This document shows, piece after piece, positions 1-64,000 of a DNA stretch of 64,000 nucleotides; positions within the stretch are counted from its first letter, which is position 1, and every line of letters begins with the position of its first letter. Where the stretch lies: NCBI GenBank assembly GCA_030603275.1, contig JAUVYB010000001.1, forward strand, positions 19,832 to 83,831. Reading direction: 5' to 3'. The stretch is from Deltaproteobacteria bacterium. GTDB taxonomy: Bacteria; Chloroflexota; Dehalococcoidia; Dehalococcoidales; BS750m-G39. The notes beneath the pieces were generated by a model. That model was not told where the DNA came from, ran no database searches, and saw nothing but the letters and a program-made list of their open reading frames with translations. Position numbers and translations under genes: made by a program.

Positions 1-826
1 AGAAGCCGACAGGCTCTTGAGTCAAGAGAAGGAGGCAGCCCAAAAAGCCGAGGAAGCCAGCCGGGAGCTGCGCCAGAGGCTGGAGGCTGACCACCAGAAA
101 AGCCAGGAGCTAAATAAAGAACTCGGAGCCCTCCCCCAGCTGGCCACTGATTTAACTCAGGCGGAGACCGAACACCAAACGCTGGCCGCCCGGCAAAAGC
201 AAGCCCAGGAGCTAGCGTGGCAGGCAAAATCAAAGCTGGAGCGCTGTGCTGAGCTGGAGGCACAACAGAAGGAAAAGGGTAAGCTGCTGGGTGAAGCGTC
301 AAGGGAGGAGAAAATATATAAAGACCTGGCCCAGGCCTTTGGCAAAAAGGGGATACAGGCCCTGCTCATTGAGATAGCCCTGCCTGAAATTGAAGCTGAA
401 GCCAACAAATTGCTAGCAAGAATGACCGATAACCGAATGCACGTCAAGATTGAAACCCAGAGAGAGACCAGGAAGGGAGACCTGCAAGAGACCCTGGATA
501 TAAAAATCGCTGACGAACTGGGAACACGTAACTACGAAATGTTTAGCGGTGGTGAAGCCTTTCGCATCAACTTTGCCGTCCGTATCGCCCTGTCCAAGCT
601 GCTGGCCAGAAGGGCCGGAGCGCCGCTGCCCACCCTGATTATAGATGAAGGCTTCGGCACCCAGGATGTCACCGGCATAGAAAAACTGAAAGAGGCAATA
701 AACTCAATTCAGGACGATTTTGAAAAGATACTGGTCATTACTCACATGGAGGAAATGAGGGACGCCTTCCCCACCCGGATTGATGTTATCAAGACCGCTG
801 AAGGCTCAACTATTGAGATCAGCTAA
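1..826 (+). CDS. sbcC: SbcC/Rad50-family DNA repair ATPase, C-terminal part (5' end lies outside the window)
   Basis: Coiled-coil-like Q/E/K-rich stretch, then ABC signature FSGGEAFRINFAVRIALS and Walker B LIIDEGFGTQD. The frame is open to the window edge. Confidence 0.85.
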   Translation, partial: EADRLLSQEKEAAQKAEEASRELRQRLEADHQKSQELNKELGALPQLATDLTQAETEHQTLAARQKQAQELAWQAKSKLERCAELEAQQKEKGKLLGEASREEKIYKDLAQAFGKKGIQALLIEIALPEIEAEANKLLARMTDNRMHVKIETQRETRKGDLQETLDIKIADELGTRNYEMFSGGEAFRINFAVRIALSKLLARRAGAPLPTLIIDEGFGTQDVTGIEKLKEAINSIQDDFEKILVITHMEEMRDAFPTRIDVIKTAEGSTIEIS

Positions 827-827
827 T

Positions 828-1379
828 CTATAGACCCAGGCTCGGGGCAATCCCCTTCATCGCCTCCAGCCCCAGCCCCAGAAACTCGTCAAGCTCAATC
901 CCAAGCCCAGCACACTGAGCGATTTGCTCCCTGTTAGCGCCGGCGGCAAAGCTTTTTTCCTTAAACTTCTTCCCCACCGACTTCGCCTCAACCCCGGCCA
1001 GCTTTTTATCGGGGCGCACCAGGGCGGCGGCAATGATTAAGCCGGTCAGCGGGTCGGCACAACACAGGGCTTTATCCAGATTAGTCTCCATGGGAATGCC
1101 ATGGGCCTGATTATGGCACAGAATGGCGTGAGCCATCGCCTCGCTACCTCCAAGCTCCCTGGCCAGATCAGCCCCCAGCCGGCTGTGGGTGCTCATATCC
1201 CCTTCGGTAAGCTCCAAGTCAATATCATGCAGTAGCCCGGTAAGCCCCCACTCCTCCTCATCCTCGCCGAAGCGCCCGGCTAAAGCCCGCATAATAGCCT
1301 CGGTAGCCAGCATATGCTTTATCGTGTTGTTATTCTCGATATTGGCTTTGATTGAGTCCAGCGCTTCTTCTCGAGTCAC
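828..1379 (-). CDS. HD-domain metal-dependent phosphohydrolase
   Basis: 183-aa ORF with the HD motif LLHDIDLE and downstream His residues. Convergent with sbcC, stop codons 1 nt apart. Confidence 0.7.
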   Translation of the reverse strand: MTREEALDSIKANIENNNTIKHMLATEAIMRALAGRFGEDEEEWGLTGLLHDIDLELTEGDMSTHSRLGADLARELGGSEAMAHAILCHNQAHGIPMETNLDKALCCADPLTGLIIAAALVRPDKKLAGVEAKSVGKKFKEKSFAAGANREQIAQCAGLGIELDEFLGLGLEAMKGIAPSLGL

Positions 1380-1408
1380 CCTCGCCCCCTTTACTGCCAG
1401 GCAAAATG

Positions 1409-4270
1409 CTACCCACTCAAAGCATACTCCATGTCCTCGTCTTTATGCAACACTCGGCGCAAATACTGACCGGTGGCGGAAGATTTCTCCTTAGCAATCT
1501 CCTCAGGGGTGCCGGTGGCAACTATATAGCCACCCCTGTCGCCAGCCCCCGGCCCGAGGTCAACGATATGGTCAGCGTTCTTTATTACATCCAGGTGGTG
1601 CTCAATAACCACCACGGTATTACCGGCATCAACCAGACGCTGCAGCACCCTCAGCAGCACGGCTACATCCTCAAAAGAAAGGCCGGTGGTTGGTTCGTCA
1701 AGAATATAGAATGTCCGGCCGGTAGAGCGCCGTGACAGCTCGGTGGACAGCTTAACCCGCTGCGCCTCACCACCGGAGAGGGTAGGCGCCGGCTGACCAA
1801 TACGAATATATCCCAACCCCACATCCCGCATCGTCGCCAGTTTATTTTTTATCTTGGGGAAATGGTCAAAGAAGGCAAGCGCCTGCTCCACGGTCATATC
1901 CAGCACCTCGGCGATGTTCTTGCCCTTAAACCTGATTTCCAGAGCCTCCCGGTTATAACGCTTCCCCTTGCACACCTCGCAGGGGACGGTCACATCGGGC
2001 AGGAACTGCATCTCAATCTGGTTAAACCCCTCCCCACGGCAGGCTTCGCAGCGCCCTCCCTTAACATTAAACGAGAACCGACCCGGCCCGTAGCCCCTCA
2101 TCCGGGCCTCGGGAACAGTGGCAAAGAGCTCACGGACGGGGGTAAAGGTGCCGGTATAGGTAGCGGGGTTGCTGCGCGGGGTACGCCCGATAGGAGACTG
2201 GTCGATATTGACCACCTTATCAATATGCTCAACGCCGGTGATATCGTCACAGTCGCCCGCTCTCTCCCGCGACCGATAGAAGAGATTTGCCAGCTTTTTG
2301 TACAAAATATCGTCAATAAGGGTGCTTTTACCGCTGCCGGAAACCCCGGTGATACAGACAAACTTGCCCAGAGGGATACGGACATCTATATCTTTGAGGT
2401 TATTCTCCTTCGCCCCCTTGATTACGAGCTCCTGGCCCGAGCCGGGACGGCGTGTGGTGGGCAAGGGAATCTGTTTGGCGCCACTTAAGTATTGCCCGGT
2501 CTTTGACTCGGGGCAATTCATAATATCCGCCAGGGTGCCGGTAGCCACAATCCACCCCCCGTGCTCCCCGGCCCCGGGCCCCATATCTATAACATGGTCA
2601 GCCGCCCTTATCATAGCCTCATCATGCTCCACCACCAGTATGGTATTACCCAGCTCTTTCAGCCGTTTTAATGTCTCAATCAAGCGGAAGTCGTCGGCGG
2701 GGTGCAGGCCTATGGTCGGCTCATCGCAGATATAGAGCACCCCCATAAGCCCACTGCCAATCTGGGTGGCCAATCGGATGCGCTGTGCCTCACCGCCAGC
2801 CAGGGTGGCCGAAGCGCGGTCAAGGGTAAGATAGTCCAGGCCAACATCCCTCAAGAAACTGAGGCGGGATTGAATCTCCTTAATAATCTGGTGAGCTATC
2901 ATCTTCTCCCGCTTATTAAGCACTACCTTCCTGCCTTTGCCGCCAATAGCGGCAACCCACTCCAGCGCCTGATTGACCGACATAGCGCTAACATCCATGA
3001 TATTCCTGCCGCCTATGGTCACGGCCAGAGACTCCGGTTTCAACCGTTTACCCTGGCACGACGGGCAGGGTGTCAGCACCATATAGCGTTCAATGTTAGC
3101 CCGCGAATTATCCGATTCCGTCTCCCGGTACTGCCTTTCCATAGTCGGGATAATACCCTCAAAACCGTCACCATACCGCCTCAGCCGGCCGAAGCGGTTG
3201 CGGTAATACTTAGCCTCACCCCCCTCCCCATAGAGCAACAGGTTAAGTTGCTCGGGGTTTAATTCTTTCAGGGGCTTATCCAGCGAAATGCCGTGAGCCC
3301 TGGCCATAGGCTCCAGCCGATAAAAGTACCAGGTATGGAACTGCCAGGGACGGATGGCACCCTGCGCGATGGAGAGATCTTTATTTAACACCAGCTCCGG
3401 GTCTATCTCCTGTTTAAACCCCAAACCGGAGCAGGCACGGCAGGCACCGTGAGGGCTATTAAAGCTAAAGGTTCGGGGGGCAATCTCCCCCAAACTGATG
3501 CCGCAGTGCACACAGGCAAAGTGCTCCGAAAAGAGCAGTTCCTCGCCATCAGCAATAGACACCAGCACCACCCCCGCCCCCAGCTTTAGGGCAGTCTCCA
3601 CCGAGTCGGCGATACGGCTCTGGCTCCCCGATTGCCCCACCACCAGCCGGTCCACTACCGCCTCAATGGAATGCTTCTTATATTTATCCAGATGGAATTC
3701 CTCGGACAGTTCACAAATCTCACCGTCAACCCTAACGCGCACATAACCTGCCTTGCGCAGATCACTAAAAACCGTCTGGTACTCACCCTTGCGGTCTCTT
3801 ATAAGCGGCGCCAGAATCATAATACGGCTGCCAGCGGGGAGATTTTGAATGGCGTCAACAATCTGCTGCACTGTCTGCGCCGTAATCTCCCGCCCGCACT
3901 TGGGGCAGTGGGGATGACCAACACGGGCAAAAAGCAGCCTCAGGTAATCATAGGTCTCGGTTACCGTACCCACCGTGGAGCGCGGATTCTTACTGGGACC
4001 CTTCTGGTCAATAGAGATAGCCGGGCTCAAGCCCTCAATATAGTCAACCTCGGGCTTTTCCATCCTGCCTAAAAACTGGCGGGCATAAGCCGATAGAGAT
4101 TCAACATAGCGGCGCTGCCCCTCGGCGTAGATGGTATCAAAGGCCAGCGAGCTTTTCCCTGAGCCGGAGACACCGGTGATAACCACCAGCTTATCCCGGG
4201 GAATAACCACATCTATATTCTTGAGGTTGTGCTCACGAGCCCCTTTAACGACAATACTATCTAATAGCAT
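1409..4270 (-). CDS. uvrA: Excinuclease ABC subunit A
   Basis: 953 aa with two ABC ATPase modules (GVSGSGKSS and GVSGSGKST Walker A, two LSGGE signatures). Zinc-finger cysteines CxxC are present. N-terminus reads [14 protein letters not shown]. Confidence 0.97.
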
Positions 4271-4343
4271 TCTTCTTTTTGCGCCCTTCTACTATTAAAT
4301 TCTACCATTTGCCCCAAAGCACAACAAGTTTGAGCACGAATCC

Positions 4344-4372
4344 TTGATTACATTTCCGGCATCAGATATACT
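4344..4372 (+). promoter_or_regulatory. Candidate sigma70-type promoter for iorAB
   Basis: TTGATT (4344-4349), 17-nt spacer, TATACT (4367-4372). It lies about 55 nt upstream of the iorA start in the uvrA/iorA divergent spacer. Confidence 0.35.
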
Positions 4373-4427
4373 ACCTAATGGCTAGCTGATTGAATGATGC
4401 CCTATAAGACAGGGAAGGAGGCTGGCC

Positions 4428-6326
4428 TTGAAAGAACTAACCATAAGCTCTGACGCCCCCGGCCAGCGGCTTTTTGTCCTGGGCAATGAGGCGATAGCCA
4501 GGGGAGCTATTGAGGCCGGAGTTCAGGTTGCCGCCGCCTACCCCGGTACTCCTTCCAGCGAAATAACGGAAACCCTGGCCGCGGTGGCTAAAGAGCTGGA
4601 CATGTACGTCGAGTGGTCAACTAATGAGAAGGTAGCCTTTGAGGTTGCCCTGGCCGCTTCGATCTGTGGGGTAAGAGCCCTGGCCTCGATGAAACATGTC
4701 GGGGTAAATGTAGCTCACGACCCCCTGATGACCGCCAGCTATATCGGTGCCAAAGGGGGACTGGTTCTGCTCTCCGCCGATGACCCCTGGGCGTGGAGCT
4801 CCCAGAACGAGCAGGATAACCGCTATATCGCTGAACAAGGCTATATTCCCGTCCTTGAACCCTCCTCAGTCCAGGAAGCCAAAGATATGATGGCTGACGC
4901 CTTTAAGCTCTCCGAGCAGTTCCGGCAGCTTTTCATGCTCCGCTCGGTAACCAGGATAGGCCACGCCCGCAGCGATATTACCCTGGGAGAGATATCAAGG
5001 GAAAGAAGAAAAGGGCAGTTTATAAAAGACCGCACCCGGCTGGTCTATACCCCGCGTGAGGCCAGAATAAACAAGCCTCTAATGCTGGAAAGGTTTGAGA
5101 AAATAAAGAAGGCGGTCAATACCCTGCCCTATAACCAGCTAAAGCTGGCCGACGGCGCTAAACTGGGTATCATCGCCTGCGGCCTGTCCTACAGCTATAC
5201 TTTAGAGGCGGTAAAATGGCTGGAGATTGAGGATAGAGTTTCCATACTCAAGATTGGCACCCCCCACCCCCTCCCCGAGGAACTGGTTATAAAGTTGCTA
5301 AAATCAGTAAAAGAGGTGCTGGTAGCCGAGGAGCTGGACCCCTTTGTTGAGCTTCATGTCAAAGCCATCGCCGGAGAGCATAATATACCGGTCAAAATCC
5401 ACGGCAAGGATTTACTGCCCCGGATTGGGGAGCTATCCGCCAGAAAAGTCACCGAAGCCGTCGCCCGCTTAACCAAAACCAAGACGCCAGTGGACTTCGC
5501 CAGTATAGATAAGCTGGAGCAGGAGACAGCCCCCCTCCTCCCCTGGAGACCTCCCGCCCTCTGTCCCGGCTGCCCCCACCGCGCCTCCCATTACGCCATC
5601 AGGGTAGCTTCACGAAGAGTAGCCAGAGACCTTGGTAAAGAGGTAGAAGCTATCTACCCCGGTGACATTGGCTGCTATGCTCTAGGCTACAACCCACCGC
5701 AGGAAGCCTCAGATACCATCATCTGTATGGGGGGCAGCTTCGGCATTGCCAATGGGCTAGCCCGCGTCGTCGACGCACCGATAGTAGCCCACCTGGGCGA
5801 CTCCACATTCTTTCACTCCGGGATACCACCGCTGGTAAACGCCGTCTATAACAAGGCAAATATAACAATGATGATACTGGACAACTCGGCCACGGCCATG
5901 ACCGGCTTCCAGCCCCACCCCGGCACTGGCTATACCGCTATGGGTGATGAGACGGTTCTACTCAAGCCAGAGGATATAGCCAGAGCCTGCGGGGTAAAAT
6001 TCGTCGAGGTCGTCGACCCCTTTAACCTGAAAGAGGCAGCCGAGACTATTGAAAAGGCGATAAGGTTTGAGGGACCGGCCGTCGTCGTCAGCCGGAGGCT
6101 CTGCGCCATAATCGATCAGAGGGAGAGGAAAAAACGGAAGGAAGAGACTATCCCCTACCGCGTAGACCAGGACAAATGCAACAGAAAATGCAACGCCTGC
6201 ATCGAGCTTCTGGGCTGTCCGGCGATAATAAAAGAAGGGACTAAGACGGTAATCGATAGCTCGCTATGCACCGGTTGCGGCATCTGCGCCCAGGTCTGTC
6301 CCTACAAAGCGATAGTACCGGAGTAA
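4428..6326 (+). CDS. iorA: Indolepyruvate/arylpyruvate:ferredoxin oxidoreductase alpha subunit
   Basis: 632 aa with a TPP-dependent 2-oxoacid:ferredoxin oxidoreductase layout. C-terminal ferredoxin domain has CNACIELLGCP and CTGCGICAQVCP. TTG start with GGAGG 8 nt upstream. Confidence 0.85.
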   Translation: MKELTISSDAPGQRLFVLGNEAIARGAIEAGVQVAAAYPGTPSSEITETLAAVAKELDMYVEWSTNEKVAFEVALAASICGVRALASMKHVGVNVAHDPLMTASYIGAKGGLVLLSADDPWAWSSQNEQDNRYIAEQGYIPVLEPSSVQEAKDMMADAFKLSEQFRQLFMLRSVTRIGHARSDITLGEISRERRKGQFIKDRTRLVYTPREARINKPLMLERFEKIKKAVNTLPYNQLKLADGAKLGIIACGLSYSYTLEAVKWLEIEDRVSILKIGTPHPLPEELVIKLLKSVKEVLVAEELDPFVELHVKAIAGEHNIPVKIHGKDLLPRIGELSARKVTEAVARLTKTKTPVDFASIDKLEQETAPLLPWRPPALCPGCPHRASHYAIRVASRRVARDLGKEVEAIYPGDIGCYALGYNPPQEASDTIICMGGSFGIANGLARVVDAPIVAHLGDSTFFHSGIPPLVNAVYNKANITMMILDNSATAMTGFQPHPGTGYTAMGDETVLLKPEDIARACGVKFVEVVDPFNLKEAAETIEKAIRFEGPAVVVSRRLCAIIDQRERKKRKEETIPYRVDQDKCNRKCNACIELLGCPAIIKEGTKTVIDSSLCTGCGICAQVCPYKAIVPE

Positions 6327-6331
6327 AGGGA

Positions 6332-6937
6332 ATGGTAAAAGAGTTCAATATATTAATCACCGGGGTCGGCGGGCAGGGGGTAATTCTGATGTCAGAACTG
6401 CTGGGACGAGCCGCCGTCACCGACAAACTAAGGGTCAGGGGCTCGGAGATACTGGGGATGGCGGTCAGGGGTGGCTCGGTAACCAGCGCCATCAGAATCG
6501 GAGAAGAGGTCTACGGTCCTCTCATCCCCACCGGCAAGTGTAATACCCTGGTCGGCATGGAGCCCTCGGAAGCACTGAGGAATATCGCCTGTCTATCAAA
6601 GTCCAGCCTGGTCATAATTAACACGGCGGTAACCACCCCCTTCACCGTCTTCATAGGTGAGAGTAACTACCCCAGCCCGGAGGAAATACTGGAAAAACTG
6701 GGTAAAGCCTCCGGCAGGATAGTCCAGCTGGATGCGGCTAAAACTGCTCAAGATGCGGGAAGCCGCCTGGCTATCAATATCGTGATGCTGGGGGCATTAT
6801 TCGGCACCGGGCAGCTACCCATAAAAATAGACACCATAAAGGAAACTATAAGAGAGCGCTTCCCGGCTAAACTAGCTCCGGTTAACATCAGAGCCTTTGA
6901 CCTGGGCTACGAGACCTGCCGGCAAGCGGTTAAATAG
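6332..6937 (+). CDS. iorB: Indolepyruvate:ferredoxin oxidoreductase beta subunit
   Basis: N-terminus MVKEFNILITGVGGQGV is typical of the gamma/beta-type OFOR subunit. I moved the start from 6266 to the ATG at 6332, just after the iorA stop. Confidence 0.8.
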   Translation: MVKEFNILITGVGGQGVILMSELLGRAAVTDKLRVRGSEILGMAVRGGSVTSAIRIGEEVYGPLIPTGKCNTLVGMEPSEALRNIACLSKSSLVIINTAVTTPFTVFIGESNYPSPEEILEKLGKASGRIVQLDAAKTAQDAGSRLAINIVMLGALFGTGQLPIKIDTIKETIRERFPAKLAPVNIRAFDLGYETCRQAVK

Positions 6938-6940
6938 CCG

Positions 6941-8230
6941 TTATTCCAGCAGCTCCATAATATGCATCACCTTTACCGGCACCTTATTCCGCAGCAGACT
7001 GTCAATCAACTGAATCTCGCAGCCGGGGCAGCTGCTGGCGACAATATCAGCACCGGTGGACTTTATCGCCTCCACCTTCTTATCGGCAATCTGCTTGGAT
7101 AAGTCGTAATAGTACATGCTGAATGACCCGGCCATCCCGCAGCACCGGTCGGCATTGGGCATCTCAACGTATTCTATATCAGGTATTGACTTTATAATCT
7201 GCCTTGGCTGGCTGGTTATCCCCAGATGCCGGCTCAGATGACACGGGTCGTGCCAGGTAATCTTCTTGCCTTTAACTTGAGCCGAAGGTTTATAAGCCGA
7301 TGCCGGCAGTTTAAGCACATCAACCAGGAACTGGGAAATATCCAGTATCTTGCCGGCAAACTTGGCGTAAGCCTCTTCTCTCTCCGGGGTATCGGCCAGA
7401 AACTTGGGGTAGTCCTTAAGCGCCGAGGTACAGGTGGCGCAATCGGAGATAACATAGTCCAGGCCCTCAAAGGCTTTAACATTGCTATCAGCCATCTTCC
7501 GGCCGGTGTCAAAATCGCCCGCCCCCAGAAATACCGGTGCCCCACAGCACCCCTGCTCTCCGGGCACTATCACCTCCACCCCGTTCCTGGTCAGAAAATC
7601 AATTACATGCTTACCCAGGTCAGGCAGGACAAAATCGGTCATACAGCCGGTAAAATAGCCCACCGTCATCGTGGCCTTAACGCCACCGGGCGGCTTATTT
7701 ACCACCGGAACCATCTGCCTTAAGAACCTGGGGGCAATCTGAGGTATATTCCGCCCCTTACCCAGAGCCGAAAGAAACATGGAAAGGTGTCTGATGGTAC
7801 CCTCGGTCTTAGGCAGAAAAATCCCTTGAAACCAGGAGGCAAAGCGGATCACCCGGCCAAAAAGCGTCCGGCGGGGTAGTAGCCAGCGGTAGATGATATT
7901 ATAGGGGAATTTCAACCCCCTGGCCTTGACCATATCCGCCCTGGCAGCGACGATAACGTTGGGAATGTTGGCTTTAGATGGACAGTTGGCGGTGCAGGTC
8001 ATACAGAGGGTGCACTTGTTCAGACGGTCGGCGTACTCCTTAGTATAATCAAGCTCGCCGGCTAGCAGTCCCCGTATCATCATATTTTTACCGCGGGCAA
8101 CCGAAGGCTCTATCCGCTCCTCCTGATATACCGGGCACCAAAAGGTGCAAAAGCCGCACTTCATGCACTTAGTTAGGTCAGCCTCAAACCTTTTTATCTG
8201 CTCGTATCTATCCTGCTTGCTCTTTGCCAT
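6941..8230 (-). CDS. GlcF-like Fe-S oxidoreductase (2x[4Fe-4S] plus two CCG domains)
   Basis: Contains CMKCGFCTFWCP and CTLCMTCTANCP ferredoxin motifs, plus CCG motifs GCCGAP and RCCGMAG. The start lies 1 nt after the stop of the glcD-like gene. Confidence 0.8.
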   Translation of the reverse strand: MAKSKQDRYEQIKRFEADLTKCMKCGFCTFWCPVYQEERIEPSVARGKNMMIRGLLAGELDYTKEYADRLNKCTLCMTCTANCPSKANIPNVIVAARADMVKARGLKFPYNIIYRWLLPRRTLFGRVIRFASWFQGIFLPKTEGTIRHLSMFLSALGKGRNIPQIAPRFLRQMVPVVNKPPGGVKATMTVGYFTGCMTDFVLPDLGKHVIDFLTRNGVEVIVPGEQGCCGAPVFLGAGDFDTGRKMADSNVKAFEGLDYVISDCATCTSALKDYPKFLADTPEREEAYAKFAGKILDISQFLVDVLKLPASAYKPSAQVKGKKITWHDPCHLSRHLGITSQPRQIIKSIPDIEYVEMPNADRCCGMAGSFSMYYYDLSKQIADKKVEAIKSTGADIVASSCPGCEIQLIDSLLRNKVPVKVMHIMELLE

Positions 8231-8231
8231 A

Positions 8232-9623
8232 TCATACCCTTTCCTCTTCCCATATCTTGCCGGGGTTGAGGATGTGGTTGGGGTCCAGTATCGTCTTTAT
8301 CTTACGCATCAGGTTGAGGGCGACCGGGTCCATAGCTTTTTTAAGAAAACGTTGTTTTTCCAGACCAATGCCGTGCTCCCCGGAGAGGACACCGCCCAAA
8401 GACAGCGCCGCTTCGAATATCTCCTCCATCGCCTTCTGGGCTCTGGCAAATTCCTCCTTATTCCTGATATCGGTAAATATGGACGGGTGAAGATTACCGT
8501 CGCCGGCATGACCCAGGTAGCAGATAAAGAAACCGGTCCTCTCCGATATCTCATCCAGCTTGCGGATAAACTCAACCAGCTTATCCCGGGGCACAGCCAC
8601 ATCCTCAGCCATAACGGTGTGGGCGGCGCCAAAGGTAGCGGCAAAACCGGCGCTTCTCATCTTCCAGTACATAGCCGCCTCACTGGCGTCCTTGGCTACC
8701 TTAATCTCTTTAGCTCCGCTCTTTTTCAGGATATCAACGATTTGCTTAGATTCTGCTTCCACTGCCGCCGGCGAACCGTCAGCCTGAAGCAACAGCAGCG
8801 CCTTGGCATCCACTGGCAGCCCCATAGGGGTCATCTCCTCAATCCGCCGCAGGACAAAATTATCCACAAACTCAATCTTGGCTGGCACCACCCCACTGGC
8901 CATGATATTGGATACTGCCTGCCCGCCGACGGCCATATCGTCAAAGACCGCCATCATGGTCTTGTTGGCCGGTGGCATTGGTATTAATCTCAGCGTTATC
9001 TTGGTGATTAACCCCAGCGTCCCCTCGGAGCCGGTGAACAGCATTATCAGCTCATAGCCGGTACGGTTCTTAACCGTCACCCCGCCAAGGTTCATGATGT
9101 AGCCGTTGGCCAAAACCACCTCCAGCCCCAGAACATACTGCTTGGTCACGCCGTACTTAACGCAGTACGGACCACCTGCATTCTCAGCTACAGTGCCACC
9201 TATAGTACAGCCGAGAAAGCTCTGGGGGTCAGGGGGATAGAACAGGCCCTGCTTAGCCAGGGCAATATTAAAGTCCTGAAGCACGACGCCAGGCTCAACC
9301 GTAGCCGTCAGGTTAGTCTTGTTTATATCCAGGATTTTATTCATCCTGGTGGTACAGAGGACAATACCCCCCTTTATCGGGATGGAGCCACCGCTGACAT
9401 TGGTGCCAGCCCCCCTCGGGGTAACCGGAATTTTGCTCTCGTCAGCCAGCTTCAGAATCTGGGAAACCTGCTCGGCAGTCGTCGGCAGCACCACCACATC
9501 AGGCGCATGAGTCCAAGTAGTGGTGCCATCATAGGAATAGGCATTAAGGTCCTCCCTGGAGGTTAGAACCGCGTCCTTACCCACGACATTGCGCAACTGT
9601 GTTATAATCTTCTTCTCCAGCAT
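8232..9623 (-). CDS. FAD-linked oxidase, GlcD / D-2-hydroxyacid dehydrogenase family
   Basis: 463 aa with an FAD-binding PCMH-type N-terminal domain (PRGAGTNVSGG) and C-terminal GEHGIG. Tightly packed behind the 261-aa ATPase gene (1-nt gap). Confidence 0.85.
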   Translation of the reverse strand: MLEKKIITQLRNVVGKDAVLTSREDLNAYSYDGTTTWTHAPDVVVLPTTAEQVSQILKLADESKIPVTPRGAGTNVSGGSIPIKGGIVLCTTRMNKILDINKTNLTATVEPGVVLQDFNIALAKQGLFYPPDPQSFLGCTIGGTVAENAGGPYCVKYGVTKQYVLGLEVVLANGYIMNLGGVTVKNRTGYELIMLFTGSEGTLGLITKITLRLIPMPPANKTMMAVFDDMAVGGQAVSNIMASGVVPAKIEFVDNFVLRRIEEMTPMGLPVDAKALLLLQADGSPAAVEAESKQIVDILKKSGAKEIKVAKDASEAAMYWKMRSAGFAATFGAAHTVMAEDVAVPRDKLVEFIRKLDEISERTGFFICYLGHAGDGNLHPSIFTDIRNKEEFARAQKAMEEIFEAALSLGGVLSGEHGIGLEKQRFLKKAMDPVALNLMRKIKTILDPNHILNPGKIWEEERV

Positions 9624-9624
9624 A

Positions 9625-10410
9625 TCAACCCCCTTTAGAAACTTTTTCCCAGGCTACCAAAGCCGCCCCCAGGGCAGCCACAATCCGCGGCTCCTCGGGA
9701 AGCAGAAGGCGGCAGCCCAATCCCTCCTCTATGCTCTTCACCAGCCCTATATCCTTAGCCCCCCCACCAACTACAGCACAATCAGGCTCAATGCCAAGCC
9801 TGGCCACCATGGTCTGGATTTTAGCGGCTAAAGTCCTATGCAGGCCAGCCAGAATGTCTTCTTTAGCCGCACCTTCAGCAATGCGGGATACCGCTTCCGA
9901 TTCAGCGAATACGGCACAGCCGGTATTAAAGCTAACCCTGTTTTTAGACTTGAGGGATAACTCGCCGATATCTTCCAGGTCAATCTGCAGCACCCTGGCA
10001 ATCACCTGCAGGAAACGCCCGCTGCCGGCAGCGCATTTCTCACTCAGCAGAAAGGCGGTGGCTCTTCCCCGATTATTCAGCTTAAGCACCCTGGTAAATT
10101 GCCCACCGATATCAATGGCAGTTCGAGCAGCCGGAAATAGATAATACACACCTCTGGCCAGACAGGATATATCGGAAGCCGTTTCACTAGAAAAAGAGGC
10201 GCTGGCAGCACCATATCCGGTAGCTACAGTATAAGCTATATCCTTTAGCGATAGTCCTGCCTTAGTCAAAGCCTCCTCAATCACCTGCTCAGCGGTGAGT
10301 TTATAATTCCCTCCCGATGGCATTACTTCGTAGGCTATAATTTCGTTTTCGGCCATTATTACCGCTTTAGAGAAAGCGGAACCGATATCAATCCCTGCAA
10401 CATAAACCAT
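9625..10410 (-). CDS. Activator-type ATPase of the BcrA/BcrD/HgdC (BadF/BadG/BcrA/BcrD) family, paralogue 2
   Basis: 261 aa with ASKHA N-terminus GIDIGSAFSK. Cluster-ligand contexts EKCAAGSGRFL and TGCAVFAESE are present. Confidence 0.85.
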   Translation of the reverse strand: MVYVAGIDIGSAFSKAVIMAENEIIAYEVMPSGGNYKLTAEQVIEEALTKAGLSLKDIAYTVATGYGAASASFSSETASDISCLARGVYYLFPAARTAIDIGGQFTRVLKLNNRGRATAFLLSEKCAAGSGRFLQVIARVLQIDLEDIGELSLKSKNRVSFNTGCAVFAESEAVSRIAEGAAKEDILAGLHRTLAAKIQTMVARLGIEPDCAVVGGGAKDIGLVKSIEEGLGCRLLLPEEPRIVAALGAALVAWEKVSKGG

Positions 10411-10440
10411 TTTTATCTTAGAACCCTATCCCCTGTATCC

Positions 10441-10499
10441 CCTTCCCCTTGTTAAGAGGAAGGGGAAGGTTTTTTTCTGAAGAGGGACGAAGTCCCTCT
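10441..10499. other. Two adjacent GC-rich hairpins in the 100-nt spacer between the two ATPase genes
   Basis: Hairpin A pairs CCTTCCCCTT (10441-10450) with AAGGGGAAGG (10460-10469), followed by T7 on the plus strand. Hairpin B pairs AAGAGGGAC (10480-10488) with GTCCCTCTT (10492-10500) around a GAA triloop. Confidence 0.6.
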
Positions 10500-10510
10500 T
10501 AAACTCCCCA

Positions 10511-11356
10511 TTATGTAAAAATACTGGCCTCTGTCAAGCGGCGTTCGCTTCTGACCAGGGTTTCCCCCTTTTCCACCGCCTCTCCAACTATATCTTTACC
10601 CAGCAGCGCGGCCCCGATAGCCCCGGTAAGCAAGGGCTCAGGAGGCAGCAGCACCGGAAAGCCCAGTTTAGCTTCCAAAGCCTTTACCAAACCGATATTC
10701 TTAGCCCCACCGCCGGTCAGGGCTACCTCCCTTTCTATCTTAAGACGTCTTACCATCCCATATATCCGGGTGGCAATCGCCTCATGCAGACTGGCGATAA
10801 TATCAGGCAGTGCCACCCCCTCCGAAAGCCTGGCTACCACCTCCTGAGCGGCAAACACGGTACAGGTGTTACTTATCTCAACCCTATTCTTAGCCTCCAG
10901 TGACAATCTCCCCATATCCTCCAGGCTTACACCAAGCCCCTCGGCCATCACCTCTAAAAACCGGCCGGTGCCGGCAGCACACTTGTCATTCATGACAAAG
11001 TCCACCGCCCGCCCTGCCTTAAGCTTAATCCCCTTGCTGTCCTGACCGCCGATGTCAATCACCGTCCTTGCATCAGGCAGCAGGTGACCAACCCCCCGGG
11101 CGTGACAGGATATCTCGGTTATCTGTTTATCAGCAAAGGGGACATTAATTCGCCCATAACCGGTAGCCACCACATAGGTTATCTCATCAAAGGAAAGCCT
11201 AGCCTTCGCCAACGCCTCTTCCATTACCCGGTTGGCGAGCTTCCTGTGCTCAGGCCCGGTAGGACCGATGACCGAGGCCAGTGTTGCCTCACTCATAATC
11301 ACTACCTTGGTCATAGTGGAACCAATGTCAACCCCGGCAAAATACTGGCTCTTCAC
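10511..11356 (-). CDS. Activator-type ATPase of the BcrA/BcrD/HgdC family, paralogue 1
   Basis: 281 aa with GVDIGSTMTK, DKCAAGTGRFL and NTCTVFAAQE. Its ATG overlaps the stop of the upstream subunit gene by 4 nt. Confidence 0.85.
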   Translation of the reverse strand: MKSQYFAGVDIGSTMTKVVIMSEATLASVIGPTGPEHRKLANRVMEEALAKARLSFDEITYVVATGYGRINVPFADKQITEISCHARGVGHLLPDARTVIDIGGQDSKGIKLKAGRAVDFVMNDKCAAGTGRFLEVMAEGLGVSLEDMGRLSLEAKNRVEISNTCTVFAAQEVVARLSEGVALPDIIASLHEAIATRIYGMVRRLKIEREVALTGGGAKNIGLVKALEAKLGFPVLLPPEPLLTGAIGAALLGKDIVGEAVEKGETLVRSERRLTEASIFT

Positions 11357-12690
11357 CGGCTCTTAACCGCCTCCAGGGTATCAATAAATGCGTCTATCCT
11401 GGCTCTGGTGTCAGCCTCGTTATAGGAACTGATATCGACGATATCACTCTCCAGAATTAGCGATGGAATATCGCGGTAGATCCTCTTCAGCTGATTAAGC
11501 TGCCAGATTAAACCGGGATGCCAGCTGCGGCAGGAAAAGGCTTCATGCATAACTACCCCGTCTATTTTATAATCCTCAATATACTCAATAAGGCGCTCAA
11601 CATCGGGATTAGAGCCGGGGCGCTTTCTTGCTTTATCATGCCGATATGCCCAGTATTTGACCCACCTCCAGGCCAGGTGCTCCAGAGGGTCACTAACCCT
11701 AGGCAAGTCCAGATTATACACCGGTTCCACCAGCCGGTAGGTGACCTCAGCGGGAAATACCGCCCCCTTACTGTTGAAGTAGTTAAAATCAGTCAAAGCA
11801 AACCATGATGGCAGCCCCCCACCCCACAGCAGCCGGTATTTCTCATCGGGAATTACCCCTTCCCTGTTAGCTATCTTAAGCTGCAGCTCATCATATAAGT
11901 CCTTAAAGAAGTCATAAGCCTCCTGAGTTCCCATCATAAAGGTCATGGGCACCATGGTATTCATGGCGTCACCGGTACCCATGGGACAGGGTACCGCCTT
12001 GCGCAAATCATATGCCTCAGAAATCATGTTCCAGGTCCGGTCACTGATGTCAATCACCTCGCTTAAGCGGTCCCAGTCCATCTTCCGGTTGGTATGCCGT
12101 TCCAGAAATGCCACCAGACCCCGCAACTCCTCTACTATATATTTCACATAGTAGCCCTGAACATCGCGGTAATCATAATCGTCCTCATAGGGCGGATAGG
12201 GAAGCCCGGCAACATAGACCGGTACGTCAGGCATATAATGCTGCGCCGCCTGATACCACTTGTACCTGGGGTCGCAGATAATCTGGCCGCTACCCAGCAT
12301 TACCGTAGGCCGGGCCTGCCCTCCCCAGGGAGGATTGGGGGGCATTTCCCCCGTCTCCTCACGCCAGCTATCAAAGCCCAAACCGCAAAGGGCATAGGTG
12401 CAAAGGGAACGGGAGAAGTTCTCCGATTCCGCCTTCTCCAGAAATCTCTGGGCATCACGCTTGACACCGCATACGCCGGCGTAATTCTCCGTCCAGGCAG
12501 GTACTATATCCATAGCCCTGATAATCTCATCGTAGCCGCTATAGATAAAAGAATAAGCTATGGGCCTGCCTTCCTCTTTTGCCCGCAGATTTTCCGCCAG
12601 GGCTGCCTTAACCATGGGACCTACTCTACTGGCAGCCTCGGTAGCTGTCTTTCTCCTTTTCCTCTCTTCCGGTTTCTTCTCCTCAGTCAT
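11353..12690 (-). CDS. Benzoyl-CoA reductase B/O-type or 2-hydroxyacyl-CoA dehydratase large subunit family protein
   Basis: About 445 aa with HgdA/BcrB-family resemblance. I moved the start from 12825 to the ATG at 12690 (MTEEKKPEE...), which has GGAGG upstream and clears the previous gene. Confidence 0.75.
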   Translation of the reverse strand: MTEEKKPEERKRRKTATEAASRVGPMVKAALAENLRAKEEGRPIAYSFIYSGYDEIIRAMDIVPAWTENYAGVCGVKRDAQRFLEKAESENFSRSLCTYALCGLGFDSWREETGEMPPNPPWGGQARPTVMLGSGQIICDPRYKWYQAAQHYMPDVPVYVAGLPYPPYEDDYDYRDVQGYYVKYIVEELRGLVAFLERHTNRKMDWDRLSEVIDISDRTWNMISEAYDLRKAVPCPMGTGDAMNTMVPMTFMMGTQEAYDFFKDLYDELQLKIANREGVIPDEKYRLLWGGGLPSWFALTDFNYFNSKGAVFPAEVTYRLVEPVYNLDLPRVSDPLEHLAWRWVKYWAYRHDKARKRPGSNPDVERLIEYIEDYKIDGVVMHEAFSCRSWHPGLIWQLNQLKRIYRDIPSLILESDIVDISSYNEADTRARIDAFIDTLEAVKSR

Positions 12691-12712
12691 ATCCGCTCTC
12701 CTCCATATACCG

Positions 12713-13888
12713 CTATTTTGAGCCGAGCACTTCCAGAAATGCCTGAATTCTGGTTCTAAGCCGACCAATGGTTGACATGGAATACTCATCCTCAAGATAA
12801 AGCACCGGAGCCCCCACCGATTCAATGTAGCTTTTCATCGCCGGCACATCAAAGCCATAGGGGTCGCAGTACTTATAGATATAGAGCACCACCCCATCCA
12901 CCTTAAAATCCTTGATAAAACGCCCGATATGCCCGAATCTCTCCTCAAGATAATCATCGTAGTCACCCTTCTTCTCCCTGAAGGTCCGGCCGCACTTTAT
13001 CTTCCTCAAATACCGCTCAGCTATACCTTCGATAGGGTCAGCGGTGACATCTGCATCATCAAAGAACTCCCTGGCTCCGGGGCACAAATCATCAGCCACC
13101 ACCCAGGCACCGCTATCCTCAATCAGGTCGATAAAAGTGACATCATCAACTTCGGCGCCGACCACCATTATTCGGGCTGGTTTGGCTGCCAGAACACCAC
13201 CCCTCTGTTTGACCTCCTTGATAACACTATCTATAAGCAGGGTGGCTTCCTCTACCGGCATACTCACCGACGCTATAAGCAATTTGGCTACCTCAGCGCC
13301 CGAGATTAAGGGTGGGGAAGCCTTCCTTAACTCATACAACTCCCTCACCTTAGCCCTGTTTTGATTATAGAGACTAATTGCCTGATTAAGACTCTGGTCA
13401 GAAATCTCCTTACCGGTGAACTTGCTCAAGCTGGTTCTAAACGTATTCAGCAGCGCTTTATAGAATTTGAGCGACGGCCCATCAGTGGAATGGGGCATAT
13501 TGATGAGATGGGAATAGGGGAGGTTAAGGGTATTTTTCCAGACATTGTAAGTCGTGGAGATACTATCACAGGCGTGAGGGATGACGATGCCGTCAAGGAA
13601 CTCATATTTCCCTTTTAGCGACATATCAAACCAGCTCCGCACCAGAGGACAGACGATAGTTTCCATCTCGGTATCAGCCTTGGTAATGGGCTCGTTGACA
13701 TCACCTTTTATCCGGAATGGAACCAGGCCGGCCGCAGCTATAATCTCAACCGGAGTCAAGGCACAAAGATAGCCTATTATCTGCTTCCCCTGCTTTTTCA
13801 GCTCTCTGACTCTGGAGCCGTAGTCCTCATAGTATCTATCTGCCGCCGCCAATCCCCTACTACCAGCTTCTTCTGGCATAACGTCCAT
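12713..13888 (-). CDS. Benzoyl-CoA reductase C/N-type or 2-hydroxyacyl-CoA dehydratase subunit family protein
   Basis: About 391 aa. The N-terminal GKQIIGYLCALTPVEIIAAAGLVPFRIKG is typical of this family. The start is ambiguous: TTG 13900, ATG 13888 or ATG 13879. Confidence 0.75.
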   Translation of the reverse strand: MDVMPEEAGSRGLAAADRYYEDYGSRVRELKKQGKQIIGYLCALTPVEIIAAAGLVPFRIKGDVNEPITKADTEMETIVCPLVRSWFDMSLKGKYEFLDGIVIPHACDSISTTYNVWKNTLNLPYSHLINMPHSTDGPSLKFYKALLNTFRTSLSKFTGKEISDQSLNQAISLYNQNRAKVRELYELRKASPPLISGAEVAKLLIASVSMPVEEATLLIDSVIKEVKQRGGVLAAKPARIMVVGAEVDDVTFIDLIEDSGAWVVADDLCPGAREFFDDADVTADPIEGIAERYLRKIKCGRTFREKKGDYDDYLEERFGHIGRFIKDFKVDGVVLYIYKYCDPYGFDVPAMKSYIESVGAPVLYLEDEYSMSTIGRLRTRIQAFLEVLGSK

Positions 13889-13910
13889 TCCTTTCCCCAA
13901 AAGCCCGGCT

Positions 13911-15119
13911 TCAAGGTATTACCTTTTCATTCTTTAAGTTAGTTATGTCATCCCAGGTATAACCCAGCTCTAACAGAATCTCTTCGGTGTGCTGCCCAAG
14001 CTCAGGCGCTTCTCTTTTCACCGAGGCCGGGGTCTCATGGAAAGTCCACGGGAAACCAAGCATCTTTATCTTGCCCCACACCGGGTGGTCAACCGGGATG
14101 ATATAATCATTAGCCAGGGCCTGCGGGTCCTTAAAAACCTCACTGGCCGACTGAATTGGAGTATGGATTACATTCTCCTTCTTAAAAATCTTCATCCACT
14201 CATCTCTGGCCTTGGTAGCAAATCTCTCATCCAGAATAGCCACCAGCTCTTTGCCATTATCATGCCTGGCTTCTATAGTACTAAATTTGGGGTCATGCTC
14301 CAGTTCCTCCAGGCCCATTGCCTTACACACGTTAGGCCAGTACCTATCCGGTTGGAGGTGAGCAATGACAATCCATTTGTCGTCGGCACACTTATAGTGG
14401 CTATAAATAGGGTTACCCGCTTCCGACCTGAGCAATCTGGGGAACTCCTGCCCCAAAACCCCGGGAGCGGCAAAGTTAACTCCATGCAAAGCAATCAGGC
14501 TGCCCATTAATGAAGTATCAACCACCTGCCCCTTACCCGTCTTCTCCCTAGCATAGAGTGCAGCGGTCACCGCCCAGGCACACATAAGCCCACCCTGCTC
14601 GTCACCCATCCCTGGAATCAGGGTTCCCGGCGGACCACCCCTCTCCCCACACATCATCATGGTTCCCGACCTGGCTATACCGGTGTAGTCAAAGGAAAGC
14701 TCATTAGCATCCGGGCCTTTTCTGCCCCAACCAGAGGCATGAGCATAAATAAGCCGCGGGTTCCTCTTGAGAAGTTCCTCAGGATCAATCCCCATCCTCT
14801 TTGGTGCCTCTATACTCATATTGGTCAGGAAAACGTCAGCCTTATCGATCAGCTTTAATAATATCTCCATCCCTTTTTTGGTTTTCAGGTCCAGAACGAT
14901 GCTCCTCTTATTGCGATTATTACTCTCAAAGTAATAGTTCCGCCCTTTTAAACCAGTATCGGCGCCAACAATCCTCATCATCCCTCTCGCCGGGTCTCCA
15001 GTATTAGGTTCAACCTTAATTATATCGGCACCCAAATCACCCAGTCTCATTCCAGCCACCGGCCCCTGCTGAAACATAGTTATCTCCACCACCTTAACCC
15101 CATCTAAAGGTCCAGCCAT
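13911..15119 (-). CDS. Family III CoA-transferase (CaiB/BaiF/Frc/FldA family), copy A
   Basis: 402 aa. N-terminus PLDGVKVVEITMFQQGPVAG and the catalytic-Asp context GMGDEQGG fit the family. Confidence 0.85.
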   Translation of the reverse strand: MAGPLDGVKVVEITMFQQGPVAGMRLGDLGADIIKVEPNTGDPARGMMRIVGADTGLKGRNYYFESNNRNKRSIVLDLKTKKGMEILLKLIDKADVFLTNMSIEAPKRMGIDPEELLKRNPRLIYAHASGWGRKGPDANELSFDYTGIARSGTMMMCGERGGPPGTLIPGMGDEQGGLMCAWAVTAALYAREKTGKGQVVDTSLMGSLIALHGVNFAAPGVLGQEFPRLLRSEAGNPIYSHYKCADDKWIVIAHLQPDRYWPNVCKAMGLEELEHDPKFSTIEARHDNGKELVAILDERFATKARDEWMKIFKKENVIHTPIQSASEVFKDPQALANDYIIPVDHPVWGKIKMLGFPWTFHETPASVKREAPELGQHTEEILLELGYTWDDITNLKNEKVIP

Positions 15120-15222
15120 AATTCACACCTCCTTTAGCAAACCTTAACCGAGGCAGGTTCCCCACTAATAATAACAGGAACCGAAGCCAGATAACAGATG
15201 CCCCATTATCCCCCCTCTCGCT

Positions 15223-16431
15223 CTAAAGTATAGCCTTTTCATCCCTTAGCTTGGTAATATCATCCCAGGTGTAACTCAGCTCTAACAGAATCTCCTCAGT
15301 GTGCTGCCCAAATTCAGGTGCCTCCCTTCTTACCGAAGCCGGGGTTTTACTGAAATCCCAGGGAAAGCCAACCACCTTGGTCCTACCCAAGACCGGGTGG
15401 TCAAACCAGGTAACGTAGTCATTGGCTAGAGCCTGGGGGTCATCAACCACCTCGCCGGTCGATTGAATAGGGGTATAGATTATACCCTCCTTCTTAAAAA
15501 TATCAAACCACTCCTCCCTTGTCTTGGTAAGAAACTCTTTATCCATAATAGCGATAAGCTCTCTGGCATTCGCCCCCCTGGCTTCTATACTATTGAACCT
15601 GGGGTCTTTTTCCAACTCGGGCATACCCAGAGCCCGGCATACATTAGGCCAGTACCTGTCCGGCTGGAGGTGAGCCAAAATGAACCATTTGTCATCCCTA
15701 GCTCTATAGTGGTTATAGATTGGGTTACCAGCCTCAGCTCTGACTTCCCTGGGGAATTCCTGGCCCAGTATAGCCGGCGCCGACAAAACCAGACTTAACA
15801 TAGACACTATACTTCCCATTAGCGAGGTATCAACCAGCTGCCCCTTGCCCGTCCTCTCCCTGGCATAGAGGGCAGTGCAAACCGCCCAGGCACAGACCAT
15901 CCCCCCAAGCTCATCGCCCAGCCCGGGCAATATCTGGGCGGGAGGGGTACCACGCTCCCCACAGGACATCATAAGCCCCGAACGGCCTATACCAGTATAA
16001 TCAAAGGAAAGCCCGTTGGCATCAGGGCCCTTCCTGCCCCAGCCCGAGGCTTGAGCGTAGATAAGCCTTGGATTTCTCTCAAGCAGCGCCTCAGGGCTAA
16101 TGCCTATCTTTATCGGTGCCTCTATACTCAGGTTAGTGACAAAGACATCAGCGCCATCAATCAGCTTTAAGAATATCTCCATACCCCTTTCCGTTTTCAG
16201 GTCCAGGACAATGCTCCTCTTATTACGATTGTGATTCTCAAAGTAATAATTCCGCCCCTTCAAACCAACCATGGTACCAATAATTCTCATAAAGCCTCTG
16301 GCCGGGTCTCCAGTTGGAGGTTCCACCTTAATTACATCGGCACCCAGATCCCCCAGCTTGGTGCCGCAAACCGGCCCCTGCTGAAACATGGTCAGTTCCA
16401 CCACTTTAACTCCATCTAACGGTCCAGGCAT
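15223..16431 (-). CDS. Family III CoA-transferase, copy B (tandem paralogue)
   Basis: Also exactly 402 aa and about 70% identical to copy A by eye, with GLGDELGG. The same CATAATTCACACCTCCT string spans both start sites. Confidence 0.85.
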   Translation of the reverse strand: MPGPLDGVKVVELTMFQQGPVCGTKLGDLGADVIKVEPPTGDPARGFMRIIGTMVGLKGRNYYFENHNRNKRSIVLDLKTERGMEIFLKLIDGADVFVTNLSIEAPIKIGISPEALLERNPRLIYAQASGWGRKGPDANGLSFDYTGIGRSGLMMSCGERGTPPAQILPGLGDELGGMVCAWAVCTALYARERTGKGQLVDTSLMGSIVSMLSLVLSAPAILGQEFPREVRAEAGNPIYNHYRARDDKWFILAHLQPDRYWPNVCRALGMPELEKDPRFNSIEARGANARELIAIMDKEFLTKTREEWFDIFKKEGIIYTPIQSTGEVVDDPQALANDYVTWFDHPVLGRTKVVGFPWDFSKTPASVRREAPEFGQHTEEILLELSYTWDDITKLRDEKAIL

Positions 16432-16466
16432 AATTCACACCTCCTCCTTGATATTTTATTGCCTCT

Positions 16467-16496
16467 AATAAACAAAAATCCCTCCGCCTGGGAGGG
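16467..16496 (-). promoter_or_regulatory. Hairpin plus U-run in the leader of the CoA-transferase operon (possible attenuator)
   Basis: On the minus strand, CCCTCC-CAGGC-GGAGGG is followed by ATTTTTGTTTATT. It sits 36-65 nt upstream of the ATG at 16431. Confidence 0.3.
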
Positions 16497-16784
16497 TTAC
16501 TTTCGGATTTCGTTATTTGTTATTAGCTAAGTATTATCAAATTTTCGAATAAGCTGCCCCCCAAGCGCACCTGGTGCGCCCCGTAAAGACGAAGCTGGTA
16601 AAACCTGATAAGACAGCTTGGTTCAACATGATATACCGCGCTAACTTTATCATACGAGATATAGTTTGTCAACAATCCTGGTTCATTGACACCCGGCAGG
16701 CGTTCTGTCCCAGTCCCTTGTTTTGTATTTTAGAAATCCATATAATAGCCTCAATCCCAGAAAAGGGGGCTGTCCAAGATAGCA

Positions 16785-17486
16785 ATGCTGTGCAGATTGA
16801 CAGAGCTATTTACAGTGGCAAAGCGTACCTTCCAAACGGAAGGATTACCCCCTTTACTCACGCGTGGATTTGCCTTTCTGACAGGCTACTTCTTCCAATA
16901 CGGAACTTACTACCTTTATGAAATCGATATTTCGAAGGTATTGAAGCAAAACAATAAGCCCGATTTCCTGCCTGACATCCCGAATTTAACTCTCAAGATA
17001 GTCTCCACAAATGAGCAAGCCGATGAGTTGGATAGAGAGGGTTTTGAGTTTCGCTCACAGTTCATCAATGCTAGGAAAAGACTGGACAGAGGAGCAATAG
17101 CATTCTGCATTTTTATAGGGAGGGAGCTCGCCAACATAGGGTGGATTACCCTGACTAAGCAAGCCAAGGACAGCTTAATTGAACTGCCCTTCAAGGTAGA
17201 TTTTTCAAACAAGGAAGCCTGCACCGGAGGCGCCGTGACAGCTCCAAAATACAGGAACATGGGCATAATGAGGTACAATTATTTTAAAAGGCTTGAATTT
17301 CTAAAGGAAAATGGAAGGCTAAGAGACCGGGCTGCAGTGGCCAAAGGCAACGTCGCGGCTCAGACGGGGGTTGCCAAAATCAGCGATATAAATATAGATG
17401 CTGAAGCCCGCTTCCTAAAACTGCTGTGGTGGAAATTCTGGTGGGAAAAACCGCTAACACCGCCCAGCGTTCATAATCAGGCTTAA
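16785..17486 (+). CDS. Hypothetical protein, GNAT-like acetyltransferase fold suspected
   Basis: 233-aa ORF. The segment GGAVTAPKYRNMGIMRYNYFKRLEFL resembles GNAT motif A. The region is visibly AT-richer than its neighbours, and no clear SD precedes the start. Confidence 0.5.
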   Translation: MLCRLTELFTVAKRTFQTEGLPPLLTRGFAFLTGYFFQYGTYYLYEIDISKVLKQNNKPDFLPDIPNLTLKIVSTNEQADELDREGFEFRSQFINARKRLDRGAIAFCIFIGRELANIGWITLTKQAKDSLIELPFKVDFSNKEACTGGAVTAPKYRNMGIMRYNYFKRLEFLKENGRLRDRAAVAKGNVAAQTGVAKISDINIDAEARFLKLLWWKFWWEKPLTPPSVHNQA

Positions 17487-17558
17487 ACTATCTGAGCACG
17501 TAAAGTCGCCAATATATTCCGCACGCATAAGGGTTTATGGTATAGTGTAAAACAAATC

Positions 17559-19079
17559 ATGCTAGCCAAAGTAACCACCTGTGCTGTAGTCGGGCTGGAA
17601 GGGTTTATTGTCGAGGTTGAGGTAGACATTTCCCCCGGTTTACCCTCATTCACCATAGTGGGACTGCCCGATGCCGCCGTCCAGGAAGCTAAGGAACGGG
17701 TGCGTGTCGCCATCCGTAACTCCGGCTGCACCTTCCCCATGAAACGCATCGTGGTCAATCTGGCTCCGGCCCACCTTAAAAAGGCAGGCCCGGCTTACGA
17801 CCTGCCCATTGCCGTCGGCATTCTCCTCAGCGCAGAGCAGGTGACAGCCGATGTCTCTCAAAACATCCTCCTCGGCGAATTATCTCTGGACGGCATCCTG
17901 CGCCATACCAACGGCATCCTACCCATGGTGGCCCTGGCTCACCAAAAGAAGCTGTCCACCATTATCGTGCCTGAGGTTGACGCCAGAGAGGCATCACTAA
18001 TAGAGGGCACCAAAATCCTCCCCTTTACCTCTCTACCCCAGCTGGTCAGCTACTTCCGGGGAGAAATACCAGCCCCGGAATACAAAGGGGAACCAGCAGA
18101 GAAATATACCCCATCCACCCTGCCCCACACCGACCTGGCCTATATCAAGGGGCAGGAGCATGTAAAACGGGCTCTGGAGGTGGCGGCGGCGGGCGGGCAC
18201 AACCTAATCATGATGGGACCGCCGGGCAGCGGCAAAACACTGCTGGCGCGCTCTCTGCCATCACTACTGCCACCAATGACCAACGCCGAAGCCCTGGAGG
18301 TTACCAAGATATATAGTGTTAGCGGTCTGCTGCCGGCCAATACCCCGCTGCTCAGGGAGCGACCCTTCCGCTCCCCCCACTATACCATCTCCAATGCCGG
18401 GCTGGTGGGCGGCGGGCAGTGGCCTAAACCGGGTGAAATAAGCTTGAGCCACCGGGGGGTGCTATTCCTTGACGAGCTTCCCGAATTCGGGCACTCCGTA
18501 CTGGAAGTCCTGCGCCAGCCCCTGGAAGACAGGGTAATCACCATCAGCCGGGCCCAGGGGAGTGTAACCTTCCCGGCCAACTTTATGCTGGTGGGAGCGA
18601 TGAACCCCTGCCCCTGCGGCTACTACGGCGACCCGTTCAAGCAGTGCACCTGCTCCCCGGGGCTGGTCAGCCGCTACCAGAAACGTATCAGCGGTCCGTT
18701 CATTGACCGGGTTGATATCTTTGTCGAAGTACCCCATATTGACTACGAGAAGCTGGCTGACGATAGGCTAGGGGAAAAATCAGAGAAAGTTCAGAAGAGG
18801 ATTGAAAACGCCCGCTCAACACAGCGCCAGCGCTTTGATGGTACAATACTAGCCTGTAATGCCGAGATGACACCTACTGAGGTAAGGGAATTCTGCCAGG
18901 TAGAGGAATCGGCCCAGAGCCTGCTCAAGACGGCAATGAAACAGCTTTATCTTTCCGCCCGTGCCTTCCACCGCATCCTCAAGATAGGTCGCACCCTGGC
19001 TGACCTGGAAAATACTGATATCATCAAAACCCACCACATTGCCGAAGCTATCCAGTACCGGCCGAGAAGTCTCGTGTAG
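17559..19079 (+). CDS. comM: YifB/ComM-family Mg-chelatase-like AAA+ ATPase
   Basis: 506 aa with an N-terminal Lon-protease-like domain, Walker A GPPGSGKT, Walker B VLFLDELPEF and a C-terminal ChlI-like region. Confidence 0.9.
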   Translation: MLAKVTTCAVVGLEGFIVEVEVDISPGLPSFTIVGLPDAAVQEAKERVRVAIRNSGCTFPMKRIVVNLAPAHLKKAGPAYDLPIAVGILLSAEQVTADVSQNILLGELSLDGILRHTNGILPMVALAHQKKLSTIIVPEVDAREASLIEGTKILPFTSLPQLVSYFRGEIPAPEYKGEPAEKYTPSTLPHTDLAYIKGQEHVKRALEVAAAGGHNLIMMGPPGSGKTLLARSLPSLLPPMTNAEALEVTKIYSVSGLLPANTPLLRERPFRSPHYTISNAGLVGGGQWPKPGEISLSHRGVLFLDELPEFGHSVLEVLRQPLEDRVITISRAQGSVTFPANFMLVGAMNPCPCGYYGDPFKQCTCSPGLVSRYQKRISGPFIDRVDIFVEVPHIDYEKLADDRLGEKSEKVQKRIENARSTQRQRFDGTILACNAEMTPTEVREFCQVEESAQSLLKTAMKQLYLSARAFHRILKIGRTLADLENTDIIKTHHIAEAIQYRPRSLV

Positions 19080-19109
19080 CCGGGGAAGCAGGAACAGCCT
19101 AACTTTCCA

Positions 19110-20345
19110 TCAAGGCAATTCTTTACGCTTCCACCCCGTTTCCTTCACGAAAATAAAAGCCACCAGTCCCAGAAGCCCAAAAGCCGCCCAGAGAAAGAAT
19201 GGTAAGGGCGATGCGGGATTACCGGGGTCGGCAAGGCTGTTACCCAGGGGGGGAGAAATAAGCGAACCGACATTGAGAACAGTCTGCACCAGCCCCATGG
19301 CCGTTGCAGCGTAGACTACCCCAATCCCCTTTGTCTCGGTGCTCATAGTCAGACAGACAGCCATAAACCCGTCACGAGCTACGCCAATCAATATCATCAG
19401 AACGCATACCATGGCGTTATCAACCAGCGGCAACAGGGCTACACCCACAATAGTAACTACCAGCACCGGGAAAAGAACCGCTTTTTTCAAACCAATCTTA
19501 GCGGATAACAGAGCCAGCGGGATGGCGCCCAGGGCACTGACCACACTAAAAGCGGCTAATGTGCCGTCAGCACTAGCTGCCGTCCAGCCGATATTACGAA
19601 GATAGGTAGGGAAATAACCAATCAATCCTTGAATACAGGCCGTATAACCTAACAGAGTCAAACCGAGAAGCCAGAGGGATTTGATAGGAAATACGCGTGA
19701 TATCGACTGGCGCAACGGCACACCACTTATAGAAATTGCTGTTCCAATCCCACCATGTTCCCTTACTGTGAAAAGCCACAGCAAGCCGATTATGACTGAT
19801 ATGCCACCGTACAAGAACAACACGTTCTGCCAGCCACCCAGTAACGGCGACAGTATAGTGGCACTAATCAGTGACCCCACGGTAAACCCTAATCCCATAC
19901 CGGCTGACACCGCGCCATTAGCAATCACGAGCCGTCTTCCTGAGAACCAGGTGGCGGTGGTCTTAAAGACACTGCTCGGTATAACCCAAACCGCCAGACC
20001 CATGAAGAAAGTGAACAATACCAAGCTGGGAAAGTCCCCGGCGATGCCTCTCAGGGCACCAGTCAGTCCCGCCAGTAGACAGGCAATACCCATAACACGC
20101 TTGGCCCCGTAGCGGTCAGACAGCAACCCACCGATGAAGACAATAAACAAACCAGCCAAGGCGGGTATACCCCAGATAACACCTATTTCCACCAAACTCA
20201 AGCCAAGGTCCTCTGATATCTCCTTGAAAAGGACCGTCATGCAAATCTGCTGCATGGCAACAGTAAAGGTGAAAGTTAGTGCTGCCAGGGTAAGCACATA
20301 CCACCGATGATTGGGTCTGTTGCTTTGGCTATTAAACATGCTCAC
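19110..20345 (-). CDS. MFS transporter
   Basis: 411 aa with about 12 predicted hydrophobic helices and the motif GGLLSDRYGAKR between TM2 and TM3. Confidence 0.8.
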   Translation of the reverse strand: MSMFNSQSNRPNHRWYVLTLAALTFTFTVAMQQICMTVLFKEISEDLGLSLVEIGVIWGIPALAGLFIVFIGGLLSDRYGAKRVMGIACLLAGLTGALRGIAGDFPSLVLFTFFMGLAVWVIPSSVFKTTATWFSGRRLVIANGAVSAGMGLGFTVGSLISATILSPLLGGWQNVLFLYGGISVIIGLLWLFTVREHGGIGTAISISGVPLRQSISRVFPIKSLWLLGLTLLGYTACIQGLIGYFPTYLRNIGWTAASADGTLAAFSVVSALGAIPLALLSAKIGLKKAVLFPVLVVTIVGVALLPLVDNAMVCVLMILIGVARDGFMAVCLTMSTETKGIGVVYAATAMGLVQTVLNVGSLISPPLGNSLADPGNPASPLPFFLWAAFGLLGLVAFIFVKETGWKRKELP

Positions 20346-20544
20346 TGCTGAAAAACGTCCCTAAACAACAATAAAACTTTCAGAAGATAGCCCATCGCCG
20401 TGGGGCTATAGAAAGTGTGGCCATTCCGGGGGCTAACGGAAATACCGAAGTTACTTCACCTGTAATTCAGGATGCTGCCTTCCAGGGCATGGAGCCACCC
20501 ATTGAAAGTGTATTCCGCCACCGGGGCAAATACCTTGGGTATTT

Positions 20545-20802
20545 TTAACCCCAAAACCACAGGGCACCACCCACCACCACCAGAACCAGACCAACAGACA
20601 GAGATATCCAGCCACCTATCTGCCCCGCCCCAATCCTCGGGCGCTGCGGCCAGTGTTCCAGAAATTCCCTGACATCGTGGCGACCGGCAAGAGAACTGTA
20701 ATATCCTTTCTCTTCACCCCTGCCCCAGCAAATCAGGATTATGCCCAGGATGACGAAAATACCACCTACGCCCATAAATATAAAATGATCGCTCAGAGGC
20801 AT
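20545..20802 (-). CDS. Small membrane protein (hypothetical)
   Basis: 85 aa with two hydrophobic helices. It starts 18 nt after the rplL stop, with AAGGGG upstream. Confidence 0.5.
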   Translation of the reverse strand: MPLSDHFIFMGVGGIFVILGIILICWGRGEEKGYYSSLAGRHDVREFLEHWPQRPRIGAGQIGGWISLSVGLVLVVVGGALWFWG

Positions 20803-20820
20803 AATTGAAACCCCTTAGCT

Positions 20821-21423
20821 TTATTTAACTTCTACAGTAGCCCCGGCTGCTTCCAGTTTCTGTTTTATGGTAGTTGCTTCTTCCTGATTAATCCCTTCTT
20901 TTACCGTCTGAGGGGCACTCTCAACGAAGTCCTTTGCCTCTTTCAGCCCCAGGGTAGTAACCTCTCTCACTGCCCTGATAACGCTGATTTTATTAGCCCC
21001 GATTTCTTTGAGAACAACGCTGAACTCCGTTTTCTCCTCAGCCGCCGCTGGAGCTTCAGCCGCTGCTGCCGGCGCTGCTACCGCAACCGGAGCGCTAACG
21101 CCGAACTCAGTCTGTAGCGCCTTGACCAGCTCTGATAGCTCAAGCACACTCATCTTCTTTATACTGGTCATTATCGCCTCAACGGCTGCCGAGCTCTTCA
21201 CCTTAGCCTTGGCTTTGGGTTCCTTTGTCTCAGCCTTGGCTTCAGGTTCCTTCACCTTGGCCTCAGCTTTAGGCTCTTTTACCTCAGCTTTGGCTTCAGG
21301 TTCCTTCACCTCGGCCTCAGCTTTAGGCTCTTTTACCTCAGCCTTGACTTCAGGTTCCTTCACCTCGGCCTCAACTTCAGGTTTCTTGGCTGTTTTTTTG
21401 CCCTTGGCTTCCTCTTCTGGCAT
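20821..21423 (-). CDS. rplL: Ribosomal protein bL12 (L7/L12) with a roughly 75-aa repeat-rich N-terminal extension
   Basis: Residues from about 78 to 200 are canonical L7/L12 ([21 protein letters not shown], an Ala/Pro hinge, and a C-terminal domain ending GATVEVK). The ATG at 21423 sits 5 nt after GAGGGAGGA at the end of rplJ. Confidence 0.9.
21200..21390. repeat. Coding tandem repeat, 54-bp unit (27-bp sub-period), about 3 copies
   Basis: Units at 21231-21284, 21285-21338 and 21339 onward differ by only a few bases. They encode KEPEAKAEV-type nonapeptides. Confidence 0.85.
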
Positions 21424-21424
21424 A

Positions 21425-21949
21425 TTATCCTCCCTCTAATTGCTGAATTCTTGCTTGTAACCCAGCTATAAGCCCCATCATTGGGGAAGTAAGCTGGCCC
21501 ACCAGAGCCGAGATAGGACCTTGCACCCCACCCACAACCATGGCCAATAACACCTCTTTCGACGGTAAGGCAGAAAGGGTGATTACCTCCTCCTTGGTAA
21601 GTAGCCTATCAGGTAAAAGGCCTCCCTTGATACTCATGGTGGCTTTTGAGTCCTCAATGTAAGTGGCTAAAGCTTTAGCCGGTTCAGTTATATCGCCATA
21701 GCCAAAAGCAATCGCCACCGGCCCATCAAGGAAACCGAACAGTTCTTCCCTGCCCGATTTCTGGGCGGCAAACCGGGCCAGCGTGTTCTTCACCACCTTA
21801 TACTCAATCCCCGCCTCCCTCAGCCGGCGCCGCAACTGGGTCATCTCGTTAGCTGATTGACCCCGGTAATCGGTCAGAATAGCAACGCTGCACCGAGAAA
21901 ATAGCTCCTGCAGACTATCGATAATCGCTGTTTTCTTTTCCCTGGACAT
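21425..21949 (-). CDS. rplJ: Ribosomal protein uL10
   Basis: 174 aa with typical L10 sequence ([25 protein letters not shown]) immediately upstream of rplL. Confidence 0.95.
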
Positions 21950-21987
21950 TGCCCTTTACCCCCAATTAACACTATAAATATTCACCT

Positions 21988-22024
21988 AAAAAAGCAGGCC
22001 CTTGCGCCTGCCGCACAAGGGCCT
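21988..22024 (-). terminator. Intrinsic terminator or attenuator hairpin between the DUF35 gene and rplJ
   Basis: On the minus strand, AGGCCCTTG (11-nt loop) CAAGGGCCT forms a 9-bp stem followed by GCTTTTTT. It ends about 38 nt upstream of the rplJ ATG. Confidence 0.6.
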
Positions 22025-22127
22025 ATAATTCAAGCCCTTTGTATCCTCGGCAGGCAGTTCATTAAGCCTCAACTGGCACCCGCTGTCTCAGGAAACCTGT
22101 TTTATCCTGTTATTTTATTCTATTTTA

Positions 22128-22616
22128 CTACTTTACCGGCTCAAAAGCAAAAAACACCCTCGGCGCCTCCTCCATCACACCGCCCCTTTTTTCTATTATC
22201 ATCGGCGGTACATCATAGACAGCCAGCTTGACGGTATCGCCTTCTTTAAGCTGCCCCTCTTTGCAGTTAATGACGCGGGAGATAAGCTTGCGCCCGTCCT
22301 CCAGTTCAATACGGGCGTGAATCAGAGGTGACTCAAAGCCGAGAGGGACTCCGGCTAACTCTTCGGTAAACCGAAGCACCTTGCCCTTAGTGGGCAGGTC
22401 AACCCACTCCAGGGAATCGGAATTACACTTCGGGCAGACCACCCGCGGCGGGAAAGACACGGTGCCGCATTTGGTGCACTTGGTGGTGGTAAAGCGGTTC
22501 TCCCTCAGGTTTTCGTAAAACTGGTGAACACGGTTAAACTCTTTAGCCTCGAAAGGATACATATCCAGAGTCGATGGGTATAAACCTTCTAAAATCGGTA
22601 CTCCCGGTACTGGCAT
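22128..22616 (-). CDS. DUF35 OB-fold/zinc-ribbon protein (thiolase partner)
   Basis: 162 aa with the zinc ribbon CTKCGTVSFPPRVVCPKCNS followed by an OB-fold-like region. Confidence 0.8.
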   Translation of the reverse strand: MPVPGVPILEGLYPSTLDMYPFEAKEFNRVHQFYENLRENRFTTTKCTKCGTVSFPPRVVCPKCNSDSLEWVDLPTKGKVLRFTEELAGVPLGFESPLIHARIELEDGRKLISRVINCKEGQLKEGDTVKLAVYDVPPMIIEKRGGVMEEAPRVFFAFEPVK

Positions 22617-22654
22617 AAACTTACCCCCTTATAATCTAGCGTTAATACTCTCTC

Positions 22655-23836
22655 TTAGGGCTCTCTACCGTAGATGAGTATGGTATGCTCAACGTTAAGG
22701 CCGCTCAGGTTATGGGTCAACCCTATCTTGGCGTCCTTCGCCTGATTTATCGCCCTGCCCTGCAACTGGAAGAAAATCTCCATCGCCTGGCGGATGCCGG
22801 TGGCACCAAAAGGATGGCCGCAGGAGAGCAGGCCGCCATCGGTGTTTACCGGAACCTTACCACCGAAATCGTTCTGTCCCGATTCTACAAAAGCACCCCC
22901 CTCCCCCTTCCTGCAGAACCCAAGGTCCTCCATCTCGATAATCTCCGAGATAGTGAAGCAATCGTGGGTCTGGGCAACATCGACATCTTCGGGACTGACC
23001 CGCGCCCTCTCGAAGGCCTTCTTAGCGGCGGTTCTCAGGTGAACCCAGTCGGACAGGTCTTCACCGAGCCAGTTCATCGACATACTGTGAAGAGAAGCCT
23101 GAGCCGTCCCCCGGATATAGACCAGGGGTCTATCGGTAAGCTCTTTGGCCTTATCCTCACTGACCAATATCACGGCGGCACAGCCGTCGGTGATAGGGGT
23201 ACAGTCAAACAGGCCGAGGGGCGGCACCACCGCCCTGGCATTTATCACCTCTTCTATGGTAACCGCTTTCTGGAACTGCGCCTTGGGGTTGTTGGCACCG
23301 TTACGGCGGTTCTTCACCGAGACAGCCGAAAGCTGCTCCTTGGTCGTGCCGTAGCGCTTCATATGATCCTGGGCAGTCATGCTGAAGAATGGGGGCGGCA
23401 GACCCATACCCTGGGCACCATCCCAATCATGGTCGATGGAAGCCATCTCGCTGTAATAGGTTTCCCAGCGCTGCGGCGTATATAGCTTCTCGCCGCCGGA
23501 TACCATCACCACATCGGCCATCCCTGCTTTTATCAGGCCAGTAGCCATGATAATGCCCGAACTACCACCGGCGCAGAGGGTGTCCACCCTGGTGCAGATG
23601 CTAGTCGGCTTGATACCGATGCGCTCGGCGACTACCGGAGCAGCGTTAACCTGGAAGGCGCTCCGTCCGCAGTAGGAAGAAGCAAAGATAAGGCCGTCTA
23701 TGTCATCTTTCTTCAGTGCCGGTACATCGTCAAAACAATCCTTAGCTGCTTCCTGAGCCATGTCTATTATGCTTGCCTCTCTAACCCCCCACCGATCCAT
23801 ACCCGCGCCGACAATACAAACATTTCTATCCGCCAT
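22655..23836 (-). CDS. Thiolase-like protein (SCP-x / lipid-transfer-type thiolase family)
   Basis: 393 aa with a thiolase fold, an active-site Cys context (TLCAGGSSG) and C-terminal GHPFGATG and NLSG motifs. Confidence 0.8.
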   Translation of the reverse strand: MADRNVCIVGAGMDRWGVREASIIDMAQEAAKDCFDDVPALKKDDIDGLIFASSYCGRSAFQVNAAPVVAERIGIKPTSICTRVDTLCAGGSSGIIMATGLIKAGMADVVMVSGGEKLYTPQRWETYYSEMASIDHDWDGAQGMGLPPPFFSMTAQDHMKRYGTTKEQLSAVSVKNRRNGANNPKAQFQKAVTIEEVINARAVVPPLGLFDCTPITDGCAAVILVSEDKAKELTDRPLVYIRGTAQASLHSMSMNWLGEDLSDWVHLRTAAKKAFERARVSPEDVDVAQTHDCFTISEIIEMEDLGFCRKGEGGAFVESGQNDFGGKVPVNTDGGLLSCGHPFGATGIRQAMEIFFQLQGRAINQAKDAKIGLTHNLSGLNVEHTILIYGREP

Positions 23837-23859
23837 GTTAAAACCTCCTTAAATATCGC

Positions 23860-24273
23860 CTAACCCTTTATAAATTCGTAGGCAATCCTGCCCTCAGGCA
23901 GTTTCACCGGGCTGACCGTTAAATTCATGCCGATCGTGATATCCTTCTCCTCAATATCCCGGCTCAATCGGGCCAGGATCTGTATGCCCTCATCAAACTT
24001 AGCCAGAGCCAGAATATAGGGAGCGTCGTTCTCAAAACCGCTGGGACCGTAATTTACCACAGTATAACTTGCGAGCTTACCCTGGCTCTTAACTTCGAAC
24101 CACTCCACATCGCTGGAAAGGCACTTCGGGCAATCCGCCTTGGGTGGAAAGTAGCTACCCCCGCACTTCCGGCATCTGGTGGCCATTACCTTGCCTGCCT
24201 CCAGTTGGGTTATAAAATCAGCCACCTTGGCTTCGGCAGTAAAGCTAACCGTGCCAAAATTCTCAAAGCCCAT
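23860..24273 (-). CDS. DUF35 OB-fold/zinc-ribbon protein (thiolase partner)
   Basis: 137 aa with the zinc ribbon CRKCGGSYFPPKADCPKCLS. Confidence 0.8.
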   Translation of the reverse strand: MGFENFGTVSFTAEAKVADFITQLEAGKVMATRCRKCGGSYFPPKADCPKCLSSDVEWFEVKSQGKLASYTVVNYGPSGFENDAPYILALAKFDEGIQILARLSRDIEEKDITIGMNLTVSPVKLPEGRIAYEFIKG

Positions 24274-24279
24274 TTAAAG

Positions 24280-25431
24280 CTACCTCCTCAAAATGGTTAC
24301 GTTGCCGTATTGCCCGACGCCACCGATATTATGCACCAGGCCTATCTCTGCGTCCTTCACCTGAGCCTCGGTGGCCTCCCCCCGCAGCTGGCGGACAATA
24401 GTCCGAATTTGCGAGCCGCCGGTAGCGCCTATCGGGTGTCCTTTAGATAACAAACCGCCGTCGACATTTACCGGTATCTTGCCATCGGCATAGGTCTCTT
24501 TATTCTCAATCAACCCCACTCCCTCCCCGGGCTTGGCAAAGCCCAGGTCTTCATAAGCCAGAAGCTCGGAAACGGTAAAACAATCGTGAACCTCGGCCAC
24601 ATCAATATCCTGAGGTTTAACACCGGCCATCTTATAAGCCTGCCTAGCAGCCTCCTGAGCACACCGCAGTCCGGTAAGCGATTCCCTGCCGGCCATGGTC
24701 ATGGTATCAGTGGCCGCCCCCAGACCGGCAACCCAGATGGGGGTTTTGCTTATACTCTTGGCAACATCGCCTCTGGCCAGGATAACGCAGGAGGAGCCGT
24801 CGGCATTGGCGCAACAATCAAACTTCTTCAGCGGGCTGGTTATCATCTCCGAGTTCAAAATAGCCTCCAGGCTCAGCTCCTTGCGGTAGTTGGCCTTGGG
24901 ATTGTCCACCCCGTAGTGGGAGTTCTTGACCCGCACCTTGGCTAAGTGCTCCTCGGTAGTCCCGTACCTGGCCATATGAGCCCGGGCGTACATGGCATAG
25001 CCAGCGGGCATGGTTATCCCAAAGGGGGATTCCCAGATTATATCTCCCCCCCGGCCCATCCTCTCGGCAGCGTCACGGGAGGAAAGCTCGGACATCTTCT
25101 GAAAACCTATCACCGCCACCGTCTTGTGAAGCCCCGCCTTTATCAGTGACCAGGCTACTCTTAAACCCGTGCTGCTGGAGGAACAGACCGTCTCCACATA
25201 GAAGGTCGGCTTGGGGGTCAACTCCAGATACTCCGATATTAAGCCCGATGGTGAGCGCTGTTTATCATATTCCGGCGCCGAGCAAACAACAGAGGCATCT
25301 ATATCATTACCGGTGATATCCAGGCCCTCCAGTGCCTCCTTATAAGCCTCAAAACATAACTCCCGGATAGATTCACCGCAGCTACGACTAAAAACGCTCT
25401 GACCAGCACCGATGACAGCAACATCTTCCAT
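24280..25431 (-). CDS. Thiolase-like protein (SCP-x / lipid-transfer-type thiolase family)
   Basis: 383 aa with VCSSSSTG, GHPIGATG and NIGG motifs. It starts 31 nt after the rplA stop, with AAAGGGGA upstream. Confidence 0.8.
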   Translation of the reverse strand: MEDVAVIGAGQSVFSRSCGESIRELCFEAYKEALEGLDITGNDIDASVVCSAPEYDKQRSPSGLISEYLELTPKPTFYVETVCSSSSTGLRVAWSLIKAGLHKTVAVIGFQKMSELSSRDAAERMGRGGDIIWESPFGITMPAGYAMYARAHMARYGTTEEHLAKVRVKNSHYGVDNPKANYRKELSLEAILNSEMITSPLKKFDCCANADGSSCVILARGDVAKSISKTPIWVAGLGAATDTMTMAGRESLTGLRCAQEAARQAYKMAGVKPQDIDVAEVHDCFTVSELLAYEDLGFAKPGEGVGLIENKETYADGKIPVNVDGGLLSKGHPIGATGGSQIRTIVRQLRGEATEAQVKDAEIGLVHNIGGVGQYGNVTILRR

Positions 25432-25462
25432 TAGGCATCCCCTTTATAAGACTATTGTATTA

Positions 25463-26176
25463 TCAACCAGAGGTTAACGATAAGGTTGGTTTCAGATCAA
25501 GCTTTATGCCAGGTCCCATAGTAGTAGTCAAAGAAGCGGTCTTGATATACTGGCCCTTGGCACCGGCAGGCTTAGCCCGGGATATTGCCTCAATCACAGC
25601 GGTAAGATTGCCCATCAGCTTATCAGCCTCAAAACTAACCTTACCCAGCGAGACATGAATAATAGCCGTCCTGTCCAGTTTAAACTCCACCCGCCCCTGG
25701 CGGGCCTCGTTGATTGCCCGGGGCAAGTTTTCGCCAGCCACAACCGTCCCCGACTTGGGGTTAGGCATCAGTCCCCGCCTCCCCAGAATTTTCCCCAGCC
25801 GGCCTACCTTACCCATCATATCCGGGGTAGCTATAGCAGTATCAAAATCCAAAAAGCCACCATCAATCTTCTTAATCAAATCATCGCCACCCACCAAATC
25901 AGCCCCAGCGGTCTCGGCGTCTCTGGCCGCTTCACCTTGAGCAAAAACCAGAACCCGCACCTTTTTGCCCAGACCATGGGGCAAAAGAGCCACACCGCGC
26001 ACCTGCTGGGTAGCATCACGGGGGTCAACACCCATCCGCAGGTGAAGCTCAACCGTCTCATCAAATTTGGAGTAAGCCACCTTCTTGGCCAGCTCAATAG
26101 CCTCCAGGGGAGGATAAAGCTGGGCACTGTCTACCAGACCGACCGCTTCATTATATTTCTTACCGTGTTTAGTCAA
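25463..26176 (-). CDS. rplA: Ribosomal protein uL1
   Basis: 237 aa with typical L1 sequence (GKKYNEA..., [15 protein letters not shown]). Confidence 0.95.
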
Positions 26177-26178
26177 CG

Positions 26179-26604
26179 TTATTCCACCTCAATACCCATA
26201 CTTTGGGCGGTGCCCTCAATAATTCGCTCCGCCCCTTCAATACTGCCAGCATTCAAATCCTTAGCCTTAAGTTGGGCTATCTCCCGGAGTTGGGCTCGAG
26301 TTATCTTACCCACCTTTTCATGCCCGGGACCGGTTGAGCCCTTTTCTATGCCCAGCGCTTTTTTGAGCAAATCGGTAGCCGGCGGCGTTTTGGTAATAAA
26401 GGTAAAAGAGCGATCCTCAAATACGGTTATTTCCACCGGAATAATAGAACCTTCCTGGCTGGCAGTACGCTCGTTGTATTCCTTACAGAAGGCCATAATA
26501 TTAAGCCCATGCTGTCCCAGGGCAGGTCCTACCGGCGGCGCCGGATTAGCCTTCCCCGCTGGAATCTGTAGTTTAATGACAGTTACAACCTTCTTTTTGG
26601 CCAC
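26179..26604 (-). CDS. rplK: Ribosomal protein uL11
   Basis: 141 aa starting [33 protein letters not shown]. Confidence 0.96.
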
Positions 26605-26613
26605 TTTGCCTCC

Positions 26614-27159
26614 CTAAAGCTTCTCCACCTGCAAAAAATCAAGCTCTACCGGCGTCTCCCGCCCGAAAAGGGAAAGGAGCACTCTTACCTTACCCTTATC
26701 CATACTGATTTCACTCACCACCCCAACAAAATCAATAAAGGGACCGCTGGTCACCCGCACACTCTGCCCTTTACGGAAACCAACCCTGACCCTTGGTGCT
26801 TCCGCCTCCATCTGTTTCAAAATTTTATTAACCTCCTCTTCCTCAAGAGGAGTCGGCTTATTACCGCTACCAACAAAACCAGTGACACCGGGGGTATTAC
26901 GCACTATATTCCAGCTCTGGTCGCTCAGCTCCATCTGAACCAGAATATAACCGGGCAGTATCTTTTTATCCACATTGCGCCGCTGCCCGTTCTTAACCTC
27001 AATCTCCACCTCAATCGGTATAACCACCTGGGAGATTTCCTCCCCGCTGTCCATGTACTTAATACGTTGCTCCAGATTCTTCTTAACTCGTTCTTCATAC
27101 CCGGAGTAGGTATGAACCACAAACCAACTTTTCTGATTCCCTTCCACCGATAACCTCAT
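26614..27159 (-). CDS. nusG: Transcription termination/antitermination factor NusG
   Basis: 181 aa with an NGN domain (WFVVHTYSGYEERVKKNLE) and a KOW domain (GQSVRVTSGPFIDFVGVV). Confidence 0.95.
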   Translation of the reverse strand: MRLSVEGNQKSWFVVHTYSGYEERVKKNLEQRIKYMDSGEEISQVVIPIEVEIEVKNGQRRNVDKKILPGYILVQMELSDQSWNIVRNTPGVTGFVGSGNKPTPLEEEEVNKILKQMEAEAPRVRVGFRKGQSVRVTSGPFIDFVGVVSEISMDKGKVRVLLSLFGRETPVELDFLQVEKL

Positions 27160-27198
27160 TCAGACCAAGACTCCTTAAAAAAGCCAGGCTAGAAGCTT

Positions 27199-27408
27199 CT
27201 ATCCGCCCAGAAAGAATTTATCGACCAGGTTGGTAAAACCAAAATCAAAGGCTCCCAGAAGTAAAGCCACTATAACAGCCACAATTAGCACCATAAAGGT
27301 CAAATAAGCCGCCTCTCGTCTGGTGAGCCAGACTACCTTTTTTAACTCGGCTATGGTTTCACCAATAATACTAAACCTAGAACGTTTGGAAGTAGCACGA
27401 TGAGTCAT
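27199..27408 (-). CDS. secE: Preprotein translocase subunit SecE
   Basis: 69 aa with ELKKVVWLTRRE followed by a single TM helix. Positioned between rpmG and nusG. Confidence 0.85.
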   Translation of the reverse strand: MTHRATSKRSRFSIIGETIAELKKVVWLTRREAAYLTFMVLIVAVIVALLLGAFDFGFTNLVDKFFLGG

Positions 27409-27443
27409 GAAAGATCCTCACATACCTTTTTAGTTGCCGACCG

Positions 27444-27611
27444 CTACTTTGTCTCCTTATGGAGAGTATGAGTGCGACAACGGGGGCAATACTTCTTGAG
27501 TTCCAACCTCTGAGAGTCGTTGCGCCTATTCTTACTAGTAGTATATGTTCTCTCCCTGCATTCGGTGCAGGCAAGATAGATAATATTCCTGGCTTCAGCC
27601 TTTCTCGCCAT
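27444..27611 (-). CDS. rpmG: Ribosomal protein bL33
   Basis: Absent from the ORF track, so I translated it by hand. It gives 55 aa: [55 protein letters not shown]. Confidence 0.9.
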
Positions 27612-27613
27612 CT

Positions 27614-28819
27614 TTACTCGATGATGCGGCTAATGGTACCGGCACCTACCGTTCTACCCCCTTCCCTGATTGCAAAACGCAGACCTTGCTCCATGGCCAC
27701 CGGATAGATAAGCCTTATCTTCATGTCAATATTATCGCCGGGCATGACCATTTCCACCCCTTCCGGCAGCTCGATAGTCCCGGTAACATCAGTAGTCCTG
27801 ATATAAAACTGTGGCTTATAACCGTTAAAGAAGGGTGTATGCCTGCCTCCCTCATCCTTACTCAAAACATATATCCGAGCCTCAGCGTAGGTATGGGGCT
27901 TAATGCTCCCGGGGGCAGCTAACACCTGACCCCGCTCTATCTTCTCCCGGTCTATACCCCGCAGCAGAACGCCGACGGCGTCTCCCGGCTCAGCATAATC
28001 CAGAGTCTTATGGAACATCTCCAAGCTGGTAGCCACCGTCTTGTGGGGCTCGTGGTGCAAGCCAACTATTTCAATCTCATCCCCGGCTTTAATCACGCCT
28101 CTCTCAACCCTCCCCGTGGGCACGGTACCCCGCCCCTTGATGCTGAAAACATCCTCCACTGACATCAAGAAGGGCTTGTCTTTAGGCCGCTCCGGGGTCG
28201 GAATATAGCTATCAACGGCATCCATCAACTTCCAGATAGCACCGCACCACTCACACTCCCGCTTGCCACAGCCGCACTCCAGAACCTTAAGGGCGCTCAC
28301 TCTAATTATGGGAACCTCGCTGCCGGGGAAGCCATACTTGGGCAGTAATTCCTCCCTGAGCTCCATTTCGGTCACCTCTAAAAGCTCCGGGTCATCCACC
28401 AGGTCTATTTTATTCAGAGCGGTCACTATGTACGGCACCTCAACCTGATGCGCCAGCAAGAGATGCTCCCTAGTCTGAGGCATCACGCCGTCATCAGCCG
28501 CCACCACCAGTATGGCACCGTCCATCTGGGCAGCACCGGTTATCATGTTCTTAATATAATCGGCATGCCCCGGACAATCAATATGAGCGTAGTGACGTTT
28601 CTCAGTCTCATACTCAATATGAGCAATAGCGATGGTCAGTCCCCGCGCCTTTTCCTCAGGCGCATTATCAATAGTGGCAAACTCACGGTAAGAGGCAAAA
28701 CCCACCTTGGACAACACCAGGGTAATCGCCGCGGTCAAGGTTGTCTTGCCATGGTCAACATGACCGATAGTGCCCACATTGCAATGGGGCTTTGTCCGCT
28801 CAAATTTCTTCTTTGCCAT
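27614..28819 (-). CDS. tuf: Elongation factor Tu
   Basis: 401 aa with G motifs [13 protein letters not shown] and NKID. Unusual cysteine cluster at residues 182-192. Confidence 0.98.
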
Positions 28820-28837
28820 TTTTCCCCCCTTTATTTA

Positions 28838-28910
28838 AGCCCACAACCAGATTCGAACTGGTGACCCCGTTCTTACCAAGAACGTGCTCTACCAACTGAG
28901 CTATGTGGGC
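28838..28910 (-). tRNA. tRNA-Thr (anticodon GGU)
   Basis: Hand-folded cloverleaf: acceptor GCCCACA/TGTGGGC, anticodon loop TTGGTAA, T-loop TTCGAAT. CCA is not encoded. Confidence 0.9.
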
Positions 28911-29223
28911 ACCATGCCTGAATACATTTTAAGTCAAGATGGATATAGAGTCAACAAAATATAGTGTTTCTACTTTAGAACGTCATATAAAAGTTAAGTT
29001 GATAAAGTAACCATTGATTTTAAGGCAATGCACGGGTGAAAGTCAAGCAGGAGGCAGGGAAGATGGGAAGTCTAGCTGAAAAAGTATATATGGATTTGAT
29101 GGCAAGAGGCAAGGATATTAAGACTGCTAGGCGTTGGCGTAATTGGACTATGAAGTTTGAGGTTTGCTGTGAGAGTAAGAGCAAATATGACAGGGACGAT
29201 ATCATAAGGTATTTAAGCCACGG

Positions 29224-29307
29224 TGGAGGGGGTAGGATTCGAACCTACGTAGCCCTTTGGGCGGCAGATTTACAGTCTGCTCCGATTAACCACTCCGGCA
29301 CCCCTCC
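29224..29307 (-). tRNA. tRNA-Tyr (anticodon GUA), long variable arm
   Basis: Acceptor GGAGGGG/CCCCTCC and anticodon arm GCAGACTGTAAATCTGC. Overall very similar to E. coli tRNA-Tyr. Confidence 0.9.
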
Positions 29308-29327
29308 CCACATCACCAATAAATCCC

Positions 29328-29400
29328 AGCCCGAGAGGGGATTCGAACCCACTAACCTACCGATTACAAGTCGGTTGCGCTTCCATTGCGCCACTCGGGC
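29328..29400 (-). tRNA. tRNA-Thr (anticodon UGU)
   Basis: Acceptor GCCCGAG/CTCGGGC and anticodon loop CTTGTAA. One mismatch in the hand-folded T-stem. Confidence 0.8.
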
Positions 29401-29525
29401 AATATTTCTGACGCTAGTCAACTGGAATATTATAAAAACGTAAGCGGTAAAAGTCAAGCTTGATAGGGTTTGGGCTCATGTTTTGCCCGCTGTCCATCAC
29501 TGCTCCAACAGCAGAAACCTGCCTA

Positions 29526-29554
29526 CTTGACAACAAATGAGTTTTTATGTATAC
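29526..29554 (+). promoter_or_regulatory. Sigma70-type promoter of the trp/aro operon
   Basis: TTGACA (29526-29531), 17-nt spacer, TATACT (29549-29554). Confidence 0.6.
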
Positions 29555-29560
29555 TAGCCC

Positions 29561-29858
29561 AAACTGAATATTGAATAAAGGCTGAGAACGAGACTAGTAG
29601 GCTCCAAGCGGGGCTAAAGAGAGCCGGGTAAGGTGTAAGCCGGCGCCAGCGCAGGGGTTGAATGGACTCGGGAGCCGCAAACCGAAAGGGATTCCCAAGT
29701 AGGCTTTGACGGAGGGGCACCGTTAGCTGAGCCCAGAGTATCGCTTTAAATATTAAGGCTGTACCCGAAAAGAGATGGTTGCCATTTTGGTAATCAATTA
29801 GGGTGGCACCGCGAAGGATTAACCTTTCGCCCCTATAGGGGTGGGAGGTTATTTTTTT
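29561..29858 (+). promoter_or_regulatory. T-box leader RNA, probable Trp (UGG) specifier
   Basis: T-box sequence AATTAGGGTGGCACCGCG lies at about 29796-29813. Also present: AGAGAG (AG-bay-like), an AGTA motif, and GAA-TGG-A with TGG at 29663-29665. A terminator follows directly. Confidence 0.8.
29823..29858 (+). terminator. T-box terminator hairpin
   Basis: CCTTTCGCCCC-TATA-GGGGTGGGAGG forms an 11-bp stem including 3 G-U pairs, followed by TTATTTTTTT. The RBS AAAGGAG and the GTG start of trpE follow. Confidence 0.75.
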
Positions 29859-29881
29859 AGGGAAAAGGAGTTAAGTTTACT

Positions 29882-31342
29882 GTGTACCATCCAACACTGG
29901 AAGAATTTAAAGCACTGGGAAAGAGAGGAAATCTGGTGCCCGTCTACCGCGAGGTTGCGGCGGGTTCGGATACACCGGTTTCCGCCTTCTTGAAGGTAAA
30001 ACGCGGCGGTTATTCCTTCCTTCTGGAGAGCGTGGAAGGCGGCAAACAGGCGGCTCACTACAGCTTTATCGGCACCGAGCCCTACCAGGTGCTCAGCACC
30101 AGAGAGGGAGATAAAACCGACCCCCTTAACCTCATCGCCGAAGAAATGAACAAGCACAGGCTGGTACCGGCAAGCGGACTGCCTGATTTCTGCGGCGGCG
30201 CCGTCGGCTACCTTGCCTACGAAACGATACGGCGCCTGGAAGAACTTCCCTCACCAGACTCTGACCCCCTGGCTCTGCCCGAATCGGTGTTCATGTTCGT
30301 TGATACTATGCTCATCTTCGACCACGCTGCTAATAAAATCAAAATCGCAAGCCACGCCCGCCCCGATGGCGACGCCGACAGCGCCTACCAGGCAGCAATA
30401 GAGAAGATAGAGGAATTAGTAAACAGACTCGCCCAACCCCTCAAAAACCCCCGGCACCTGATAGCAGACACACCAGCACAACCTGCTGAAATCTCTTCCA
30501 ACCTCACTAGAGAAGAATTTGAAACCAATGTCGAGAAGGCAAGGCAATATATAACCGAGGGCGAAACCATCCAGATTGTGCTCTCCCAGCGCCTGAGCCG
30601 GCGCACCAACGCCCATCCCTTTGAAATCTACCGGGCCCTGCGGAGCATCAACCCATCACCCTATATGTTCTTCCTGGACTTAAAGGACTTCCAGCTCATC
30701 GGCTCATCCCCCGAAATCCTGGTAAGAGCGGTAAACGGCACGGCGACCACCCGCCCCCTAGCGGGGACAAGGCCGAGGGGGAAGACACCCCCCGAGGATG
30801 CCCGGCTGGAAAAAGAGCTCCGCAATGACGAGAAGGAACGAGCCGAGCACATAATGCTGGTAGACCTGGGGCGCAACGACATCGGGCGGGTGAGCCTGCC
30901 GGGAACGGTCAAGGTCAGCGAACTTATGGATGTGGAACGCTACTCTCACGTCATGCACCTGGTCACCAATGTGGAAGGCAAGCTGCGCCCCGAACTCACC
31001 CCCTTTGACGCCCTGCGCGCCTGCTTTCCCGCCGGCACCGTCTCCGGTGCGCCCAAAATCCGTGCCATGGAGGCTATCGCCGAGCTTGAGCCGGACAAGA
31101 GAGGCCCCTACGCCGGCTGCGTGGGCTACTTCAGCTTCTCCGGCAGTATGGATACCGCCATAACCATAAGGACTATTATCCTGACCGAGGGAACAGCCCA
31201 TGTCCAGGCTGGCGCCGGCATTGTCTATGACAGCGTGCCGGCGCGGGAATATGAAGAAACCATGAACAAGGCCCGCGCCCTGTTAAAAGCCATCGAGCAG
31301 GCCGAGGCTACGGAGATGACCTATGCTGCTGCTGATAGATAA
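29882..31342 (+). CDS. trpE: Anthranilate synthase component I
   Basis: 486 aa, chorismate-binding family (LLESVEGG, GAGIVYDSVP). GTG start. Confidence 0.95.
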   Translation: MYHPTLEEFKALGKRGNLVPVYREVAAGSDTPVSAFLKVKRGGYSFLLESVEGGKQAAHYSFIGTEPYQVLSTREGDKTDPLNLIAEEMNKHRLVPASGLPDFCGGAVGYLAYETIRRLEELPSPDSDPLALPESVFMFVDTMLIFDHAANKIKIASHARPDGDADSAYQAAIEKIEELVNRLAQPLKNPRHLIADTPAQPAEISSNLTREEFETNVEKARQYITEGETIQIVLSQRLSRRTNAHPFEIYRALRSINPSPYMFFLDLKDFQLIGSSPEILVRAVNGTATTRPLAGTRPRGKTPPEDARLEKELRNDEKERAEHIMLVDLGRNDIGRVSLPGTVKVSELMDVERYSHVMHLVTNVEGKLRPELTPFDALRACFPAGTVSGAPKIRAMEAIAELEPDKRGPYAGCVGYFSFSGSMDTAITIRTIILTEGTAHVQAGAGIVYDSVPAREYEETMNKARALLKAIEQAEATEMTYAAADR

Positions 31343-31904
31343 TTATGATAGCTTTACCTATAACCTGTACCAGTACTTAAGCGAACTGGGGGAAGAGGTA
31401 CGGGTAGTCCGCAATAACAAGACAACTCTGGACGAAATTGAAATGATGAACCCGGAGCGCATCGTAATCTCACCCGGCCCCTCCACCCCCTTAAACGCCG
31501 GCATATCCAACGATGTCATCCGGCATTTTAGCGCCAAGGTGCCCGTCCTCGGCGTTTGCCTGGGTCACCAGTGTATCGGCTATAGCTACGGAGGCGCCTT
31601 TGGCCCGGCCAGGAAGATTATGCACGGTAAGTCGTCTCTGATCTACCATAACAATACCGGCGTCTTTAGTAGCCTCCCCAACCCATTCCCCGCCATCCGC
31701 TATCACTCTCTGGTCGTAGTCCGGGAAGAACTCCCCGACTCTCTGGAGATAACCGCCTGGACCGAAGATAACACCATCATGGGGCTTCGTCACCGCCACC
31801 ACCCGGTGGAGGGGGTGCAGTTCCACCCCGAATCTTTTATGACCCACGCCGGGAAGGATATACTAAGAAATTTCCTGGCCAAGGAGGTGGCCCGGCATGA
31901 TTAA
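31323..31904 (+). CDS. trpG: Anthranilate synthase component II (glutamine amidotransferase)
   Basis: 193 aa with MLLLIDNYDSFTYNLYQYL, GVCLGHQ and FHPES. Confidence 0.95.
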   Translation: MLLLIDNYDSFTYNLYQYLSELGEEVRVVRNNKTTLDEIEMMNPERIVISPGPSTPLNAGISNDVIRHFSAKVPVLGVCLGHQCIGYSYGGAFGPARKIMHGKSSLIYHNNTGVFSSLPNPFPAIRYHSLVVVREELPDSLEITAWTEDNTIMGLRHRHHPVEGVQFHPESFMTHAGKDILRNFLAKEVARHD

Positions 31905-32928
31905 GGAAGCTATTACCTTATTAATAGATAGGCAGTCCCTCACTATGGAGCAGGCCGCCGGGGTGATGGAGGAGATGACCACGGGACAGGTAACACCAGC
32001 CCAGTTCGGTGCCTTTGTCACTGCCCTCAGAATCAAAGGTGAGACCGCCGACGAGATTGCCGGGCTGGCCAGCGTCATGCGGGCTAAATCAGTCCGGGTA
32101 AAGACCACCGACCCGGTGATTGATATTGTCGGCACCGGAGGCGATAACTCCCGGAGTTTCAATATTTCCACCGCCGCCGCCTTTGTTGCTGCCGGCGCCG
32201 GGATAAAGGTAGCCAAGCACAACAACCGCGCCGTGACCAGTCAGTGCGGCAGTGCCGATGTCCTAGAGGCACTGGGAATAAAAATTGAACTCAATGCTAA
32301 TCAAGTAAAAGACTGCCTGGAAAAGGTAGGCATAGGCTTCATGTTTGCCCCCCTCTTCCACCCGGCAATGAAGTTCGCCGCTGCCCCCCGGCGTGAGATT
32401 GGCATACGCACTATATTTAATATCCTCGGCCCGCTGACCAACCCGGCGCTGGCTGAGTCCCAGGTTCTGGGTGTGCCCGGCGAGGAACTCGGCGGAAAGC
32501 TGGTTCAAGTGCTCCAGCGCCTGGGTTCAAAGCACGCCATGGTGGTCCATAGCCTGAACGGAATGGATGAATTCTCAATAGCCGGCAAGTCCCGGGTTTG
32601 GGAACTAAGCAACGGCAAGATAACCGATTACCCTGTCGCCCCCGAGGACTTCGGGCTGGTGGCCGCCGGAGTAGAGACACTGTTGGGAGGCACACCCCAG
32701 GAGAATGCGGCCATACTGCGCTCGGTGCTGGAGGGGGAAAAAGGGCCGAAAAGAGACGCCGTGATTATGAACGCCGCCGCCGGCATAGCGGTCAGTCACC
32801 GCACTAAAAATCGCTCAGGGCTGCCCGCCCTGAAGGAAGGCGCCGAGATAGCCCGGGAAACAATAGACAGCAGGCGGGCGCTGGACAAACTGGATAAACT
32901 AATTACACTAAGCCAGAGCTACGGTTAA
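31897..32928 (+). CDS. trpD: Anthranilate phosphoribosyltransferase
   Basis: 343 aa with DIVGTGGD and KHNNRAVTSQCGSADVLEALG. Confidence 0.95.
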   Translation: MIKEAITLLIDRQSLTMEQAAGVMEEMTTGQVTPAQFGAFVTALRIKGETADEIAGLASVMRAKSVRVKTTDPVIDIVGTGGDNSRSFNISTAAAFVAAGAGIKVAKHNNRAVTSQCGSADVLEALGIKIELNANQVKDCLEKVGIGFMFAPLFHPAMKFAAAPRREIGIRTIFNILGPLTNPALAESQVLGVPGEELGGKLVQVLQRLGSKHAMVVHSLNGMDEFSIAGKSRVWELSNGKITDYPVAPEDFGLVAAGVETLLGGTPQENAAILRSVLEGEKGPKRDAVIMNAAAGIAVSHRTKNRSGLPALKEGAEIARETIDSRRALDKLDKLITLSQSYG

Positions 32929-32933
32929 GAGCC

Positions 32934-33704
32934 ATGTTTCTAGATAAGATTGTTGCCGAAAAGCGGGAAGAGCTAAAGCAGAGGCAGGAAACTGTCCCCC
33001 TGCCCGAGCTCAGGACGGCCATCATGGAAAGGCCTTTGCCCCTGAATCTGGCGGCGGCTCTTAGCGGGGATGGTCTCCGTTTAATTGCCGAGGTCAAGCG
33101 GGCGTCGCCTTCCCGGGGAGTATTATGCCCTGACCTAGACCCGGTTAAGCTGGCCGGCACCTACGCCCAGTGCGGGGCGGCGGCAATATCGGTGCTCACC
33201 GAGTCGCGGTATTTCGGGGGGAGCAGGGAAGACCTTGAAGCCATTAAGCGCGCCTTACCCGATATTCCCCTATTAAGGAAAGACTTTATCCTGAAGCCCT
33301 ACCAGATATTTGAATCGTGTGCCTGGGGAGCCGACGCCGTGCTGCTGATTGTGGCCATATTGGATGACTTCGAACTCGGGGAACTGCTCTCGTTGACCCA
33401 CGCTCTGGGAATGCAGTGCCTGGTTGAAGTGCACAACAAAAATGAGCTCAAAAAGGCGCTGGCACACAATATCAAGATAATCGGTATTAATAATCGCGAC
33501 CTTGATACCATGATTGTAGATATAAACGTGACCAGGCAGCTTCGCCCCCCCATCCCCCGGGGCCGGATAGTGGTCAGTGAAAGCGGCATCAAAGGGCGGG
33601 ATGAGGTCGAGAAGCTGAAGGAATGGAAGGTTAACGCCATACTTGTTGGCGAGGCGCTGGTTACCGCCGATGACGTGGCGGCCAAGATAAAGGAGCTACT
33701 TTGA
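32934..33704 (+). CDS. trpC: Indole-3-glycerol-phosphate synthase
   Basis: 256 aa with IAEVKRASPSRG, LRKDF and GINNRDL. Confidence 0.95.
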   Translation: MFLDKIVAEKREELKQRQETVPLPELRTAIMERPLPLNLAAALSGDGLRLIAEVKRASPSRGVLCPDLDPVKLAGTYAQCGAAAISVLTESRYFGGSREDLEAIKRALPDIPLLRKDFILKPYQIFESCAWGADAVLLIVAILDDFELGELLSLTHALGMQCLVEVHNKNELKKALAHNIKIIGINNRDLDTMIVDINVTRQLRPPIPRGRIVVSESGIKGRDEVEKLKEWKVNAILVGEALVTADDVAAKIKELL

Positions 33705-34342
33705 CCAAAATTAAGATTTGCGGCATTACCAAGGTTTCCTACGCCCAGGCGGCGGTAGAAGCCGGGGCTGACCTTATCGGGGTGGTCTTCGTTCCCAGCC
33801 CCCGTCAGGTTACTTATAGGAAAGCCCGGGAGATAGTGGCTGCGCTCAAAGAACACTATTTCCCGGTTGTCGGGGTATTCGTTAATATGCCCGCGGCCAC
33901 GGTAAATGCTGTGGCTGCTTTCTGCGGACTGGACTGGGTGCAGCTCAGCGGCGACGAGGGCTGGGAGTACTGCCGGCAAATCGAAAAACCGGTGATAAAG
34001 GCAGTACATATATCTAATAAGCTGGGGGAGGAGGAGCTACTGGCCCACCTGAAAGAAGGCAAACGGGTACTTGGTTCTCGTCCTTCCATCTACTTGCTGG
34101 ACACTTTCGCTAAGCAAAAGTACGGGGGAACGGGAAAAGTCTTCACCTGGGAGACAGCCAGACGGGCGGTGGCCAAATACCCGGTTATAATTGCCGGCGG
34201 ACTCCACCCGGAAAATGTAGCAGAGGTGGTATCAAGCTTAAAACCCTGGGGGGTTGATGTTTCCAGTGGGGTCGAGAGCCAGGAGGTTAAAGATGTGGGA
34301 AAAATTAAGGCTTTTGTCCAGGCCGTCAGGTCAGCGGAATAA
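33701..34342 (+). CDS. trpF: Phosphoribosylanthranilate isomerase
   Basis: 213 aa starting TKIKICGIT, with GADLIGVVF. TTG start overlaps the trpC stop by 4 nt. Confidence 0.9.
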   Translation: MTKIKICGITKVSYAQAAVEAGADLIGVVFVPSPRQVTYRKAREIVAALKEHYFPVVGVFVNMPAATVNAVAAFCGLDWVQLSGDEGWEYCRQIEKPVIKAVHISNKLGEEELLAHLKEGKRVLGSRPSIYLLDTFAKQKYGGTGKVFTWETARRAVAKYPVIIAGGLHPENVAEVVSSLKPWGVDVSSGVESQEVKDVGKIKAFVQAVRSAE

Positions 34343-34378
34343 AGCAATGGATTATCCAATCAAAGGAGGAACAGGCAA

Positions 34379-35374
34379 ATGTTGGTGGTAATGAAAAACG
34401 ATGCTACCGAGGCACAGGTAAAGGCAATCATTCATGAAATAGAGAACATGGGTTACCGCGGCGTTCCCATGCCCGGCGCCCAGCGGACGGCGGTTTGCAT
34501 TATCGGCAACCAGGGGCCGGTCGATGACTCACGGCTTCTGGTCATGGAAGGCGTAAAGGAGACCATCAGGGTAACCAAGCCCTATAAACTGGTCAGCCGG
34601 GAGACGCATCCGGAGTCAAGAGTTATCGCCGTTGGCGATATCAAGATTGGCGGAGGCAAACCGGTAATAATGGCCGGGCCCTGCGCCGTAGAAAGCGAGG
34701 AGCAGGCACTGACCATCGCCCACCTGGTGAAAAAAGGCGGTGCCCAGGTCTTCCGCGGGGGCGCCTTCAAACCCAGAACCTCACCCTACAGCTTCCAGGG
34801 TTTGGGTGAGGAAGGACTGAAGATACTGGCTAAAGTCCGCCAGGAGACCGGCCTGCTAATCGTAACCGAGGCTACTGACCACACCAATATTGAACTGGTA
34901 GAAAAGTACGCCGATATTATCCAGATCGGCGCCAGGAACATGCATAACTACTCCCTGCTGCGCCGGGCCGGTCATTCCTCTAAACCAGTCCTGCTTAAGC
35001 GCAGTTTTGCGGCAACAATCGAAGAGCTGCTGATGTCAGCGGAATATATCAGCTCGGAAGGGAACAACCAGGTTATCCTGTGTGAACGGGGAATACGCAC
35101 CTTCGCCGATAACACCCGGAATACCCTGGATTTGAGCGCTATCCCTTCAATCAAGGAATCCAGCCCCCTGCCTATCATCGTTGACCCCAGCCATGCCGCC
35201 GGCAAACGCGACTATGTTATTTCTCTGTCAAAAGGAGCTATCGCCGTCGGCGCCGACGGCCTGCTGGTGGAGGTGCACCACGACCCGCCCCATGCCCTCT
35301 CCGACGGAATGCAGTCCCTGTATCCGGAACAGTTCGGCGAACTAATGAAGGAGATAAATAGTCTAATCAGATGA
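34379..35374 (+). CDS. aroF: DAHP synthase, type I-beta, with an N-terminal ferredoxin-like/ACT-like regulatory domain
   Basis: 331 aa. It aligns along its length with Thermotoga-type DAH7PS (MAGPCAVES, FRGGAFKPRTSPYSFQGLG, IQIGARN, DPSH) and carries a roughly 65-aa N-terminal extra domain. Confidence 0.9.
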   Translation: MLVVMKNDATEAQVKAIIHEIENMGYRGVPMPGAQRTAVCIIGNQGPVDDSRLLVMEGVKETIRVTKPYKLVSRETHPESRVIAVGDIKIGGGKPVIMAGPCAVESEEQALTIAHLVKKGGAQVFRGGAFKPRTSPYSFQGLGEEGLKILAKVRQETGLLIVTEATDHTNIELVEKYADIIQIGARNMHNYSLLRRAGHSSKPVLLKRSFAATIEELLMSAEYISSEGNNQVILCERGIRTFADNTRNTLDLSAIPSIKESSPLPIIVDPSHAAGKRDYVISLSKGAIAVGADGLLVEVHHDPPHALSDGMQSLYPEQFGELMKEINSLIR

Positions 35375-36474
35375 TGAGCCGAAAAGAAAACTCAACAGAA
35401 TACGTCATTAAACTGGAAAAGGTCAGGCGCTGCCCGATTGTTGTCGGCGACGGCATTATAAACCAGCTTGAGCGGTATTTTGACTTCAGTGGTTATTCCG
35501 GCATTGCCCTGCTCACCGATACCACCGTCCAAAAGCTCTACGGCCAGAGCCTGCTCCAGGCGCTGGAGGCAACGGGAAAGAAGGTATCTCTGCTCACCCT
35601 GCCGGTGGGGGAGAGAGCCAAGTCGCTGAATACAGTGGAGCGCGGCTATAAATTTCTGCTGGAGAATAATATCGACCGCAAGGGGCTGATATGTGCTCTG
35701 GGGGGAGGGGTGGTCGGTGATGTGGCCGGGTATATCGCCGCCAGCTACCTGCGGGGTATTGACTACATTCAACTGCCCACCACCCTCCTCGCCCAGGCAG
35801 ACAGCAGCATCGGCGGCAAGGTGGGGGTCAACTTCGGTGGCAAGAAGAACATGGTCGGCAGTTTCTACCAGCCGAGCGCCATTATCGGCGACGTCGCCTT
35901 ACTTAAGTCTTTACCCCCCGCCGAGATGCGAAACGGCCTGGCTGAGGTAATAAAGTACGGTTTAGCAATGGACGAGGAATTATTCCACCTCCTTGACCAA
36001 AAGAAGGAAAGGGAATTTTCCACGGCCGAGCTACAGGATATTGTTATACGGTGCTGCCGTTTGAAAGCCGGCATAGTAGAGGTGGACGAGACGGAGCGGA
36101 CCGGCCAGCGAGCCATACTGAACTTCGGCCATACCGTCGGTCACGCCCTGGAAGCCGCCACCAAACTGCAAGAGCTGAGTCACGGAGAGGCGGTGGCTAT
36201 CGGGATGGCAGCCGCCGCCAGAATAAGCGAGCAGGTCGGCATGCTTGACCGGAGCAATATCCCCATAATTGAAAACCTGCTATCAAGGTTCGGCCTGCCT
36301 GTCTACTATCAGGGGGTAAACCCCGACGAACTGGTTAGCGCCACCCGCTTTGACAAGAAAACAACCAAGGGGCAGACCGGCTGGGTGTTACTCAAGGGCA
36401 TCGGCAATGGGGTAACTAGCCAGCCGGTGGCAGATGACGTGGTCAGAAAAGTCCTTATGGAGATATGCCGATGA
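35371..36474 (+). CDS. aroB: 3-dehydroquinate synthase
   Basis: 367 aa with GGGVVGDVAGY and NFGHTVGHALE. Confidence 0.93.
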   Translation: MMSRKENSTEYVIKLEKVRRCPIVVGDGIINQLERYFDFSGYSGIALLTDTTVQKLYGQSLLQALEATGKKVSLLTLPVGERAKSLNTVERGYKFLLENNIDRKGLICALGGGVVGDVAGYIAASYLRGIDYIQLPTTLLAQADSSIGGKVGVNFGGKKNMVGSFYQPSAIIGDVALLKSLPPAEMRNGLAEVIKYGLAMDEELFHLLDQKKEREFSTAELQDIVIRCCRLKAGIVEVDETERTGQRAILNFGHTVGHALEAATKLQELSHGEAVAIGMAAAARISEQVGMLDRSNIPIIENLLSRFGLPVYYQGVNPDELVSATRFDKKTTKGQTGWVLLKGIGNGVTSQPVADDVVRKVLMEICR

Positions 36475-36917
36475 AAATAATGGTAATTAACGGCCCCAAT
36501 CTTAATATGCTGGGCAAAAGGGAGGCCAATCACTACGGCACCGATACCCTGAAATCTATAGAACAGGCACTCACCGGGAAAGGCAAGGCGCTGGGCTGCG
36601 AGCTTATTTTCTTCCAGTCCAATCACGAGGGGGGTATTATCGACTTTATCCAGGAGAAAACAGGCGCAGCCGACGGCATATTGATTAACCCCGGCGCACT
36701 GACCCACTACGGCTACTCCCTGCATGATGCCCTCGCCGATTCCGGACTGCCCGTGGTCGAGGTGCACCTGTCAGACATCCAGGCCCGCGAAGAGTGGCGT
36801 AAGATATCGGTTATTTCAGACGTGGTTATTAAACAGATTAGCGGTCTTAAAACACAGAGCTATTTAGTGGGGCTGGAAACCCTGGCCGAACATATCAGGA
36901 GCCGGAAGAAAAAGTGA
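36465..36917 (+). CDS. aroQ: Type II 3-dehydroquinate dehydratase
   Basis: Contains MVINGPNLNMLGKRE and HLSDIQAREEWR. The ATG at 36471 (ATGA overlap with aroB) is an equally good start. Confidence 0.92.
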   Translation: MPMKIMVINGPNLNMLGKREANHYGTDTLKSIEQALTGKGKALGCELIFFQSNHEGGIIDFIQEKTGAADGILINPGALTHYGYSLHDALADSGLPVVEVHLSDIQAREEWRKISVISDVVIKQISGLKTQSYLVGLETLAEHIRSRKKK

Positions 36918-38203
36918 AAGTAAGAATAACCCCATCATCGGTGACGGGAGAGGTCTCGGCACCGCCGTCCAAGAGCTATACCCACCGGGCGGTGATAGTG
37001 GCCTCGCTGGCAACGGGGGAGAGCCTGATTGAGGACCCCCTGCTGTCGGATGACACCCGCTACACCATTGACGCCTGCCGCTCCCTGGGCGCCGATATTG
37101 AGCTCAAGGGCAACCGGCTGATGATTACCGGCACCGGCGGCCAAATCAGGGTTGCCCCCGGTAACGAGAAGATTTTTGCCGGCGACTCGGGGAGCACCAT
37201 CCGCATGGTAGCCCCGCTGGCGGCGCTAGCCCCAACCAAGGTCATCCTTGACGGCGATAGCCGGCTGCGCCAGCGCCCGGTAGGCGACTTGCTCTCGGCA
37301 CTAAAAAGCCTGGGGGCCAGCGCCCGCTCGCTGGGAACTAACGGCTGCCCGCCCATAGAAATCCAGGGGGGAAAGCTCACCGGGGGAGAAATCACCACCC
37401 CCGGCAGGGTAAGCTCCCAGCACGTAAGCGCCCTGCTCATGATTGCCCCCTATACCGAAAACGGGCTCAGAATCAAGATTGCCGAGGGGTTCCATTCCAG
37501 ACCATATATAGACATAACCCTGGATGTCATGCGGGACTTCGGCGTTGAGGCGGTAAATAAAGACTATAAGGAGTTATTGGTCAAAGGCGACCAGATATAT
37601 AAAGGAAAGCGCTACCGGATAGAGGGCGACTACTCCTCGGCCGCTTATTTCTTAGCCGCCGGCGCCATCGGCGGCCGACCGGTAACGGTAAAAAATTTAA
37701 AGATTAACTCAGCACAGGGTGATAAATATCTCTTGAACATCCTGTCACTGATGGGGTGCACTATTGAACGTCAGAAAGAGCAGGTGACGGTTTCCCGCCG
37801 TGATGAGCTAAAAGGCGTTACCGTAGATATGGGTGACTATCCCGACCTTGTCCAGACGGTGGCGGTGGTCGCCGCCTATGCCCGGGTCAAAACGGAAATG
37901 ACCAATATCGGCCATCTCAGGTTCAAAGAAACAGACCGCCTCGGCGACACGGCTGCCGAACTGGGCAAGATGGGGATAAGAGTAGATGCGACCGATAACA
38001 CTATAGTAGTCTACGGGGGAAAGCCCCGGGGCACTGAAATAGAAGCCCACAACGACCACCGCATGGCGATGAGCCTGGCTATTGCCGCCCTCTTTGCCGA
38101 GGGTGACTCCATTATTAACGGCGCCGAGGCGGTAACCAAGTCCTACCCCCGGTTCTTTACCGACCTGGCAAGCTTAAGGGCGAAAATCGAGGAGCTGTCA
38201 TGA
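36914..38203 (+). CDS. aroA: EPSP synthase (3-phosphoshikimate 1-carboxyvinyltransferase)
   Basis: 429 aa with PSKSYTHRA, GDSGSTIR and a DHRMAMS-type C-terminus. GTG start. Confidence 0.95.
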   Translation: MKVRITPSSVTGEVSAPPSKSYTHRAVIVASLATGESLIEDPLLSDDTRYTIDACRSLGADIELKGNRLMITGTGGQIRVAPGNEKIFAGDSGSTIRMVAPLAALAPTKVILDGDSRLRQRPVGDLLSALKSLGASARSLGTNGCPPIEIQGGKLTGGEITTPGRVSSQHVSALLMIAPYTENGLRIKIAEGFHSRPYIDITLDVMRDFGVEAVNKDYKELLVKGDQIYKGKRYRIEGDYSSAAYFLAAGAIGGRPVTVKNLKINSAQGDKYLLNILSLMGCTIERQKEQVTVSRRDELKGVTVDMGDYPDLVQTVAVVAAYARVKTEMTNIGHLRFKETDRLGDTAAELGKMGIRVDATDNTIVVYGGKPRGTEIEAHNDHRMAMSLAIAALFAEGDSIINGAEAVTKSYPRFFTDLASLRAKIEELS

Positions 38204-38724
38204 ACATCGTCCTTATCGGCATGAGGGGCTCGGGGAAGACCGCGGTGGGCAAAATTTTAGCCCAAAAACTGGGCAAAGAGTTTATTGAGATGGATGAGCT
38301 TATCACCCGTAAGACGGGGCTTAGCATCCCTGAAATTGTGGAAAAACACGGGTGGGGGAAATTCAGGGACATAGAAGAAGAACTAACCGGCGAAGTCTCC
38401 GGGCGGGATAATATCATCAATGCCAGCGGGGGCGGGGTGGTGACCAGAGAGAAAAACATCGCTAAACTTAAAAAAAGCGGGGTACTGGTCTGGCTGCAAG
38501 CCGATTTTGATACCCTGGTCAGCCGTACTGGAGAAGATACCGACCGGCCGCCGCTGGTCGAGGGCAGGACACGGCGGGAGGATATGGAGATAACTTTTAA
38601 AGAACGAAAGCCACTCTACCAGCAAGCCGCCGATTTGACTATCAACACCGAAAACAAAACGCCGGAAGAAGCGGCTGACCTGGTTATAAACCTGCTGGCG
38701 ATACGGGGGTTCACCGGTGATTGA
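38200..38724 (+). CDS. aroK: Shikimate kinase
   Basis: 174 aa with IVLIGMRGSGKTAVG, followed by DELI. Confidence 0.92.
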   Translation: MNIVLIGMRGSGKTAVGKILAQKLGKEFIEMDELITRKTGLSIPEIVEKHGWGKFRDIEEELTGEVSGRDNIINASGGGVVTREKNIAKLKKSGVLVWLQADFDTLVSRTGEDTDRPPLVEGRTRREDMEITFKERKPLYQQAADLTINTENKTPEEAADLVINLLAIRGFTGD

Positions 38725-39565
38725 CGCTAATACCAAAATATGTTGCCTTATCGGCGACCCGGTGGAGCACTCGCTTTCCCCGCTAATCCATAATACCGGC
38801 TATCAGGCGCTGGGCATCAACTACGCCTATGTATCATTCCGGGTCAGCGACATCAAGCGGGCGATAGAGGGTATAAGGGGGCTGGGTATACGGGGGGCAA
38901 GCGTTACCATCCCCCACAAAGTCAGCGCTATAAAACACCTTGATAAGATTGACCCGCCGGCTGAGGAAATCGGCGCCGTCAACACCATCGTCAACGATGA
39001 GGGTGTGCTAACCGGATACAACACAGATGGCGACGGCGCCTTACAGGCACTGGAGGAAGTGACCACGCTCAAGGGGAAAAAGGCGGTACTGATTGGCAGT
39101 GGCGGCGGCGCCCTGGCCATCGCCGTGGGGCTTAAAGCCAGGGGGGTTAAGCTGGTGGTCTTAAACCGAACCGAGGATAAAGCCAGAAAGCTGGCCAAGC
39201 AGATTAACGCCGGAGGCTTTGGTGGCTTGAAAAAGCTATCGGAAATCGCTTCGGCCGATATCCTGATAAACGCTACCCCGGTGGGGATGTTGCCCGAGAC
39301 AGACCAGTCAATCATCCCCAAAGACCTTCTTCATAATAGGCTCACCGTCTTTGATATTGTCTATAATCCCGGAGAAACCAGACTGCTAATTGAAGCCAGA
39401 GAGAAGAGATGTGCCGTTGTTTATGGCTATAAGATGCTGCTCTATCAGGCAGCCAGACAATTTGAGCTCTTTACCGGACTCAAGGCCCCTTTACCAGCCA
39501 TGGAGTCCGCCCTAACTCAGGCTTTGGAAGGAGGAGAAGATGCTACGCATTTTGACCGCCGGTGA
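38717..39565 (+). CDS. aroE: Shikimate 5-dehydrogenase
   Basis: 282 aa with SLSPLIHN, VTIPHK, NTDG and GSGGGALA. GTG start. Confidence 0.92.
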   Translation: MIDANTKICCLIGDPVEHSLSPLIHNTGYQALGINYAYVSFRVSDIKRAIEGIRGLGIRGASVTIPHKVSAIKHLDKIDPPAEEIGAVNTIVNDEGVLTGYNTDGDGALQALEEVTTLKGKKAVLIGSGGGALAIAVGLKARGVKLVVLNRTEDKARKLAKQINAGGFGGLKKLSEIASADILINATPVGMLPETDQSIIPKDLLHNRLTVFDIVYNPGETRLLIEAREKRCAVVYGYKMLLYQAARQFELFTGLKAPLPAMESALTQALEGGEDATHFDRR

Positions 39566-40691
39566 ATCTCACGGCCCGGCCTGCGTAACCATTATCGAGG
39601 GAATGCCCGCCGGAGTCAGCGTCCGCGTTGAGGATATCGACCGGGACCTGAAACTGAGACACTCCGATTCCGGCCGCGGTGGCCGGGGACTAATTGAAGA
39701 GGACAAGGTGGAAATCCTCTCCGGTATCCGCTACGGCAGGACGCTGGGCAGCCCGATTACGCTGATAGTCAGGAACCTGGACTTCGCTAACTGGCAGGAT
39801 GAGATGAGCATTGAGGAGACCGAAAAGCCAGCGGCTAAGATAACCAGGCCCCGCCCCGGCCACGCCGACCTGGCCGGTGTTTTAAAGTATGGCCAGAATG
39901 ACATCAGGAATATCTCGGAGAGGGCCAGCGCCCGAGAGACGGTAGGCAGAGTCATGGCGGGAGCGGTTATCAGGCTGCTGCTGCTGGAGTTCGGTATCAG
40001 GATAGCCAGCCACACCGTCCAGATAGGCCCGGTAAGGCTAACCCACCGTTACTCTGATTTTAAAGAGGTCGCAAAAGTCTTTGAAACCGACCCCGATATA
40101 AGGTGCATCGACCGGGAAACCTCACAGAAAATGAAAAAGGCAATCCTGGAAGCCGGCAATAAAAAGGATACTCTGGGCGGGGTGGTCGAGGTTATCGCCA
40201 CCGGCGTTCCCGTCGGCCTGGGAAGCGTTATGCACTACGACCGCCGTCTTGACGGCAGGCTCGCTCAGGCCCTGATGAGCATCCCCTCGGTGAAGGCGGT
40301 GGAGATAGGCAACGCCATTGCCGGGGCGGCTATGTTCGGCTCCGAGTTCCAGGACCGGATTGCCTATAATGATGGCCGCTTTTCCCGCCAGACCAATAAT
40401 ATGGGCGGCATAGAAGGCGGCATGAGCAACGGCGAAGATATCGTCTGCCGTGTCTACCATAAACCCATCTCCACCCTGGGGGCTCCGGCAAAAACAGTAG
40501 ATATCACTACTCACCAGTCGGCGCCAGCCACGGTAGAGAGGTCGGATATCTGCGCTGTCCCCCGCGCCGGCGTTATCTCGGAAGCGATGCTGGCTCTGGC
40601 TCTGGGGCAGGCAATGACAGAGAAGTTCGGCGGCGACCATATAGAAGAGATGAAACGCAATTTCAGTTCTTATATCAAGTCACAGCCGTAG
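39540..40691 (+). CDS. aroC: Chorismate synthase
   Basis: 383 aa with MLRILTAGESHGP, RPGHAD and GGIEGGMSNG. Confidence 0.95.
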   Translation: MLRILTAGESHGPACVTIIEGMPAGVSVRVEDIDRDLKLRHSDSGRGGRGLIEEDKVEILSGIRYGRTLGSPITLIVRNLDFANWQDEMSIEETEKPAAKITRPRPGHADLAGVLKYGQNDIRNISERASARETVGRVMAGAVIRLLLLEFGIRIASHTVQIGPVRLTHRYSDFKEVAKVFETDPDIRCIDRETSQKMKKAILEAGNKKDTLGGVVEVIATGVPVGLGSVMHYDRRLDGRLAQALMSIPSVKAVEIGNAIAGAAMFGSEFQDRIAYNDGRFSRQTNNMGGIEGGMSNGEDIVCRVYHKPISTLGAPAKTVDITTHQSAPATVERSDICAVPRAGVISEAMLALALGQAMTEKFGGDHIEEMKRNFSSYIKSQP

Positions 40692-40708
40692 GGTATTTAT
40701 AGGGGGAT

Positions 40709-41896
40709 ATGATGCTACCTGATGAAAGAGGCTACTTCGGAGACTACGGAGGGCAGTTTGTCCCCGAGACTCTGATGCCGGTTCTGGATGAACTGGCAAC
40801 CGCCTACAAGGAAGCCAGGGCTGACAAAGCCTTCTGGAGTGAGTTTGAGGCGCTGTCCCGTGACTATTCGGGGAGACCGACGCCGCTCTACCTGGCCGAA
40901 AGGCTGACCGAAAATTGCGGCGGCGCCCGTATTTTCCTCAAACGGGAAGACCTGGCCCATACCGGCGCCCATAAAATCAATAACGCCCTGGGACAGGGCC
41001 TCCTCGCCCGGAGGATGGGCAAGCGCCGGATTATTGCCGAAACCGGAGCCGGCCAACACGGCGTGGCCGCCGCCGCCGTCTGCGCCAAGCTGGGGCTGGA
41101 GTGCATCGTCTACATGGGTGAGGAGGATGTGCGCCGCCAGTCACTCAATGTCTTCCGGATGAGGCTGATGGGCGCTGAGGTCAGACCGGTACACGGGGGC
41201 AGCCGCACCCTTAAGGATGCCATCAACGAGGCGATAAGGGACTGGGTGACCAACCCCGATACCTACTACCTGCTGGGCTCGGTGGTCGGCCCCTCCCCCT
41301 ACCCCGTGATGGTGCGGGACTTTCAGTCGGTAATCGGTAAAGAGACCAGGCAGCAGATTCTGGATAAGTCCGGCCGCCTCCCCGACTATATCATCGCCTG
41401 CGTCGGCGGCGGCAGCAACGCTATCGGCATTTTTTATTCCTTTTTAAACGATAAGGAGGTCAATCTTATCGGCGTGGAGGCGGCGGGGAGGGGGCTCAGC
41501 ACCGGCGAACATGCCGCCCCGCTGATGGCGGGAACAGTCGGCGTGCTCCACGGGACGAAGTCCTATGTCCTCCAGACTAAAGATGGGCAGATTAGAGAGA
41601 CGCACAGCATATCGGCCGGGCTGGACTATCCCGGCGTCGGGCCCGAGCACAGCTACCTCAAGGACAGCGGGCGGGCGACTTATGTGGCGGTAACTGACCA
41701 GGAAGCCCTTGAAGGCTTTAAGTTGCTCTGCAAGACCGAGGGCATCGTCCCGGCCCTGGAACCGGCTCACGCCATATTTCATGCGGCTAAAATGGCCAGC
41801 TCGCTGGAGAAAGAGAAAACCATCGTGGTCAACCTCTCCGGGCGTGGCGATAAAGACATGGACATAGTAGCCCAGGCGCTGGGGGTGAAACTATGA
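40709..41896 (+). CDS. trpB: Tryptophan synthase beta chain
   Basis: 395 aa with [22 protein letters not shown] and GGGSNAIG. Confidence 0.97.
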
Positions 41897-42681
41897 GCAA
41901 AATCGCTTCTGCCTTCAGCCCGCCGGGGCATAAAGCTCTCATCGCCTATGTTACCGTAGGCTACCCCTCCGTTGAAGCCACTCTAAAGGTAGTCCCTCTA
42001 CTGGCCGATAGCGGCGCTGACATTGTAGAGCTGGGGATACCATTCTCCGACCCCCTGGCCGATGGGGTCACCATACAAAAGTCCAGTTTTCATGCCCTGC
42101 AGAACGGCGTAACCCCCCGGCTCTGCCTTGAGCTGGCCGGGCAGTTAAGCCAGAAGGTCAATATACCACTGGTGTTTATGACCTATTATAATCCGGTCTT
42201 CAGCTACGGGCTGGATAAGTTCTGCTCTGCCTGTGCCGGTTCTGGTATTTCCGGGATAATCATCCCTGATTTGCCCCCCGATGAAGGCTCAGACCTGGAG
42301 GCTATCAGCCAGAGGCAGGGTCTTGACCTCATCTACCTTCTAGCTCCAACCAGCACCGGGGAGCGCATCAGGCTGGCCGCTCAGAGGTCACGGGGGTTTA
42401 TCTACCTGGTTTCAGTAACCGGGGTTACCGGGGCAAGAGACAGAGTGCCGGCGGATTTGGAGGCATTTGTGACCAGAGTAAGGAATACAACTGCCCAGCC
42501 CCTATGCGTTGGCTTTGGCATATCCACCCCGGAGCAGGCAAGCCGGATAGCCCGGATTGCCGATGGGGTAATTGTGGGCAGCCGCATAATTCAGCTTATG
42601 GAGAAGGAGGACGACTTCGCTTCACTGGCTGAACTGGTAAGGAGTTTAAGGGGCTCTATCGATAAGATATCCGGGCAGTAG
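41893..42681 (+). CDS. trpA: Tryptophan synthase alpha chain
   Basis: 262 aa with [13 protein letters not shown] and GFGIS. ATGA overlap with trpB. Confidence 0.95.
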
Positions 42682-42708
42682 CTTTAAGCATAAAGCCCCT
42701 GAGGGCGG

Positions 42709-43758
42709 CTACATCTTGCCCCCATCATAGCCAACCCCTCTTGAGAACCGGTCGAGCATTAAGTCCACAATCTGGTCAATGGGTGTCTTATTCTGGGCGA
42801 TAAGCTCGGCCCGCGTCTGCAACAGAATGATACTTTCCGGTAATAGCCTGTCTTCTTCTACCGCCCATTCCACATCTTGAGCTTCGCCAAAATGCTTCTC
42901 CAGCACCTTGCCCAACTTCCCTATTTCCCTGACCTCCTCGTCACTCAAGCAGAATTTGCCACTCTTGCCTGGCGGAGCTTTCTTTTCTATCACCCCACCC
43001 TTTTTGAAGGTTACATACCTGGACTTCGGCCCCAGTTTCTTTTCCTGTATTTTCAGACTCTTCTTATCCAGAATATAAATGTCCGGTGTCGACTCACCGC
43101 CGACCACGCTTTCGCCCAATCCCCAGTTACCCTCGATTATCATCCTGGCCGCATCGCCGGTATTAGGGTCAGCCGTGAAGATAACCCCGGCAGCACGCGC
43201 CTTCACCATCTTCTGCACAGCAATACCGATAGGGTCGCTCTCCAGTGGCATCTTCTTCCGGCTTCGAAAAACCAGGGAGCGAGTGTTAAAGGTACTGGCC
43301 CAAACCTGCTTGATTTTGTCTACCAGAGCTGGCCCCCCAACCACATTAAGATAAGTCTCATACTGCCCGGGGTGACTCACCGTCCCGGCCGAACGTGTTG
43401 ACACAGCAATTTCATCAGTATGGCACCGTCGGCTTAGTTCATTATAGTGTGAGACTATTGCCTTCTCTATCTTCTCAGGCATGGCTTTCGACTGCACAAT
43501 CTGGCGTATATCGACGCTCGCTTGTTTACACTGCTTCAGGTCTTTGGGTTTAGACTTAGCCAGGTATTCCCCTATTTCATCAACAACCCCCGTCATACTC
43601 ATAAAATCCTTGTAGGCTTCAACAGAGAGGGCAAACCCAGGGGGTACTCTCAACCCAATCCTGGCCATCTCACCCAGGTTAGCGCACTTTCTGCCCACCA
43701 GTTCTCTGTCATCTTTGCCCACTTCCTCAAACCAGAGCACCAACTTCTCAGACACCAT
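42709..43758 (-). CDS. PEP synthase N-terminal (ATP-grasp, PPDK_N) domain protein, PpsB-like
   Basis: 349 aa with GRKCANLGEM and the typical PPDK_N layout. It has no phospho-His swivel domain of its own. Confidence 0.8.
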   Translation of the reverse strand: MVSEKLVLWFEEVGKDDRELVGRKCANLGEMARIGLRVPPGFALSVEAYKDFMSMTGVVDEIGEYLAKSKPKDLKQCKQASVDIRQIVQSKAMPEKIEKAIVSHYNELSRRCHTDEIAVSTRSAGTVSHPGQYETYLNVVGGPALVDKIKQVWASTFNTRSLVFRSRKKMPLESDPIGIAVQKMVKARAAGVIFTADPNTGDAARMIIEGNWGLGESVVGGESTPDIYILDKKSLKIQEKKLGPKSRYVTFKKGGVIEKKAPPGKSGKFCLSDEEVREIGKLGKVLEKHFGEAQDVEWAVEEDRLLPESIILLQTRAELIAQNKTPIDQIVDLMLDRFSRGVGYDGGKM

Positions 43759-43797
43759 GTCCTCCCCTCAGGGACTTAACGGTTTATGTCAACCAGG

Positions 43798-45489
43798 TTA
43801 AGCCTTATTATTACGCAAGATATGGACCACGCCGAGGTTGCCATCAACCTTCACCCTTTGGCCGGTCTTAATCTTCTTGGTCGCCTCTAGGCAGCCGGTA
43901 ACCGCCGGAATGCCATACTCCCGGGCCAGAATTACAGCGTGAGACAGAGCGCCGCCGCCATCGGTGATAACACCCTTGATCATCTCGAAAGCCGGAGTCC
44001 ACGGCGCACTCGTTCCCGGTGCCACCAAAATCTCTCCCGGTTTAAGCTCGGCTAACTTATTCTCAGTCACTATTACGCGGGCAATTCCCTCCACCACGCC
44101 GGGGGATGAAGCAGCACCGTAAAAGTCAGCCTTTACATCTTTCCTGATGATAGGAACCGAAGTGGCGACACTAATTACCGGGTCTTTTCTCAGTATTTCC
44201 TGCGCCAGATCTATATTTCCGTAATATGGCCTGGGAGTAACCTCAAGATAGCCTTCCCATTCCTTCTTCCGCACATTGACCTGATGGTGCAGTTTATTCT
44301 TCCCCATCGGTACTAAAGCCTTCTCTATATCATCAGCAAGCAGGAAATAGACGTCCTCGGGGTCATCAATAACACCAGCCTCAGCAAAGCGCTGCCCGAT
44401 TTCCCTGGTTATCCACCGCCCTATCCCGTTACAGTAAAGGTCCAGGTAATAATTATGGTCCTCACTCCAGTAACCAGCCTTTTGGGCGGCTTTCATAAGG
44501 GTTTCAAACCACCCCCGCTGCTCTGCCGGCACCCTGTCCAAAACCTCCTTTTCCGCCTTTTCCCTCTCCCTGATAGCCTGCCCCCTCCGCTCATCTATGG
44601 TGTAAGTTCCACCGCTAGTTATAGCCACCTTTATCAGCGGTATACCCAGGCTCGGCTTCTCAATCCAGCTCGGAGTCGCCCAGTCAAGCATACGCTCATT
44701 GCGCCAGCCATGCACCTCAAGAAAATCATAGTATTCCTTAAGCCACTTCCTCCCAGCCTCGCTATCCTCCAACCTGGAAAGCAGCACCTTATCATCTTTG
44801 GTGGTACGGAACAACTCACCTAACCCAAGTTCCACCGCCCGGTTACCAAGTCGCCAGATTTTTTTATTGAACCGGAACACCATGCTATCAAAACCGGTCA
44901 TTAACTTGGCAAACAAGGGGTCGGCATAACCGAATCCAAGCAGTTCATTGCACATCTGTTCAAACAGCCCGAAGAGGTAATAGGCCGGCACCATCATCTC
45001 CATATGTATACCCCACTGCTTCCGGTCCACCTGCATATAATCGTCAAAGAGGTCCAGGAGCTCAATATTACTCAGCTTCTTAATATCCCCATACTTTTTC
45101 AGCCCATACCCCTTCTTAAGCTCCTTATAAGTATTCATCATGTCAGTCTTGCGCTGTTCCCAGATGGCATCGAAGTCCTCAATGTAAGGTCTTATCCTCT
45201 TCCGGAATACTGGCTCGCGCTTCTTCGCCTCCTGCTCGGAGGTCTCAATTACAGCAAGGTAAGAGTAACCATCAATGTATCTCGCGTCCCAGCCTTTGGT
45301 TGTCGGCAGTGAGAGTTGTTCAGCCGCCCGCTGTACAGCGCGGTAAACCCAGCGTCCCCAACTCTCTACAAAGAAAAGAGGGCGCCATGGCGGCGTACCA
45401 TGGACAACATCGGCCAGAAACACAGCGTAGTTTTCAAGGTCCTTCTCTTCATCAAACTCGAACCGTGTTACCCCGTATACAGCCGCCAT
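43798..45489 (-). CDS. PEP-utilising-enzyme mobile (phospho-His) domain protein, PpsA-like
   Basis: 563 aa with a C-terminal swivel domain (GEILVAPGTSAPWTPAF, GVITDGGGALSHAVILAREYGIPAV). The long N-terminal region has no ATP-grasp. Confidence 0.8.
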   Translation of the reverse strand: MAAVYGVTRFEFDEEKDLENYAVFLADVVHGTPPWRPLFFVESWGRWVYRAVQRAAEQLSLPTTKGWDARYIDGYSYLAVIETSEQEAKKREPVFRKRIRPYIEDFDAIWEQRKTDMMNTYKELKKGYGLKKYGDIKKLSNIELLDLFDDYMQVDRKQWGIHMEMMVPAYYLFGLFEQMCNELLGFGYADPLFAKLMTGFDSMVFRFNKKIWRLGNRAVELGLGELFRTTKDDKVLLSRLEDSEAGRKWLKEYYDFLEVHGWRNERMLDWATPSWIEKPSLGIPLIKVAITSGGTYTIDERRGQAIREREKAEKEVLDRVPAEQRGWFETLMKAAQKAGYWSEDHNYYLDLYCNGIGRWITREIGQRFAEAGVIDDPEDVYFLLADDIEKALVPMGKNKLHHQVNVRKKEWEGYLEVTPRPYYGNIDLAQEILRKDPVISVATSVPIIRKDVKADFYGAASSPGVVEGIARVIVTENKLAELKPGEILVAPGTSAPWTPAFEMIKGVITDGGGALSHAVILAREYGIPAVTGCLEATKKIKTGQRVKVDGNLGVVHILRNNKA

Positions 45490-45735
45490 TTAACCCTCCT
45501 TGTGTTCGATACTGAAAACCTTAAACCCCGACGATATTCTGGCTACTGGCCAACACTTTCAACCCGAAATAAAGAGGTATTTTAATGACCATTTAAACTA
45601 AGACCCCCCACTATTATTCCACTCCGCTCCTGTTAGCGCAACCCCACTTATAACTGTAATGGTTATAGCTTGGCTTTTCCAAGGGTCCATGCCGTTCGAC
45701 AGTGGGGAGCAGACGAGATTTACCAGAGTAGTAGA

Positions 45736-45812
45736 TGGTAGCGCATACCGGATTCGAACCGGTGATCTCCTCCTTGAGAGGGAGGTGTCCTAAACCCCTA
45801 GACGAATGCGCC
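45736..45812 (-). tRNA. tRNA-Glu (anticodon CUC), CCA encoded
   Basis: Sequence GGCGCAT-TC-GTCTAGGGGTTTAGGAC with anticodon loop CTCTCAA and T-loop TTCGAAT. Architecture as in E. coli tRNA-Glu, with a G1-U72 wobble. Confidence 0.85.
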
Positions 45813-45822
45813 ACCGAAAGGT

Positions 45823-45896
45823 TGGCTGGGGAAGAAGGATTCGAACCTTCCCTTACGGATTCAGAGTCCGCTGTCCTACCACTAGACGATTCCCCA
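45823..45896 (-). tRNA. tRNA-Gln (anticodon CUG), CCA encoded
   Basis: Acceptor TGGGGAA/TTCCCCA with U1-A72 and G73, which are Gln identity features. Anticodon loop CTCTGAA. Confidence 0.85.
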
Positions 45897-45998
45897 GCAC
45901 AGGTAAATTATAGCATAGGGTTAGATTCAGGACAATAACAAGACCGGTTGACACTGCAGACCTGACCCCGTATGCTTAACTATTAGAAGGAACCAGCT

Positions 45999-46697
45999 AT
46001 GACTGATTTAGCCGCACTACAAAATACCCTGGGCGTCTCGTTTAAAGACCCCTCCCTCCTGGAACAGGCCCTGGTTCACAGCTCCTACGTCAATGAGAAC
46101 ATGGGCATCGCCACCTCCAACGAAAGGCTGGAATTCCTGGGCGATGCCGCCCTGGGTTTTATAATCGCCAGAGAGCTGTACCAGCGCCTTCCCCAGTCCA
46201 CTGAAGGGGAGATGACCGAACTCCGCTCCTCGCTGGTGCGCGGGGATACCCTTTCCCGCTTGGCAGAGGCTATCAGCCTGGGCAATTACCTATATCTGGG
46301 CAAGGGGGAGGAGGCGAGCGGGGGACGGCTTAAGCCAGCTAACCTGGCCGGAGCTATGGAAGCAGTAATAGCCGCTATTTTCCTCGACCAGGGCTCGAAT
46401 GCCACCAGAGATTTCATCCTCAAGCTGATGGATAAAGAGCTAAATAAAATATTGAGCCAGGGGATAGAGCCCGATTATAAATCACAATTGCAGGAGCTTA
46501 TCCAGGCCAAGTATCAGCAAACGCCTACCTACCAGGTTATAGAAGCACTAGGGCCGGACCACGACCGAAGGTTCACCGTTGAAGTAAGGGTGGGCAATAC
46601 CGTTCTGGGGAAGGGGTCGGGCAAAAGCAAAAAATCAGCCGAGGCGGAATCTGCCCGCTCTGCTTTAGACCAGCTTCCAACCGACTTTACACCATAA
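45999..46697 (+). CDS. rnc: Ribonuclease III
   Basis: 232 aa with the catalytic signature NERLEFLGDA and a C-terminal dsRBD (GSGKSKKSAEAESA). Confidence 0.95.
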   Translation: MTDLAALQNTLGVSFKDPSLLEQALVHSSYVNENMGIATSNERLEFLGDAALGFIIARELYQRLPQSTEGEMTELRSSLVRGDTLSRLAEAISLGNYLYLGKGEEASGGRLKPANLAGAMEAVIAAIFLDQGSNATRDFILKLMDKELNKILSQGIEPDYKSQLQELIQAKYQQTPTYQVIEALGPDHDRRFTVEVRVGNTVLGKGSGKSKKSAEAESARSALDQLPTDFTP

Positions 46698-46761
46698 CTC
46701 CTATTTGCTAAACTTCAACTAGCCGTGCCACCGGTTATCATGCTCAAATAGAGGTGTTTCT

Positions 46762-46914
46762 ATGGGAAAGCGAGATTACCGACATAGAGAAACGAAGAAA
46801 TCCAAAAAGGATGTAAAAAAAATAGTCACTACTACTATCCTGTCGCCTCCAGTAACGGTGGAAGTAGTTAAAAAGAGGAAAAAGCGGAAAGATGAAGGGG
46901 AGGAACAGGGATAG
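46762..46914 (+). CDS. Small basic hypothetical protein (50 aa)
   Basis: Absent from the ORF track, so I translated it by hand: MGKRDYRHRETKKSKKDVKKIVTTTILSPPVTVEVVKKRKKRKDEGEEQG. AGAGGTG lies 6 nt upstream of the ATG. Confidence 0.4.
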   Translation: MGKRDYRHRETKKSKKDVKKIVTTTILSPPVTVEVVKKRKKRKDEGEEQG

Positions 46915-46950
46915 CGGCTTACCCGCTGAGGTCTATCTCAAGGTAAGGCG

Positions 46951-47241
46951 ATGGGCGGTAGCGATTTAGCCTCAGTTCAGGCAACAGTACACGGCCATGT
47001 CCAGGGTGTCTTCTTCCGCTCCTTTGTCTCCCAACAGGCTGAAGACCTGGAATTAGCCGGCTATGTTAGAAATCTGCCCGGTGGGAATGCAGTGGAAGTC
47101 CATGCTGAAGGGGAAAGGAAACGGCTGGAAAAGCTGGTCAGTCGCCTTAAAGCGGGGCCCCCAGCCGCCAGGGTGGAAAGGGTAGTTGCCAACTGGGTAG
47201 AATATAGCGGAAGTTACTCCGGGTTCAGCATAAGGTATTAG
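46951..47241 (+). CDS. acyP: Acylphosphatase
   Basis: 96 aa with VHGHVQGVFFR and GYVRNLPGGN. Confidence 0.9.
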   Translation: MGGSDLASVQATVHGHVQGVFFRSFVSQQAEDLELAGYVRNLPGGNAVEVHAEGERKRLEKLVSRLKAGPPAARVERVVANWVEYSGSYSGFSIRY

Positions 47242-47256
47242 AGAGCCAGTCTATAT

Positions 47257-47988
47257 CTAGCCCTCCAGCCCTACTCTGGCCTCTTTAATCAAGTCAAGGT
47301 AACCGGCCTTAAGCCCCAACTCCCTCGAAGCCTCGCTATCCACTTCATAAGGCTCACCAACGAAAACCTTGCCGTACTCTTCGACCTCTCCCCTGGTAGG
47401 GTCATCCGGCGCTATGAATTTCTGGCTAGCCTCGATAATCCCCAGGTCAAAGGGCAGAGTAAAATAGAGGTCAGCTATTACTTTAGCAATCCCCAGACTA
47501 TATAAAGACTTCCAGCCCCGTGGTGCCCCTATCCCGTACTTACTGGTGGGTAATACGGAAAGGAGGTTCATTATGCTCAAACTAACCTTACCCTTAATCG
47601 CCTTCAAGGGAGCCACTGTTATCAGGTAATCGCATGACAGGATAACATTAGGCACCCAGAAGGTAGGCACAACCAGTGGCTTGGGTAACGGATTATCCAC
47701 CTCCACCCAGACACAATCATTCACATCCAGCGTCAGTACGCGGGGAAAATCGTAGCCCAAGGCCTGATATACGGGAAAGATAGGCTCTCCCCCCGGTGTG
47801 CCCGCCAGGAGCAGAATATCAGCATCGCTAATCCGCCTTATACCATCTATTATCGTAGAAAGCATGCCCTGGCTGGTAGTCACCGGATATGGTACCGGGT
47901 AGGCGGCGCTGGGTTTAATCAAAACCCGCCGCGCCCGGGATATCACCGCCGGTGGTTCAAAGACGAACCCCGAAGCATCATATATCAA
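47257..47988 (-). CDS. Hypothetical protein, DUF362-like
   Basis: 243-aa ORF. RRVLIKPSAAYPVPYPVTTS resembles the DUF362 N-terminal motif. The family call is tentative. Confidence 0.5.
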   Translation of the reverse strand: MIYDASGFVFEPPAVISRARRVLIKPSAAYPVPYPVTTSQGMLSTIIDGIRRISDADILLLAGTPGGEPIFPVYQALGYDFPRVLTLDVNDCVWVEVDNPLPKPLVVPTFWVPNVILSCDYLITVAPLKAIKGKVSLSIMNLLSVLPTSKYGIGAPRGWKSLYSLGIAKVIADLYFTLPFDLGIIEASQKFIAPDDPTRGEVEEYGKVFVGEPYEVDSEASRELGLKAGYLDLIKEARVGLEG

Positions 47989-48009
47989 GCCTGCCTCCTC
48001 CAGTGATTA

Positions 48010-49269
48010 CTAGACCTCTTCACTCCAATTCAGCATCATTACCTCAACCACATCCCCCGGCTCCACGCCGGGCTTATCCTCGGGAACGATAGCCAAACCG
48101 TTTGCCAGAGTCATTGAGGTAAGAATCCCCGAACCCTGGGGGCCTGTAAGCCGGGCAAAGTATCCATCACCGCGCTTTTCCACCAACACCCGGGTGAAGA
48201 CACGGCGCCCATCGGTATTTTCAATAGCATCCTCCACCACCGCTCGCACCGTGGGTTTGGCCAGATTCTTCCGGCCCATCATCTTAAGAATCGCCGGCCG
48301 AGTAAAAAGCTCAAAGTTAACCATAGCGCTAACCGGATTACCGGCCAAGCCAAAGAAGGGTATATTTTTAGCCTCGCCCGTTTTACTCCGCCCCTTAAGC
48401 AAACCGAAGACCAGGGGTTTCCCCGGCTTTTCCCGAACCCGCCAGAAGACAATCTCACCCTCTTTCTCCAGAACCTCCCTGACAACGTCGTAATCGCCCA
48501 GCGAGACGCCGCCGGAGGTTATCACCGCGTCAGCATCCCGCCCGGAGCCAAGCTTGTCCACCAGCGAATCCTCATTATCCAAGGCTATGCCCAACACCTT
48601 AGGAACAGCGCCGTAGTGCTGGACCAGAGCCGCTAGGCTATAGCTATTACTATTATATATCTTGCCATCGGGCAACGGTTGAGCGATGTCCACTATCTCA
48701 TCGCCAGTGGCTAAAACAGCCACCACCGGACGGCGGATAACCTTTACTTTTCTGCAACCCAGTGACGCCAGCACACCGACCTCCGCCGCCCTGAGCACTG
48801 TCCCCTGCTTAAGCACAGGTGACCCGTTGGCGATGTCTTCTCCGGCCCGCCGGATTTCAGCCCCGGGCGCCACCTCAATCATTACGCCTATCTCGGCTGG
48901 AACCCCCTGGCGCTCCGACTCATCAGTATCCTCAAATTTGACCACTCCATCAGCACCCTCAGGAACCGGTGCCCCGGTCATAATCCGGACAGCCGTGCCC
49001 GGCTCTACCTTGGACCGGGAAACAGCCCCGGCAGCAACGGTACCAATAACGCGCAGAATACGGGGTGACCTAAGGCTGGCACCACGGGTATCCGCCGACC
49101 TGACGGCATAGCCATCCATGGCAGAATTATCCAGCGGAGGGATGTTGATGGTAGAAAACACATCCTCGGCCAGAACCTGCCCCAGACAGCTTAAAATCGG
49201 GCTTTCTTCCGCCTCAAGAATGGCCACATGCTCCAGAACCTTCTCCAGGGCCTGGTCAACAGTTATCAC
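48010..49269 (-). CDS. moeA: Molybdopterin molybdenumtransferase
   Basis: 419 aa with the MoeA domain layout (PPLDNSAMDGYAV, TSGGVSLGDYD). Confidence 0.92.
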   Translation of the reverse strand: MITVDQALEKVLEHVAILEAEESPILSCLGQVLAEDVFSTINIPPLDNSAMDGYAVRSADTRGASLRSPRILRVIGTVAAGAVSRSKVEPGTAVRIMTGAPVPEGADGVVKFEDTDESERQGVPAEIGVMIEVAPGAEIRRAGEDIANGSPVLKQGTVLRAAEVGVLASLGCRKVKVIRRPVVAVLATGDEIVDIAQPLPDGKIYNSNSYSLAALVQHYGAVPKVLGIALDNEDSLVDKLGSGRDADAVITSGGVSLGDYDVVREVLEKEGEIVFWRVREKPGKPLVFGLLKGRSKTGEAKNIPFFGLAGNPVSAMVNFELFTRPAILKMMGRKNLAKPTVRAVVEDAIENTDGRRVFTRVLVEKRGDGYFARLTGPQGSGILTSMTLANGLAIVPEDKPGVEPGDVVEVMMLNWSEEV

Positions 49270-49913
49270 AGCTTCACATCCTTCATTACCATTTGACGCG
49301 CTTTCTCCAGATCAGCCTCAGTATTCACATTGAAAAAGCTCAGGTGTTGCGGATCGGACCGGTCAATCTCGTCAGATTCCACATACCTCACACTGACCAG
49401 TTCAAACAGCCCCCTAACCTCCAGATTGTCTCGTTTTAACATCCTTTCCATAGGAACCAGGCAGCTTTTGGAGTAAACGCCGTGAAGTGGCTCCACCAAA
49501 TCCCCCAAGCGGGGAACCACCAGGTCAAAGCCAGCCGAAAGTCCCATCATGTAACGCAGCAGGGCTCTGTTCAGGAAGGGCATATCACAGGCAACAACAA
49601 GGTTATACTGGGAGCTTGACGCAGCCAGTCCCGTATAGATACCACCCAGGGCACCTCCACCGGGGTATATATCAGCTACTACCCTAGACCTCTGATAGCC
49701 ATTAAACGGGGGGAGGGACTTATCACCAGCAGTAACTATTATAATATCACGGTTAAAGGGAGCCAGTTGGGATAACACCCGCTGGAGCAAATTATCGGCG
49801 CCAACAGTCTCCTGAACCTTGTCCCGCCCCAAACGCAAGCCCTTGCCACCAGCAAGAACAATACAGGTTATATCCAAAGTATGATTTTCAATCCCCTCTA
49901 GCCTCACCCCCAT
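49266..49913 (-). CDS. mobA: Molybdenum cofactor guanylyltransferase
   Basis: 215 aa with VLAGGKGLRLG and ACDMPF. 4-nt overlap with moeA. Confidence 0.85.
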   Translation of the reverse strand: MGVRLEGIENHTLDITCIVLAGGKGLRLGRDKVQETVGADNLLQRVLSQLAPFNRDIIIVTAGDKSLPPFNGYQRSRVVADIYPGGGALGGIYTGLAASSSQYNLVVACDMPFLNRALLRYMMGLSAGFDLVVPRLGDLVEPLHGVYSKSCLVPMERMLKRDNLEVRGLFELVSVRYVESDEIDRSDPQHLSFFNVNTEADLEKARQMVMKDVKL

Positions 49914-49948
49914 ATATTATTATACCACTATAGTCAACAACTTTGAAG

Positions 49949-50596
49949 CTATAACGCTGTTTTCAGCACTATAATCTGACCGGTGGCGGGCAGTTCCCCC
50001 GGCTTAAATTCCGCCTGGCTGGAATCCGGCCGGCTGACATTGGCTTTACCGCGTAGAAATTCGTCTACCCCGGCGATATTTGGGAGGCCTTTCTCCGTCT
50101 TATAGTGCATGGGCATAATTACCCTCGGCTTTAACTGGTTACAGACCTCGGTGGCGACTTCGGCATCAATGGTATAAAGGCCACCCACCGGTACGAACAA
50201 TACATCTACACGGCCTATCTCTTTTAGCTGCTTATCATCAAGCCGGTGACCCAGGTCACCAAGGTGACAGACCCTTACCCCATCTACCTCAAAGCAGAAT
50301 ATAACGTTATCGCCCCGTAACCTGCCCCTGGCATCGTCATGAGAGCTGGCAATGCCCCTGACCTCTATCCCTCCAGCCTCAGACCGGCCCGCCCGGTTAA
50401 CCACCTCAGGATTACCCTTCACCGCGGCCACATTGTTATGGTCATGATGGCCGTGACTGACGGTAACAACATCAGCCGACTCGGTTATCTCCCCGTAGGT
50501 CAAATCAGGCCCGGGCGCATAGGGGTCGGTGATTATCTTAACTCCCTTGTTTGAGGTGATAACAAAGGCGGCATGGCCCAGGTATTTAATCTTCAT
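49949..50596 (-). CDS. Metallo-beta-lactamase-fold hydrolase (UPF0173-like)
   Basis: Contains MKIKYLGHAAFVI and SHGHHDH. I moved the start from 50629 to the ATG at 50596 to clear the upstream gene. Confidence 0.8.
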   Translation of the reverse strand: MKIKYLGHAAFVITSNKGVKIITDPYAPGPDLTYGEITESADVVTVSHGHHDHNNVAAVKGNPEVVNRAGRSEAGGIEVRGIASSHDDARGRLRGDNVIFCFEVDGVRVCHLGDLGHRLDDKQLKEIGRVDVLFVPVGGLYTIDAEVATEVCNQLKPRVIMPMHYKTEKGLPNIAGVDEFLRGKANVSRPDSSQAEFKPGELPATGQIIVLKTAL

Positions 50597-50615
50597 AACC
50601 AACCCTACCCAGCCC

Positions 50616-51683
50616 CTAGAAGTAACCACCCACCGATTTAATAGCCTCCACCACCAGGTCGGTGGTCTTTACCAGGTCTTTCAGGCTCAATACCTCCACC
50701 GGCGTGTGGATATACCTTGAGGCTACGCTAATCACCCCCGAGGGAATGCCTTCACGCGTCAAACTGATAGCAGTGGCATCAGTAGTGCCCCTCTCGGTTA
50801 CATCCATCTGATAGGGAATACCCTTGGCTTTGGCCGTTTCCCGCAGCCATTCCAGCACCTTCGGGTGCGCAATCACCCCCCTGCCGCCGGCATCCATCAC
50901 TGTAATCGCCGGTCCCTGGCCGACTTGAATGGAGGAGTCCGTCTTCTTTATGCCGGGGTGGTCCCCCGGTATACAGGTATCAATGGCAACGGCAACGTCG
51001 GGGTTCAGCCCAAAAGCAGATGTCTTAGCCCCTTTTAAGCCCACCTCCTCCTGAACGGTGAAGACAGCCATTACCGTGGGCTTTAAGTTCATACCGGCGA
51101 TTCTCTGCAGGGCGGCAACCAGCGCCACCACGCCGGCGCGGTCATCAAAGGCCTTACCGGTGACCTTATCATTGGCCAGTGCCACCAGTTTCCGGTCCAT
51201 GGATACCGGTACGCCGGGCTCGATGCCCATCGCCATAGCGTCGTCCCTCGACGAAGCACCAACATCGATGAACATATCCTTGGCCTCTATCGCCTTCTTG
51301 TGTTCCTCGCTCTCCATCACGTGCACCGGTTTGGAGCCGATGACTCCGGCAACTACGCCCTTTTTGGTATGCAATAACACCCGCTGGTTAACCAGCGTCT
51401 GGTCAAACCAGCCGCCCACTTTGGCGAACCGGATGAAGCCCTCGTCATCAATATATTTGGCCATCAGGCCTATCTCATCCATATGGGCGGCCAGCATAAC
51501 CGAAGGCGACTTCCCTTTTTTGATGGCGATTAAATTGCCGAATGTATCGACTTTAACCTCGTCCACATACGACTCTACTTCTTTCTTGATAATCTCCCTG
51601 ACATTTCCCTCGTACCCGGAAATCCCGTGAGCATTAGATAATTTTTCCAGCAGATTCTTTATTTTCTTAGTCTCTTCATTCAT
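50616..51683 (-). CDS. M42-family aminopeptidase (FrvX/CelM-like)
   Basis: 355 aa with GISGYE, AAHMDEIGLM and FTVQEEVGLKGA. Confidence 0.88.
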   Translation of the reverse strand: MNEETKKIKNLLEKLSNAHGISGYEGNVREIIKKEVESYVDEVKVDTFGNLIAIKKGKSPSVMLAAHMDEIGLMAKYIDDEGFIRFAKVGGWFDQTLVNQRVLLHTKKGVVAGVIGSKPVHVMESEEHKKAIEAKDMFIDVGASSRDDAMAMGIEPGVPVSMDRKLVALANDKVTGKAFDDRAGVVALVAALQRIAGMNLKPTVMAVFTVQEEVGLKGAKTSAFGLNPDVAVAIDTCIPGDHPGIKKTDSSIQVGQGPAITVMDAGGRGVIAHPKVLEWLRETAKAKGIPYQMDVTERGTTDATAISLTREGIPSGVISVASRYIHTPVEVLSLKDLVKTTDLVVEAIKSVGGYF

Positions 51684-51885
51684 GTTCTCATAACCCCCTA
51701 TCTCGTTTTATAAAATTAGTGTCTCGCCGCACGAACAACCTTGTCCAGCACCGGAGTAATATCTCTGGAGGTATCCACCGCATAGTGGTTGCGGTGCATA
51801 TGCTCAGCCGCTGCACATCAGAAAGAAGCCTGCTGTCCTCCACAACCCCCATTATAGAATGTTTGCCGCCGTTTGACTAGACAGC

Positions 51886-52503
51886 TTACTGTTTTTTACC
51901 TTTACGCCCGCGGTCAAAGACAAAACCCTTAACACTCCGCGTCCTGGCCACGGCCGCTATAGCGGTGGGGGTAAATTTCGCCAGTATTATCAAGCCGAGG
52001 ACAACGCTGAAGATGATAAACGGCGTCGATTGCATGCCCAGCCAGGCGATGAAGGGCAGCGCTAACAGCCCAACGCCCATAGACAGGGCGACATTGCGGG
52101 TGATAATAAAGAGGATAAATACTACCGCGAAGAAGAAGGCTAACCCCAGTGGATAGCCGTAGATGGGCAGCAAGACAAACAGGCCGCCTATAGCCGGGCC
52201 CATCCCTTTGCCCCCGCTGAATTTGAGGAAAAGCATCCAGTTATGCCCGACCACAGCCGCCAGCGCCGCCGCCAGGACAAAGGCCAGGGACACATCCAAA
52301 AGCCAGTAGGCTATGGCCACGGCGGCGGCCCCCTTACCCAGGTCAACGATAGACACCACCGCCGCCGGCAAAAAGCCCACCTCCCGGTAGACATTCAAGC
52401 CGCCAACATTACCCCCACCCAGCCGGCGGACATCTCTGCCCTTAGCTAAGCGGGTGACGATATAGGCTGTTGGAATAGAACCGAGCAGATAGCCCAGAAC
52501 CAC
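51886..52503 (-). CDS. plsY: Glycerol-3-phosphate acyltransferase PlsY
   Basis: 205 aa, polytopic membrane protein, with GSIPTAYIV and GGGNVGGLNV. Confidence 0.9.
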   Translation of the reverse strand: MVLGYLLGSIPTAYIVTRLAKGRDVRRLGGGNVGGLNVYREVGFLPAAVVSIVDLGKGAAAVAIAYWLLDVSLAFVLAAALAAVVGHNWMLFLKFSGGKGMGPAIGGLFVLLPIYGYPLGLAFFFAVVFILFIITRNVALSMGVGLLALPFIAWLGMQSTPFIIFSVVLGLIILAKFTPTAIAAVARTRSVKGFVFDRGRKGKKQ

Positions 52504-52524
52504 AGCTACAATACCGTAAACTAT

Positions 52525-53382
52525 TTAATCCTCCTTGTAAAAAGCCAGCCCCAGAGTCCCGGTGCCGGTAGCATAGCCCATCACCGGACTGAACTCGGTA
52601 ACCCAGAGCTCGGCGCAGTTAAATTCAGACGATACCCGCTCCTTCAGCTTCTCGGCTTCGTCCGGAGCATAGGCATGCATCACCGCCACATGAGCCGGAC
52701 TCTGTCCCACCCTATTCCTCATTATCTTAAGCATCTTATCTATGCCATGCGCCCGGCTTCTCACCGCGCCCATAAAACGAACCACGCCCCCGGAGCTAGT
52801 AAGTATCGGCTTAACGCTAAGCACAGACCCGGCCATGGCGGCTATTTTGGGTATACGCCCGGTGCGATAAATATGACGGATAGTGTCTAAAAGGGCCAGG
52901 AAGGTAACCTTATCCCTCATCTCCTCGGCGGCTTTAACCACCTCGGCCAGGCTTTTGCCCGCCTCAGCCGCCCGCGCTCCCGCCAGAGCAACAAAGCCCT
53001 CAGAGGCGGTAACCGTCTCGGAATCCACCACCTCTACGGTTATCTGAGGAAGCTCTTTCCTTGCCTCCTCTATTGCTTGCCTGGCCGCATCATATGCCCC
53101 GCTAAGCTTAGTCGAAAGGGTAACGCAAAGGATGTTCTTGGCCTGCTTACTCGCTTCGCGGTAGGCTTCGAGGAAGATGCCGGGCGAGGCGCCGGCTGTC
53201 TTAAATGACTCCGGGTCTTTCAGAAAAAGCTCGTAAGCCTCGGTCGGGGTTATATCCACCCAGTCCCGGTATATCTTTCCCTGAAAGGAAATGGGGATGG
53301 GGGCAATGGAAATACCATACTGCTCTACCAGTTCCCTGGGGAGACAGGCAACGCTATCGGTAACGATGGCTACCTTCTGCAA
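52525..53382 (-). CDS. DegV-family fatty-acid-binding protein
   Basis: 285 aa with VAIVTDSVACLP and the typical DegV length and layout. Confidence 0.88.
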   Translation of the reverse strand: MQKVAIVTDSVACLPRELVEQYGISIAPIPISFQGKIYRDWVDITPTEAYELFLKDPESFKTAGASPGIFLEAYREASKQAKNILCVTLSTKLSGAYDAARQAIEEARKELPQITVEVVDSETVTASEGFVALAGARAAEAGKSLAEVVKAAEEMRDKVTFLALLDTIRHIYRTGRIPKIAAMAGSVLSVKPILTSSGGVVRFMGAVRSRAHGIDKMLKIMRNRVGQSPAHVAVMHAYAPDEAEKLKERVSSEFNCAELWVTEFSPVMGYATGTGTLGLAFYKED

Positions 53383-53428
53383 TTATAGCCCCCCTGTTTG
53401 GATAGCAGCCTAATCCCTGGATTAATTG

Positions 53429-54328
53429 TTACCCGGAATGTCTCAGGGTTCGTTCCGCCAACGCCGGGCTGAGCAGGACCAGCAGCATTCCCACCATGAG
53501 AATCAGAAAGGCAGGTATACTGAGCCTACCCTCAGTATAATAGGCGACCATGGTTAAAGTTATCATTCCCGATACCACCAGCACCGAAACCCTTAACCAG
53601 CGCCTTCTCACCCGAATGAATGTAGTTACAGTTACCCCTAAGGCGAGGAAGGTCAACCCAATCCAGGGGGCAAAATCCTGCATGCGCTGGAGCCAGTGCT
53701 CGGGGAGTTGATTCACCGGCTCAATGGCCAAGAACCAACCGACGATGGTGGGCAGCGGTAACAGCATCAGCGAGGTGTATAACCAGTCCCTCTTTATGGT
53801 TTGAACGGTGATGGAGTATAACAGCCATAACGCCAGGGGAAGATAAACGAGGATGGCCACCCAGGACCAGCCTTTAGGCAGATAGAGCAGCAGAGCCGCC
53901 GCCACCACCACCGGCAGCAAAGAGTAACCCAGCCAGGGGAAAAGCCAGGCTGGTTTACCCCGCCACCAGCCATAGACGGCCATAATGAGAACCAGCACCA
54001 GCATACCCAAAAGCCAGCCGACGCCTCGCCACCAGTTAAGCGCAAATAAGAGGCCAAAAAGTATATGGGGCGTAGCCGCCAGTAACGCCTGAGTCCAGCT
54101 ACCCTGGCTATGAGCCTCGTATATCTGGCGGGCTACCATTTTGGCCGAGCCCAGGAGAGTCAAACAGGTGTCAGCCGCCTCCTCCTCCGATAGTCCCGAT
54201 TCCCGCAGCTCCTGGACCTCGTCCTCGATATGCGTCTCCAGCTCCTGGATAACCTCTTTCTCCGAGGAGTGGTCAAGCCTCAGGTTATCTCTTATACTAT
54301 CCAGATAATGACTGAGGACGGTCAGCAT
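53429..54328 (-). CDS. Membrane protein co-encoded with PadR regulator
   Basis: 299 aa with an acidic helical N-terminal roughly 60 aa, then at least 6 hydrophobic helices. It begins 14 nt after the padR stop. Confidence 0.6.
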   Translation of the reverse strand: MLTVLSHYLDSIRDNLRLDHSSEKEVIQELETHIEDEVQELRESGLSEEEAADTCLTLLGSAKMVARQIYEAHSQGSWTQALLAATPHILFGLLFALNWWRGVGWLLGMLVLVLIMAVYGWWRGKPAWLFPWLGYSLLPVVVAAALLLYLPKGWSWVAILVYLPLALWLLYSITVQTIKRDWLYTSLMLLPLPTIVGWFLAIEPVNQLPEHWLQRMQDFAPWIGLTFLALGVTVTTFIRVRRRWLRVSVLVVSGMITLTMVAYYTEGRLSIPAFLILMVGMLLVLLSPALAERTLRHSG

Positions 54329-54342
54329 TCCCCCACCTCAAA

Positions 54343-54678
54343 CTATTTAGGCACCGGTTGAATAATTAGATTCATGGCCGTCAGGAAGTCCAGCCACTGG
54401 CCCCTCTTGGCGGCCAGGATATTAAGCCCATTTTCCGTGATGTGATAATATCTTCTCTGCCGCCCGTTTGGCAGCGTCTGCCACTCGCCCCGTATTAAGC
54501 CCGCCTTCTCCAGGCGATGGAGGGCGGGGTAAAGAGTACCCTCTTTAAATTTAAAGTAGCCCTGGCTCCTCTTCTCCAGCTCCTTGATAATCTGGTAACC
54601 ATAAATAGGCTGCTGAACTATTACGCAGAGAAGCAGGGAGTCGATACTGCCTTTGATTAATTCATTCTTTTTTGCCAT
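54343..54678 (-). CDS. PadR-family transcriptional regulator
   Basis: Winged-helix sequence LLLCVIVQQPIYGYQIIKELEKRS...GTLYPALHRLEKAGLI. I moved the start from 54810 to the ATG at 54678 (MAKKNELIKG). Confidence 0.88.
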   Translation of the reverse strand: MAKKNELIKGSIDSLLLCVIVQQPIYGYQIIKELEKRSQGYFKFKEGTLYPALHRLEKAGLIRGEWQTLPNGRQRRYYHITENGLNILAAKRGQWLDFLTAMNLIIQPVPK

Positions 54679-54805
54679 ATCAATACCTCGCTTAGCATAA
54701 CACCTAGTATCACTATGCACAATAGCATATACCCCTTTTGTTGGCAATAGGCTTAAAAGGGGATAAAGGGCGGTATTGCCCAGTTTTTTAGCGTCGGTTC
54801 TTCTG

Positions 54806-54953
54806 CCCACCCTCCCACCCTGCAGAGGTTAGACCTCTCTCAGGTTCCTTTTTAGCCCCTTTATCCCCCCACCCGATAAAGAGGGACATTACTCCAATGG
54901 AGGGTGGGGAAAGAAAGTGTTAGAGGCGCAGCCTATAAGGGCGGGTGGGTGGG
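54806..54953. other. Nested C-run/G-run inverted repeats containing two canonical G-quadruplex motifs
   Basis: CCCACCCTCCCACCC lies at 54806-54820 (G4 motif on the minus strand) and GGGCGGGTGGGTGGG at 54939-54953 (plus strand). An inner pair is CCCCACCC 54867-54874 with GGGTGGGG 54902-54909. Confidence 0.6.
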
Positions 54954-55015
54954 TGAACAGACAATACTCAAAAAAGGGGAGGAGGAGAGGATTTAAATAA
55001 AGAAACGATTTTTCC

Positions 55016-56257
55016 TTAAGCGGAGAACTTGCCGAGGATTAGGGTGCCGTTAGTGCTGCCAAAGCCAAAAGAATTAGAAAGGGCAATCTTTACCTCGGCC
55101 TCTCTGGCCACATTGGGCACATAATCAAGGTCGCACTCCGGGTCGGGAGTTTCATAGTTGATGGTGGGCGGAATTATGCCCCGGGTAATAGTCATCAGGC
55201 TGAATATGGCCTCCACCACCCCAGCACCAGCCCACATATGACCCAACATTGATTTATTGCTGCTAATCGGTATCTGGTAACTCCGCTCTCCAAACACACT
55301 CTTTATCGCCTGCGTTTCGGATAGGTCATTGAGCACGGTTGAAGTGCCGTGGGCGTTAATATAATCAACCTGGCCGGCAGCGATACCGGCATCGCTAAGC
55401 GCCAGTCTCATACAGCTGGCTGCCCCCGTGCCACCAGGGTCAGGAGCGGTTATATGATAGGCATCGCTATTAAGGCCGTAGCCCAGTACCTCACCATAAA
55501 TCCTGGCCCCTCTACTTAAGGCAAACTCCAGCTCCTCCAGGATGACGATTCCCCCCCCCTCCCCAATAACAAAGCCGTCGCGCTCCTTGTCAAAGGGGCG
55601 GCTTGCCTTCGCCGGCTCATCGTTCCTAACCGTCATCACCTTCACCGGCTCCAGTCCGGCAAATACCAGAGGCCTGATGGCCGCCTCAGCCCCGCCGGCA
55701 ATCATAGCATCAACCTCTCCCCACTGGATAACTCTGGCAGCATCGCCAATGGCATGTGTACCTGAGGCACAGGCGGTCACCGAACACATATTAGCCCCCC
55801 TGGCCCCGAACTTAATAGCCACCTGTCCCGTGGCCATATTACAGAGGAAACTGGGAACAAAGAAAGGGGAAATCTTCTGACGCTCGCCCTTAATCAGCAG
55901 CTCGTGGTTCTTCTCTATACTTTCTATGCCCCCCATGGCCGTCCCAACCGAAACCCCAACCCGCTCACTGTTACTGGCGTTAATGACCAGCCCCGAATCC
56001 TCAAGCGCCATCCGGGCGGCGGCCAGGGCAAAATGGATGAAACGGTCTCCGCGCCTTACCAGCTTACGGTCGATGAAATCCAGCGGATTAAACCCCTTGA
56101 CCTCACCGGCAATCCTGGTCCGGAAACTGCTGGCATCAAAGCTGGTAATCGCCCCTACCCCTGATTTCCCCTGGCATAAAGACTGCCAGCTTGCCTCCAC
56201 CCCCACTCCCAGAGGGGTTACGGCACCCATTCCAGTTACTACTACCCTTCTCTTCAA
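55016..56257 (-). CDS. fabF: Beta-ketoacyl-ACP synthase II
   Basis: 413 aa starting RRVVVTGMG, with active-site TACASG, HGTST and GHMWGAAG-like motifs. Confidence 0.93.
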   Translation of the reverse strand: MKRRVVVTGMGAVTPLGVGVEASWQSLCQGKSGVGAITSFDASSFRTRIAGEVKGFNPLDFIDRKLVRRGDRFIHFALAAARMALEDSGLVINASNSERVGVSVGTAMGGIESIEKNHELLIKGERQKISPFFVPSFLCNMATGQVAIKFGARGANMCSVTACASGTHAIGDAARVIQWGEVDAMIAGGAEAAIRPLVFAGLEPVKVMTVRNDEPAKASRPFDKERDGFVIGEGGGIVILEELEFALSRGARIYGEVLGYGLNSDAYHITAPDPGGTGAASCMRLALSDAGIAAGQVDYINAHGTSTVLNDLSETQAIKSVFGERSYQIPISSNKSMLGHMWAGAGVVEAIFSLMTITRGIIPPTINYETPDPECDLDYVPNVAREAEVKIALSNSFGFGSTNGTLILGKFSA

Positions 56258-56309
56258 CGGTATTTCTCCAAAGGTGAACTATAACTAAAAACGGCTTAAA
56301 GCTCTATTA

Positions 56310-57785
56310 TTATTTCTCAGGCAGGGAATCGGTGAAAACAATCTCTCTGGGTACCTTATAGTTAGCCAGTCGCCCGAGGCAAAACTTTTTTATCTCCTGT
56401 TCGGTAGCCACCTCACCCGGCTTTAACCTGATGATAACCCGGGGCGTCTCCCCACGCACTTCATCACGTATACCCACCACCCCCACTTCAGCCACCTTGG
56501 GATGACCGGCCAGCACATATTCAATATCGCCGGGATAGATATTCTGTCCCTTGGCGATCATCACGTCCTTCTTCCTGCCCGCCGACAGAAACAGCCACCC
56601 CTCCTCATCAACCCGCCCGATGTCACCGGTATAAAGCCAGCCACTCTTTATTACTCCAGCAGTCGCCTTAGGGTTATTATAGTACCCATTCATTATCGGC
56701 CCCCTGACAATTATCTCACCCGGCTGGTTTGTTGGCAGTTCCCTGTTGTCATCGCCCACCACCTTCAGTTCCCAACCGGACAAAGGCTTCCCCACCGAGC
56801 CCGGCTTTCCCCCACCATCAGGGGACTGACAGGTAACATGAGCCGCCGATTCGGTCATACCCCAGAAATCAACCGCGGTAAAGCCCAGATACTGCCCGAT
56901 TTTGTGCGAAATATCAGCCGGCATAGCCGCCCCCGCCGTACCCCACAAACGGATAGAACTCAGGTCATGTTTTATTCCCTCGGCCTCAATAGCATTAACT
57001 ATTAAGGTATGGACAAAGGGCACAGCCATGAAAATGGTTGCCTTCTCCTTCTCAATAACCTCCATAAGATTGCCGATGGATAAACCGGGCACTATTACCA
57101 CGGTGCTACCCTTGGTAATTGCGGTCATTAATATTACCACCAGACCAAAGGCATGATGCATGGGCAGGGCGAACAGCACTGCTATATCCTTATCGGTCTG
57201 CCCAAATCCATCGCCTGACATTGCTGCCTCCCTGACCAGAGCCTGGTGGGACATCATTACCCCTCTAGGGTTAAAGCTGGGCCCTGAAGTATAAGCAATA
57301 TGGGCTATATCCCCGGGCGCCACCTCTACCACCACCGGCTCCGCCGAACCGGTAGCCATAATCTGCTCATAACTAAGAAACTGCCCCTCACCATCACCAC
57401 CCACCTCTATAACGTGAGCGATGGACTTAAAACCCGGCAGTGACTGCGCTATGAGCTTTAAAAGAGGGCTTTCCGCCACCAGCACCCTTGGCTGAGAATC
57501 ATCAAATAAAGAGGCTAATTCAGCAAGCTTATACTTGGTATCCAGGGGAACCGCAATACCGCCAATCTTGACCACGCCGAAGTAGATAGTGGCAAACTCC
57601 GGTCTATTGGACATCAGCATAGCCACCCGGTCACCCTTGCCCACCCCCATCCCGATTAAGGCATTGGCTATCTTATTCGAGGCTTCATCCAGCTGGGCAT
57701 AGGATAAACGGCTATCGCCCATAGCCACCGCCGTCTTCTTTCCATACCTTTTCACTACTTCATCTAACATCAGCTTCAAATTCAT
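56310..57785 (-). CDS. AMP-dependent acyl-CoA synthetase/ligase
   Basis: 491 aa with the AMP-binding motif variant YTSGPSFNPRGV, plus GWLYTGD and KKDVMIAKGQNIYP. Confidence 0.88.
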   Translation of the reverse strand: MNLKLMLDEVVKRYGKKTAVAMGDSRLSYAQLDEASNKIANALIGMGVGKGDRVAMLMSNRPEFATIYFGVVKIGGIAVPLDTKYKLAELASLFDDSQPRVLVAESPLLKLIAQSLPGFKSIAHVIEVGGDGEGQFLSYEQIMATGSAEPVVVEVAPGDIAHIAYTSGPSFNPRGVMMSHQALVREAAMSGDGFGQTDKDIAVLFALPMHHAFGLVVILMTAITKGSTVVIVPGLSIGNLMEVIEKEKATIFMAVPFVHTLIVNAIEAEGIKHDLSSIRLWGTAGAAMPADISHKIGQYLGFTAVDFWGMTESAAHVTCQSPDGGGKPGSVGKPLSGWELKVVGDDNRELPTNQPGEIIVRGPIMNGYYNNPKATAGVIKSGWLYTGDIGRVDEEGWLFLSAGRKKDVMIAKGQNIYPGDIEYVLAGHPKVAEVGVVGIRDEVRGETPRVIIRLKPGEVATEQEIKKFCLGRLANYKVPREIVFTDSLPEK

Positions 57786-57966
57786 TACTCAGCTTCCTCC
57801 AGTACAATCCAAGCCTTTACAGCTATAGCATCATCGTTATCAGGCGAAAAACCAGGTTGAAGGATTAACCTGTAGTGTAGCAGATTTTGCCAGCTTTGCA
57901 AAGCAAAATGATAGCGCCATAAACCCTTTGCTGAAATTTTACCCGCATGCTAAAATAAGACTAGCC

Positions 57967-59082
57967 ATGAAGAAAATGAGTCTGAAATATCTACTGGCCT
58001 GTCTGGTCATAATTGTATCTCTTTTTGTTGCCAGCGGCTGCCCGCTGCCGCCGATAGTCACCACCCCACCCACCATCCCACCAGCAGACTCTACCGCTAA
58101 CCCTATTGACCCCGGCTGGACGCCGCCATCAACAGACGGCCAAGCGCTGATATTACCCTCTATTGCCGATGTGGTGGCTCTGGTCAGGCCTTCAGTAGTG
58201 GCCATCAATACCGAGTATACCGGCTATGATATTTTCAACCGCCCGTTTACCCAGCAGGGGGCCGGCTCGGGGTGGATTATAGATGAGGACGGGCTTATCG
58301 TGACCAATAACCACGTGGTAGAGGAGGCTGATAGCGTCACCGTAACCCTGGTTGACGGCCGGACTTTCTCCGCCGAAACGGTGCGCACCGACTGGCTTAG
58401 CGACCTGGCTATAGTCAAGGTTAATGCCGGTAACCTGCCGGCGGCAAAGGTGGGCGATTCGGACACGCTGCGGGTTGGTGACTGGGTGGTGGCTATCGGC
58501 AATTCACTGGGCCTGGGGATAAGCGCCACCGCAGGCATTGTCAGCGCCCAGGAGGTTTCTCTCTCCGTATCGGCGGGGCAAACCCAGGAGGACCTTATTC
58601 AGACCGATGCCGCCATCAACCCGGGTAACAGCGGTGGACCACTGGTGAACATGTCCGGCGAGGTAATCGGCATCAACAGTATCAAGATTGCCCAGGTGGG
58701 GGTAGAGGGTATGGGCTACGCCATAAGCAGCAACACGGCCCAGCCAATTATCCAGCAGCTGGTGCAAAAGGGATATGTGATTCGCCCCTGGCTCGGGGTG
58801 GGGCTTCATACCGTGGACGAGTACGCCGTATTGAGATATGACCTGGCCGTAGACGAAGGGGCGCTCATTACCGAGGTGGCTGTTCCCAGCCCCGCCTCCG
58901 AAGCTGGAATGGAAGCCGGCGATGTCATTACCGGCTTTGAGGGCGAAGAGATAACCAGCGCCGATGATTTAATCCAAGCGATACACTCACACGAAATCGG
59001 ACAGAGCGTAGAAATAACCTTCTGGCGAGGCAATATCCAGAACACCACCCAAGCTACCCTGGTGGAAAGACCGCCGTCTTAA
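57967..59082 (+). CDS. htrA: HtrA/DegP-family serine protease with PDZ domain, probable lipoprotein
   Basis: Catalytic GNSGGPL, His and Asp contexts, and a C-terminal PDZ domain. I chose the ATG at 57967 (MKKMSLKYLLACLVIIVSLFVASGC), whose signal ends in a lipobox-like cysteine. Confidence 0.88.
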   Translation: MKKMSLKYLLACLVIIVSLFVASGCPLPPIVTTPPTIPPADSTANPIDPGWTPPSTDGQALILPSIADVVALVRPSVVAINTEYTGYDIFNRPFTQQGAGSGWIIDEDGLIVTNNHVVEEADSVTVTLVDGRTFSAETVRTDWLSDLAIVKVNAGNLPAAKVGDSDTLRVGDWVVAIGNSLGLGISATAGIVSAQEVSLSVSAGQTQEDLIQTDAAINPGNSGGPLVNMSGEVIGINSIKIAQVGVEGMGYAISSNTAQPIIQQLVQKGYVIRPWLGVGLHTVDEYAVLRYDLAVDEGALITEVAVPSPASEAGMEAGDVITGFEGEEITSADDLIQAIHSHEIGQSVEITFWRGNIQNTTQATLVERPPS

Positions 59083-62000
59083 CTAAAGCCGCTTAACCCC
59101 CAGTGCTATGTCATAGCCACTCAGTTTATGGCTTTCGGCAAAAACACCCTCTTCGGGAACCCCCTCAACCAGCTCGCGGGAAAGCGTCTCCTGCTTGATA
59201 TAGTCGGCAAAATCGGCCATTACCTGCCTGATGTAAGCCTCCCCCTGATAATAGGTGGTAATATGGTCGGCAATATCAAATCCGGCAGAGCGGCGCATGG
59301 TCTGCAACCTTCTCACTATCTCCCGCGCCACCCCCTCCGCCCGGAGTTCGGGAGAAATCTCAAGAGAAATGGCTGAATTACAAGGACTTTCACCAACAAC
59401 CACATAACCATCCTTAGTAAGTGCCGCCACATTTTCAACAGTATCGTATTTCAATTCTTTCACATTCATCTCTTCCAATATCTGTGGCTTAACCCTCTCC
59501 AAACTCTCTCGCCCTTTCAAATCAATGCCGACATAATTAACTGCCAGGGGCTGGCGCACCTTGATACCGGCCTGGCTCCTGGCTGCCCGTCCCAAGCTTG
59601 ATACCTTCATGGCCAGCCGTATATCTTCACCAAGCTGTTTATCAATCTTACTCTCATCCGCCACGGGGAAATCGGCCAGGTGCACGCTATCCGGAGCCTC
59701 AGTAAACACCGAACAGACCAGGTTCTGATACATCTCCTCAGCCAGGAAAGGAATAAAAGGCGCCAGCAGCTTTGCCAGCGTAACCAGACACTCATACAGC
59801 GTGCTATAGGCCGCCAGCTTATCGGCGTCGCTCTCGCTCTTCCAGAAGCGCCGCCGGCTGCGGCGCACGTACCAGTTGGACAGGTCGGCAACAAAGCCCT
59901 CTATCCTTCTCCCCGCCTCGGTGGGATTATAACCGTCCAGCCCGCTATCAACATCAACTATAAGCTGGTTAAGCTCGGAGATAATCCACCGGTCAAGCTC
60001 CGATAATTCTACTGAAACTCCCTCCCCGCCGGGGGTAAAGCGGTCGATGTTGGCGTAGGTGACAAAGAAGGAATAGACATTCCACAGGGTAGATAAGAAG
60101 CGGCGGCTCACCTCGGCCACCATAGACTCATCGAAGCGATAGACGTTGCCCGCCGCCGTGCTGGTGAAGAAATACCAGCGCAGGGCGTCAGCCCCGTACT
60201 TATTGATTACCGCCCAGGGCTCAACCACGTTCCCCTTAGCCTTGCTCATCTTCTCCCCTTTGGCATCAAGGACGTGCCCCAGGCAGATGACATTGCTGAA
60301 ACAGCGGCGGTTAAACAGCAGGGTAGCTATGGCATGCAGGCTGTAAAACCATCCCCGCGTCTGGTCAACCGCCTCGCTGATATAATCGGCGGGAAGGCGT
60401 CCATCTTCAAGCAGGTTCTCATTCTCGTAGGGATAGTGATGCTGGGCTATGGGCATGGCTCCGGAATCAAACCAGCAGTCGATTACCTCGGTCACCCGCC
60501 GCATCTTTCCTTCACACTTTTGGCAATCAAAGGTCAGCTCGTCAACAAAGGGTCGGTGCAGGTCTAAAGGCTCTTTGAACCCGGACAACCCCGGCTTTTT
60601 CTCCAGTTCCTTTATACCACCCACACATTCGTAGCTGCCGCAGGACTCACAGCGCCAGACCGGCAACGGCGTCCCCCAGTACCTCTCCCGGGAGAAAGCC
60701 CAGTCAACATTATTTTGCAGCCAGTCGCCAAAGCGCCCGTGCTTGATATGCTCCGGGTACCAGTTTATCTCGTCGTTATGGGCAATAAGCTCATTCTTTA
60801 CCGCCGTGGTCCTGATATACCAGGTCTGCTTTGCGTAGTAGAGAAGGGGTGCCTCACAGCGCCAGCAGAAGGGATAGGTATGGCGTATCTTTTCACTGCG
60901 GAAGAGCAAATTTCTTGACTCAAGGTCAGCGATAATGTCTTTATCGGCATCTTTAACGAATTTGCCTGAAAAGGGATAACTACCGGTAACAATACCCTGT
61001 AAATCCACGGTGTGGATAAAATCAAGGTTATTTTCTATACCGGCCTCATAGTCAACCTCACCGTAAGCCGGCGCCATATGTACTATCCCCGTCCCCTCAT
61101 CCATAGATACGAAATCGGTAGCAATTACCCGATAGGTCAACTTCTTATCGGCTTTTTGCAGTTGCAACTCCGAACTTCCCTGAAATCTTCTTCTTTCCAC
61201 CCCGAACTCATGGGGGTTAAACAGGGGTTCATACTCGGCACCCACCAGCTGTCTCCCCTTTAATTTCTCTTTTACCTTATAATCATCAAGCCCAACTGCA
61301 TCAAGTCGCGCCGATGCCATAATAAGATACTCTTTATCATTTCCCACCACCACGTACTCCGCATCAGAAGCCACCGCTAAGGCTGTATTACCCGGCAAAG
61401 TCCAGGGAGTAGTCGTCCAGGCTAGAAAATAGGTCGGCTTATTTTTAGACAACCCCTCCGGCAGCCCTTTAATTATTTTAAACTTTATGTAAACCGAGGG
61501 GTCTTCGGTGTCATCCCGGTAACCTAAAGCGACCTCGTGGGAGGAAAGAGAAGTTCCGCAGCGGGGGCAGTGGGGAGTTACTTTATAGCCCTGATAGACC
61601 AGCTCCTTATCCCACATCTGCTTTATCGCCCACCAGACGGTCTCTATGTAGTCGTTATTCATGGTGACGTAGGCGCTATCCAGGTCAACCCAGAAGGCAA
61701 TGCGCTCGGTTATCGCCTCCCACTCTTTAAGGTAGCTAAAGACGCTCTCCCGGCAGCGGGCGTTAAACTTGTCTATGCCAAAGTCTTCGATATCCTTTTT
61801 ACTGGTAAGACCGAGCGCCTTCTCCACCTCAAGCTCTACGGGCAGACCGTGGGTATCCCAACCGGCAATACGCGGGGCATAGTAGCCCTTCATCGTCTTA
61901 TAGCGGGGTATAATATCCTTGAATACCCGGGCCAGCACATGATGTATCCCGGGGCTGCCGTTAGCCGTCGGCGGTCCCTCATACAAGACGAAGCGGCGCC

Positions 62001-62112
62001 CGTCCCGCCGGGCCTCTACGCTCCGCGCAAAGACGTTTTTATTCTTCCACAAGACGGATATCTTTTCCTCAAGCTGTGGAAAATTCGTCCTGCTATTTAC
62101 CGGGTGGAACAT
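59083..62112 (-). CDS. ileS: Isoleucyl-tRNA synthetase
   Basis: 1009 aa, class I aaRS, with HIGH variant PTANGSPGIHH and KMSKS as KMSKAKGN. Zinc-binding cysteines are in the C-terminal half. Confidence 0.96.
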   Translation of the reverse strand: MFHPVNSRTNFPQLEEKISVLWKNKNVFARSVEARRDGRRFVLYEGPPTANGSPGIHHVLARVFKDIIPRYKTMKGYYAPRIAGWDTHGLPVELEVEKALGLTSKKDIEDFGIDKFNARCRESVFSYLKEWEAITERIAFWVDLDSAYVTMNNDYIETVWWAIKQMWDKELVYQGYKVTPHCPRCGTSLSSHEVALGYRDDTEDPSVYIKFKIIKGLPEGLSKNKPTYFLAWTTTPWTLPGNTALAVASDAEYVVVGNDKEYLIMASARLDAVGLDDYKVKEKLKGRQLVGAEYEPLFNPHEFGVERRRFQGSSELQLQKADKKLTYRVIATDFVSMDEGTGIVHMAPAYGEVDYEAGIENNLDFIHTVDLQGIVTGSYPFSGKFVKDADKDIIADLESRNLLFRSEKIRHTYPFCWRCEAPLLYYAKQTWYIRTTAVKNELIAHNDEINWYPEHIKHGRFGDWLQNNVDWAFSRERYWGTPLPVWRCESCGSYECVGGIKELEKKPGLSGFKEPLDLHRPFVDELTFDCQKCEGKMRRVTEVIDCWFDSGAMPIAQHHYPYENENLLEDGRLPADYISEAVDQTRGWFYSLHAIATLLFNRRCFSNVICLGHVLDAKGEKMSKAKGNVVEPWAVINKYGADALRWYFFTSTAAGNVYRFDESMVAEVSRRFLSTLWNVYSFFVTYANIDRFTPGGEGVSVELSELDRWIISELNQLIVDVDSGLDGYNPTEAGRRIEGFVADLSNWYVRRSRRRFWKSESDADKLAAYSTLYECLVTLAKLLAPFIPFLAEEMYQNLVCSVFTEAPDSVHLADFPVADESKIDKQLGEDIRLAMKVSSLGRAARSQAGIKVRQPLAVNYVGIDLKGRESLERVKPQILEEMNVKELKYDTVENVAALTKDGYVVVGESPCNSAISLEISPELRAEGVAREIVRRLQTMRRSAGFDIADHITTYYQGEAYIRQVMADFADYIKQETLSRELVEGVPEEGVFAESHKLSGYDIALGVKRL

Positions 62113-62266
62113 CCTAAAAACTCCTCTACTAAGAGACCAACCACCATGAGTAAAGTCATGTCGGCGTTACCCATATTCGCTTATTCGGGCTCGCCAGTAA
62201 ATAAACCGAAAGGCAAATCGTGGTTCTCACTGGCTGACACCATGGGCACGCCGCTTACATCTGGGG

Positions 62267-63057
62267 TCAACGACGGTTCCACCACTCGAGGTAGATCCGC
62301 ATCAGCACTGGAGAGGGATCGCACAGAGGCCCAAGGTACTTAATTGGGTAACCAATGCCTCTTGCCTTAAGCGCCTGTAATCCTTCGACGGCCTTGGCCA
62401 TCATTTCCGGTGGTAGCGCCATAACCATCTCATCCTCGGTAACGGCGCCGAACGCCCTCTCTCCCATGCAGGGAATAGCCAGGGCCGGCTTGCCGGTGGT
62501 ATAACACTGAGCCAAGCCATCGGCGCAAGATCCTTCGCCGATGAAAAAAAAAACTGAAAACGCTCGTAGTCTTTAAACTGGAGCGCGTTCATCAGCAACA
62601 TCATCTGCGCCGGATTAGCGTAGATTAAGATAACATCGGGGTCAAATTTCCCGGCAGCCAGCGGGGCAAGCGCGATGGCCTCTCCGGGTGGAACCAGGGG
62701 ATATTCCGCCATTTGTTTCCTGGCCTCTTCTACGTTGGCAAACCAGGTATTGGCGAAGGAATCTGCCTCCCAGGCAACCTGCTTTTCGGTAGTCGGCGCC
62801 AAGCCATTGATTCGAGCGCAGCGGTCACCGAAGTTGTCTCTGGTCGCCCCTACCGTCATGCCTATAGTCCGAACCAGCGCCGGTACCTGGCAAAAAGAAG
62901 CTCGGCGCTCAAGCCGCACTACCTCCGGTATTTTCTCCAGCTCCTCCACCTTATCCAGTCTCTTGTAGGCAACCGGGCTTGTCTTCAAGCGAAGCAAAAG
63001 CTCCATCTCCTGGGTAAGTCCCGCCCAATCAATCACCGAGGCTCCTTTTTCCCCCAT
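62267..63057 (-). pseudogene. DUF169-family gene interrupted by a frameshift in a 10-nt homopolymer
   Basis: Frame A (63057 down to 62401) and frame B (from about 62540 down to 62267) together give one DUF169-like protein. The reading ...ERFQFFF / IGEGSCADGLAQCYTTGKPALAIPCMGERAF... joins at A10 (62544-62553; T10 on the coding strand). Confidence 0.75.
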
Positions 63058-63096
63058 TCGCTACCTCCTTTTCCCGGCTATTTACCGGATGACAGG

Positions 63097-63765
63097 TTAT
63101 AGCTCCTTGGGCATAATAACCACCTTACGAACCTCACCCACACCGGTGCTTTCGGTGATAACATCGGGGTCATCAGCCAGAGTCAGGTGGATAATACGCC
63201 GCTCATAAGCCGGCATCGGCTCCAGGGCAAACTGCTTTTCCCTCTCCTTAACCTGCTCCGCTATACGCCAAGCTAAAGTCTGCAAAGCACTATAGCGGCG
63301 CTGTTTATACCCCTCCACATCAACAACTATGGGCACCCGAGCCTTCATCTGATGAGCCACGATAAGCCTGACCACATGCTGTAGAGCCGCCAAGGTCTGC
63401 CCCCGCCGGCCAATCAAGATACCAAGGTCATCACCGGTCACATTAATAGTAATAACCTCGGACGCCTCCGCGCCCTGCTCAAACGGAGGTTCGGCTTCAG
63501 GCACCGCCGATGCCTCCACCCCCAGCCGAACCAGAAGATTCTCCAGGGCCTCCCTGGCCACCCCAACTATTTCACTTCTCTCCTCCGGTTCCATCACCAA
63601 AGACCTTACCCTGACTACAGCCTCCTCGGCTCCCAGCCCCAAAATGCCCGACTTACCCTCTTTTACGACGGTGACTTCGGCCTTTTCTCGGCTGACGCCT
63701 AGTTGCTCTAAGGCTTTTTGTATAGCCGCCTCCATGGTCGGGGCGCTTATCTCCAGACTCTTCAT
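63097..63765 (-). CDS. jag: Jag/KhpB-like RNA-binding protein (Jag_N, KH, R3H)
   Basis: Starts MKSLEISAPTMEAAIQKALEQLGV, with a KH-like core and a C-terminal R3H region (YERRIIHLTL). I moved the start from 63816 to the ATG at 63765. Confidence 0.88.
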   Translation of the reverse strand: MKSLEISAPTMEAAIQKALEQLGVSREKAEVTVVKEGKSGILGLGAEEAVVRVRSLVMEPEERSEIVGVAREALENLLVRLGVEASAVPEAEPPFEQGAEASEVITINVTGDDLGILIGRRGQTLAALQHVVRLIVAHQMKARVPIVVDVEGYKQRRYSALQTLAWRIAEQVKEREKQFALEPMPAYERRIIHLTLADDPDVITESTGVGEVRKVVIMPKEL

Positions 63766-64000
63766 CGCTCGAACCTTCTTCCTGTGTCGAACTCGGCACG
63801 ACAATATCAGCACCAAGTGAAGGAAACTCCTCTACCTGGGCGATGCGTTCCTTATACTTTTTATCCCTGCCCGCCGGCTTCTTGGGTTCTGACTTAACCA
63901 GACCTCCCCACCCGCCGATAAAATACTGCATGCCGATTCGGAAGACATTGGAAGTTACCCAGAAAATAGCCAGCCCGCTGGGAAATGTCATTGTCAACCA
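63653..64000 (-). CDS. yidC: Membrane protein insertase YidC, C-terminal part (5' end outside the window)
   Basis: PSGLAIFWVTSNVFRIGMQYFI matches the last conserved YidC helix. The frame is open to the window edge and runs to a stop at 63653, inside jag. Confidence 0.8.
   Translation of the reverse strand, partial: WLTMTFPSGLAIFWVTSNVFRIGMQYFIGGWGGLVKSEPKKPAGRDKKYKERIAQVEEFPSLGADIVVPSSTQEEGSSDEESGDKRPDHGGGYTKSLRATRRQPRKGRSHRRKRG

Follow-up and report, generated by a model that had tools for sequence, protein, structure and literature searches.

Members of the benzoyl-CoA reductase / 2-hydroxyacyl-CoA dehydratase family are found in several gene contexts. The fldAIBC and hadAIBC-ldhA clusters contain genes for a family III CoA-transferase, two HGD-D subunits, an activase and a hydroxyacid dehydrogenase, and the CCG/HdrD-like protein BamD is part of the class II benzoyl-CoA reductase. 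To our knowledge, all known members of the family use ferredoxin-level donors; 2-hydroxyacid/2-oxoacid couples lie at about -190 mV (textbook values). The BzdN subunit carries a double-cubane [8Fe-9S] cluster with six Cys ligands, a cluster which stores at least two electrons and which the dehydratases have lost (PMC11971306). A GlcD-like/CCG enzyme of a separate kind, Dld-II (DVU3027/28), is encoded with por in the luo operon of Desulfovibrio vulgaris, where it is co-transcribed and co-migrates with PFOR, and enzymes of the GlcD/CCG kind are known to act as dehydrogenases in the oxidising direction (PMC4481167).

Elements of these systems occur together in the window, that is, the whole 64,000-nt stretch of DNA analysed, in a region taken to form the 3' half of a catabolic operon in an uncultured member of the Dehalococcoidia. 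The minus-strand order is two CoA-transferases, HGD-D beta, HGD-D alpha, ATPase1, spacer, ATPase2, GlcD-like and GlcF-like (Table 1). The ORF coordinates of iorAB and of the glcF-like, glcD-like and ATPase2 genes agree with the earlier note, and the family assignments of the GlcD-like, GlcF-like, ATPase2, IorA and IorB proteins, made previously from sequence inspection, hold in profile searches.

Table 1. Features of the cluster and the adjoining iorAB genes, in window coordinates.
Feature	Position	Strand	Remark
iorA	4428-6326	+	alpha subunit
iorB	6335-6937	+	TAG stop; beta subunit
GlcF-like	6941-8230	-	429 aa
GlcD-like	8232-9623	-	463 aa
ATPase2	9625-10410	-	BcrAD_BadFG
ATPase1-ATPase2 spacer	10411-10510	-	100 nt
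ATPase1 (BcrAD/BadFG family)	10511-11356	-	4-nt overlap with HGD alpha stop
HGD-D alpha (BzdO-like)	11353-12690	-	catalytic; ~445 aa
HGD-D beta (BzdN-like)	12713-13900	-	
Family III CoA-transferase 2	13911-15119	-	paralogue of CoA-transferase 1
Family III CoA-transferase 1	15223-16431	-	402 aa

Read directly from the sequence, the ATPase2/GlcD-like junction (9627-9621, '...ggt TGA t ATG ctg') and the GlcD-like/GlcF-like junction (8234-8228, '...gta TGA t ATG gca') both have the form TGA-t-ATG, in agreement with the 1-nt gaps given in the earlier note, and 3 nt separate the iorB stop from the end of the glcF-like stop on the reverse strand, again as described there. That note's heading called IorAB divergent; the genes converge (tail to tail), which is what its own body text said. 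It also took the 1-nt spacing as a sign of coupled expression with the radical enzyme. Gaps of 4 nt or less occur at 18 of the 44 co-directional junctions in the window, the rplL-rplJ gap, for example, being 1 nt. Thus, spacing alone points to operon membership and to nothing further, and conservation of gene linkage is the stronger evidence.

The core enzyme is predicted to be an ATP-dependent member of the benzoyl-CoA reductase / 2-hydroxyacyl-CoA dehydratase family, of the BzdNOPQ type in its cofactor sites. Among PDB entries, HGD-D beta matches BzdN best (8S02_B, 199 bits; HadC, 139 bits), and its top NCBIfam match is the 'double_cubane' model (226 bits). It contains only six Cys residues (46, 84, 111, 273, 303 and 345), kept in 58-60 of 60 orthologues, and all six align with those common to BzdN and DCCP; HadC has four. 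HGD-D alpha starts at the ATG at 12690, not at the TTG at 12825, its homologues being 444-449 aa long, and matches BzdO (79 bits), then MbdO and HadB, in the PDB. All 63 alpha sequences compared have Cys98, Cys140, Cys388 and Glu69, and the catalytic [4Fe-4S]-OH2 site of BzdO, three Cys and Glu65, is matched. BzdO His131 and the benzoyl-binding Trp46, Gln274 and Tyr298 are not kept in a pairwise sequence alignment, where they correspond to Arg143 (invariant), Ile50, Leu and Thr, respectively, and the BzdNOPQ equivalog scores stay far under their cut-offs (197 vs 454, 90 vs 449 and 160-166 vs 380).

ATPase1 (PF01869, 222 bits; HadI, 242 bits; MbdQ, 241 bits) keeps the canonical DIGGQD, GYGR and NDKCAAGTGRF in its orthologue consensus. 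ATPase2 is 51% identical to ATPase1, and its orthologues show nucleotide-site changes from GGQD to GGQF, GYGR to GYGA and NDKC to SEKC, MbdP having GGQT at the position of GGQF. By sequence, ATPase2 is a diverged, MbdP-like partner subunit and the pair shows a Q/P-like asymmetry; the two genes are kept together in relatives. Both ATPases score 234-275 bits against TIGR00241, with HadI as the top PDB match of each. The spacer between them, 4-385 nt in relatives, contains two REP-like palindromes (10480-10500 and 10439-10465) and has a folding energy of -39.4 kcal/mol (z = -2.56). This variable, REP-filled interruption of the ATPase genes is counted against a reading of the cluster, with GlcDF and IorAB as suppliers of the reductase, as one transcript.

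The arrangement shares with the class I (Bzd-type) benzoyl-CoA reductases BzdNOPQ/MbdONQP the four-subunit layout, the asymmetric ATPase pair, the six Cys positions of the N-like subunit and, in the O-like subunit, three Cys with equivalents of Glu65 and Tyr97. That system has its own ferredoxin-regenerating 2-oxoglutarate:ferredoxin oxidoreductase, and the oxidoreductase adjoining the present operon is a plausible ferredoxin reducer. The arrangement differs in that the bzdM ferredoxin and the dch-had-oah genes are lacking, a CoA-transferase replaces the ligase, and a hydroxyacid dehydrogenase lies within the operon. DCCP with its ATPase DCCP-R (6ENO, 7YYL) also has the six-Cys double-cubane motif and an ATP-dependent reductase partner, but is a homodimer that has a single type of ATPase and does not act on a CoA ester, whereas here a heterodimer is encoded whose alpha subunit is without the second cubane.

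The core fits a classical 2-hydroxyacyl-CoA dehydratase poorly, as all six beta Cys are retained and two diverged ATPase genes replace one homodimeric activator. The gene content of the operon is nevertheless equally that of the fld/had dehydratase operons, an observation counted against a supply role of GlcDF and IorAB. In Clostridium sporogenes (fldAIBC and fldH) and C. difficile (ldhA-hadAIBC), too, the two HGD-D subunits are encoded together with an activase-type ATPase, a family III CoA-transferase and an (R)-2-hydroxyacid dehydrogenase. By analogy, GlcDF could reduce a 2-oxoacid to the (R)-2-hydroxy acid, which the CoA-transferase activates and the ATPase-activated HGD pair dehydrates from 2-hydroxyacyl-CoA to enoyl-CoA; or an imported hydroxy acid could undergo dismutation along the lines of the acrylate pathway. 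Enzymes of the GlcD family have the D/(R) specificity that such dehydratases require, and HadB is the best NCBIfam match of alpha (103 bits), as HadI is the best PDB match of both ATPases. However, every Had equivalog score is far under its cut-off, the closest solved structures are BzdN and BzdO, and the double-cubane Cys and the two-subunit ATPase are foreign to dehydratases. In addition, the dehydrogenase here is a FAD/FeS GlcD-CCG enzyme, not NAD-dependent, and belongs to a group known for oxidation (PMC4481167). Neither an acyl-CoA dehydrogenase nor an Etf for enoyl-CoA reduction was found among the annotated window genes. In variant clusters, moreover, the same core is paired with a VdcC-like aromatic decarboxylase or with a Mo hydroxylase that scores highest, among NCBIfam models, against 4-hydroxybenzoyl-CoA reductase alpha. 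We therefore regard such a reductive branch, the second of two readings in the earlier note, as unlikely; its gene content stands, while the BzdNO-type sites, the ATPase pair and the oxidative role of GlcD/CCG enzymes speak against it.

The GlcD-like and GlcF-like proteins (GlcDF) are predicted by domains and motifs to form a two-subunit Dld-II-type D-2-hydroxyacid dehydrogenase, both parts of that architecture being present, with translation probably coupled to the ATPase2 gene. GlcD-like consists of FAD_binding_4 (PF01565) and FAD-oxidase_C (PF02913) domains, is nearest among solved structures to a 'glycolate oxidase' (9QGZ, 329 bits) and LctD (7QH2, 305 bits), and contains the catalytic His/Glu motifs HAGDGNLH and GEHG (GEHGIG) aligned with both. 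GlcF-like is a GlcF/HdrD-like subunit with a Fer4 dicluster, two CxxCxxCxxxCP motifs and two CCG domains; among NCBIfam models it scores highest (338 bits) with the C-terminal half of LdhH. Glycolate oxidase GlcDEF was rejected as an identity: GlcD-like scores 498.5 against TIGR00387 (cut-off 567.9) and 389 vs 897 against PRK11230, GlcF-like scores 155 against PRK11274 (cut-off 333), and no third FAD_binding_4 gene, GlcE, was found in the operon or among the annotated window genes. D. vulgaris Dld-II (DVU3027 GlcD-like, DVU3028 FeS/CCG) has the same domains, FAD_binding_4/FAD-oxidase_C with a 4Fe-4S dicluster and two CCG, and also no GlcE. As in the luo operon, where it carries the product on to acyl-CoA, a 2-oxoacid:ferredoxin oxidoreductase stands beside the dehydrogenase. 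The oxidoreductase is here of the arylpyruvate type, IorAB, and in the window is encoded convergently, the dehydrogenase genes are attached to a radical-enzyme operon, at its 3' end, and not to a por-pta-ack operon, and the Desulfovibrio homologues recovered are only 42-44% identical to the window GlcD.

Linkage of ATPase2, GlcD and GlcF is the rule in Dehalococcoidia, where the three genes are contiguous in 32 species genomes; of the 44 informative metagenome loci (designated L) with an ATPase2 relative, 28 show the same contiguity. The total absence of the linkage from relatives, which the earlier note named as a refutation, is thus not observed. Order and short junctions are kept across 65-95% protein identity, the ATPase2-to-GlcD gap being -8 to +25 nt at all listed loci except L029 (81 nt) and the GlcD-to-GlcF junction 1 nt or a small overlap at all except L025. 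The seven-gene cluster is intact amid unrelated flanks in L086 and L087. GlcDF is, however, missing from the other 16 of the 44 loci, which suggests that the reductase can work without it, and the 66-76% identical GlcD genes of Acidobacteriota and Thermodesulfobacteriota lie far from any ATPase or HGD gene. The notion of GlcDF as a fixed partner of the ATPase consequently fails, and its linkage to the ATPases is optional, not obligatory.

This distribution bears on two further explanations. GlcDF could be co-transcribed but functionally separate, an ordinary enzyme of D-lactate/2-hydroxyacid utilisation at the 3' end of the operon, with IorAB an unrelated neighbour kept by synteny. Standalone GlcDF orthologues beside an MFS transporter in Acidobacteriota, the lack of GlcDF in a third of the clusters that have an ATPase2 relative, tight junctions that are the norm in a compact genome, and uvrA synteny as well kept as that of iorAB would all fit. 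Against this stand the survival of the ATPase2-GlcD-GlcF order with short junctions where both flanks have changed (L086, L087, L056), GlcDF remaining joined to HGD alpha in L028, from which the ATPases are gone, and the re-orientation of iorAB into the operon in L028 and L029. We consider functional separation unlikely. Still more doubtful, and in our judgement very unlikely, is a direct electron input in which GlcF binds to the ATPase heterodimer and hands electrons from the hydroxy acid directly to its bridging [4Fe-4S] cluster, ATP hydrolysis lifting the potential independently of ferredoxin. Translation of GlcDF may be coupled, specifically, to the ATPase2 gene, BamD offers a precedent, and in L134 a distant HGD/ATPase cluster has a CCG protein encoded upstream. 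The genes ATPase1-ATPase2-GlcD-GlcF also behave as a four-gene block, L056 having CoA-transferase and all four without the HGD genes, and L001 and L089 lacking ATPases and GlcDF together. Yet electrons from GlcDF, at the potential of the hydroxyacid couples, would lie far above ferredoxin-level donors, GlcDF orthologues in other phyla occur without ATPases and many ATPase pairs without GlcDF, and a domain search found in GlcF-like no extra domain beyond ordinary Dld-II/GlpC-type subunits. The lack of a ferredoxin gene among the window genes would suit direct input; together with the lack, in the window, of an encoded outlet for GlcDF electrons, it is counted against supply through IorAB.

IorAB is predicted to be an indolepyruvate/arylpyruvate:ferredoxin oxidoreductase, as both subunits pass NCBIfam equivalog cut-offs (IorA, TIGR03336, 796 bits vs 650.9; IorB, TIGR03334, 208.6 bits vs 205.8), and IorA, the alpha subunit, ends in a 2x[4Fe-4S] domain. 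The iorAB genes abut GlcF in 25 loci and lie directly downstream of, and co-directional with, GlcF in L028 and L029 (gaps of 46 and 17 nt). They are absent from 15 of 43 informative loci, and in conservation the convergent adjacency does not surpass that of uvrA, an unrelated gene, so that it may be inherited synteny. Such synteny and the absences of iorAB and GlcDF are likewise counted against the supply route. The proposal that GlcDF feeds IorAB and thereby ferredoxin, the first reading of the earlier note, thus gains from the luo precedent (PMC4481167) and the co-directional loci and is weakened by the convergent adjacency and the missing copies.

Uptake and activation genes vary around the core. 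CoA-transferase 1 (PF02515, 378 bits) is under every NCBIfam equivalog cut-off and nearest in structure to SUGCT (184 bits); CoA-transferase 2, 72% identical to it, is probably a recent paralogue, most relatives having one CoA-transferase only. An MFS transporter lies upstream in the window, TRAP DctPQM genes follow GlcF in L034/L035, and in L029 an AMP ligase stands in place of the CoA-transferase. A ligase of this type (57% identical) lies beside the GlcD orthologue in Thermodesulfobacteriota and, in L075, directly upstream of a second GlcD, suggesting that GlcD is tied to the acid-activating part of the pathway and not to the ATPases as such.

The gene identities, the conserved cofactor ligands and the conserved linkage are direct observations. 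Reading the genes alone, we tentatively favour, at somewhat under even confidence, a role for GlcDF and IorAB in feeding an ATP-driven reductase with acyl-CoA and reduced ferredoxin. We do so because the linkage is conserved with short junctions and changed flanks, GlcDF has the architecture of D. vulgaris Dld-II, iorAB passes its cut-offs, abuts GlcF and is re-oriented in two loci, and the core is of the reductase type in its six beta Cys and asymmetric ATPase pair. GlcDF would oxidise an imported (R)-2-hydroxy acid, possibly an aryl-lactate, mandelate-type or D-lactate-type acid, to the 2-oxo acid, which IorAB would decarboxylate to acyl-CoA with reduction of ferredoxin. The reduced ferredoxin would supply the ATPase pair, a heterodimer in which a canonical subunit is joined to a diverged one, of a reductase with the ligand Cys of a [8Fe-9S] double cubane in beta and a three-Cys [4Fe-4S] site in alpha; the acyl-CoA may be the reductase's own substrate or may donate CoA to the family III CoA-transferase. 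The varying uptake and activation genes around the same core suggest a catabolic operon for an organic acid, in which the proposed route would make GlcDF an indirect and optional feeder, not the direct reductant, of the ATPases.

The minus-strand operon encodes a radical enzyme from a clade of the BCR/HAD family that is both distinct and widespread. The clade retains BzdNO-type cofactor sites, and its genes are linked with those for a D-2-hydroxyacid dehydrogenase and an arylpyruvate oxidoreductase. By Pfam and NCBIfam the operon products comprise two family III CoA-transferases, 72% identical to one another, two HGD-D subunits and a GlcD-type flavoprotein, together with two BcrAD/BadFG ATPases (51% identical) and a GlcF-like FeS protein carrying two CxxCxxCxxxCP motifs and two CCG domains. 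IorA and IorB each exceed their NCBIfam equivalog cut-off, while the cut-offs for glycolate oxidase, BzdNOPQ (class I benzoyl-CoA reductase), BcrABCD and HadBC are reached by none of the operon's own proteins.

Coordinates of the operon, its internal spacer and the adjoining iorAB genes
Feature	Position	Strand	Remark
CoA-transferase 1	16431-15223	minus
CoA-transferase 2	15119-13911	minus
HGD-D beta	13900-12713	minus
HGD-D alpha	12690-11353	minus	ATG start
ATPase1	11356-10511	minus	4-nt overlap with HGD alpha stop
ATPase1-ATPase2 spacer	10411-10510		100 nt
ATPase2	10410-9625	minus
GlcD-like	9623-8232	minus
GlcF-like	8230-6941	minus
iorA	4428-6326		runs toward operon
iorB	ends 6937		runs toward operon; stop 3 nt from glcF-like stop

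All coordinates in the earlier note were borne out by the ORF table and by direct reading of the junctions, including the 1-nt gaps between stop and start at the ATPase2-GlcD and GlcD-GlcF junctions, both of which read TGA-t-ATG; iorAB, called divergent in the title of that note, is convergent with the operon. Spacing of 4 nt or less occurs in 18 of the 44 co-directional junctions of the window, and the 1-nt gaps are real but not special. The TTG at 12825 listed for HGD alpha is too early, homologues being 444-449 aa long and translation showing an ATG start. The flanks are occupied by housekeeping genes (uvrA, an HD protein, comM, ribosomal proteins, tuf, a trp/aro operon and tRNAs) and the cluster therefore forms an island. 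By its best hits the organism belongs to Dehalococcoidia/Dehalococcoidales. A 233-aa ORF divergent from the operon (16785-17486) has neither a family match nor a counterpart in any related locus. The CoA-transferases are not diagnostic of substrate, the nearest solved structures being SUGCT and formyl-CoA transferases, with benzylsuccinate CoA-transferase more distant.

The nearest solved structures to HGD beta are BzdN (199 bits), HadC (139 bits) and DCCP (114 bits), in that order. Its only six Cys residues, kept in 58-60 of 60 orthologues, align with the six common to BzdN and DCCP, of which HadC has four. In BzdN and DCCP six Cys ligate the [8Fe-9S] double cubane, which in BzdNO holds at least 2 electrons for stoichiometric reduction and which the dehydratases have lost (PMC11971306). 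HGD alpha, for which BzdO is the closest solved structure, retains equivalents of BzdO Cys95, Cys128, Cys380, Glu65 and Tyr97, while in the alignment His131, Trp46, Gln274 and Tyr298 are replaced by Arg, Ile, Leu and Thr, respectively. Besides the three cluster ligands, 60-63 of 63 HGD alpha orthologues share Cys75 and Cys103, for which the aligned BzdO sequence offers no equivalent. A weak ubiquitin match at residues 265-305 is a short motif judged to be due to chance. ATPase1 retains the canonical motifs of HadI and MbdQ, whereas in all ATPase2 orthologues GGQD, GYGR and NDKC have become GGQF, GYGA and SEKC. The Asp is likewise missing (GGQT) from MbdP, second ATPase subunit of 3-methylbenzoyl-CoA reductase. 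Both ATPases retain the two cluster-bridging Cys residues. The radical enzyme therefore has the architecture of BzdNOPQ, with a different substrate pocket, and is treated here as a candidate ATP-dependent acyl-CoA reductase. The earlier note had also offered a Fld-like reductive branch, with GlcDF as the 2-oxoacid reductase feeding a dehydratase; gene content fits such a Fld/Had-like pathway but the cofactor pattern does not, and we consider it less likely.

The spacer between the two ATPase genes contains two palindromes (10480-10500 and 10439-10465; folding energy -39.4 kcal/mol, z = -2.56). In relatives the corresponding site, in spacers of up to 385 nt, is occupied by members of three palindrome families in one to several copies, and these families recur in other intergenic regions of the related contigs. 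The recurrence, and the lack of an Rfam match and of a U-tract in the spacer, led us to reject an operon-specific riboswitch or terminator; the palindromes look like REP-type elements, which hints at a repeat family dispersed in Dehalococcoidales. A strong sigma-70-like match at the end of ATPase1 (TTGACA-16-CATAAT, 10537-10510) was considered as an internal promoter for ATPase2-glcDF and put down to chance, because the -35 box is unconserved in 29 relatives and the -10 box is coding sequence for Phe-Thr-stop.

GlcDF matches Dld-II, the two-subunit D-lactate dehydrogenase of Desulfovibrio vulgaris, in domain set, in the HAGDGNLH/GEHG motifs and in having no GlcE. The genes for Dld-II and PFOR belong to a single operon, and the two enzymes co-migrate (PMC4481167). 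The nearest solved relatives of the GlcD-like protein are 'glycolate oxidase' 9QGZ, LctD of the Acetobacterium lactate dehydrogenase/Etf complex and mammalian LDHD.

The ATPase-GlcD-GlcF linkage on which the earlier note had built its proposal is conserved in many relatives. When genome contigs were scanned for GlcD relatives of at least 60% identity, ATPase2 lay immediately upstream of GlcD in 32 loci, in all of which GlcD is at least 76% identical. Exceptions among the close (76-88%) relatives are L075, with an AMP ligase in place of ATPase2, L028, with GlcD directly after HGD alpha, and the Thermodesulfobacteriota-type L032, L033 and L036. A metagenome scan from the ATPase2 side covered 44 loci whose downstream sequence reaches 1.5 kb or more; 28 of them have GlcD no more than 200 nt after ATPase2, and the other 16 have none. 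From the HGD alpha side, ATP1-ATP2-GlcD-GlcF was found in four of six contexts, the other two (L001/L002 and L089) having neither ATPases nor GlcDF, and L056 carries CoA-transferase-ATP1-ATP2-GlcD-GlcF without HGD genes. In the listed loci the ATPase2-GlcD junction measures -8 to +25 nt except in L029 (81 nt), and the GlcD-GlcF junction is 1 nt or a small overlap except in L025, while the ATPase1-ATPase2 distance in relatives varies from 4 to 385 nt. Farther out, the Acidobacteriota GlcD (66-70% identity) keeps GlcF in 14 of 16 loci (L050 is without GlcF and L058 is cut off at a contig end) and lacks ATPase and HGD genes; the GlcD of three Thermodesulfobacteriota-type loci (75-76%) has neither GlcF nor ATPase and adjoins a TrxR-like gene and an AMP ligase. 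Neither outgroup context points to a substrate, the Acidobacteriota neighbours being an MFS transporter, a flavodoxin-like protein and a convergent Glu/Leu/Phe/Val dehydrogenase. Overall, Dehalococcoidia conserve the ATPase2-GlcDF linkage strongly and the genes travel together as a block, but for the enzyme family the linkage is optional. No description of it was found in the literature searched.

That GlcDF is merely co-located with the radical-enzyme genes is a rival explanation on which the position of iorAB bears. The iorAB genes lie tail-to-tail with glcF in 25 loci and are absent in 15, but this convergent adjacency alone proves little because the synteny of uvrA equals that of iorAB. 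A better argument for a functional tie is the re-orientation of iorAB into the operon, co-directional after GlcF at 46 nt in L028 and 17 nt in L029. In L122, iorB alone is co-directional downstream of GlcF. In L003 (16484-19792) and also L004-L006, IorA is fused to a GltD/NfnB-like Fer4_20 plus Pyr_redox_2 domain in a protein of 1102 aa, which suggests an NAD(P)-linked arylpyruvate oxidoreductase.

The other reading of the earlier note, that GlcDF makes the 2-oxo acid with which IorAB reduces ferredoxin, is kept in a refined form in which the order GlcDF, IorAB, ferredoxin stands and GlcDF becomes an indirect, optional feeder, a role by which one third of the clusters could manage without it. 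GlcDF would oxidise an (R)-2-hydroxy acid, and IorAB would convert the 2-oxo acid to acyl-CoA, CO2 and reduced ferredoxin. The ferredoxin would in turn reduce the ATP1/ATP2 cluster, from which ATP hydrolysis would push electrons via the double cubane and the alpha-subunit cluster onto the acyl-CoA substrate. The CoA-transferase may activate the substrate acid using the IorAB product or succinyl-CoA; alternatively, the IorAB product may be the reductase substrate itself. The four-gene block ATP1-ATP2-GlcD-GlcF makes direct injection from GlcF into the ATPases attractive. The ATPase heterodimer and GlcDF would then form a self-contained 'electron pump', a ferredoxin-independent, substrate-coupled BCR/HAD member in which GlcD would take electrons from a D-2-hydroxy acid and the clusters of GlcF would hand them straight on to the [4Fe-4S] cluster bridging the ATPases, whence ATP hydrolysis would drive them into the double cubane. 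In a variant of this reading the enzyme would be a stoichiometric reductive alpha-dehydroxylase of 2-hydroxyacyl-CoA esters without a beta-hydrogen (such as mandelyl-CoA or glycolyl-CoA). Direct injection is, however, thermodynamically unfavourable, and we regard the pump and its variant as very improbable.

Accessory genes characterise the operon as catabolic, acting on an imported organic acid, and tie GlcD to acid-activating enzymes. An MFS transporter lies upstream of the operon in the window and several relatives, TRAP DctPQM genes follow GlcF in L034 and L035, and in L029 the CoA-transferase is replaced by an AMP ligase 57% identical to that adjoining the Thermodesulfobacteriota GlcD. 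Many relatives (L007, L010, L012, L021, L054, L055, L088-L092, L094-L096 and L121), but not the window, carry a metallo-beta-lactamase-fold (ODP-like) gene of 310 aa directly upstream of HGD beta, after the CoA-transferase gene where present; as a guess, its product may be a thioesterase, or a di-iron protein that protects against oxygen or NO. Variant clusters point to aromatic acids. In L001/L002 (11374-15648) the HGD genes are followed by a Mo hydroxylase whose best NCBIfam match, under the cut-off, is 4-hydroxybenzoyl-CoA reductase alpha (683 bits), with COXG also in the module. L133 and L135 have a VdcC-like hydroxyarylic-acid decarboxylase (UbiD; 623 bits against a cut-off of 650) after ATPase2, and an AMP ligase about 1.5 kb upstream of HGD beta and directly upstream of the ATPases, respectively. 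In a distant cluster, L134 (97-8729), the HGD/ATPase core is combined with a MaoC hydratase, thiolase/DUF35 and a CCG protein. The aminotransferase convergent to the GlcDF-less clusters L108 and L120 is of a general type, beside an Lrp-type regulator in L120, and is probably housekeeping.

Elsewhere in the window, two pairs of DUF35 (ChsH2-type Zn-ribbon/OB) and SCP-x-type thiolase genes (22128-25431) interrupt the ribosomal protein genes in an unusual way, with rplA (25463-26176) on one side and the L10 leader (RF00557, 21982-22110) and rplJ-rplL on the other; the thiolases here are only 34-35% identical to that beside the L134 cluster and we claim no link. A T-box leader (RF00230, 29575-29837, 119.5 bits) precedes a long trpEGDCF/DAHP-synthase operon for aromatic amino-acid biosynthesis (29882-42681). 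A PEP-utilising enzyme (42709-45489) is split into a PPDK_N ATP-binding protein of 349 aa and a mobile-His-domain protein of 563 aa, an arrangement that may resemble PpsB/PpsA of phenylphosphate synthase.

In anoxic sediments and aquifers, Dehalococcoidia rank with the most abundant of the uncultured bacteria, and their diet has largely been guessed from genomes. Earlier genome work labelled such genes generically as 'benzoyl-CoA reductase / benzylsuccinate CoA-transferase', the latter name being used in PMC4959651 (companion study of PMC4481167). PMC5736913 concerns a locus type different from the operon described here, its Chloroflexi 'class I BCR' being a genuine bzdNOPQ cluster accompanied by bzdM, korAB and bzdV. 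The gene set is compact (8-10 genes), expressible and assayable. If the feeder scheme is true, the thioester and the low-potential electrons would both come from one hydroxy-acid co-substrate, and energy-limited strict anaerobes could afford an ATP-consuming reductase.

Follow-up and report, generated by a model that had tools for sequence, protein, structure and literature searches.

A Dehalococcoidia operon for a predicted ATP-driven radical enzyme that looks like a benzoyl-CoA reductase in its hardware and like a dehydratase pathway in its gene context

The characterised 2-hydroxyacyl-CoA dehydratases use one homodimeric activator, whereas the pattern among benzoyl-CoA reductases (BCR) is two different ATPases. 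Pathway operons of the Fld and Had type are arranged as fldAIBC-acdA and hadAIBC-acdB. BzdN and DCCP possess a six-cysteine double cubane that has been lost in HadC; the [8Fe-9S] cluster of BzdN can hold at least two electrons (PMC11971306). For DCCP-R, D94 and E69 have been proposed as catalytic bases, with phosphates bound by the segments S9-N11 and Q92-D94 (PMC9351452). Genuine bzd clusters of Chloroflexi have been reported with genes of the dch/had/oah type, the bzdM ferredoxin, korAB and bzdV (PMC5736913). Metagenome papers have named Dehalococcoidia genes such as those described here class I BCR, by homology alone (PMC5736913, PMC10116835).

We have analysed a window of 64,000 nt from a Dehalococcoidia genome, in which eight minus-strand genes between positions 6941 and 16431 form a single operon. 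Their spacing ranges from a 4-nt overlap to a gap of 103 nt, and no convincing internal terminator was found between these positions. The remainder of the window, as far as annotated, is housekeeping. The features are as follows.

15223-16431, minus strand: family III CoA-transferase copy 2, 402 aa (PF02515, 377.7 bits)
13911-15119, minus strand: family III CoA-transferase copy 1, 402 aa (PF02515, 394.5 bits)
12713-13888, minus strand: N-like electron-storage subunit, 391 aa, with six-cysteine double-cubane motif (PF06050, 287 bits)
11353-12690, minus strand: O-like catalytic subunit, 445 aa, with three-cysteine [4Fe-4S] site (PF06050, 188 bits)
10511-11356, minus strand: ATPase-1, canonical ASKHA electron-transfer ATPase, 281 aa (PF01869, 222 bits)
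9625-10410, minus strand: ATPase-2, paralogue with cluster cysteines and a degenerate nucleotide site, 261 aa (PF01869, 181 bits)
8232-9623, minus strand: GlcD-type FAD-linked D-2-hydroxyacid dehydrogenase subunit, 463 aa (PF01565 and PF02913)
6941-8230, minus strand: iron-sulfur CCG-domain partner (HdrD/GlcF/LdhH-like), 429 aa (two PF02754 CCG domains and PF13183)
4428-6937, plus strand: iorA (4428-6326) and iorB (about 6332-6937), indolepyruvate:ferredoxin oxidoreductase (IOR), convergent (TIGR03336, TIGR03334)

The ior genes are an associated neighbour outside the operon. A sequence-only reading of this DNA had proposed a four-gene minus-strand cluster of the BCR / 2-hydroxyacyl-CoA dehydratase superfamily. 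The ORF listing gives four co-oriented genes, N-O-ATPase-1-ATPase-2, of the proposed order and sizes; Pfam places both large subunits in PF06050 HGD-D and both ATPases in PF01869 BcrAD_BadFG, and NCBIfam and searches against solved relatives agree on the superfamily. The ORF of the N gene spans 12713-13900 (395 aa), with a likely start at 13888 (391 aa) or 13879 (388 aa); CoA-transferase copy 1 ends 10-22 nt ahead of it, and the length of O is counted from a conserved MTEEKK start. The intergenic gaps are +22 nt for N/O, -4 (overlap) for O/ATPase-1 and +100 nt for ATPase-1/ATPase-2.

The gene order is that of bzdNOPQ and bcrCBAD. The likeness to BzdNOPQ in order and sizes, also remarked on earlier, extends to the proteins, since among solved structures BzdN and BzdO come closest to the large subunits; the JGI gene names for the cluster are likewise bcrC/bzdN. 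All this favours the main alternative to the reading that we tentatively prefer. On that alternative, which is a serious candidate even if we think it rather unlikely, the enzyme would truly reduce aryl-CoA rings, as an ATP-dependent class I reductase of a divergent type specific to Dehalococcoidia. Benzoyl-CoA, or an analogue of it that is substituted or extended, would be formed by the CoA-transferase or an AMP-forming ligase; the heterodimeric ATPase would pass two ATP-energised electrons through the double cubane, and the O subunit would dearomatise the ring in Birch-like fashion. Upstream of this, GlcD/CCG and IOR would convert an aryl-2-hydroxy or 2-oxo acid (e.g. mandelate to phenylglyoxylate) to aroyl-CoA. 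Our own leading reading, to which we give slightly less than even odds, is a ketyl-radical enzyme of the 2-hydroxyacyl-CoA dehydratase type, with an aryl-lactyl-CoA as probable substrate.

The solved relatives of the N subunit are BzdN (8s02_B, E 1e-57, 32% identical), HadC (2e-39) and DCCP (8e-32). Six invariant cysteines of N (C42, C80, C107, C269, C299 and C341) line up with the six residues that ligate the [8Fe-9S] cluster in BzdN and DCCP; HadC is without this motif. The double cubane thus favours ring reduction and weakens the dehydratase reading, as do the two different ATPases. One locus (L048) has a six-cysteine N subunit alongside one canonical ATPase only, so the double cubane by itself is no sign of stoichiometric electron input.

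For the O subunit the solved relatives are BzdO (8s02_A, E 2.5e-21; 2.8e-26 in a profile search), MbdO (1.4e-17) and HadB (2.6e-15). Residues C97, C139, C387, E68 and Y99 match C95, C128, C380, E65 and Y97 of BzdO, and the conserved Glu and Tyr again suit a ring reductase. Against this, four BzdO residues are invariantly replaced here: His131, a contact of the Fe-bound water, by R142, and three residues of the benzoyl pocket, Gln274, Glu381 and Leu383, by L293, R388 and W390. The O subunit also belongs to a large radiation, all of it from metagenome-assembled genomes (MAGs), that separates from BzdO, MbdO and HadB in 89-100 of 100 bootstraps. This radiation has no characterised member, its relatives bear generic MAG names only, and its gene contexts are varied, including a B12 mutase, a crotonase and a Mo hydroxylase. 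None of the four core proteins scores high enough for any Bzd, Bcr or Had equivalog of NCBIfam, and the Bzd and Bcr models are all missed widely (bzdN 197 vs 454 for N, bzdO 91 vs 449, bzdQ 160-166 vs 380), which speaks against a Bzd/Bcr-type reductase; the double_cubane model gives 226 vs 350 on N. The large subunits therefore fall in no characterised clade, as had been surmised. The further description of an undescribed enzyme system stands in that respect but not in another, as such genes already figure in metagenome papers under the BCR name.

ATPase-1 passes the TIGR00241 cut-off (274.6 vs 125.4) and has HadI (8e-71) and MbdQ (1.5e-70) as solved relatives; its motifs DIGSTMTK, GYGR, TEISCHARG, GGQDSK, KCAAGTGRF and CTVFA are canonical across 28 orthologues. 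Both ATPases do retain DIGS, KCAAG(T/S)GRFL and C(T/A)VFA, as the sequence-only reading held, but in ATPase-2 the phosphate-binding and catalytic-base positions are substituted: GGQD to GGQF, TEIS to SDIS, GSTxTK to GSAFSK and GYGR to GYGA. ATPase-2 has neither the Asp nor the Glu that correspond to DCCP-R D94 and E69, and it is also missing the Thr in the first phosphate loop; its nucleotide site is degenerate. Such losses had been named beforehand as the mark of a decaying duplicate, in which case the system would effectively be a standard one-activator enzyme. The residues are indeed missing, yet decay is contradicted by the conservation data and is very improbable. GGQF, SDISC, GSAFSK and GYGA/S are fixed in 25 of 25 ATPase-2 orthologues, the gene is intact in all of them, its cluster cysteines persist, and both ATPases are under purifying selection (dN/dS 0.10 for ATPase-1 and 0.12 for ATPase-2). 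MbdP, a subunit of a genuine reductase, carries GGQT and TDLT, so that MbdQ/MbdP display the same canonical/degenerate asymmetry, a further likeness to ring reductases. The two ATPases are sisters, 50-51% identical (132/262, E 7e-80), a distance similar to that between ATPase-1 and HadI (47% identical). The same pair already occurs in a paralogous Dehalococcoidia cluster (O subunit 41% identical), which confirms them as old paralogues; its presence there and in a distant locus (L050) also tells against decay. Together, the conserved domains, the double-cubane cysteines of N, the cluster cysteines and Glu/Tyr of O and the ATPase cysteines point to a radical-enzyme core.

The arrangement was found again in 43 related loci, with N and O adjacent in 31 of 31 and two ATPases in 23 of 27; this recurrence is far beyond chance. 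Much of the wider synteny (rplJL, ComM, UvrA) merely reflects genome relatedness. The context counts cover loci of the same orthologue (N 63-82% identical). A co-oriented family III CoA-transferase lies directly upstream of N in 23 of 31 loci, a GlcD-type flavoprotein downstream of the ATPases in 17 of 25, and the CCG iron-sulfur protein in 13 of 19. The dehydratase-type neighbourhood noticed earlier is thus real and conserved, but the FldA-type label for its CoA-transferases is unproven: copy 1 has succinate-hydroxymethylglutarate CoA-transferase (SUGCT; 9br6, E 1e-58) as best solved relative, and the enzyme is nearest to SUGCT and Frc. The two copies are 72% identical, and the second is confined to some loci (L016, L025, L038, L042).

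The GlcD-type protein scores 498.5 with TIGR00387 glcD (cut-off 567.9), and its solved relatives are glycolate oxidase (9qgz, 4e-97), LctD (6e-90), LDHD and D2HGDH; the CCG protein matches the C-terminal part of LdhH (338 bits) and GlcF (155 bits). This pair is tightly linked to the cluster, yet we know of no role for it in the known BCR pathways, which counts against ring reduction. A GlcD and CCG pair also adjoins N-O in a distant locus of a MAG labelled Pseudomonadota (L049), where O is only 37% identical, and a fused YdiJ-like GlcD-FeS-CCG protein does so in L033, where the gene arrangement is different. The Pseudomonadota case argues for functional coupling over inherited synteny. IOR, which passes both equivalog cut-offs (IOR_alpha, 796 vs 650.9; IOR_beta, 208.6 vs 205.8), is still next to the cluster in L030 and L033, where genes have been rearranged. 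An aminotransferase and an AsnC regulator are nearby in L002, L006, L009 and L010, and L001/L006 have an acyl-CoA dehydrogenase whose best family is the clostridial acryloyl-CoA reductase AcrC (500 bits). Jointly, the CoA-transferase, GlcD/CCG, IOR, aminotransferase and AcrC-like neighbours make up a full Fld/Had-type enzyme set and support the dehydratase reading.

Crotonases, SDR-type dehydrogenases and ring hydrolases of the dch/had/oah kinds are absent from the families recurring in at least 4 loci, which also counts for a dehydratase; bzdM, korAB and bzdV were not found among the recurrent neighbours either, in contrast to genuine Chloroflexi bzd clusters. Other neighbours favour ring reduction. 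A xanthine-dehydrogenase-family Mo enzyme, with 4-hydroxybenzoyl-CoA reductase alpha as best family (687 bits vs a cut-off of 995), lies beside N-O in L039 (orthologous, O 82% identical) and in L050, hinting at aromatic CoA esters and so weakening the dehydratase reading, and AMP-forming CoA ligases are near the cluster in L001/L006, L030 and L033. Marine-sediment Dehalococcoidia have been reported with bcr genes and a lignin response (PMC10116835, PMC10570749), and the enrichment of Dehalococcoidia along with bcr-annotated genes under lignin amendment (PMC10116835) likewise weakens the dehydratase reading. The stoichiometric ATP demand of a ring reductase is a poor fit to a fermentative, energy-limited lifestyle; strictly anaerobic Dehalococcoidia, short of energy, would be better served by catalytic, non-stoichiometric ATP use than by a reductase spending 2 ATP per turnover (PMC5736913).

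As a dehydratase, the operon core would be a CoA-thioester-specific, ATP-driven, low-potential radical enzyme. Our data show the gene anatomy, the conserved motifs, the conserved neighbourhood and a phylogenetic position apart from characterised enzymes; from homologues and gene context we infer which cofactors the enzyme contains, how electrons travel, what reaction it catalyses and on what substrate. ATPase-1 and ATPase-2 would pair up as a heterodimer across a single [4Fe-4S] cluster, each supplying two cysteines, with a competent hydrolytic site in ATPase-1 only. With ATP hydrolysis as driving force, one electron would move to the [8Fe-9S] double cubane in N and from there to the three-cysteine [4Fe-4S] cluster of O, where acyl-CoA would bind and its thioester carbonyl be reduced to a ketyl radical. 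In net terms, an (R)-2-hydroxyacyl-CoA would reversibly lose its alpha-hydroxyl and become an enoyl-CoA; the probable substrate is an aryl-lactyl-CoA stemming from Phe, Tyr or Trp. In an acrylate- or Stickland-type dismutation, the aminotransferase would yield the 2-oxoacid, the GlcD/CCG flavo-iron-sulfur enzyme would interconvert it with the (R)-2-hydroxyacid, the family III CoA-transferase would put CoA on the latter, the N/O enzyme would dehydrate it, and a Bcd/AcrC-type acyl-CoA dehydrogenase would reduce the enoyl-CoA; IOR would oxidise the rest of the 2-oxoacid to arylacetyl-CoA with a gain of ATP. The match to such a pathway is imperfect: the dehydrogenase is of the FAD/FeS type whereas clostridial pathways use an NAD-dependent one, the CoA-transferase is closest to SUGCT and Frc and not demonstrably of the FldA/HadA kind, and neither an acyl-CoA dehydrogenase nor Etf was seen within the window.

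In the window and in most loci, the genes next to the cluster include none for an enoyl-CoA reductase, which suits a third, quite improbable reading: a non-aromatic CoA ester would undergo a net two-electron reduction coupled to ATP, a new kind of reaction for the superfamily. A 2-hydroxyacyl-CoA might, for instance, be reductively dehydroxylated at its alpha carbon to yield the saturated acyl-CoA directly, or an aryl-acrylyl-CoA be reduced, with the double cubane as two-electron reservoir. It would reconcile the six-cysteine N subunit and heterodimeric ATPase with the 2-hydroxyacid context, and the uncharacterised O radiation, with its varied contexts, and the storage capacity of the BzdN cluster are consistent with it. 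Such a reaction is without precedent, however; the AcrC-like enzyme beside the orthologue in L001/L006 fits an ordinary two-enzyme route, and the single-ATPase locus L048 also tells against it.

Databases routinely label this cluster a BCR, an aromatic-ring reductase, but that label is unproven and possibly mistaken. In uncultured Dehalococcoidia, a conserved operon encodes an iron-sulfur radical enzyme with the build of an ATP-driven BCR, set amid genes of 2-hydroxy-acid and amino-acid fermentation.

The four genes at 9625-13900 on the minus strand belong to the benzoyl-CoA reductase (BCR)/2-hydroxyacyl-CoA dehydratase (HAD) superfamily. They encode a pair of HGD-D proteins, an N-like subunit (N) and an O-like catalytic subunit (O), and two ASKHA ATPases (ATPase-1 and ATPase-2) with two cluster cysteines per subunit.

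Genes of the four-gene system, in order of transcription (positions in the window)
12713-13900, minus strand: N, ORF with TTG as first codon; likely start at 13888 or 13879, giving 391 or 388 aa
11353-12690, minus strand: O, 445 aa from the methionine of MTEEKK at 12690
10511-11356, minus strand: ATPase-1, 281 aa
9625-10410, minus strand: ATPase-2, 261 aa

The sequence-only reading had described four co-oriented minus-strand genes for two large subunits and two ATPases, and the ORFs, the Pfam matches and the 50% identity between ATPase-1 and ATPase-2 bear this out. N and O match PF06050 (HGD-D) with 287 and 188 bits, the ATPases match PF01869 (BcrAD_BadFG) with 222 and 181 bits, and the ATPases score 275 and 234 against TIGR00241, above its cut-off of 125; the superfamily fold of all four proteins is already clear from such profile matches. 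N and O are 22% identical to each other. Homologues of N are 385-391 aa long, and an identical 388-aa protein is recorded at NCBI; the MTEEKK start of O is common to 33/33 orthologues examined.

The packed minus-strand unit extends beyond these four genes. Eight genes, running from 16431 to 6941 with 4-nt overlaps or gaps of at most 103 nt, encode two family III CoA-transferases (72% identical), N, O, ATPase-1, ATPase-2, a GlcD-type FAD oxidase and an HdrD/GlcF/LdhH-like CCG/4Fe-4S protein. The genes iorA and iorB (IOR) converge on the end of the operon and pass the NCBIfam indolepyruvate:ferredoxin oxidoreductase equivalogs (796 against a cut-off of 650.9, and 208.6 against 205.8). A promoter and terminator scan gave nothing above shuffle expectation that could split the operon, and an Rfam scan found no riboswitch near it. 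Two short inverted repeats able to form hairpins, gagggacttcgtccctc and ccccttcctcttaacaaggggaagggg, lie in the 100-nt spacer between the ATPase genes (10411-10510, minus strand); a terminator-type T-tract is missing from both.

A homology search with N at a limit of E <= 1e-20 returned 1942 proteins; the top 120 are 76-100% identical and derive from metagenome-assembled genomes (MAGs) and metagenomes. JGI calls these best relatives 'benzoyl-CoA reductase subunit C' or 'bzdN', and NCBI calls them '2-hydroxyacyl-CoA dehydratase'. A scan of species-representative genomes gave 43 loci, nearly all in Dehalococcoidia or Dehalococcoidales MAGs. Three loci from MAGs labelled Deltaproteobacteria (L016, L032 and L042; N 66-76% identical) share the Dehalococcoidales gene order, including rplJ/rplL, ComM and UvrA, and these contigs are therefore probably mis-binned or mislabelled. 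When the proteins were compared with the NCBIfam models, the best model for N was double_cubane, and none of the equivalog cut-offs (bzdN, bzdO, bzdQ, BcrB, BcrC, HadB, HadC) was reached by N, O or the ATPases; the HadB and HadC models describe the isocaproate enzyme specifically.

Scores against NCBIfam models
N, double_cubane (NF040772): 226, cut-off 350
N, bzdN: 196.8, cut-off 453.8
N, HadC: 174.2, cut-off 700
N, BcrC: 143, cut-off 421
O, HadB: 103.8, cut-off 750
O, bzdO: 90.6, cut-off 448.6
O, BcrB: 82, cut-off 487
ATPases, bzdQ: 159.5-166, cut-off 380.2

The closest solved structures are BzdN for N (E 1e-57) and BzdO for O (E 2.5e-21, or 2.8e-26 with the family profile), followed by HadC/HadB, DCCP and MbdN/MbdO. 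Identity of N is 32% to BzdN, 28% to HadC and 27% to DCCP, and that of O is 23-25% to BzdO, MbdO and HadB; among solved structures, both ATPases are closest to HadI. Ubiquitin structures matched to residues 264-304 of O were treated as artefacts, no stretch passing alone. An exhaustive phmmer search with O against 1.84 billion cluster representatives gave 1383 matches, 183 of them at E <= 1e-30; the best 150 all score at least 133 bits, while BzdO and HadB score 79 and 59 bits when solved structures are searched separately. Neighbour-joining of 110 full-length representatives together with BzdO, MbdO and HadB puts the window O within a large radiation that holds none of these three references; they lie outside the near clade of O with a bootstrap of 100/100 and outside a wider 23-taxon sample of the radiation with 89/100. 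Members of the radiation bear generic names only, and the MAGs that they come from are labelled Dehalococcoidia, Chloroflexota, Bacillota or Pseudomonadota.

All trees were built by neighbour-joining on MAFFT alignments, with reference sequences rebuilt from PDB alignment printouts. The tree placement proposed by the sequence-only reading was carried out in part, against BzdN/O, MbdN/O/P/Q, HadB (partial), HadC, HadI, HgdC, DCCP and DCCP-R and without FldBC, HgdAB, LcdAB, BcrBC and BadDE: among these references O stands apart from BzdO, MbdO and HadB, and the two ATPases are each other's nearest relatives. The same reading's view of the system as a candidate undescribed one has held up, in that no characterised clade holds the large subunits: no equivalog was reached, O is separate from its three solved relatives and only generic MAG names occur around it.

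BzdN binds an [8Fe-9S] double cubane on six cysteines, as in DCCP (Fuchs et al. 2025, PMC11971306), and the six cysteines of N (C42, C80, C107, C269, C299 and C341 in the 391-aa numbering) are invariant in the family and align with the six of BzdN and DCCP. N thus has a BzdN-type six-cysteine ligand motif, with an [8Fe-9S] cofactor predicted. The dehydratases have lost the double cubane (PMC11971306); their beta subunits carry a single [4Fe-4S] or [4Fe-5S] cluster, whereas N retains the ligands, and HadC has Pro and Ala opposite C42 and C269. MbdN has just three of the six. A six-cysteine N is general in the radiation, being found also in the more distant or paralogous loci L046, L048, L049 and L050. 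In DCCP the motif is present in every subunit of a homodimer, whereas N here has O as an obligate neighbour, with three proximal cysteines only.

The active site of O is a partial match to that of BzdO, in which a [4Fe-4S]-OH2 cluster is bound by Cys95, Cys128 and Cys380, Glu65 and His131 are placed at the water, and the benzoyl/thioester pocket is formed by Trp46, Tyr97, Gln274, Tyr298, Leu302 and Leu383 (PMC11971306). The cysteines, Glu65 and Tyr97 are kept in O (C97, C139, C387, E68 and Y99), but the full site is not. His131 is replaced by Arg142, Gln274 by Leu293, Glu381 by Arg388 and Leu383 by Trp390, all invariant, while the equivalents of Ser44 and Trp46 vary with the alignment used, two alignments being in disagreement. 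C97, C139, C387 and E68 align also with their HadB equivalents, that is, with a dehydratase-type three-cysteine [4Fe-4S] site plus Glu, and two further cysteines of O, C74 and C102, are invariant. The replacements are common across the radiation and not unique to the window family; as read from these alignments they argue against Bzd membership, without identifying the substrate. Arg142 and Arg388 were considered as a signature of a carboxylate substrate and rejected, as Arg at 142 and Arg or Lys after the third cysteine are widespread in the radiation.

The two ATPases differ in their nucleotide sites. ATPase-1 has canonical motifs in 28 orthologues (DIGSTMTK, GYGR, TEISCHARG, GGQDSK), and ATPase-2 has fixed changes in 25 orthologues (GSAFSK, GYGA/S, SDISC(L/Q), GGQF(T/S)(R/K)). 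KCAAGxGRF and CxVFA are conserved in the ATPases, and both cluster cysteines are kept in ATPase-2. In DCCP-R, phosphates are bound by segments given as S9-N11 and Q92-D94, and D94 or E69 is the proposed base for the lytic water, E69Q/N being about ten-fold less active (PMC9351452). ATPase-2 has Phe at the position of D94 and Asp at that of E69; since both proposed catalytic bases are replaced, its nucleotide site is probably non-hydrolytic. The sequence-only reading had allowed that an ATPase short of ATP-binding residues might prove a decaying duplicate, but this is ruled out for ATPase-2 by the fixation of its motifs and by a median dN/dS of 0.12 (0.10 for ATPase-1), which indicates purifying selection on both genes.

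The sequence-only description of the ATPases as old paralogues fits both their 50% identity and the paralogous cluster in L046 and L047 (O 41% identical), where the same canonical (GGQD, TEITC) and degenerate (GGQA, TDISC) pair lies beside a family III CoA-transferase. In L050 a canonical ATPase is joined by a strongly degenerate one, and L048 has a single canonical one. A comparable split is seen in MbdONQP, the 3-methylbenzoyl-CoA reductase (PDB 9G87/9GAI; Thauera-type, as BcrCBAD), which also has four subunits and in which MbdQ is canonical (GGQD, TEIS) and MbdP divergent (GGQT, TDLT). However, MbdN and MbdO are 23% identical to N and O, and the MbdP/MbdQ duplication is separate: since ATPase-1 and ATPase-2 are sister paralogues among the references, their predicted heterodimer seems independent in origin from MbdP/MbdQ.

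Neighbourhood conservation was counted over loci with enough flank, flanks of up to 10 kb being examined. Two of the four loci without two ATPases are ORF-picker artefacts, and L033 and L039 truly have no adjacent ATPases.

Conservation of the gene neighbourhood
N and O adjacent: 31/31 loci
Two ATPases follow: 23/27 loci
Co-oriented CoA-transferase upstream: 23/31 loci
GlcD follows: 17/25 loci
CCG follows: 13/19 loci

Families present in at least 4 of the 43 loci are the CoA-transferase, GlcD, CCG, IorAB, a metallo-beta-lactamase (MBL)-fold protein, a generic AMP ligase, an aminotransferase, AsnC, thiolase/DUF35 and housekeeping genes; none of the crotonase, SDR or hydrolase kinds encoded by dch, had and oah is among them. 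Synteny past the operon (rplJ/rplL, ComM, UvrA, thiolase/DUF35) was discounted as functional evidence, since it reflects genome relatedness, and rearranged loci are more telling. In L002, L006, L009 and L010 (N 77-81% identical) the four-gene unit adjoins an aminotransferase and an AsnC regulator. L001/L006 adds a pair of AMP-forming ligases and an acyl-CoA dehydrogenase that matches the clostridial acryloyl-CoA reductase family AcrC best (500 bits). L030 keeps the CoA-transferase and IorBA and has no GlcD, and in L033 IorBA is accompanied by a 1058-aa fusion protein (YdiJ-like GlcD-FeS-CCG) encoded divergently from N-O. In L049, from a MAG labelled Pseudomonadota (O 37% identical), a GlcD and CCG pair is found a few genes off. 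The GlcD/CCG link to N-O therefore persists through fusion, rearrangement, divergence to 37% identity and differently labelled MAGs, and it is the evidence that we weight most heavily.

Other features of these loci may be recorded here. About ten loci, among them L003 (9023-9964), have a 310-aa MBL-fold protein between the CoA-transferase and N that is missing from the window; its similarity to subclass B3 lactamases and hydroxyacylglutathione hydrolase is weak, and it may be a thioester hydrolase. The cluster in L046 (4605-11014) and, identically, L047 consists of a CoA-transferase, a formyltransferase-like gene, a six-cysteine N, O, a canonical ATPase and a degenerate ATPase. Its flanks encode a TPP enzyme of 645 aa (Oxc/HACL/ALS-like) and an HMGL-like protein, along with an AMP ligase, aminotransferase and AsnC. 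A DMSO-reductase-family molybdoenzyme is encoded upstream of the N-O region in L039.

Elsewhere in the window, a T-box leader (RF00230, 119.5 bits; 29575-29837, plus strand) precedes a 13-gene combined tryptophan and shikimate operon, leader and operon together spanning 29575-42681; in this operon trpE, trpD, trpC, DAHP synthase, aroB, aroA, aroE, aroC and trpB, the genes checked, pass their equivalogs. On the minus strand, 42709-45489 encodes a split PEP-synthase-like pair, a 349-aa PPDK_N ATP-binding protein and a 563-aa protein with a C-terminal PEP-utiliser mobile domain and the 'hypothetical' PRK08296 as best family. The pair is a predicted two-subunit phosphotransferase, with a layout that we take to resemble that of phenylphosphate-synthase-type enzymes. 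The stretch 22128-25431 (minus strand), directly upstream of rplJ/rplL, encodes thiolase-like proteins of 383 and 393 aa, each paired with a DUF35/ChsH2 Zn-ribbon-OB protein (137 and 162 aa); the two pairs are consecutive and are syntenic in many Dehalococcoidales loci. Within 20821-22110 (minus strand), rplJ and rplL follow a ribosomal L10 leader (RF00557) at 21982-22110; the rplL ORF is listed as 200 aa, and its true start is probably further in, because the L12 domains begin at residue 82. Five tRNA genes occur in three spots on the minus strand (28838-28910, 29224-29400 and 45739-45896), the first adjoining the EF-Tu gene (27614-28819).

Comparison with known systems gives different answers for the enzyme and for its context. 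BzdNOPQ of Aromatoleum sp. CIB (BzdNO structure 8S02; PMC11971306) is the best solved relative of N and O: six N cysteines, three O cysteines, Glu65 and Tyr97 are shared, and a small FeS subunit and a catalytic subunit are followed by two distinct ATPase genes, as here. The sequence-only reading had remarked that gene order and sizes mirror BzdNOPQ, and indeed the subunits come in the same order and are of similar size. However, O is in another clade, and the equivalog scores do not reach half of the cut-offs. The neighbours of bzdNOPQ are bzdA, bzdM, bzdV, korAB and dch-had-oah, and genuine bzd clusters in Anaerolineae single cells likewise have bzdA, bzdM, korAB, bzdV and dch-had-oah alongside (PMC5736913), whereas here the neighbours are the CoA-transferase, GlcD/CCG and IOR; the families that recur in four or more of the 43 loci, in flanks of up to 10 kb, show no association with benzoate-CoA ligase, ferredoxin and its regenerating system, or dch-had-oah.

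A divergent aryl-CoA ring reductase is a serious alternative, though on balance the less likely one. It would suit the hardware of N, O and the ATPases, which appears reductase-like in its double-cubane motif, predicted heterodimeric ATPase, bzd gene order and closest structures. The same reading is favoured by neighbours resembling 4-hydroxybenzoyl-CoA reductase in two loci, L039 (12546-16755; O 82% identical) and the distant L050 (784-4694), where N-O lies beside CoxG and a three-subunit molybdenum enzyme of the xanthine dehydrogenase family; among NCBIfam families, the L039 enzyme matches 4-hydroxybenzoyl-CoA reductase alpha best, with 687 bits (cut-off 995). Lignin has also been reported to enrich Dehalococcoidia and bcr-annotated genes (PMC10116835).

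The recurrent gene context resembles that of a dehydratase. HadBC with HadI and HadA, and FldBC with FldI and FldA, share with the window family the superfamily, the three-cysteine [4Fe-4S] site with Glu and an adjacent family III CoA-transferase, and a D-2-hydroxyacid dehydrogenase, aminotransferase, acyl-CoA dehydrogenase and 2-oxoacid:ferredoxin oxidoreductase occur in the neighbourhoods here. Taken as a set, the CoA-transferase, D-2-hydroxyacid dehydrogenase, IOR, aminotransferase and AcrC-like enoyl-CoA reductase are the enzymes on which the acrylate pathway and the amino-acid pathways of the Fld/Had type rely. The sequence-only reading had taken the neighbours to point to a dehydratase-type pathway, a view that gains from the frequencies of GlcD and the CoA-transferase and from the persistence of the GlcD link at low identity. 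There are differences: the clostridial-type hydroxyacid dehydrogenase is NAD-dependent and that here is of the FAD/FeS type, HadC lacks two cysteines kept in N, and one homodimeric activator serves those enzymes, whereas two non-identical, paralogous ATPase genes are conserved here. In the had, fld, hgd and lcd clusters, moreover, the activator gene comes first and alpha precedes beta, unlike the order here. On balance we tentatively favour a 2-hydroxyacyl-CoA dehydratase-type reaction for the N/O enzyme, at somewhat less than even confidence; on this dehydratase reading, the pairing of IOR with a family III CoA-transferase makes aryl-lactyl-CoA the most likely substrate.

A third reading, which we regard as improbable, has ATP use coupled to the net reduction of a non-aromatic CoA ester, a reaction distinct from both ring reduction and redox-neutral dehydration. 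The double cubane would act as a reservoir and, together with a heterodimeric ATPase having one active site, would drive a reduction such as the direct reductive alpha-dehydroxylation of aryl-lactyl-CoA. On this reading the window enzyme and its MAG-only radiation would form a third functional class of the superfamily.

Among known systems, DCCP and DCCP-R of Carboxydothermus hydrogenoformans (6ENO, 7YYL) also combine six ligating cysteines with a bridging-cluster ASKHA ATPase. DCCP, however, forms homodimers that contain two double cubanes, and no CoA-ester substrate is known for it, whereas N pairs with a distinct, single-cluster O; DCCP-R is a homodimer in place of two different ATPases.

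Neither the superfamily nor the four-gene architecture is categorically new. The window family is nevertheless a distinct, uncharacterised clade in a large radiation without a studied member, and it lacks some of the traits that define Bzd-type BCR and some of those that define Had-type dehydratases, while combining features of the two. In the literature searched we found no paper that characterises the family or questions its BCR label, and nothing relevant on 2-hydroxyacyl-CoA dehydratases in Dehalococcoidia or on misannotation. The family mixes features held to divide reductases from dehydratases, and it could show the loss or repurposing of the double cubane from DCCP-like ancestors, a scenario set out in PMC11971306. 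Stoichiometric use of ATP is hard to afford in fermentation (PMC5736913). The apparently independent origin, here and in Thauera-type reductases, of an ATPase pair with one degenerate site suggests a recurrent route to a halved ATP cost per electron. Dehalococcoidia of marine sediments have been reported with bcr genes and on that basis argued to be degraders of aromatics or lignin derivatives (PMC10116835, PMC10570749, PMC5736913). If the bcr genes counted there belong to the window family, which is an assumption, and if the enzyme catalyses a dehydratase step of fermentation, these inferences of aromatics degradation would need another look.

Follow-up and report, generated by a model that had tools for sequence, protein, structure and literature searches.

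The gene analysed here comes from an uncultured bacterium of the Dehalococcoidales (Chloroflexota). It is quite probably the organism's only rplL, with a housekeeping role, and its product a normal ribosomal stalk protein bL12 preceded by a translated tail of 78 residues. This tail is a lineage trait of a Dehalococcoidales clade. The variant is real and widespread in its lineage, and apparently it is undescribed. Normally bL12 is a compact protein of about 120-130 aa; its very N-terminus serves as the interface for dimerisation and for L10, and the protein is the main recruiter of translational GTPases. To our knowledge, it is also the only multi-copy ribosomal protein. The whole stretch of 64,000 nucleotides (64 kb) that was analysed is called the window below, and the features discussed are collected in Table 1.

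The 200-aa product is encoded on the minus strand by an ORF with an ATG start. Two Pfam domains were recognised in this protein. The L12 dimerisation domain (PF16320) was matched by residues 82-124 with E = 1.4e-15 and 57.2 bits, where the cutoff is 25; residues 134-200 matched the L12 C-terminal domain (PF00542) over its full profile, positions 1-67 (E = 1.9e-29). Residues 1-81 had no Pfam match. For the bL12 chains of the PDB, among them those of E. coli and T. maritima, the alignment runs from residue 81-82 of the query through the C-terminus, and the PDB matches to the C-terminal domain include 8rdw_D (7.4e-33) and 1dd3_A (2.3e-31). A complete bL12 is formed by residues 79-200, to which residues 1-78 are added as an extension. 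An earlier note, made on the same DNA from its letters only, had likewise taken the protein from about residue 78 onwards for a normal bL12; the Pfam domains, the PDB alignment and the position directly after rplJ and behind an L10 leader bear this out. All testable features which define bL12 are present, and the N-terminal tail is the sole departure. A bL12 of canonical length, with helix 1 near the N-terminus, is not what we see here: the chain has 200 aa and helix 1 begins at residue 79. This length is a typical rather than a defining property of bL12, and the protein is still filed as a bL12 variant. An identical protein is present in the public protein collection (P0001).

Table 1. Coordinates of rplL, of its parts and of the neighbouring features (positions in the window; all on the minus strand)
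Feature	Position	Strand	Evidence and remarks
rplL CDS, bL12 with N-terminal extension	20821..21423	-	Stop codon 20821-20823; 200 aa; Pfam, PDB alignment
Extension coding region, aa 1-78	21190..21423	-	Composition, pLDDT, in-frame pN/pS
Dimerisation and L10-binding helices, aa 79-107	21103..21189	-	AlphaFold helices 79-89 and 93-107; PF16320
Flexible Ala/Pro-rich hinge, aa 108-133	21025..21102	-	Low pLDDT at 113-128; PDB alignments
bL12 C-terminal factor-binding domain, aa 134-200	20824..21024	-	PF00542; AlphaFold
Tandem repeat array, 27-bp period x 7.1 copies	21196..21387	-	Tandem Repeats Finder
Nested 54-bp period x 3.4 copies, 89% match	21196..21381	-	Tandem Repeats Finder
Youngest duplication, two 54-bp units (21231-21284 and 21285-21338)	21231..21338	-	2/54 positions differ
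In-frame GTG, codon 75	21199..21201	-	Only alternative start giving a bL12 of canonical length; rejected as main start
Shine-Dalgarno GAGGGAGGA	21428..21436	-	Embedded in the rplJ 3' end (codons LEGG); 4 nt from its end to the rplL ATG
rplJ (uL10), 174 aa	21425..21949	-	Pfam PF00466; ungapped alignment to T. maritima L10 (1zav_A)
L10 leader RNA RF00557	21982..22110	-	Upstream of rplJ-rplL; 61.6 bits (gathering score 44)

The L10 leader ends in a terminator-like hairpin (22025-21995) followed by a T-run, and tuf, nusG, rplK and rplA lie farther upstream of the rplJ-rplL pair. Because rplJ, the L10 leader and these four genes precede it, the gene is the ordinary housekeeping rplL. The rplJ stop codon TAA (21425-21427) is separated from the rplL ATG by a spacer of 1 nt. 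The earlier note had placed a Shine-Dalgarno sequence (SD) at the end of rplJ, where it does lie, and had put it 5 nt before the ATG; the spacing has to be corrected, as GAGGGAGGA ends one nucleotide closer than that.

An ATG preceded by an SD directly after the rplJ stop was found in 68/68 distinct extension-bearing loci. The same layout, ...CAATTGGAGGGAGnATAAn followed at once by ATG, also occurs in members of the clade whose bL12 begins with a stub of only 3-8 aa. Since these stub-only members use the same SD and ATG, the tail was inserted downstream of an ancestral start. It sits between this ancestral, conserved start and helix 1.

Two wider associations of the tail were considered and rejected. 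A genome-wide habit of adding K/E/P/A tails finds no place in the 64-kb window, where rplL alone carries one and L1, L11, L10, NusG and EF-Tu have ordinary lengths. A link of the tail with a conserved downstream ORF for an 85-aa membrane protein was dismissed too: this ORF follows the clade and not the tail, as it adjoins 11 genes with tails of <=10 aa and is missing beside 17 tailed genes. As a separate observation, no other ORF of the window contains a comparable K/E/P/A-rich run.

The tail itself opens with a 14-residue lead, which is followed by seven nonapeptides; residues 1-78 contain 21 K, 21 E, 14 A, 8 P and 8 V and have a net charge of 0. The nonapeptides have the form P-[EK]-[AV]-[EK]-A-[EK]-[VT]-K-[ES], that is, the P-x-x-x-A-x-x-K-E type, and the seventh unit is PKAKAKVKS. 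A Lys/Glu/Pro/Ala extension of roughly 75 residues with about seven KEPEAKAEV-type nonapeptides had been noticed earlier, and our count of seven units in 78 residues agrees with it. At the DNA level the array has a 27-bp period that is nested in a 54-bp period. The near-perfect 54-bp tandem repeat that had been described as differing by a few bases is there, with two differences in the pair of units. Within the gene, units 2 and 4 are 2 nt apart and units 3 and 5 are 1 nt apart.

If such a repetitive segment stands in front of a complete bL12, then we can ask: Is it really translated? For the test of selection we took the DNA of 19 relatives, with tails of 51-130 codons, from collections of genomes and metagenomes. 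The pN/pS of the extension was 0.17 in the annotated frame against about 0.78 in frames +1 and +2, values which in repeats depend on the alignment and for which the shifted frames, passed through the same protein-guided alignment, are a control for alignment bias that corrects only partly. The pN/pS of the core was 0.13 in the same relatives. In-frame stops were absent from all 19, against 71 and 204 stops in the shifted frames. In ungapped pairs of equal length the differences are dominated by third positions, for example 9/7/27 by codon position between the window and the locus L083. All length differences among the relatives are in-frame, and at least 120 clusters share a conserved N-terminal motif that opens with MP[QE]. 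At the protein level, then, purifying selection acts on the tail.

It is extremely improbable that translation starts inside the ORF instead, at the GTG of codon 75, at Met85 or at Met91, in which case the upstream 225 nt would be a repetitive spacer that is not translated, and the 200-aa ORF would come from an error of gene calling. A start at GTG-75 would yield a canonical protein of 126 aa, and repetitive GC-rich DNA often keeps long ORFs open. However, the low pN/pS and the freedom from stops are confined to the annotated frame, and every change in length preserves this frame. The codon equivalent to GTG-75 is GTG in only 8/68 extension-bearing loci, and in only 12/68 is there any ATG, GTG or TTG from 6 codons before to 2 codons after the canonical N-terminus, whereas the distal SD and ATG are universal among them. 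Met85 lies inside helix 1, by Pfam and AlphaFold, so the earlier remark that an internal Met would truncate the first helix is correct. That remark had spoken only of Met; Met85 and Met91 are indeed present, but GTG codons also stand in frame at 21, 39, 57 and 75. On the evidence of selection, frame and conservation, GTG-75, Met85 and Met91 were rejected as the start. The claim that the extension is translated stands on three independent lines: the homologs, the selection and the architecture of the start site.

How is the tail distributed among the relatives? At the level of 90% identity, at least 120 protein clusters of 166-233 aa combine both bL12 domains with KEPEAKAEV-type units in variable number. 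Tails of the type seen in the window have 42-108 aa in these clusters and reach 130 aa in the fetched loci. The nearest genomes are metagenome-assembled genomes (MAGs) labelled Dehalococcoidales or Dehalococcoidia, with a few labelled Deltaproteobacteria. The last label is probably wrong, because the MAGs that bear it nest among the Dehalococcoidales and Dehalococcoidia.

The neighbour-joining tree based on L10 and the bL12 core contained one large clade with a constant L10 of 174 aa and the coupled rplJ stop and rplL start. Within this clade the tails range from the stub of 3-8 aa, which is all that L034, L039, L053 and L160 have, up to 130 aa. The subclade of the window has KEPEAKAE-type units and tails of 24-130 aa, the loci L088 and L091 encoding a protein of 253 aa. 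MAGs labelled Dehalococcoidaceae have EEPKAEEPAAEEP-type tails, and in other subclades the tails are EEVKAEE-type, EQQPEV-type or rich in Thr and Gln. Basal Dehalococcoidia and the outgroups have a canonical bL12 of 125-130 aa with no tail. In the locus L033, from a MAG labelled D. mccartyi, there is a basic tail of 23-30 aa, depending on the start Met, and no named isolate proteins were found among its homologs.

A search with the core only covered 1.84 billion representatives at 50% identity. It returned several more clusters with genuine charged N-terminal tails (P0139, P0149, P0160, P0162, P0171, P0256 and others); many of the apparent extensions in this search were mis-called starts or L10-L12 fusions. 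Sporadic short charged tails of about 20-30 aa were also seen in Krumholzibacteriia and Omnitrophota MAGs.

Across the subclades only a short acidic start, M-x-[EQDN]-E, is shared, and the remaining tail is free in sequence and length. The distribution of charge was compared over 76 tails, in which the median charge is -4 for the N-terminal half, +3 for the C-terminal half and +3 for the last 15 residues. This polarity, acidic distally and basic proximally, is common to tails with unrelated sequences. The alignment with bL12 of related genomes, which the earlier note had proposed, shows tails clade-wide and in variable copy number. To call such a tail unusual is right in comparison with model bacteria and wrong within its own lineage, where the tree and the homologs make tails the normal state.

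Among relatives whose core is at least 93% identical, the tails vary from 42 to 96 aa, and the differences in length from the tail of the window are mostly multiples of 9. Five close relatives form a series of 4, 5, 6, 7 and 8 units with tails of 51, 60, 69, 78 and 87 aa, respectively. The first and last units are conserved across this series, and the internal duplications are independent: in L082 the pairs matching 2 and 4 and 3 and 5 of the window are identical, and in L081 units 6 and 7 are identical. These observations support the view that units of 27 bp and 54 bp are added to the tail and lost from it in frame, a process both recent and ongoing. Polymorphism of tail length at the population level is likely on the same sequence comparison. 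Recent expansion and a length-polymorphic repeat had been predicted from the window by itself, and the range of 4-8 units in close relatives, with independent duplications, fits this prediction well.

Could the repeat block or its copy number be an artefact of short-read metagenome assembly? The two 54-bp units are 96% identical, as such an artefact would have them, yet we regard it as very improbable. The same architecture, always in frame, is present in >100 independent assemblies from NCBI, JGI, ENA and Logan. The identical 200-aa protein is encoded on an NCBI contig of 204,761 bp, and relatives with 93% and 91% identity are equally long. Moreover, the units carry diagnostic differences, and the duplicated block of 108 bp is shorter than a typical read of 150 nt. 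An assembly artefact is strongly disfavoured, and a wrong number of units would alter only the length of the tail and not its existence.

The structure of the protein was predicted by AlphaFold2 run on an alignment of 64 sequences. The pLDDT was below 50 at residues 7-9 and 13-69, and no secondary structure was assigned before residue 79. The two N-terminal domain helices occupy residues 79-89 and 93-107, a hinge of low confidence (pLDDT <50) spans 113-128, and the C-terminal domain has a pLDDT of about 86-89. Charged residues make up a fraction of 0.54 of the tail, with a net charge per residue of 0, and its kappa of 0.12 cannot be told apart from that of shuffled sequences. Such values describe a well-mixed strong polyampholyte, for which an expanded, hydrated coil is expected. 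The tail is predicted to be intrinsically disordered, in line with the earlier suggestion of a probably disordered segment. A single alpha-helix of the ER/K type was considered for the tail and rejected, given the Pro at every ninth residue and the AlphaFold model with no helix there.

The window's L10 and that of T. maritima (1zav_A) can be aligned with no gap up to and including the C-terminal helix, residues 107-166 of the former against 114-173 of the latter. T. maritima L10 binds three L12 dimers (PMC1635324). Because the L10 of the window is Thermotoga-like through this helix, six copies are the more likely number, and the ribosome probably carries three bL12 dimers. Six tails would then probably add about 470 disordered residues, some 50 kDa, to each ribosome. 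By analogy in sequence, bL12 should bind helix alpha8 of L10 as dimers on the 50S subunit in this organism as well, where bL12 in general has 4-6 copies.

What might so many disordered residues do on the stalk? In model bacteria the N-terminus of bL12 is exposed to solvent, and in E. coli its N-acetylation gives L7. Because of this exposure the tails should point outward and leave dimerisation unhindered. Judging from the model organisms, they would project from the bundle of L10 helix alpha8 and the L12 N-terminal domains, and six of them could form a hydrated, charged brush around the spine of the stalk. The most likely role would be steric and electrostatic, with the tails acting as 'entropic bristles' that keep the stalk or the ribosome soluble and spaced. 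They may also, or instead, weakly concentrate charged ligands, such as translation GTPases and tRNA complexes, near the GTPase centre, which in principle would resemble the factor pool of the P-stalk (PMC7768734). The basic 15 residues beside the N-terminal domain may touch rRNA or acidic surfaces of the stalk, and such proximal contacts are suggested by the conserved polarity of the tails. A function of this kind, as brush or in recruitment, is a tentative proposal to which we give somewhat less than even weight. Still more speculative, and rather unlikely in our judgement, is the idea that the tails are a second, lineage-specific layer of the stalk, which could serve as a ligand pool like that of the P-stalk or as spacing and protection of ribosomes in slow-growing, energy-limited subsurface Dehalococcoidales, with length as an evolvable 'dial' on translation turned by rapid gain and loss of repeats.

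The main rival to a functional tail grants that it is translated and retained and denies it a function: a low-complexity expansion tolerated at a permissive exposed terminus, driven by slippage or unequal recombination, with selection keeping it only soluble and non-toxic. We consider this doubtful, though a serious possibility. It suits the variability of the tails, which run from the stub to 130 aa, look unrelated in sequence among the subclades, and gain and lose units frequently between near-identical cores. The stub-only loci within the same clade point the same way, as does a kappa no different from that of shuffled sequences. A weak or purely compositional constraint and a specific function would account equally well for such wide variation in length and sequence. 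Neutral expansion suits other observations less well: the persistence of the tail over a large clade with at least 120 clusters, a pN/pS near that of the core, the charge polarity conserved across unrelated tails, and the pressure of cost that is expected when a highly expressed, multi-copy ribosomal protein becomes about 60% longer.

It is also conceivable, though improbable, that the tail is translated and then removed as a pro-peptide or assembly aid, so that mature ribosomes would carry a bL12 of normal size. A model for such removal is the N-terminal extension of bL27 in Firmicutes, which is cleaved by the Prp protease. The junction before helix 1 is fairly conserved, with small residues after a stretch of basic ones, K-[KSR]-S-A-A-[VI], as a cleavage site might be. 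But the same conserved residues also start helix 1 in canonical bL12, and neither a protease gene among the annotated neighbours nor a recognisable cleavage motif was found at the locus. A spread of tail lengths from 24 to 130 aa is unexpected for a pro-peptide, too.

The tailed protein can be set beside several known systems. In its domains, its hinge, its place after rplJ and its L10 leader it is like the canonical bacterial bL12 (E. coli, 121 aa; T. maritima, 128 aa; PDB 1dd3, 1rqu and 1zav). It differs from them in the 78 disordered residues before helix 1, since the solved bacterial chains match it from their own residue 3-6 onwards. No bacterial bL12 with such a tail was found among solved structures. 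One PDB entry, 8yeq_A, is a bL12 chain of 171 aa in which 45 residues are extra at the N-terminus; these may be a tag. The mitochondrial bL12m (198 aa; 6gaw_CL, 6vlz_TA), considered together with the chloroplast bL12c, has a similar length and its extra sequence is also N-terminal to the dimerisation domain. However, the similarity of the organellar proteins to that of the window is confined to the bL12 core, and the organism of the window is a bacterium with no import pathway. The extensions of organellar bL12 contain targeting peptides that can be cleaved off, and they are not built of K/E/P/A tandem repeats.

The stalk proteins of archaea and eukaryotes (aP1, P1/P2) have flexible charged tails which build a 'factor pool' (PMC7768734). 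The likeness is that in both cases the stalk bears several copies of a long, flexible segment which is disordered and highly charged. In contrast, the tails of the P-proteins are C-terminal, end in a conserved factor-binding motif and belong to a non-homologous family, whereas the tail of the window is at the anchoring end of a protein whose C-terminal domain already binds factors. Beyond the M-x-[EQ]-E-E start, no conserved terminal GTPase-binding motif like that of the P-stalk was found in the bL12 tails. In eukaryotic uL11 a flexible N-terminal motif, MPPKFDP, at the base of the stalk is supported by experiment (PMC9122527). It too is a lineage-specific, unstructured N-terminal addition to a protein of the stalk region and a proposed modulator of the stalk, but it belongs to another protein, and where the bL12 tail is a variable repeat, the uL11 motif is short and conserved.

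Enlargement of ribosomal proteins in a whole clade has been reported for CPR bacteria, where bL12 is listed among the enlarged proteins and N-terminal lengths depend on the prediction of start codons (PMC9297842). That study describes no bL12 N-terminal repeat tail, and for the protein of the window the start and the translation were tested. A further parallel outside the ribosome is of composition only. The (EP)n(KP)n region of TonB consists of acidic and basic low-complexity repeats punctuated by Pro, derives from short tandem DNA repeats, and has its acidic and basic blocks segregated. It has no homology with the bL12 tail and another cellular context, and in the tail the charges are well mixed (by kappa). 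In the literature on bL12 N-terminal extensions in Dehalococcoidia or Chloroflexi, searches with peptide strings included, no description was found. The variant belongs to a known phenomenon, that of lineage-specific disordered extensions on ribosomal proteins.

For the annotation of Dehalococcoidia MAGs the tail means that trimming of rplL start codons would be wrong. The finding is also relevant to the engineering and tagging of the stalk, as the anchoring end of bL12 tolerates large appendages, and the natural series of tail lengths can be used for probing disordered polyampholytes on a molecular machine. For the lineage, it means that in a whole order-level clade of bacteria abundant in sediments and the subsurface, bL12 has 24-130 additional residues, disordered and charged, at its anchoring end. 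With the probable six copies per ribosome, the tail would rank among the largest lineage-specific additions to the bacterial stalk.

The usual rplKA-rplJL cluster is interrupted here by a block of four genes, which code for two thiolase-like proteins, each with a partner ChsH2/DUF35 protein of the zinc-ribbon and OB-fold type. This block is kept in close relatives, being present at the rplJ-rplL loci L001, L002, L088, L098, and L103. Within the window rplL is not followed by rpoB and rpoC, and an MFS transporter gene (19110-20345) has been found there instead. The coordinates of these and other features are collected in the table.

Features detected around the ribosomal protein genes and elsewhere in the window
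Feature	Position	Strand	Remark
85-aa small membrane-protein ORF	20545-20802	-	weak DUF3098 match, E = 0.004
143-aa antisense ORF	21008-21439	+	opposite the rplL repeat and hinge region
L10 leader (RF00557)	21982-22110	-	3′ end is hairpin 22025-21995
Four-gene block separating rplA from the L10 leader	22128-25431	-	thiolase-like and ChsH2/DUF35 pairs
tRNA-Thr/Tyr/Thr cluster	28838-29400	-	adjoins tuf
T-box leader	29575-29837	+	119.5 bits; upstream of ORF 29882-31342

The L10 leader, the RNA upstream of rplJ-rplL, terminates in a GC-rich 13-bp hairpin followed by a T-run. This arrangement is compatible with autoregulation by L10(L12)n through a leader of the attenuation type. The product of the antisense ORF is rich in Ala, Ser, Thr, and Gly, and the low-complexity coding sequence of the opposite strand has probably given rise to this ORF as a by-product. 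The figures of the frame test (many stops, pN/pS about 0.78) come from the two shifted frames of the sense strand.

A purely basic tail, unlike the other tails, was detected in the bL12 of a metagenome-assembled genome labelled Dehalococcoides mccartyi BE2012_46_32 (loci L033 and L157), where it sits ahead of the canonical MTPEVII start. Counted from the first Met, which has a strong SD upstream, it comprises 30 aa, MSPEPVEMQKRQRKVKAKAESSPAKAEVTK; if the second Met is the start, it comprises 23 aa. The protein collection holds only the long form.

In the search with the bL12 core against the 50%-identity representative library, the top matches (P0125-P0170, proteins from outside the window) were 230-1066 aa long, and in them the L12 C-terminal domain occurs 3-8 times in tandem. 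P0125 (593 aa) has seven copies and P0129 (322 aa) has four; in these two, the sequences that were read, the N-terminal domain is absent. The same search returned apparent L10-L12 fusions (P0233 and P0271).

The small membrane-protein ORF begins 18 nt after the rplL stop, and no terminator lies in this gap. Its homolog is located immediately 3′ of rplL in 103 of the 161 related loci, accompanying 74 of 91 tailed rplL genes versus 11 of 40 genes with a tail of 10 aa or less. The distribution of this ORF follows the Dehalococcoidales clade and not the tail.
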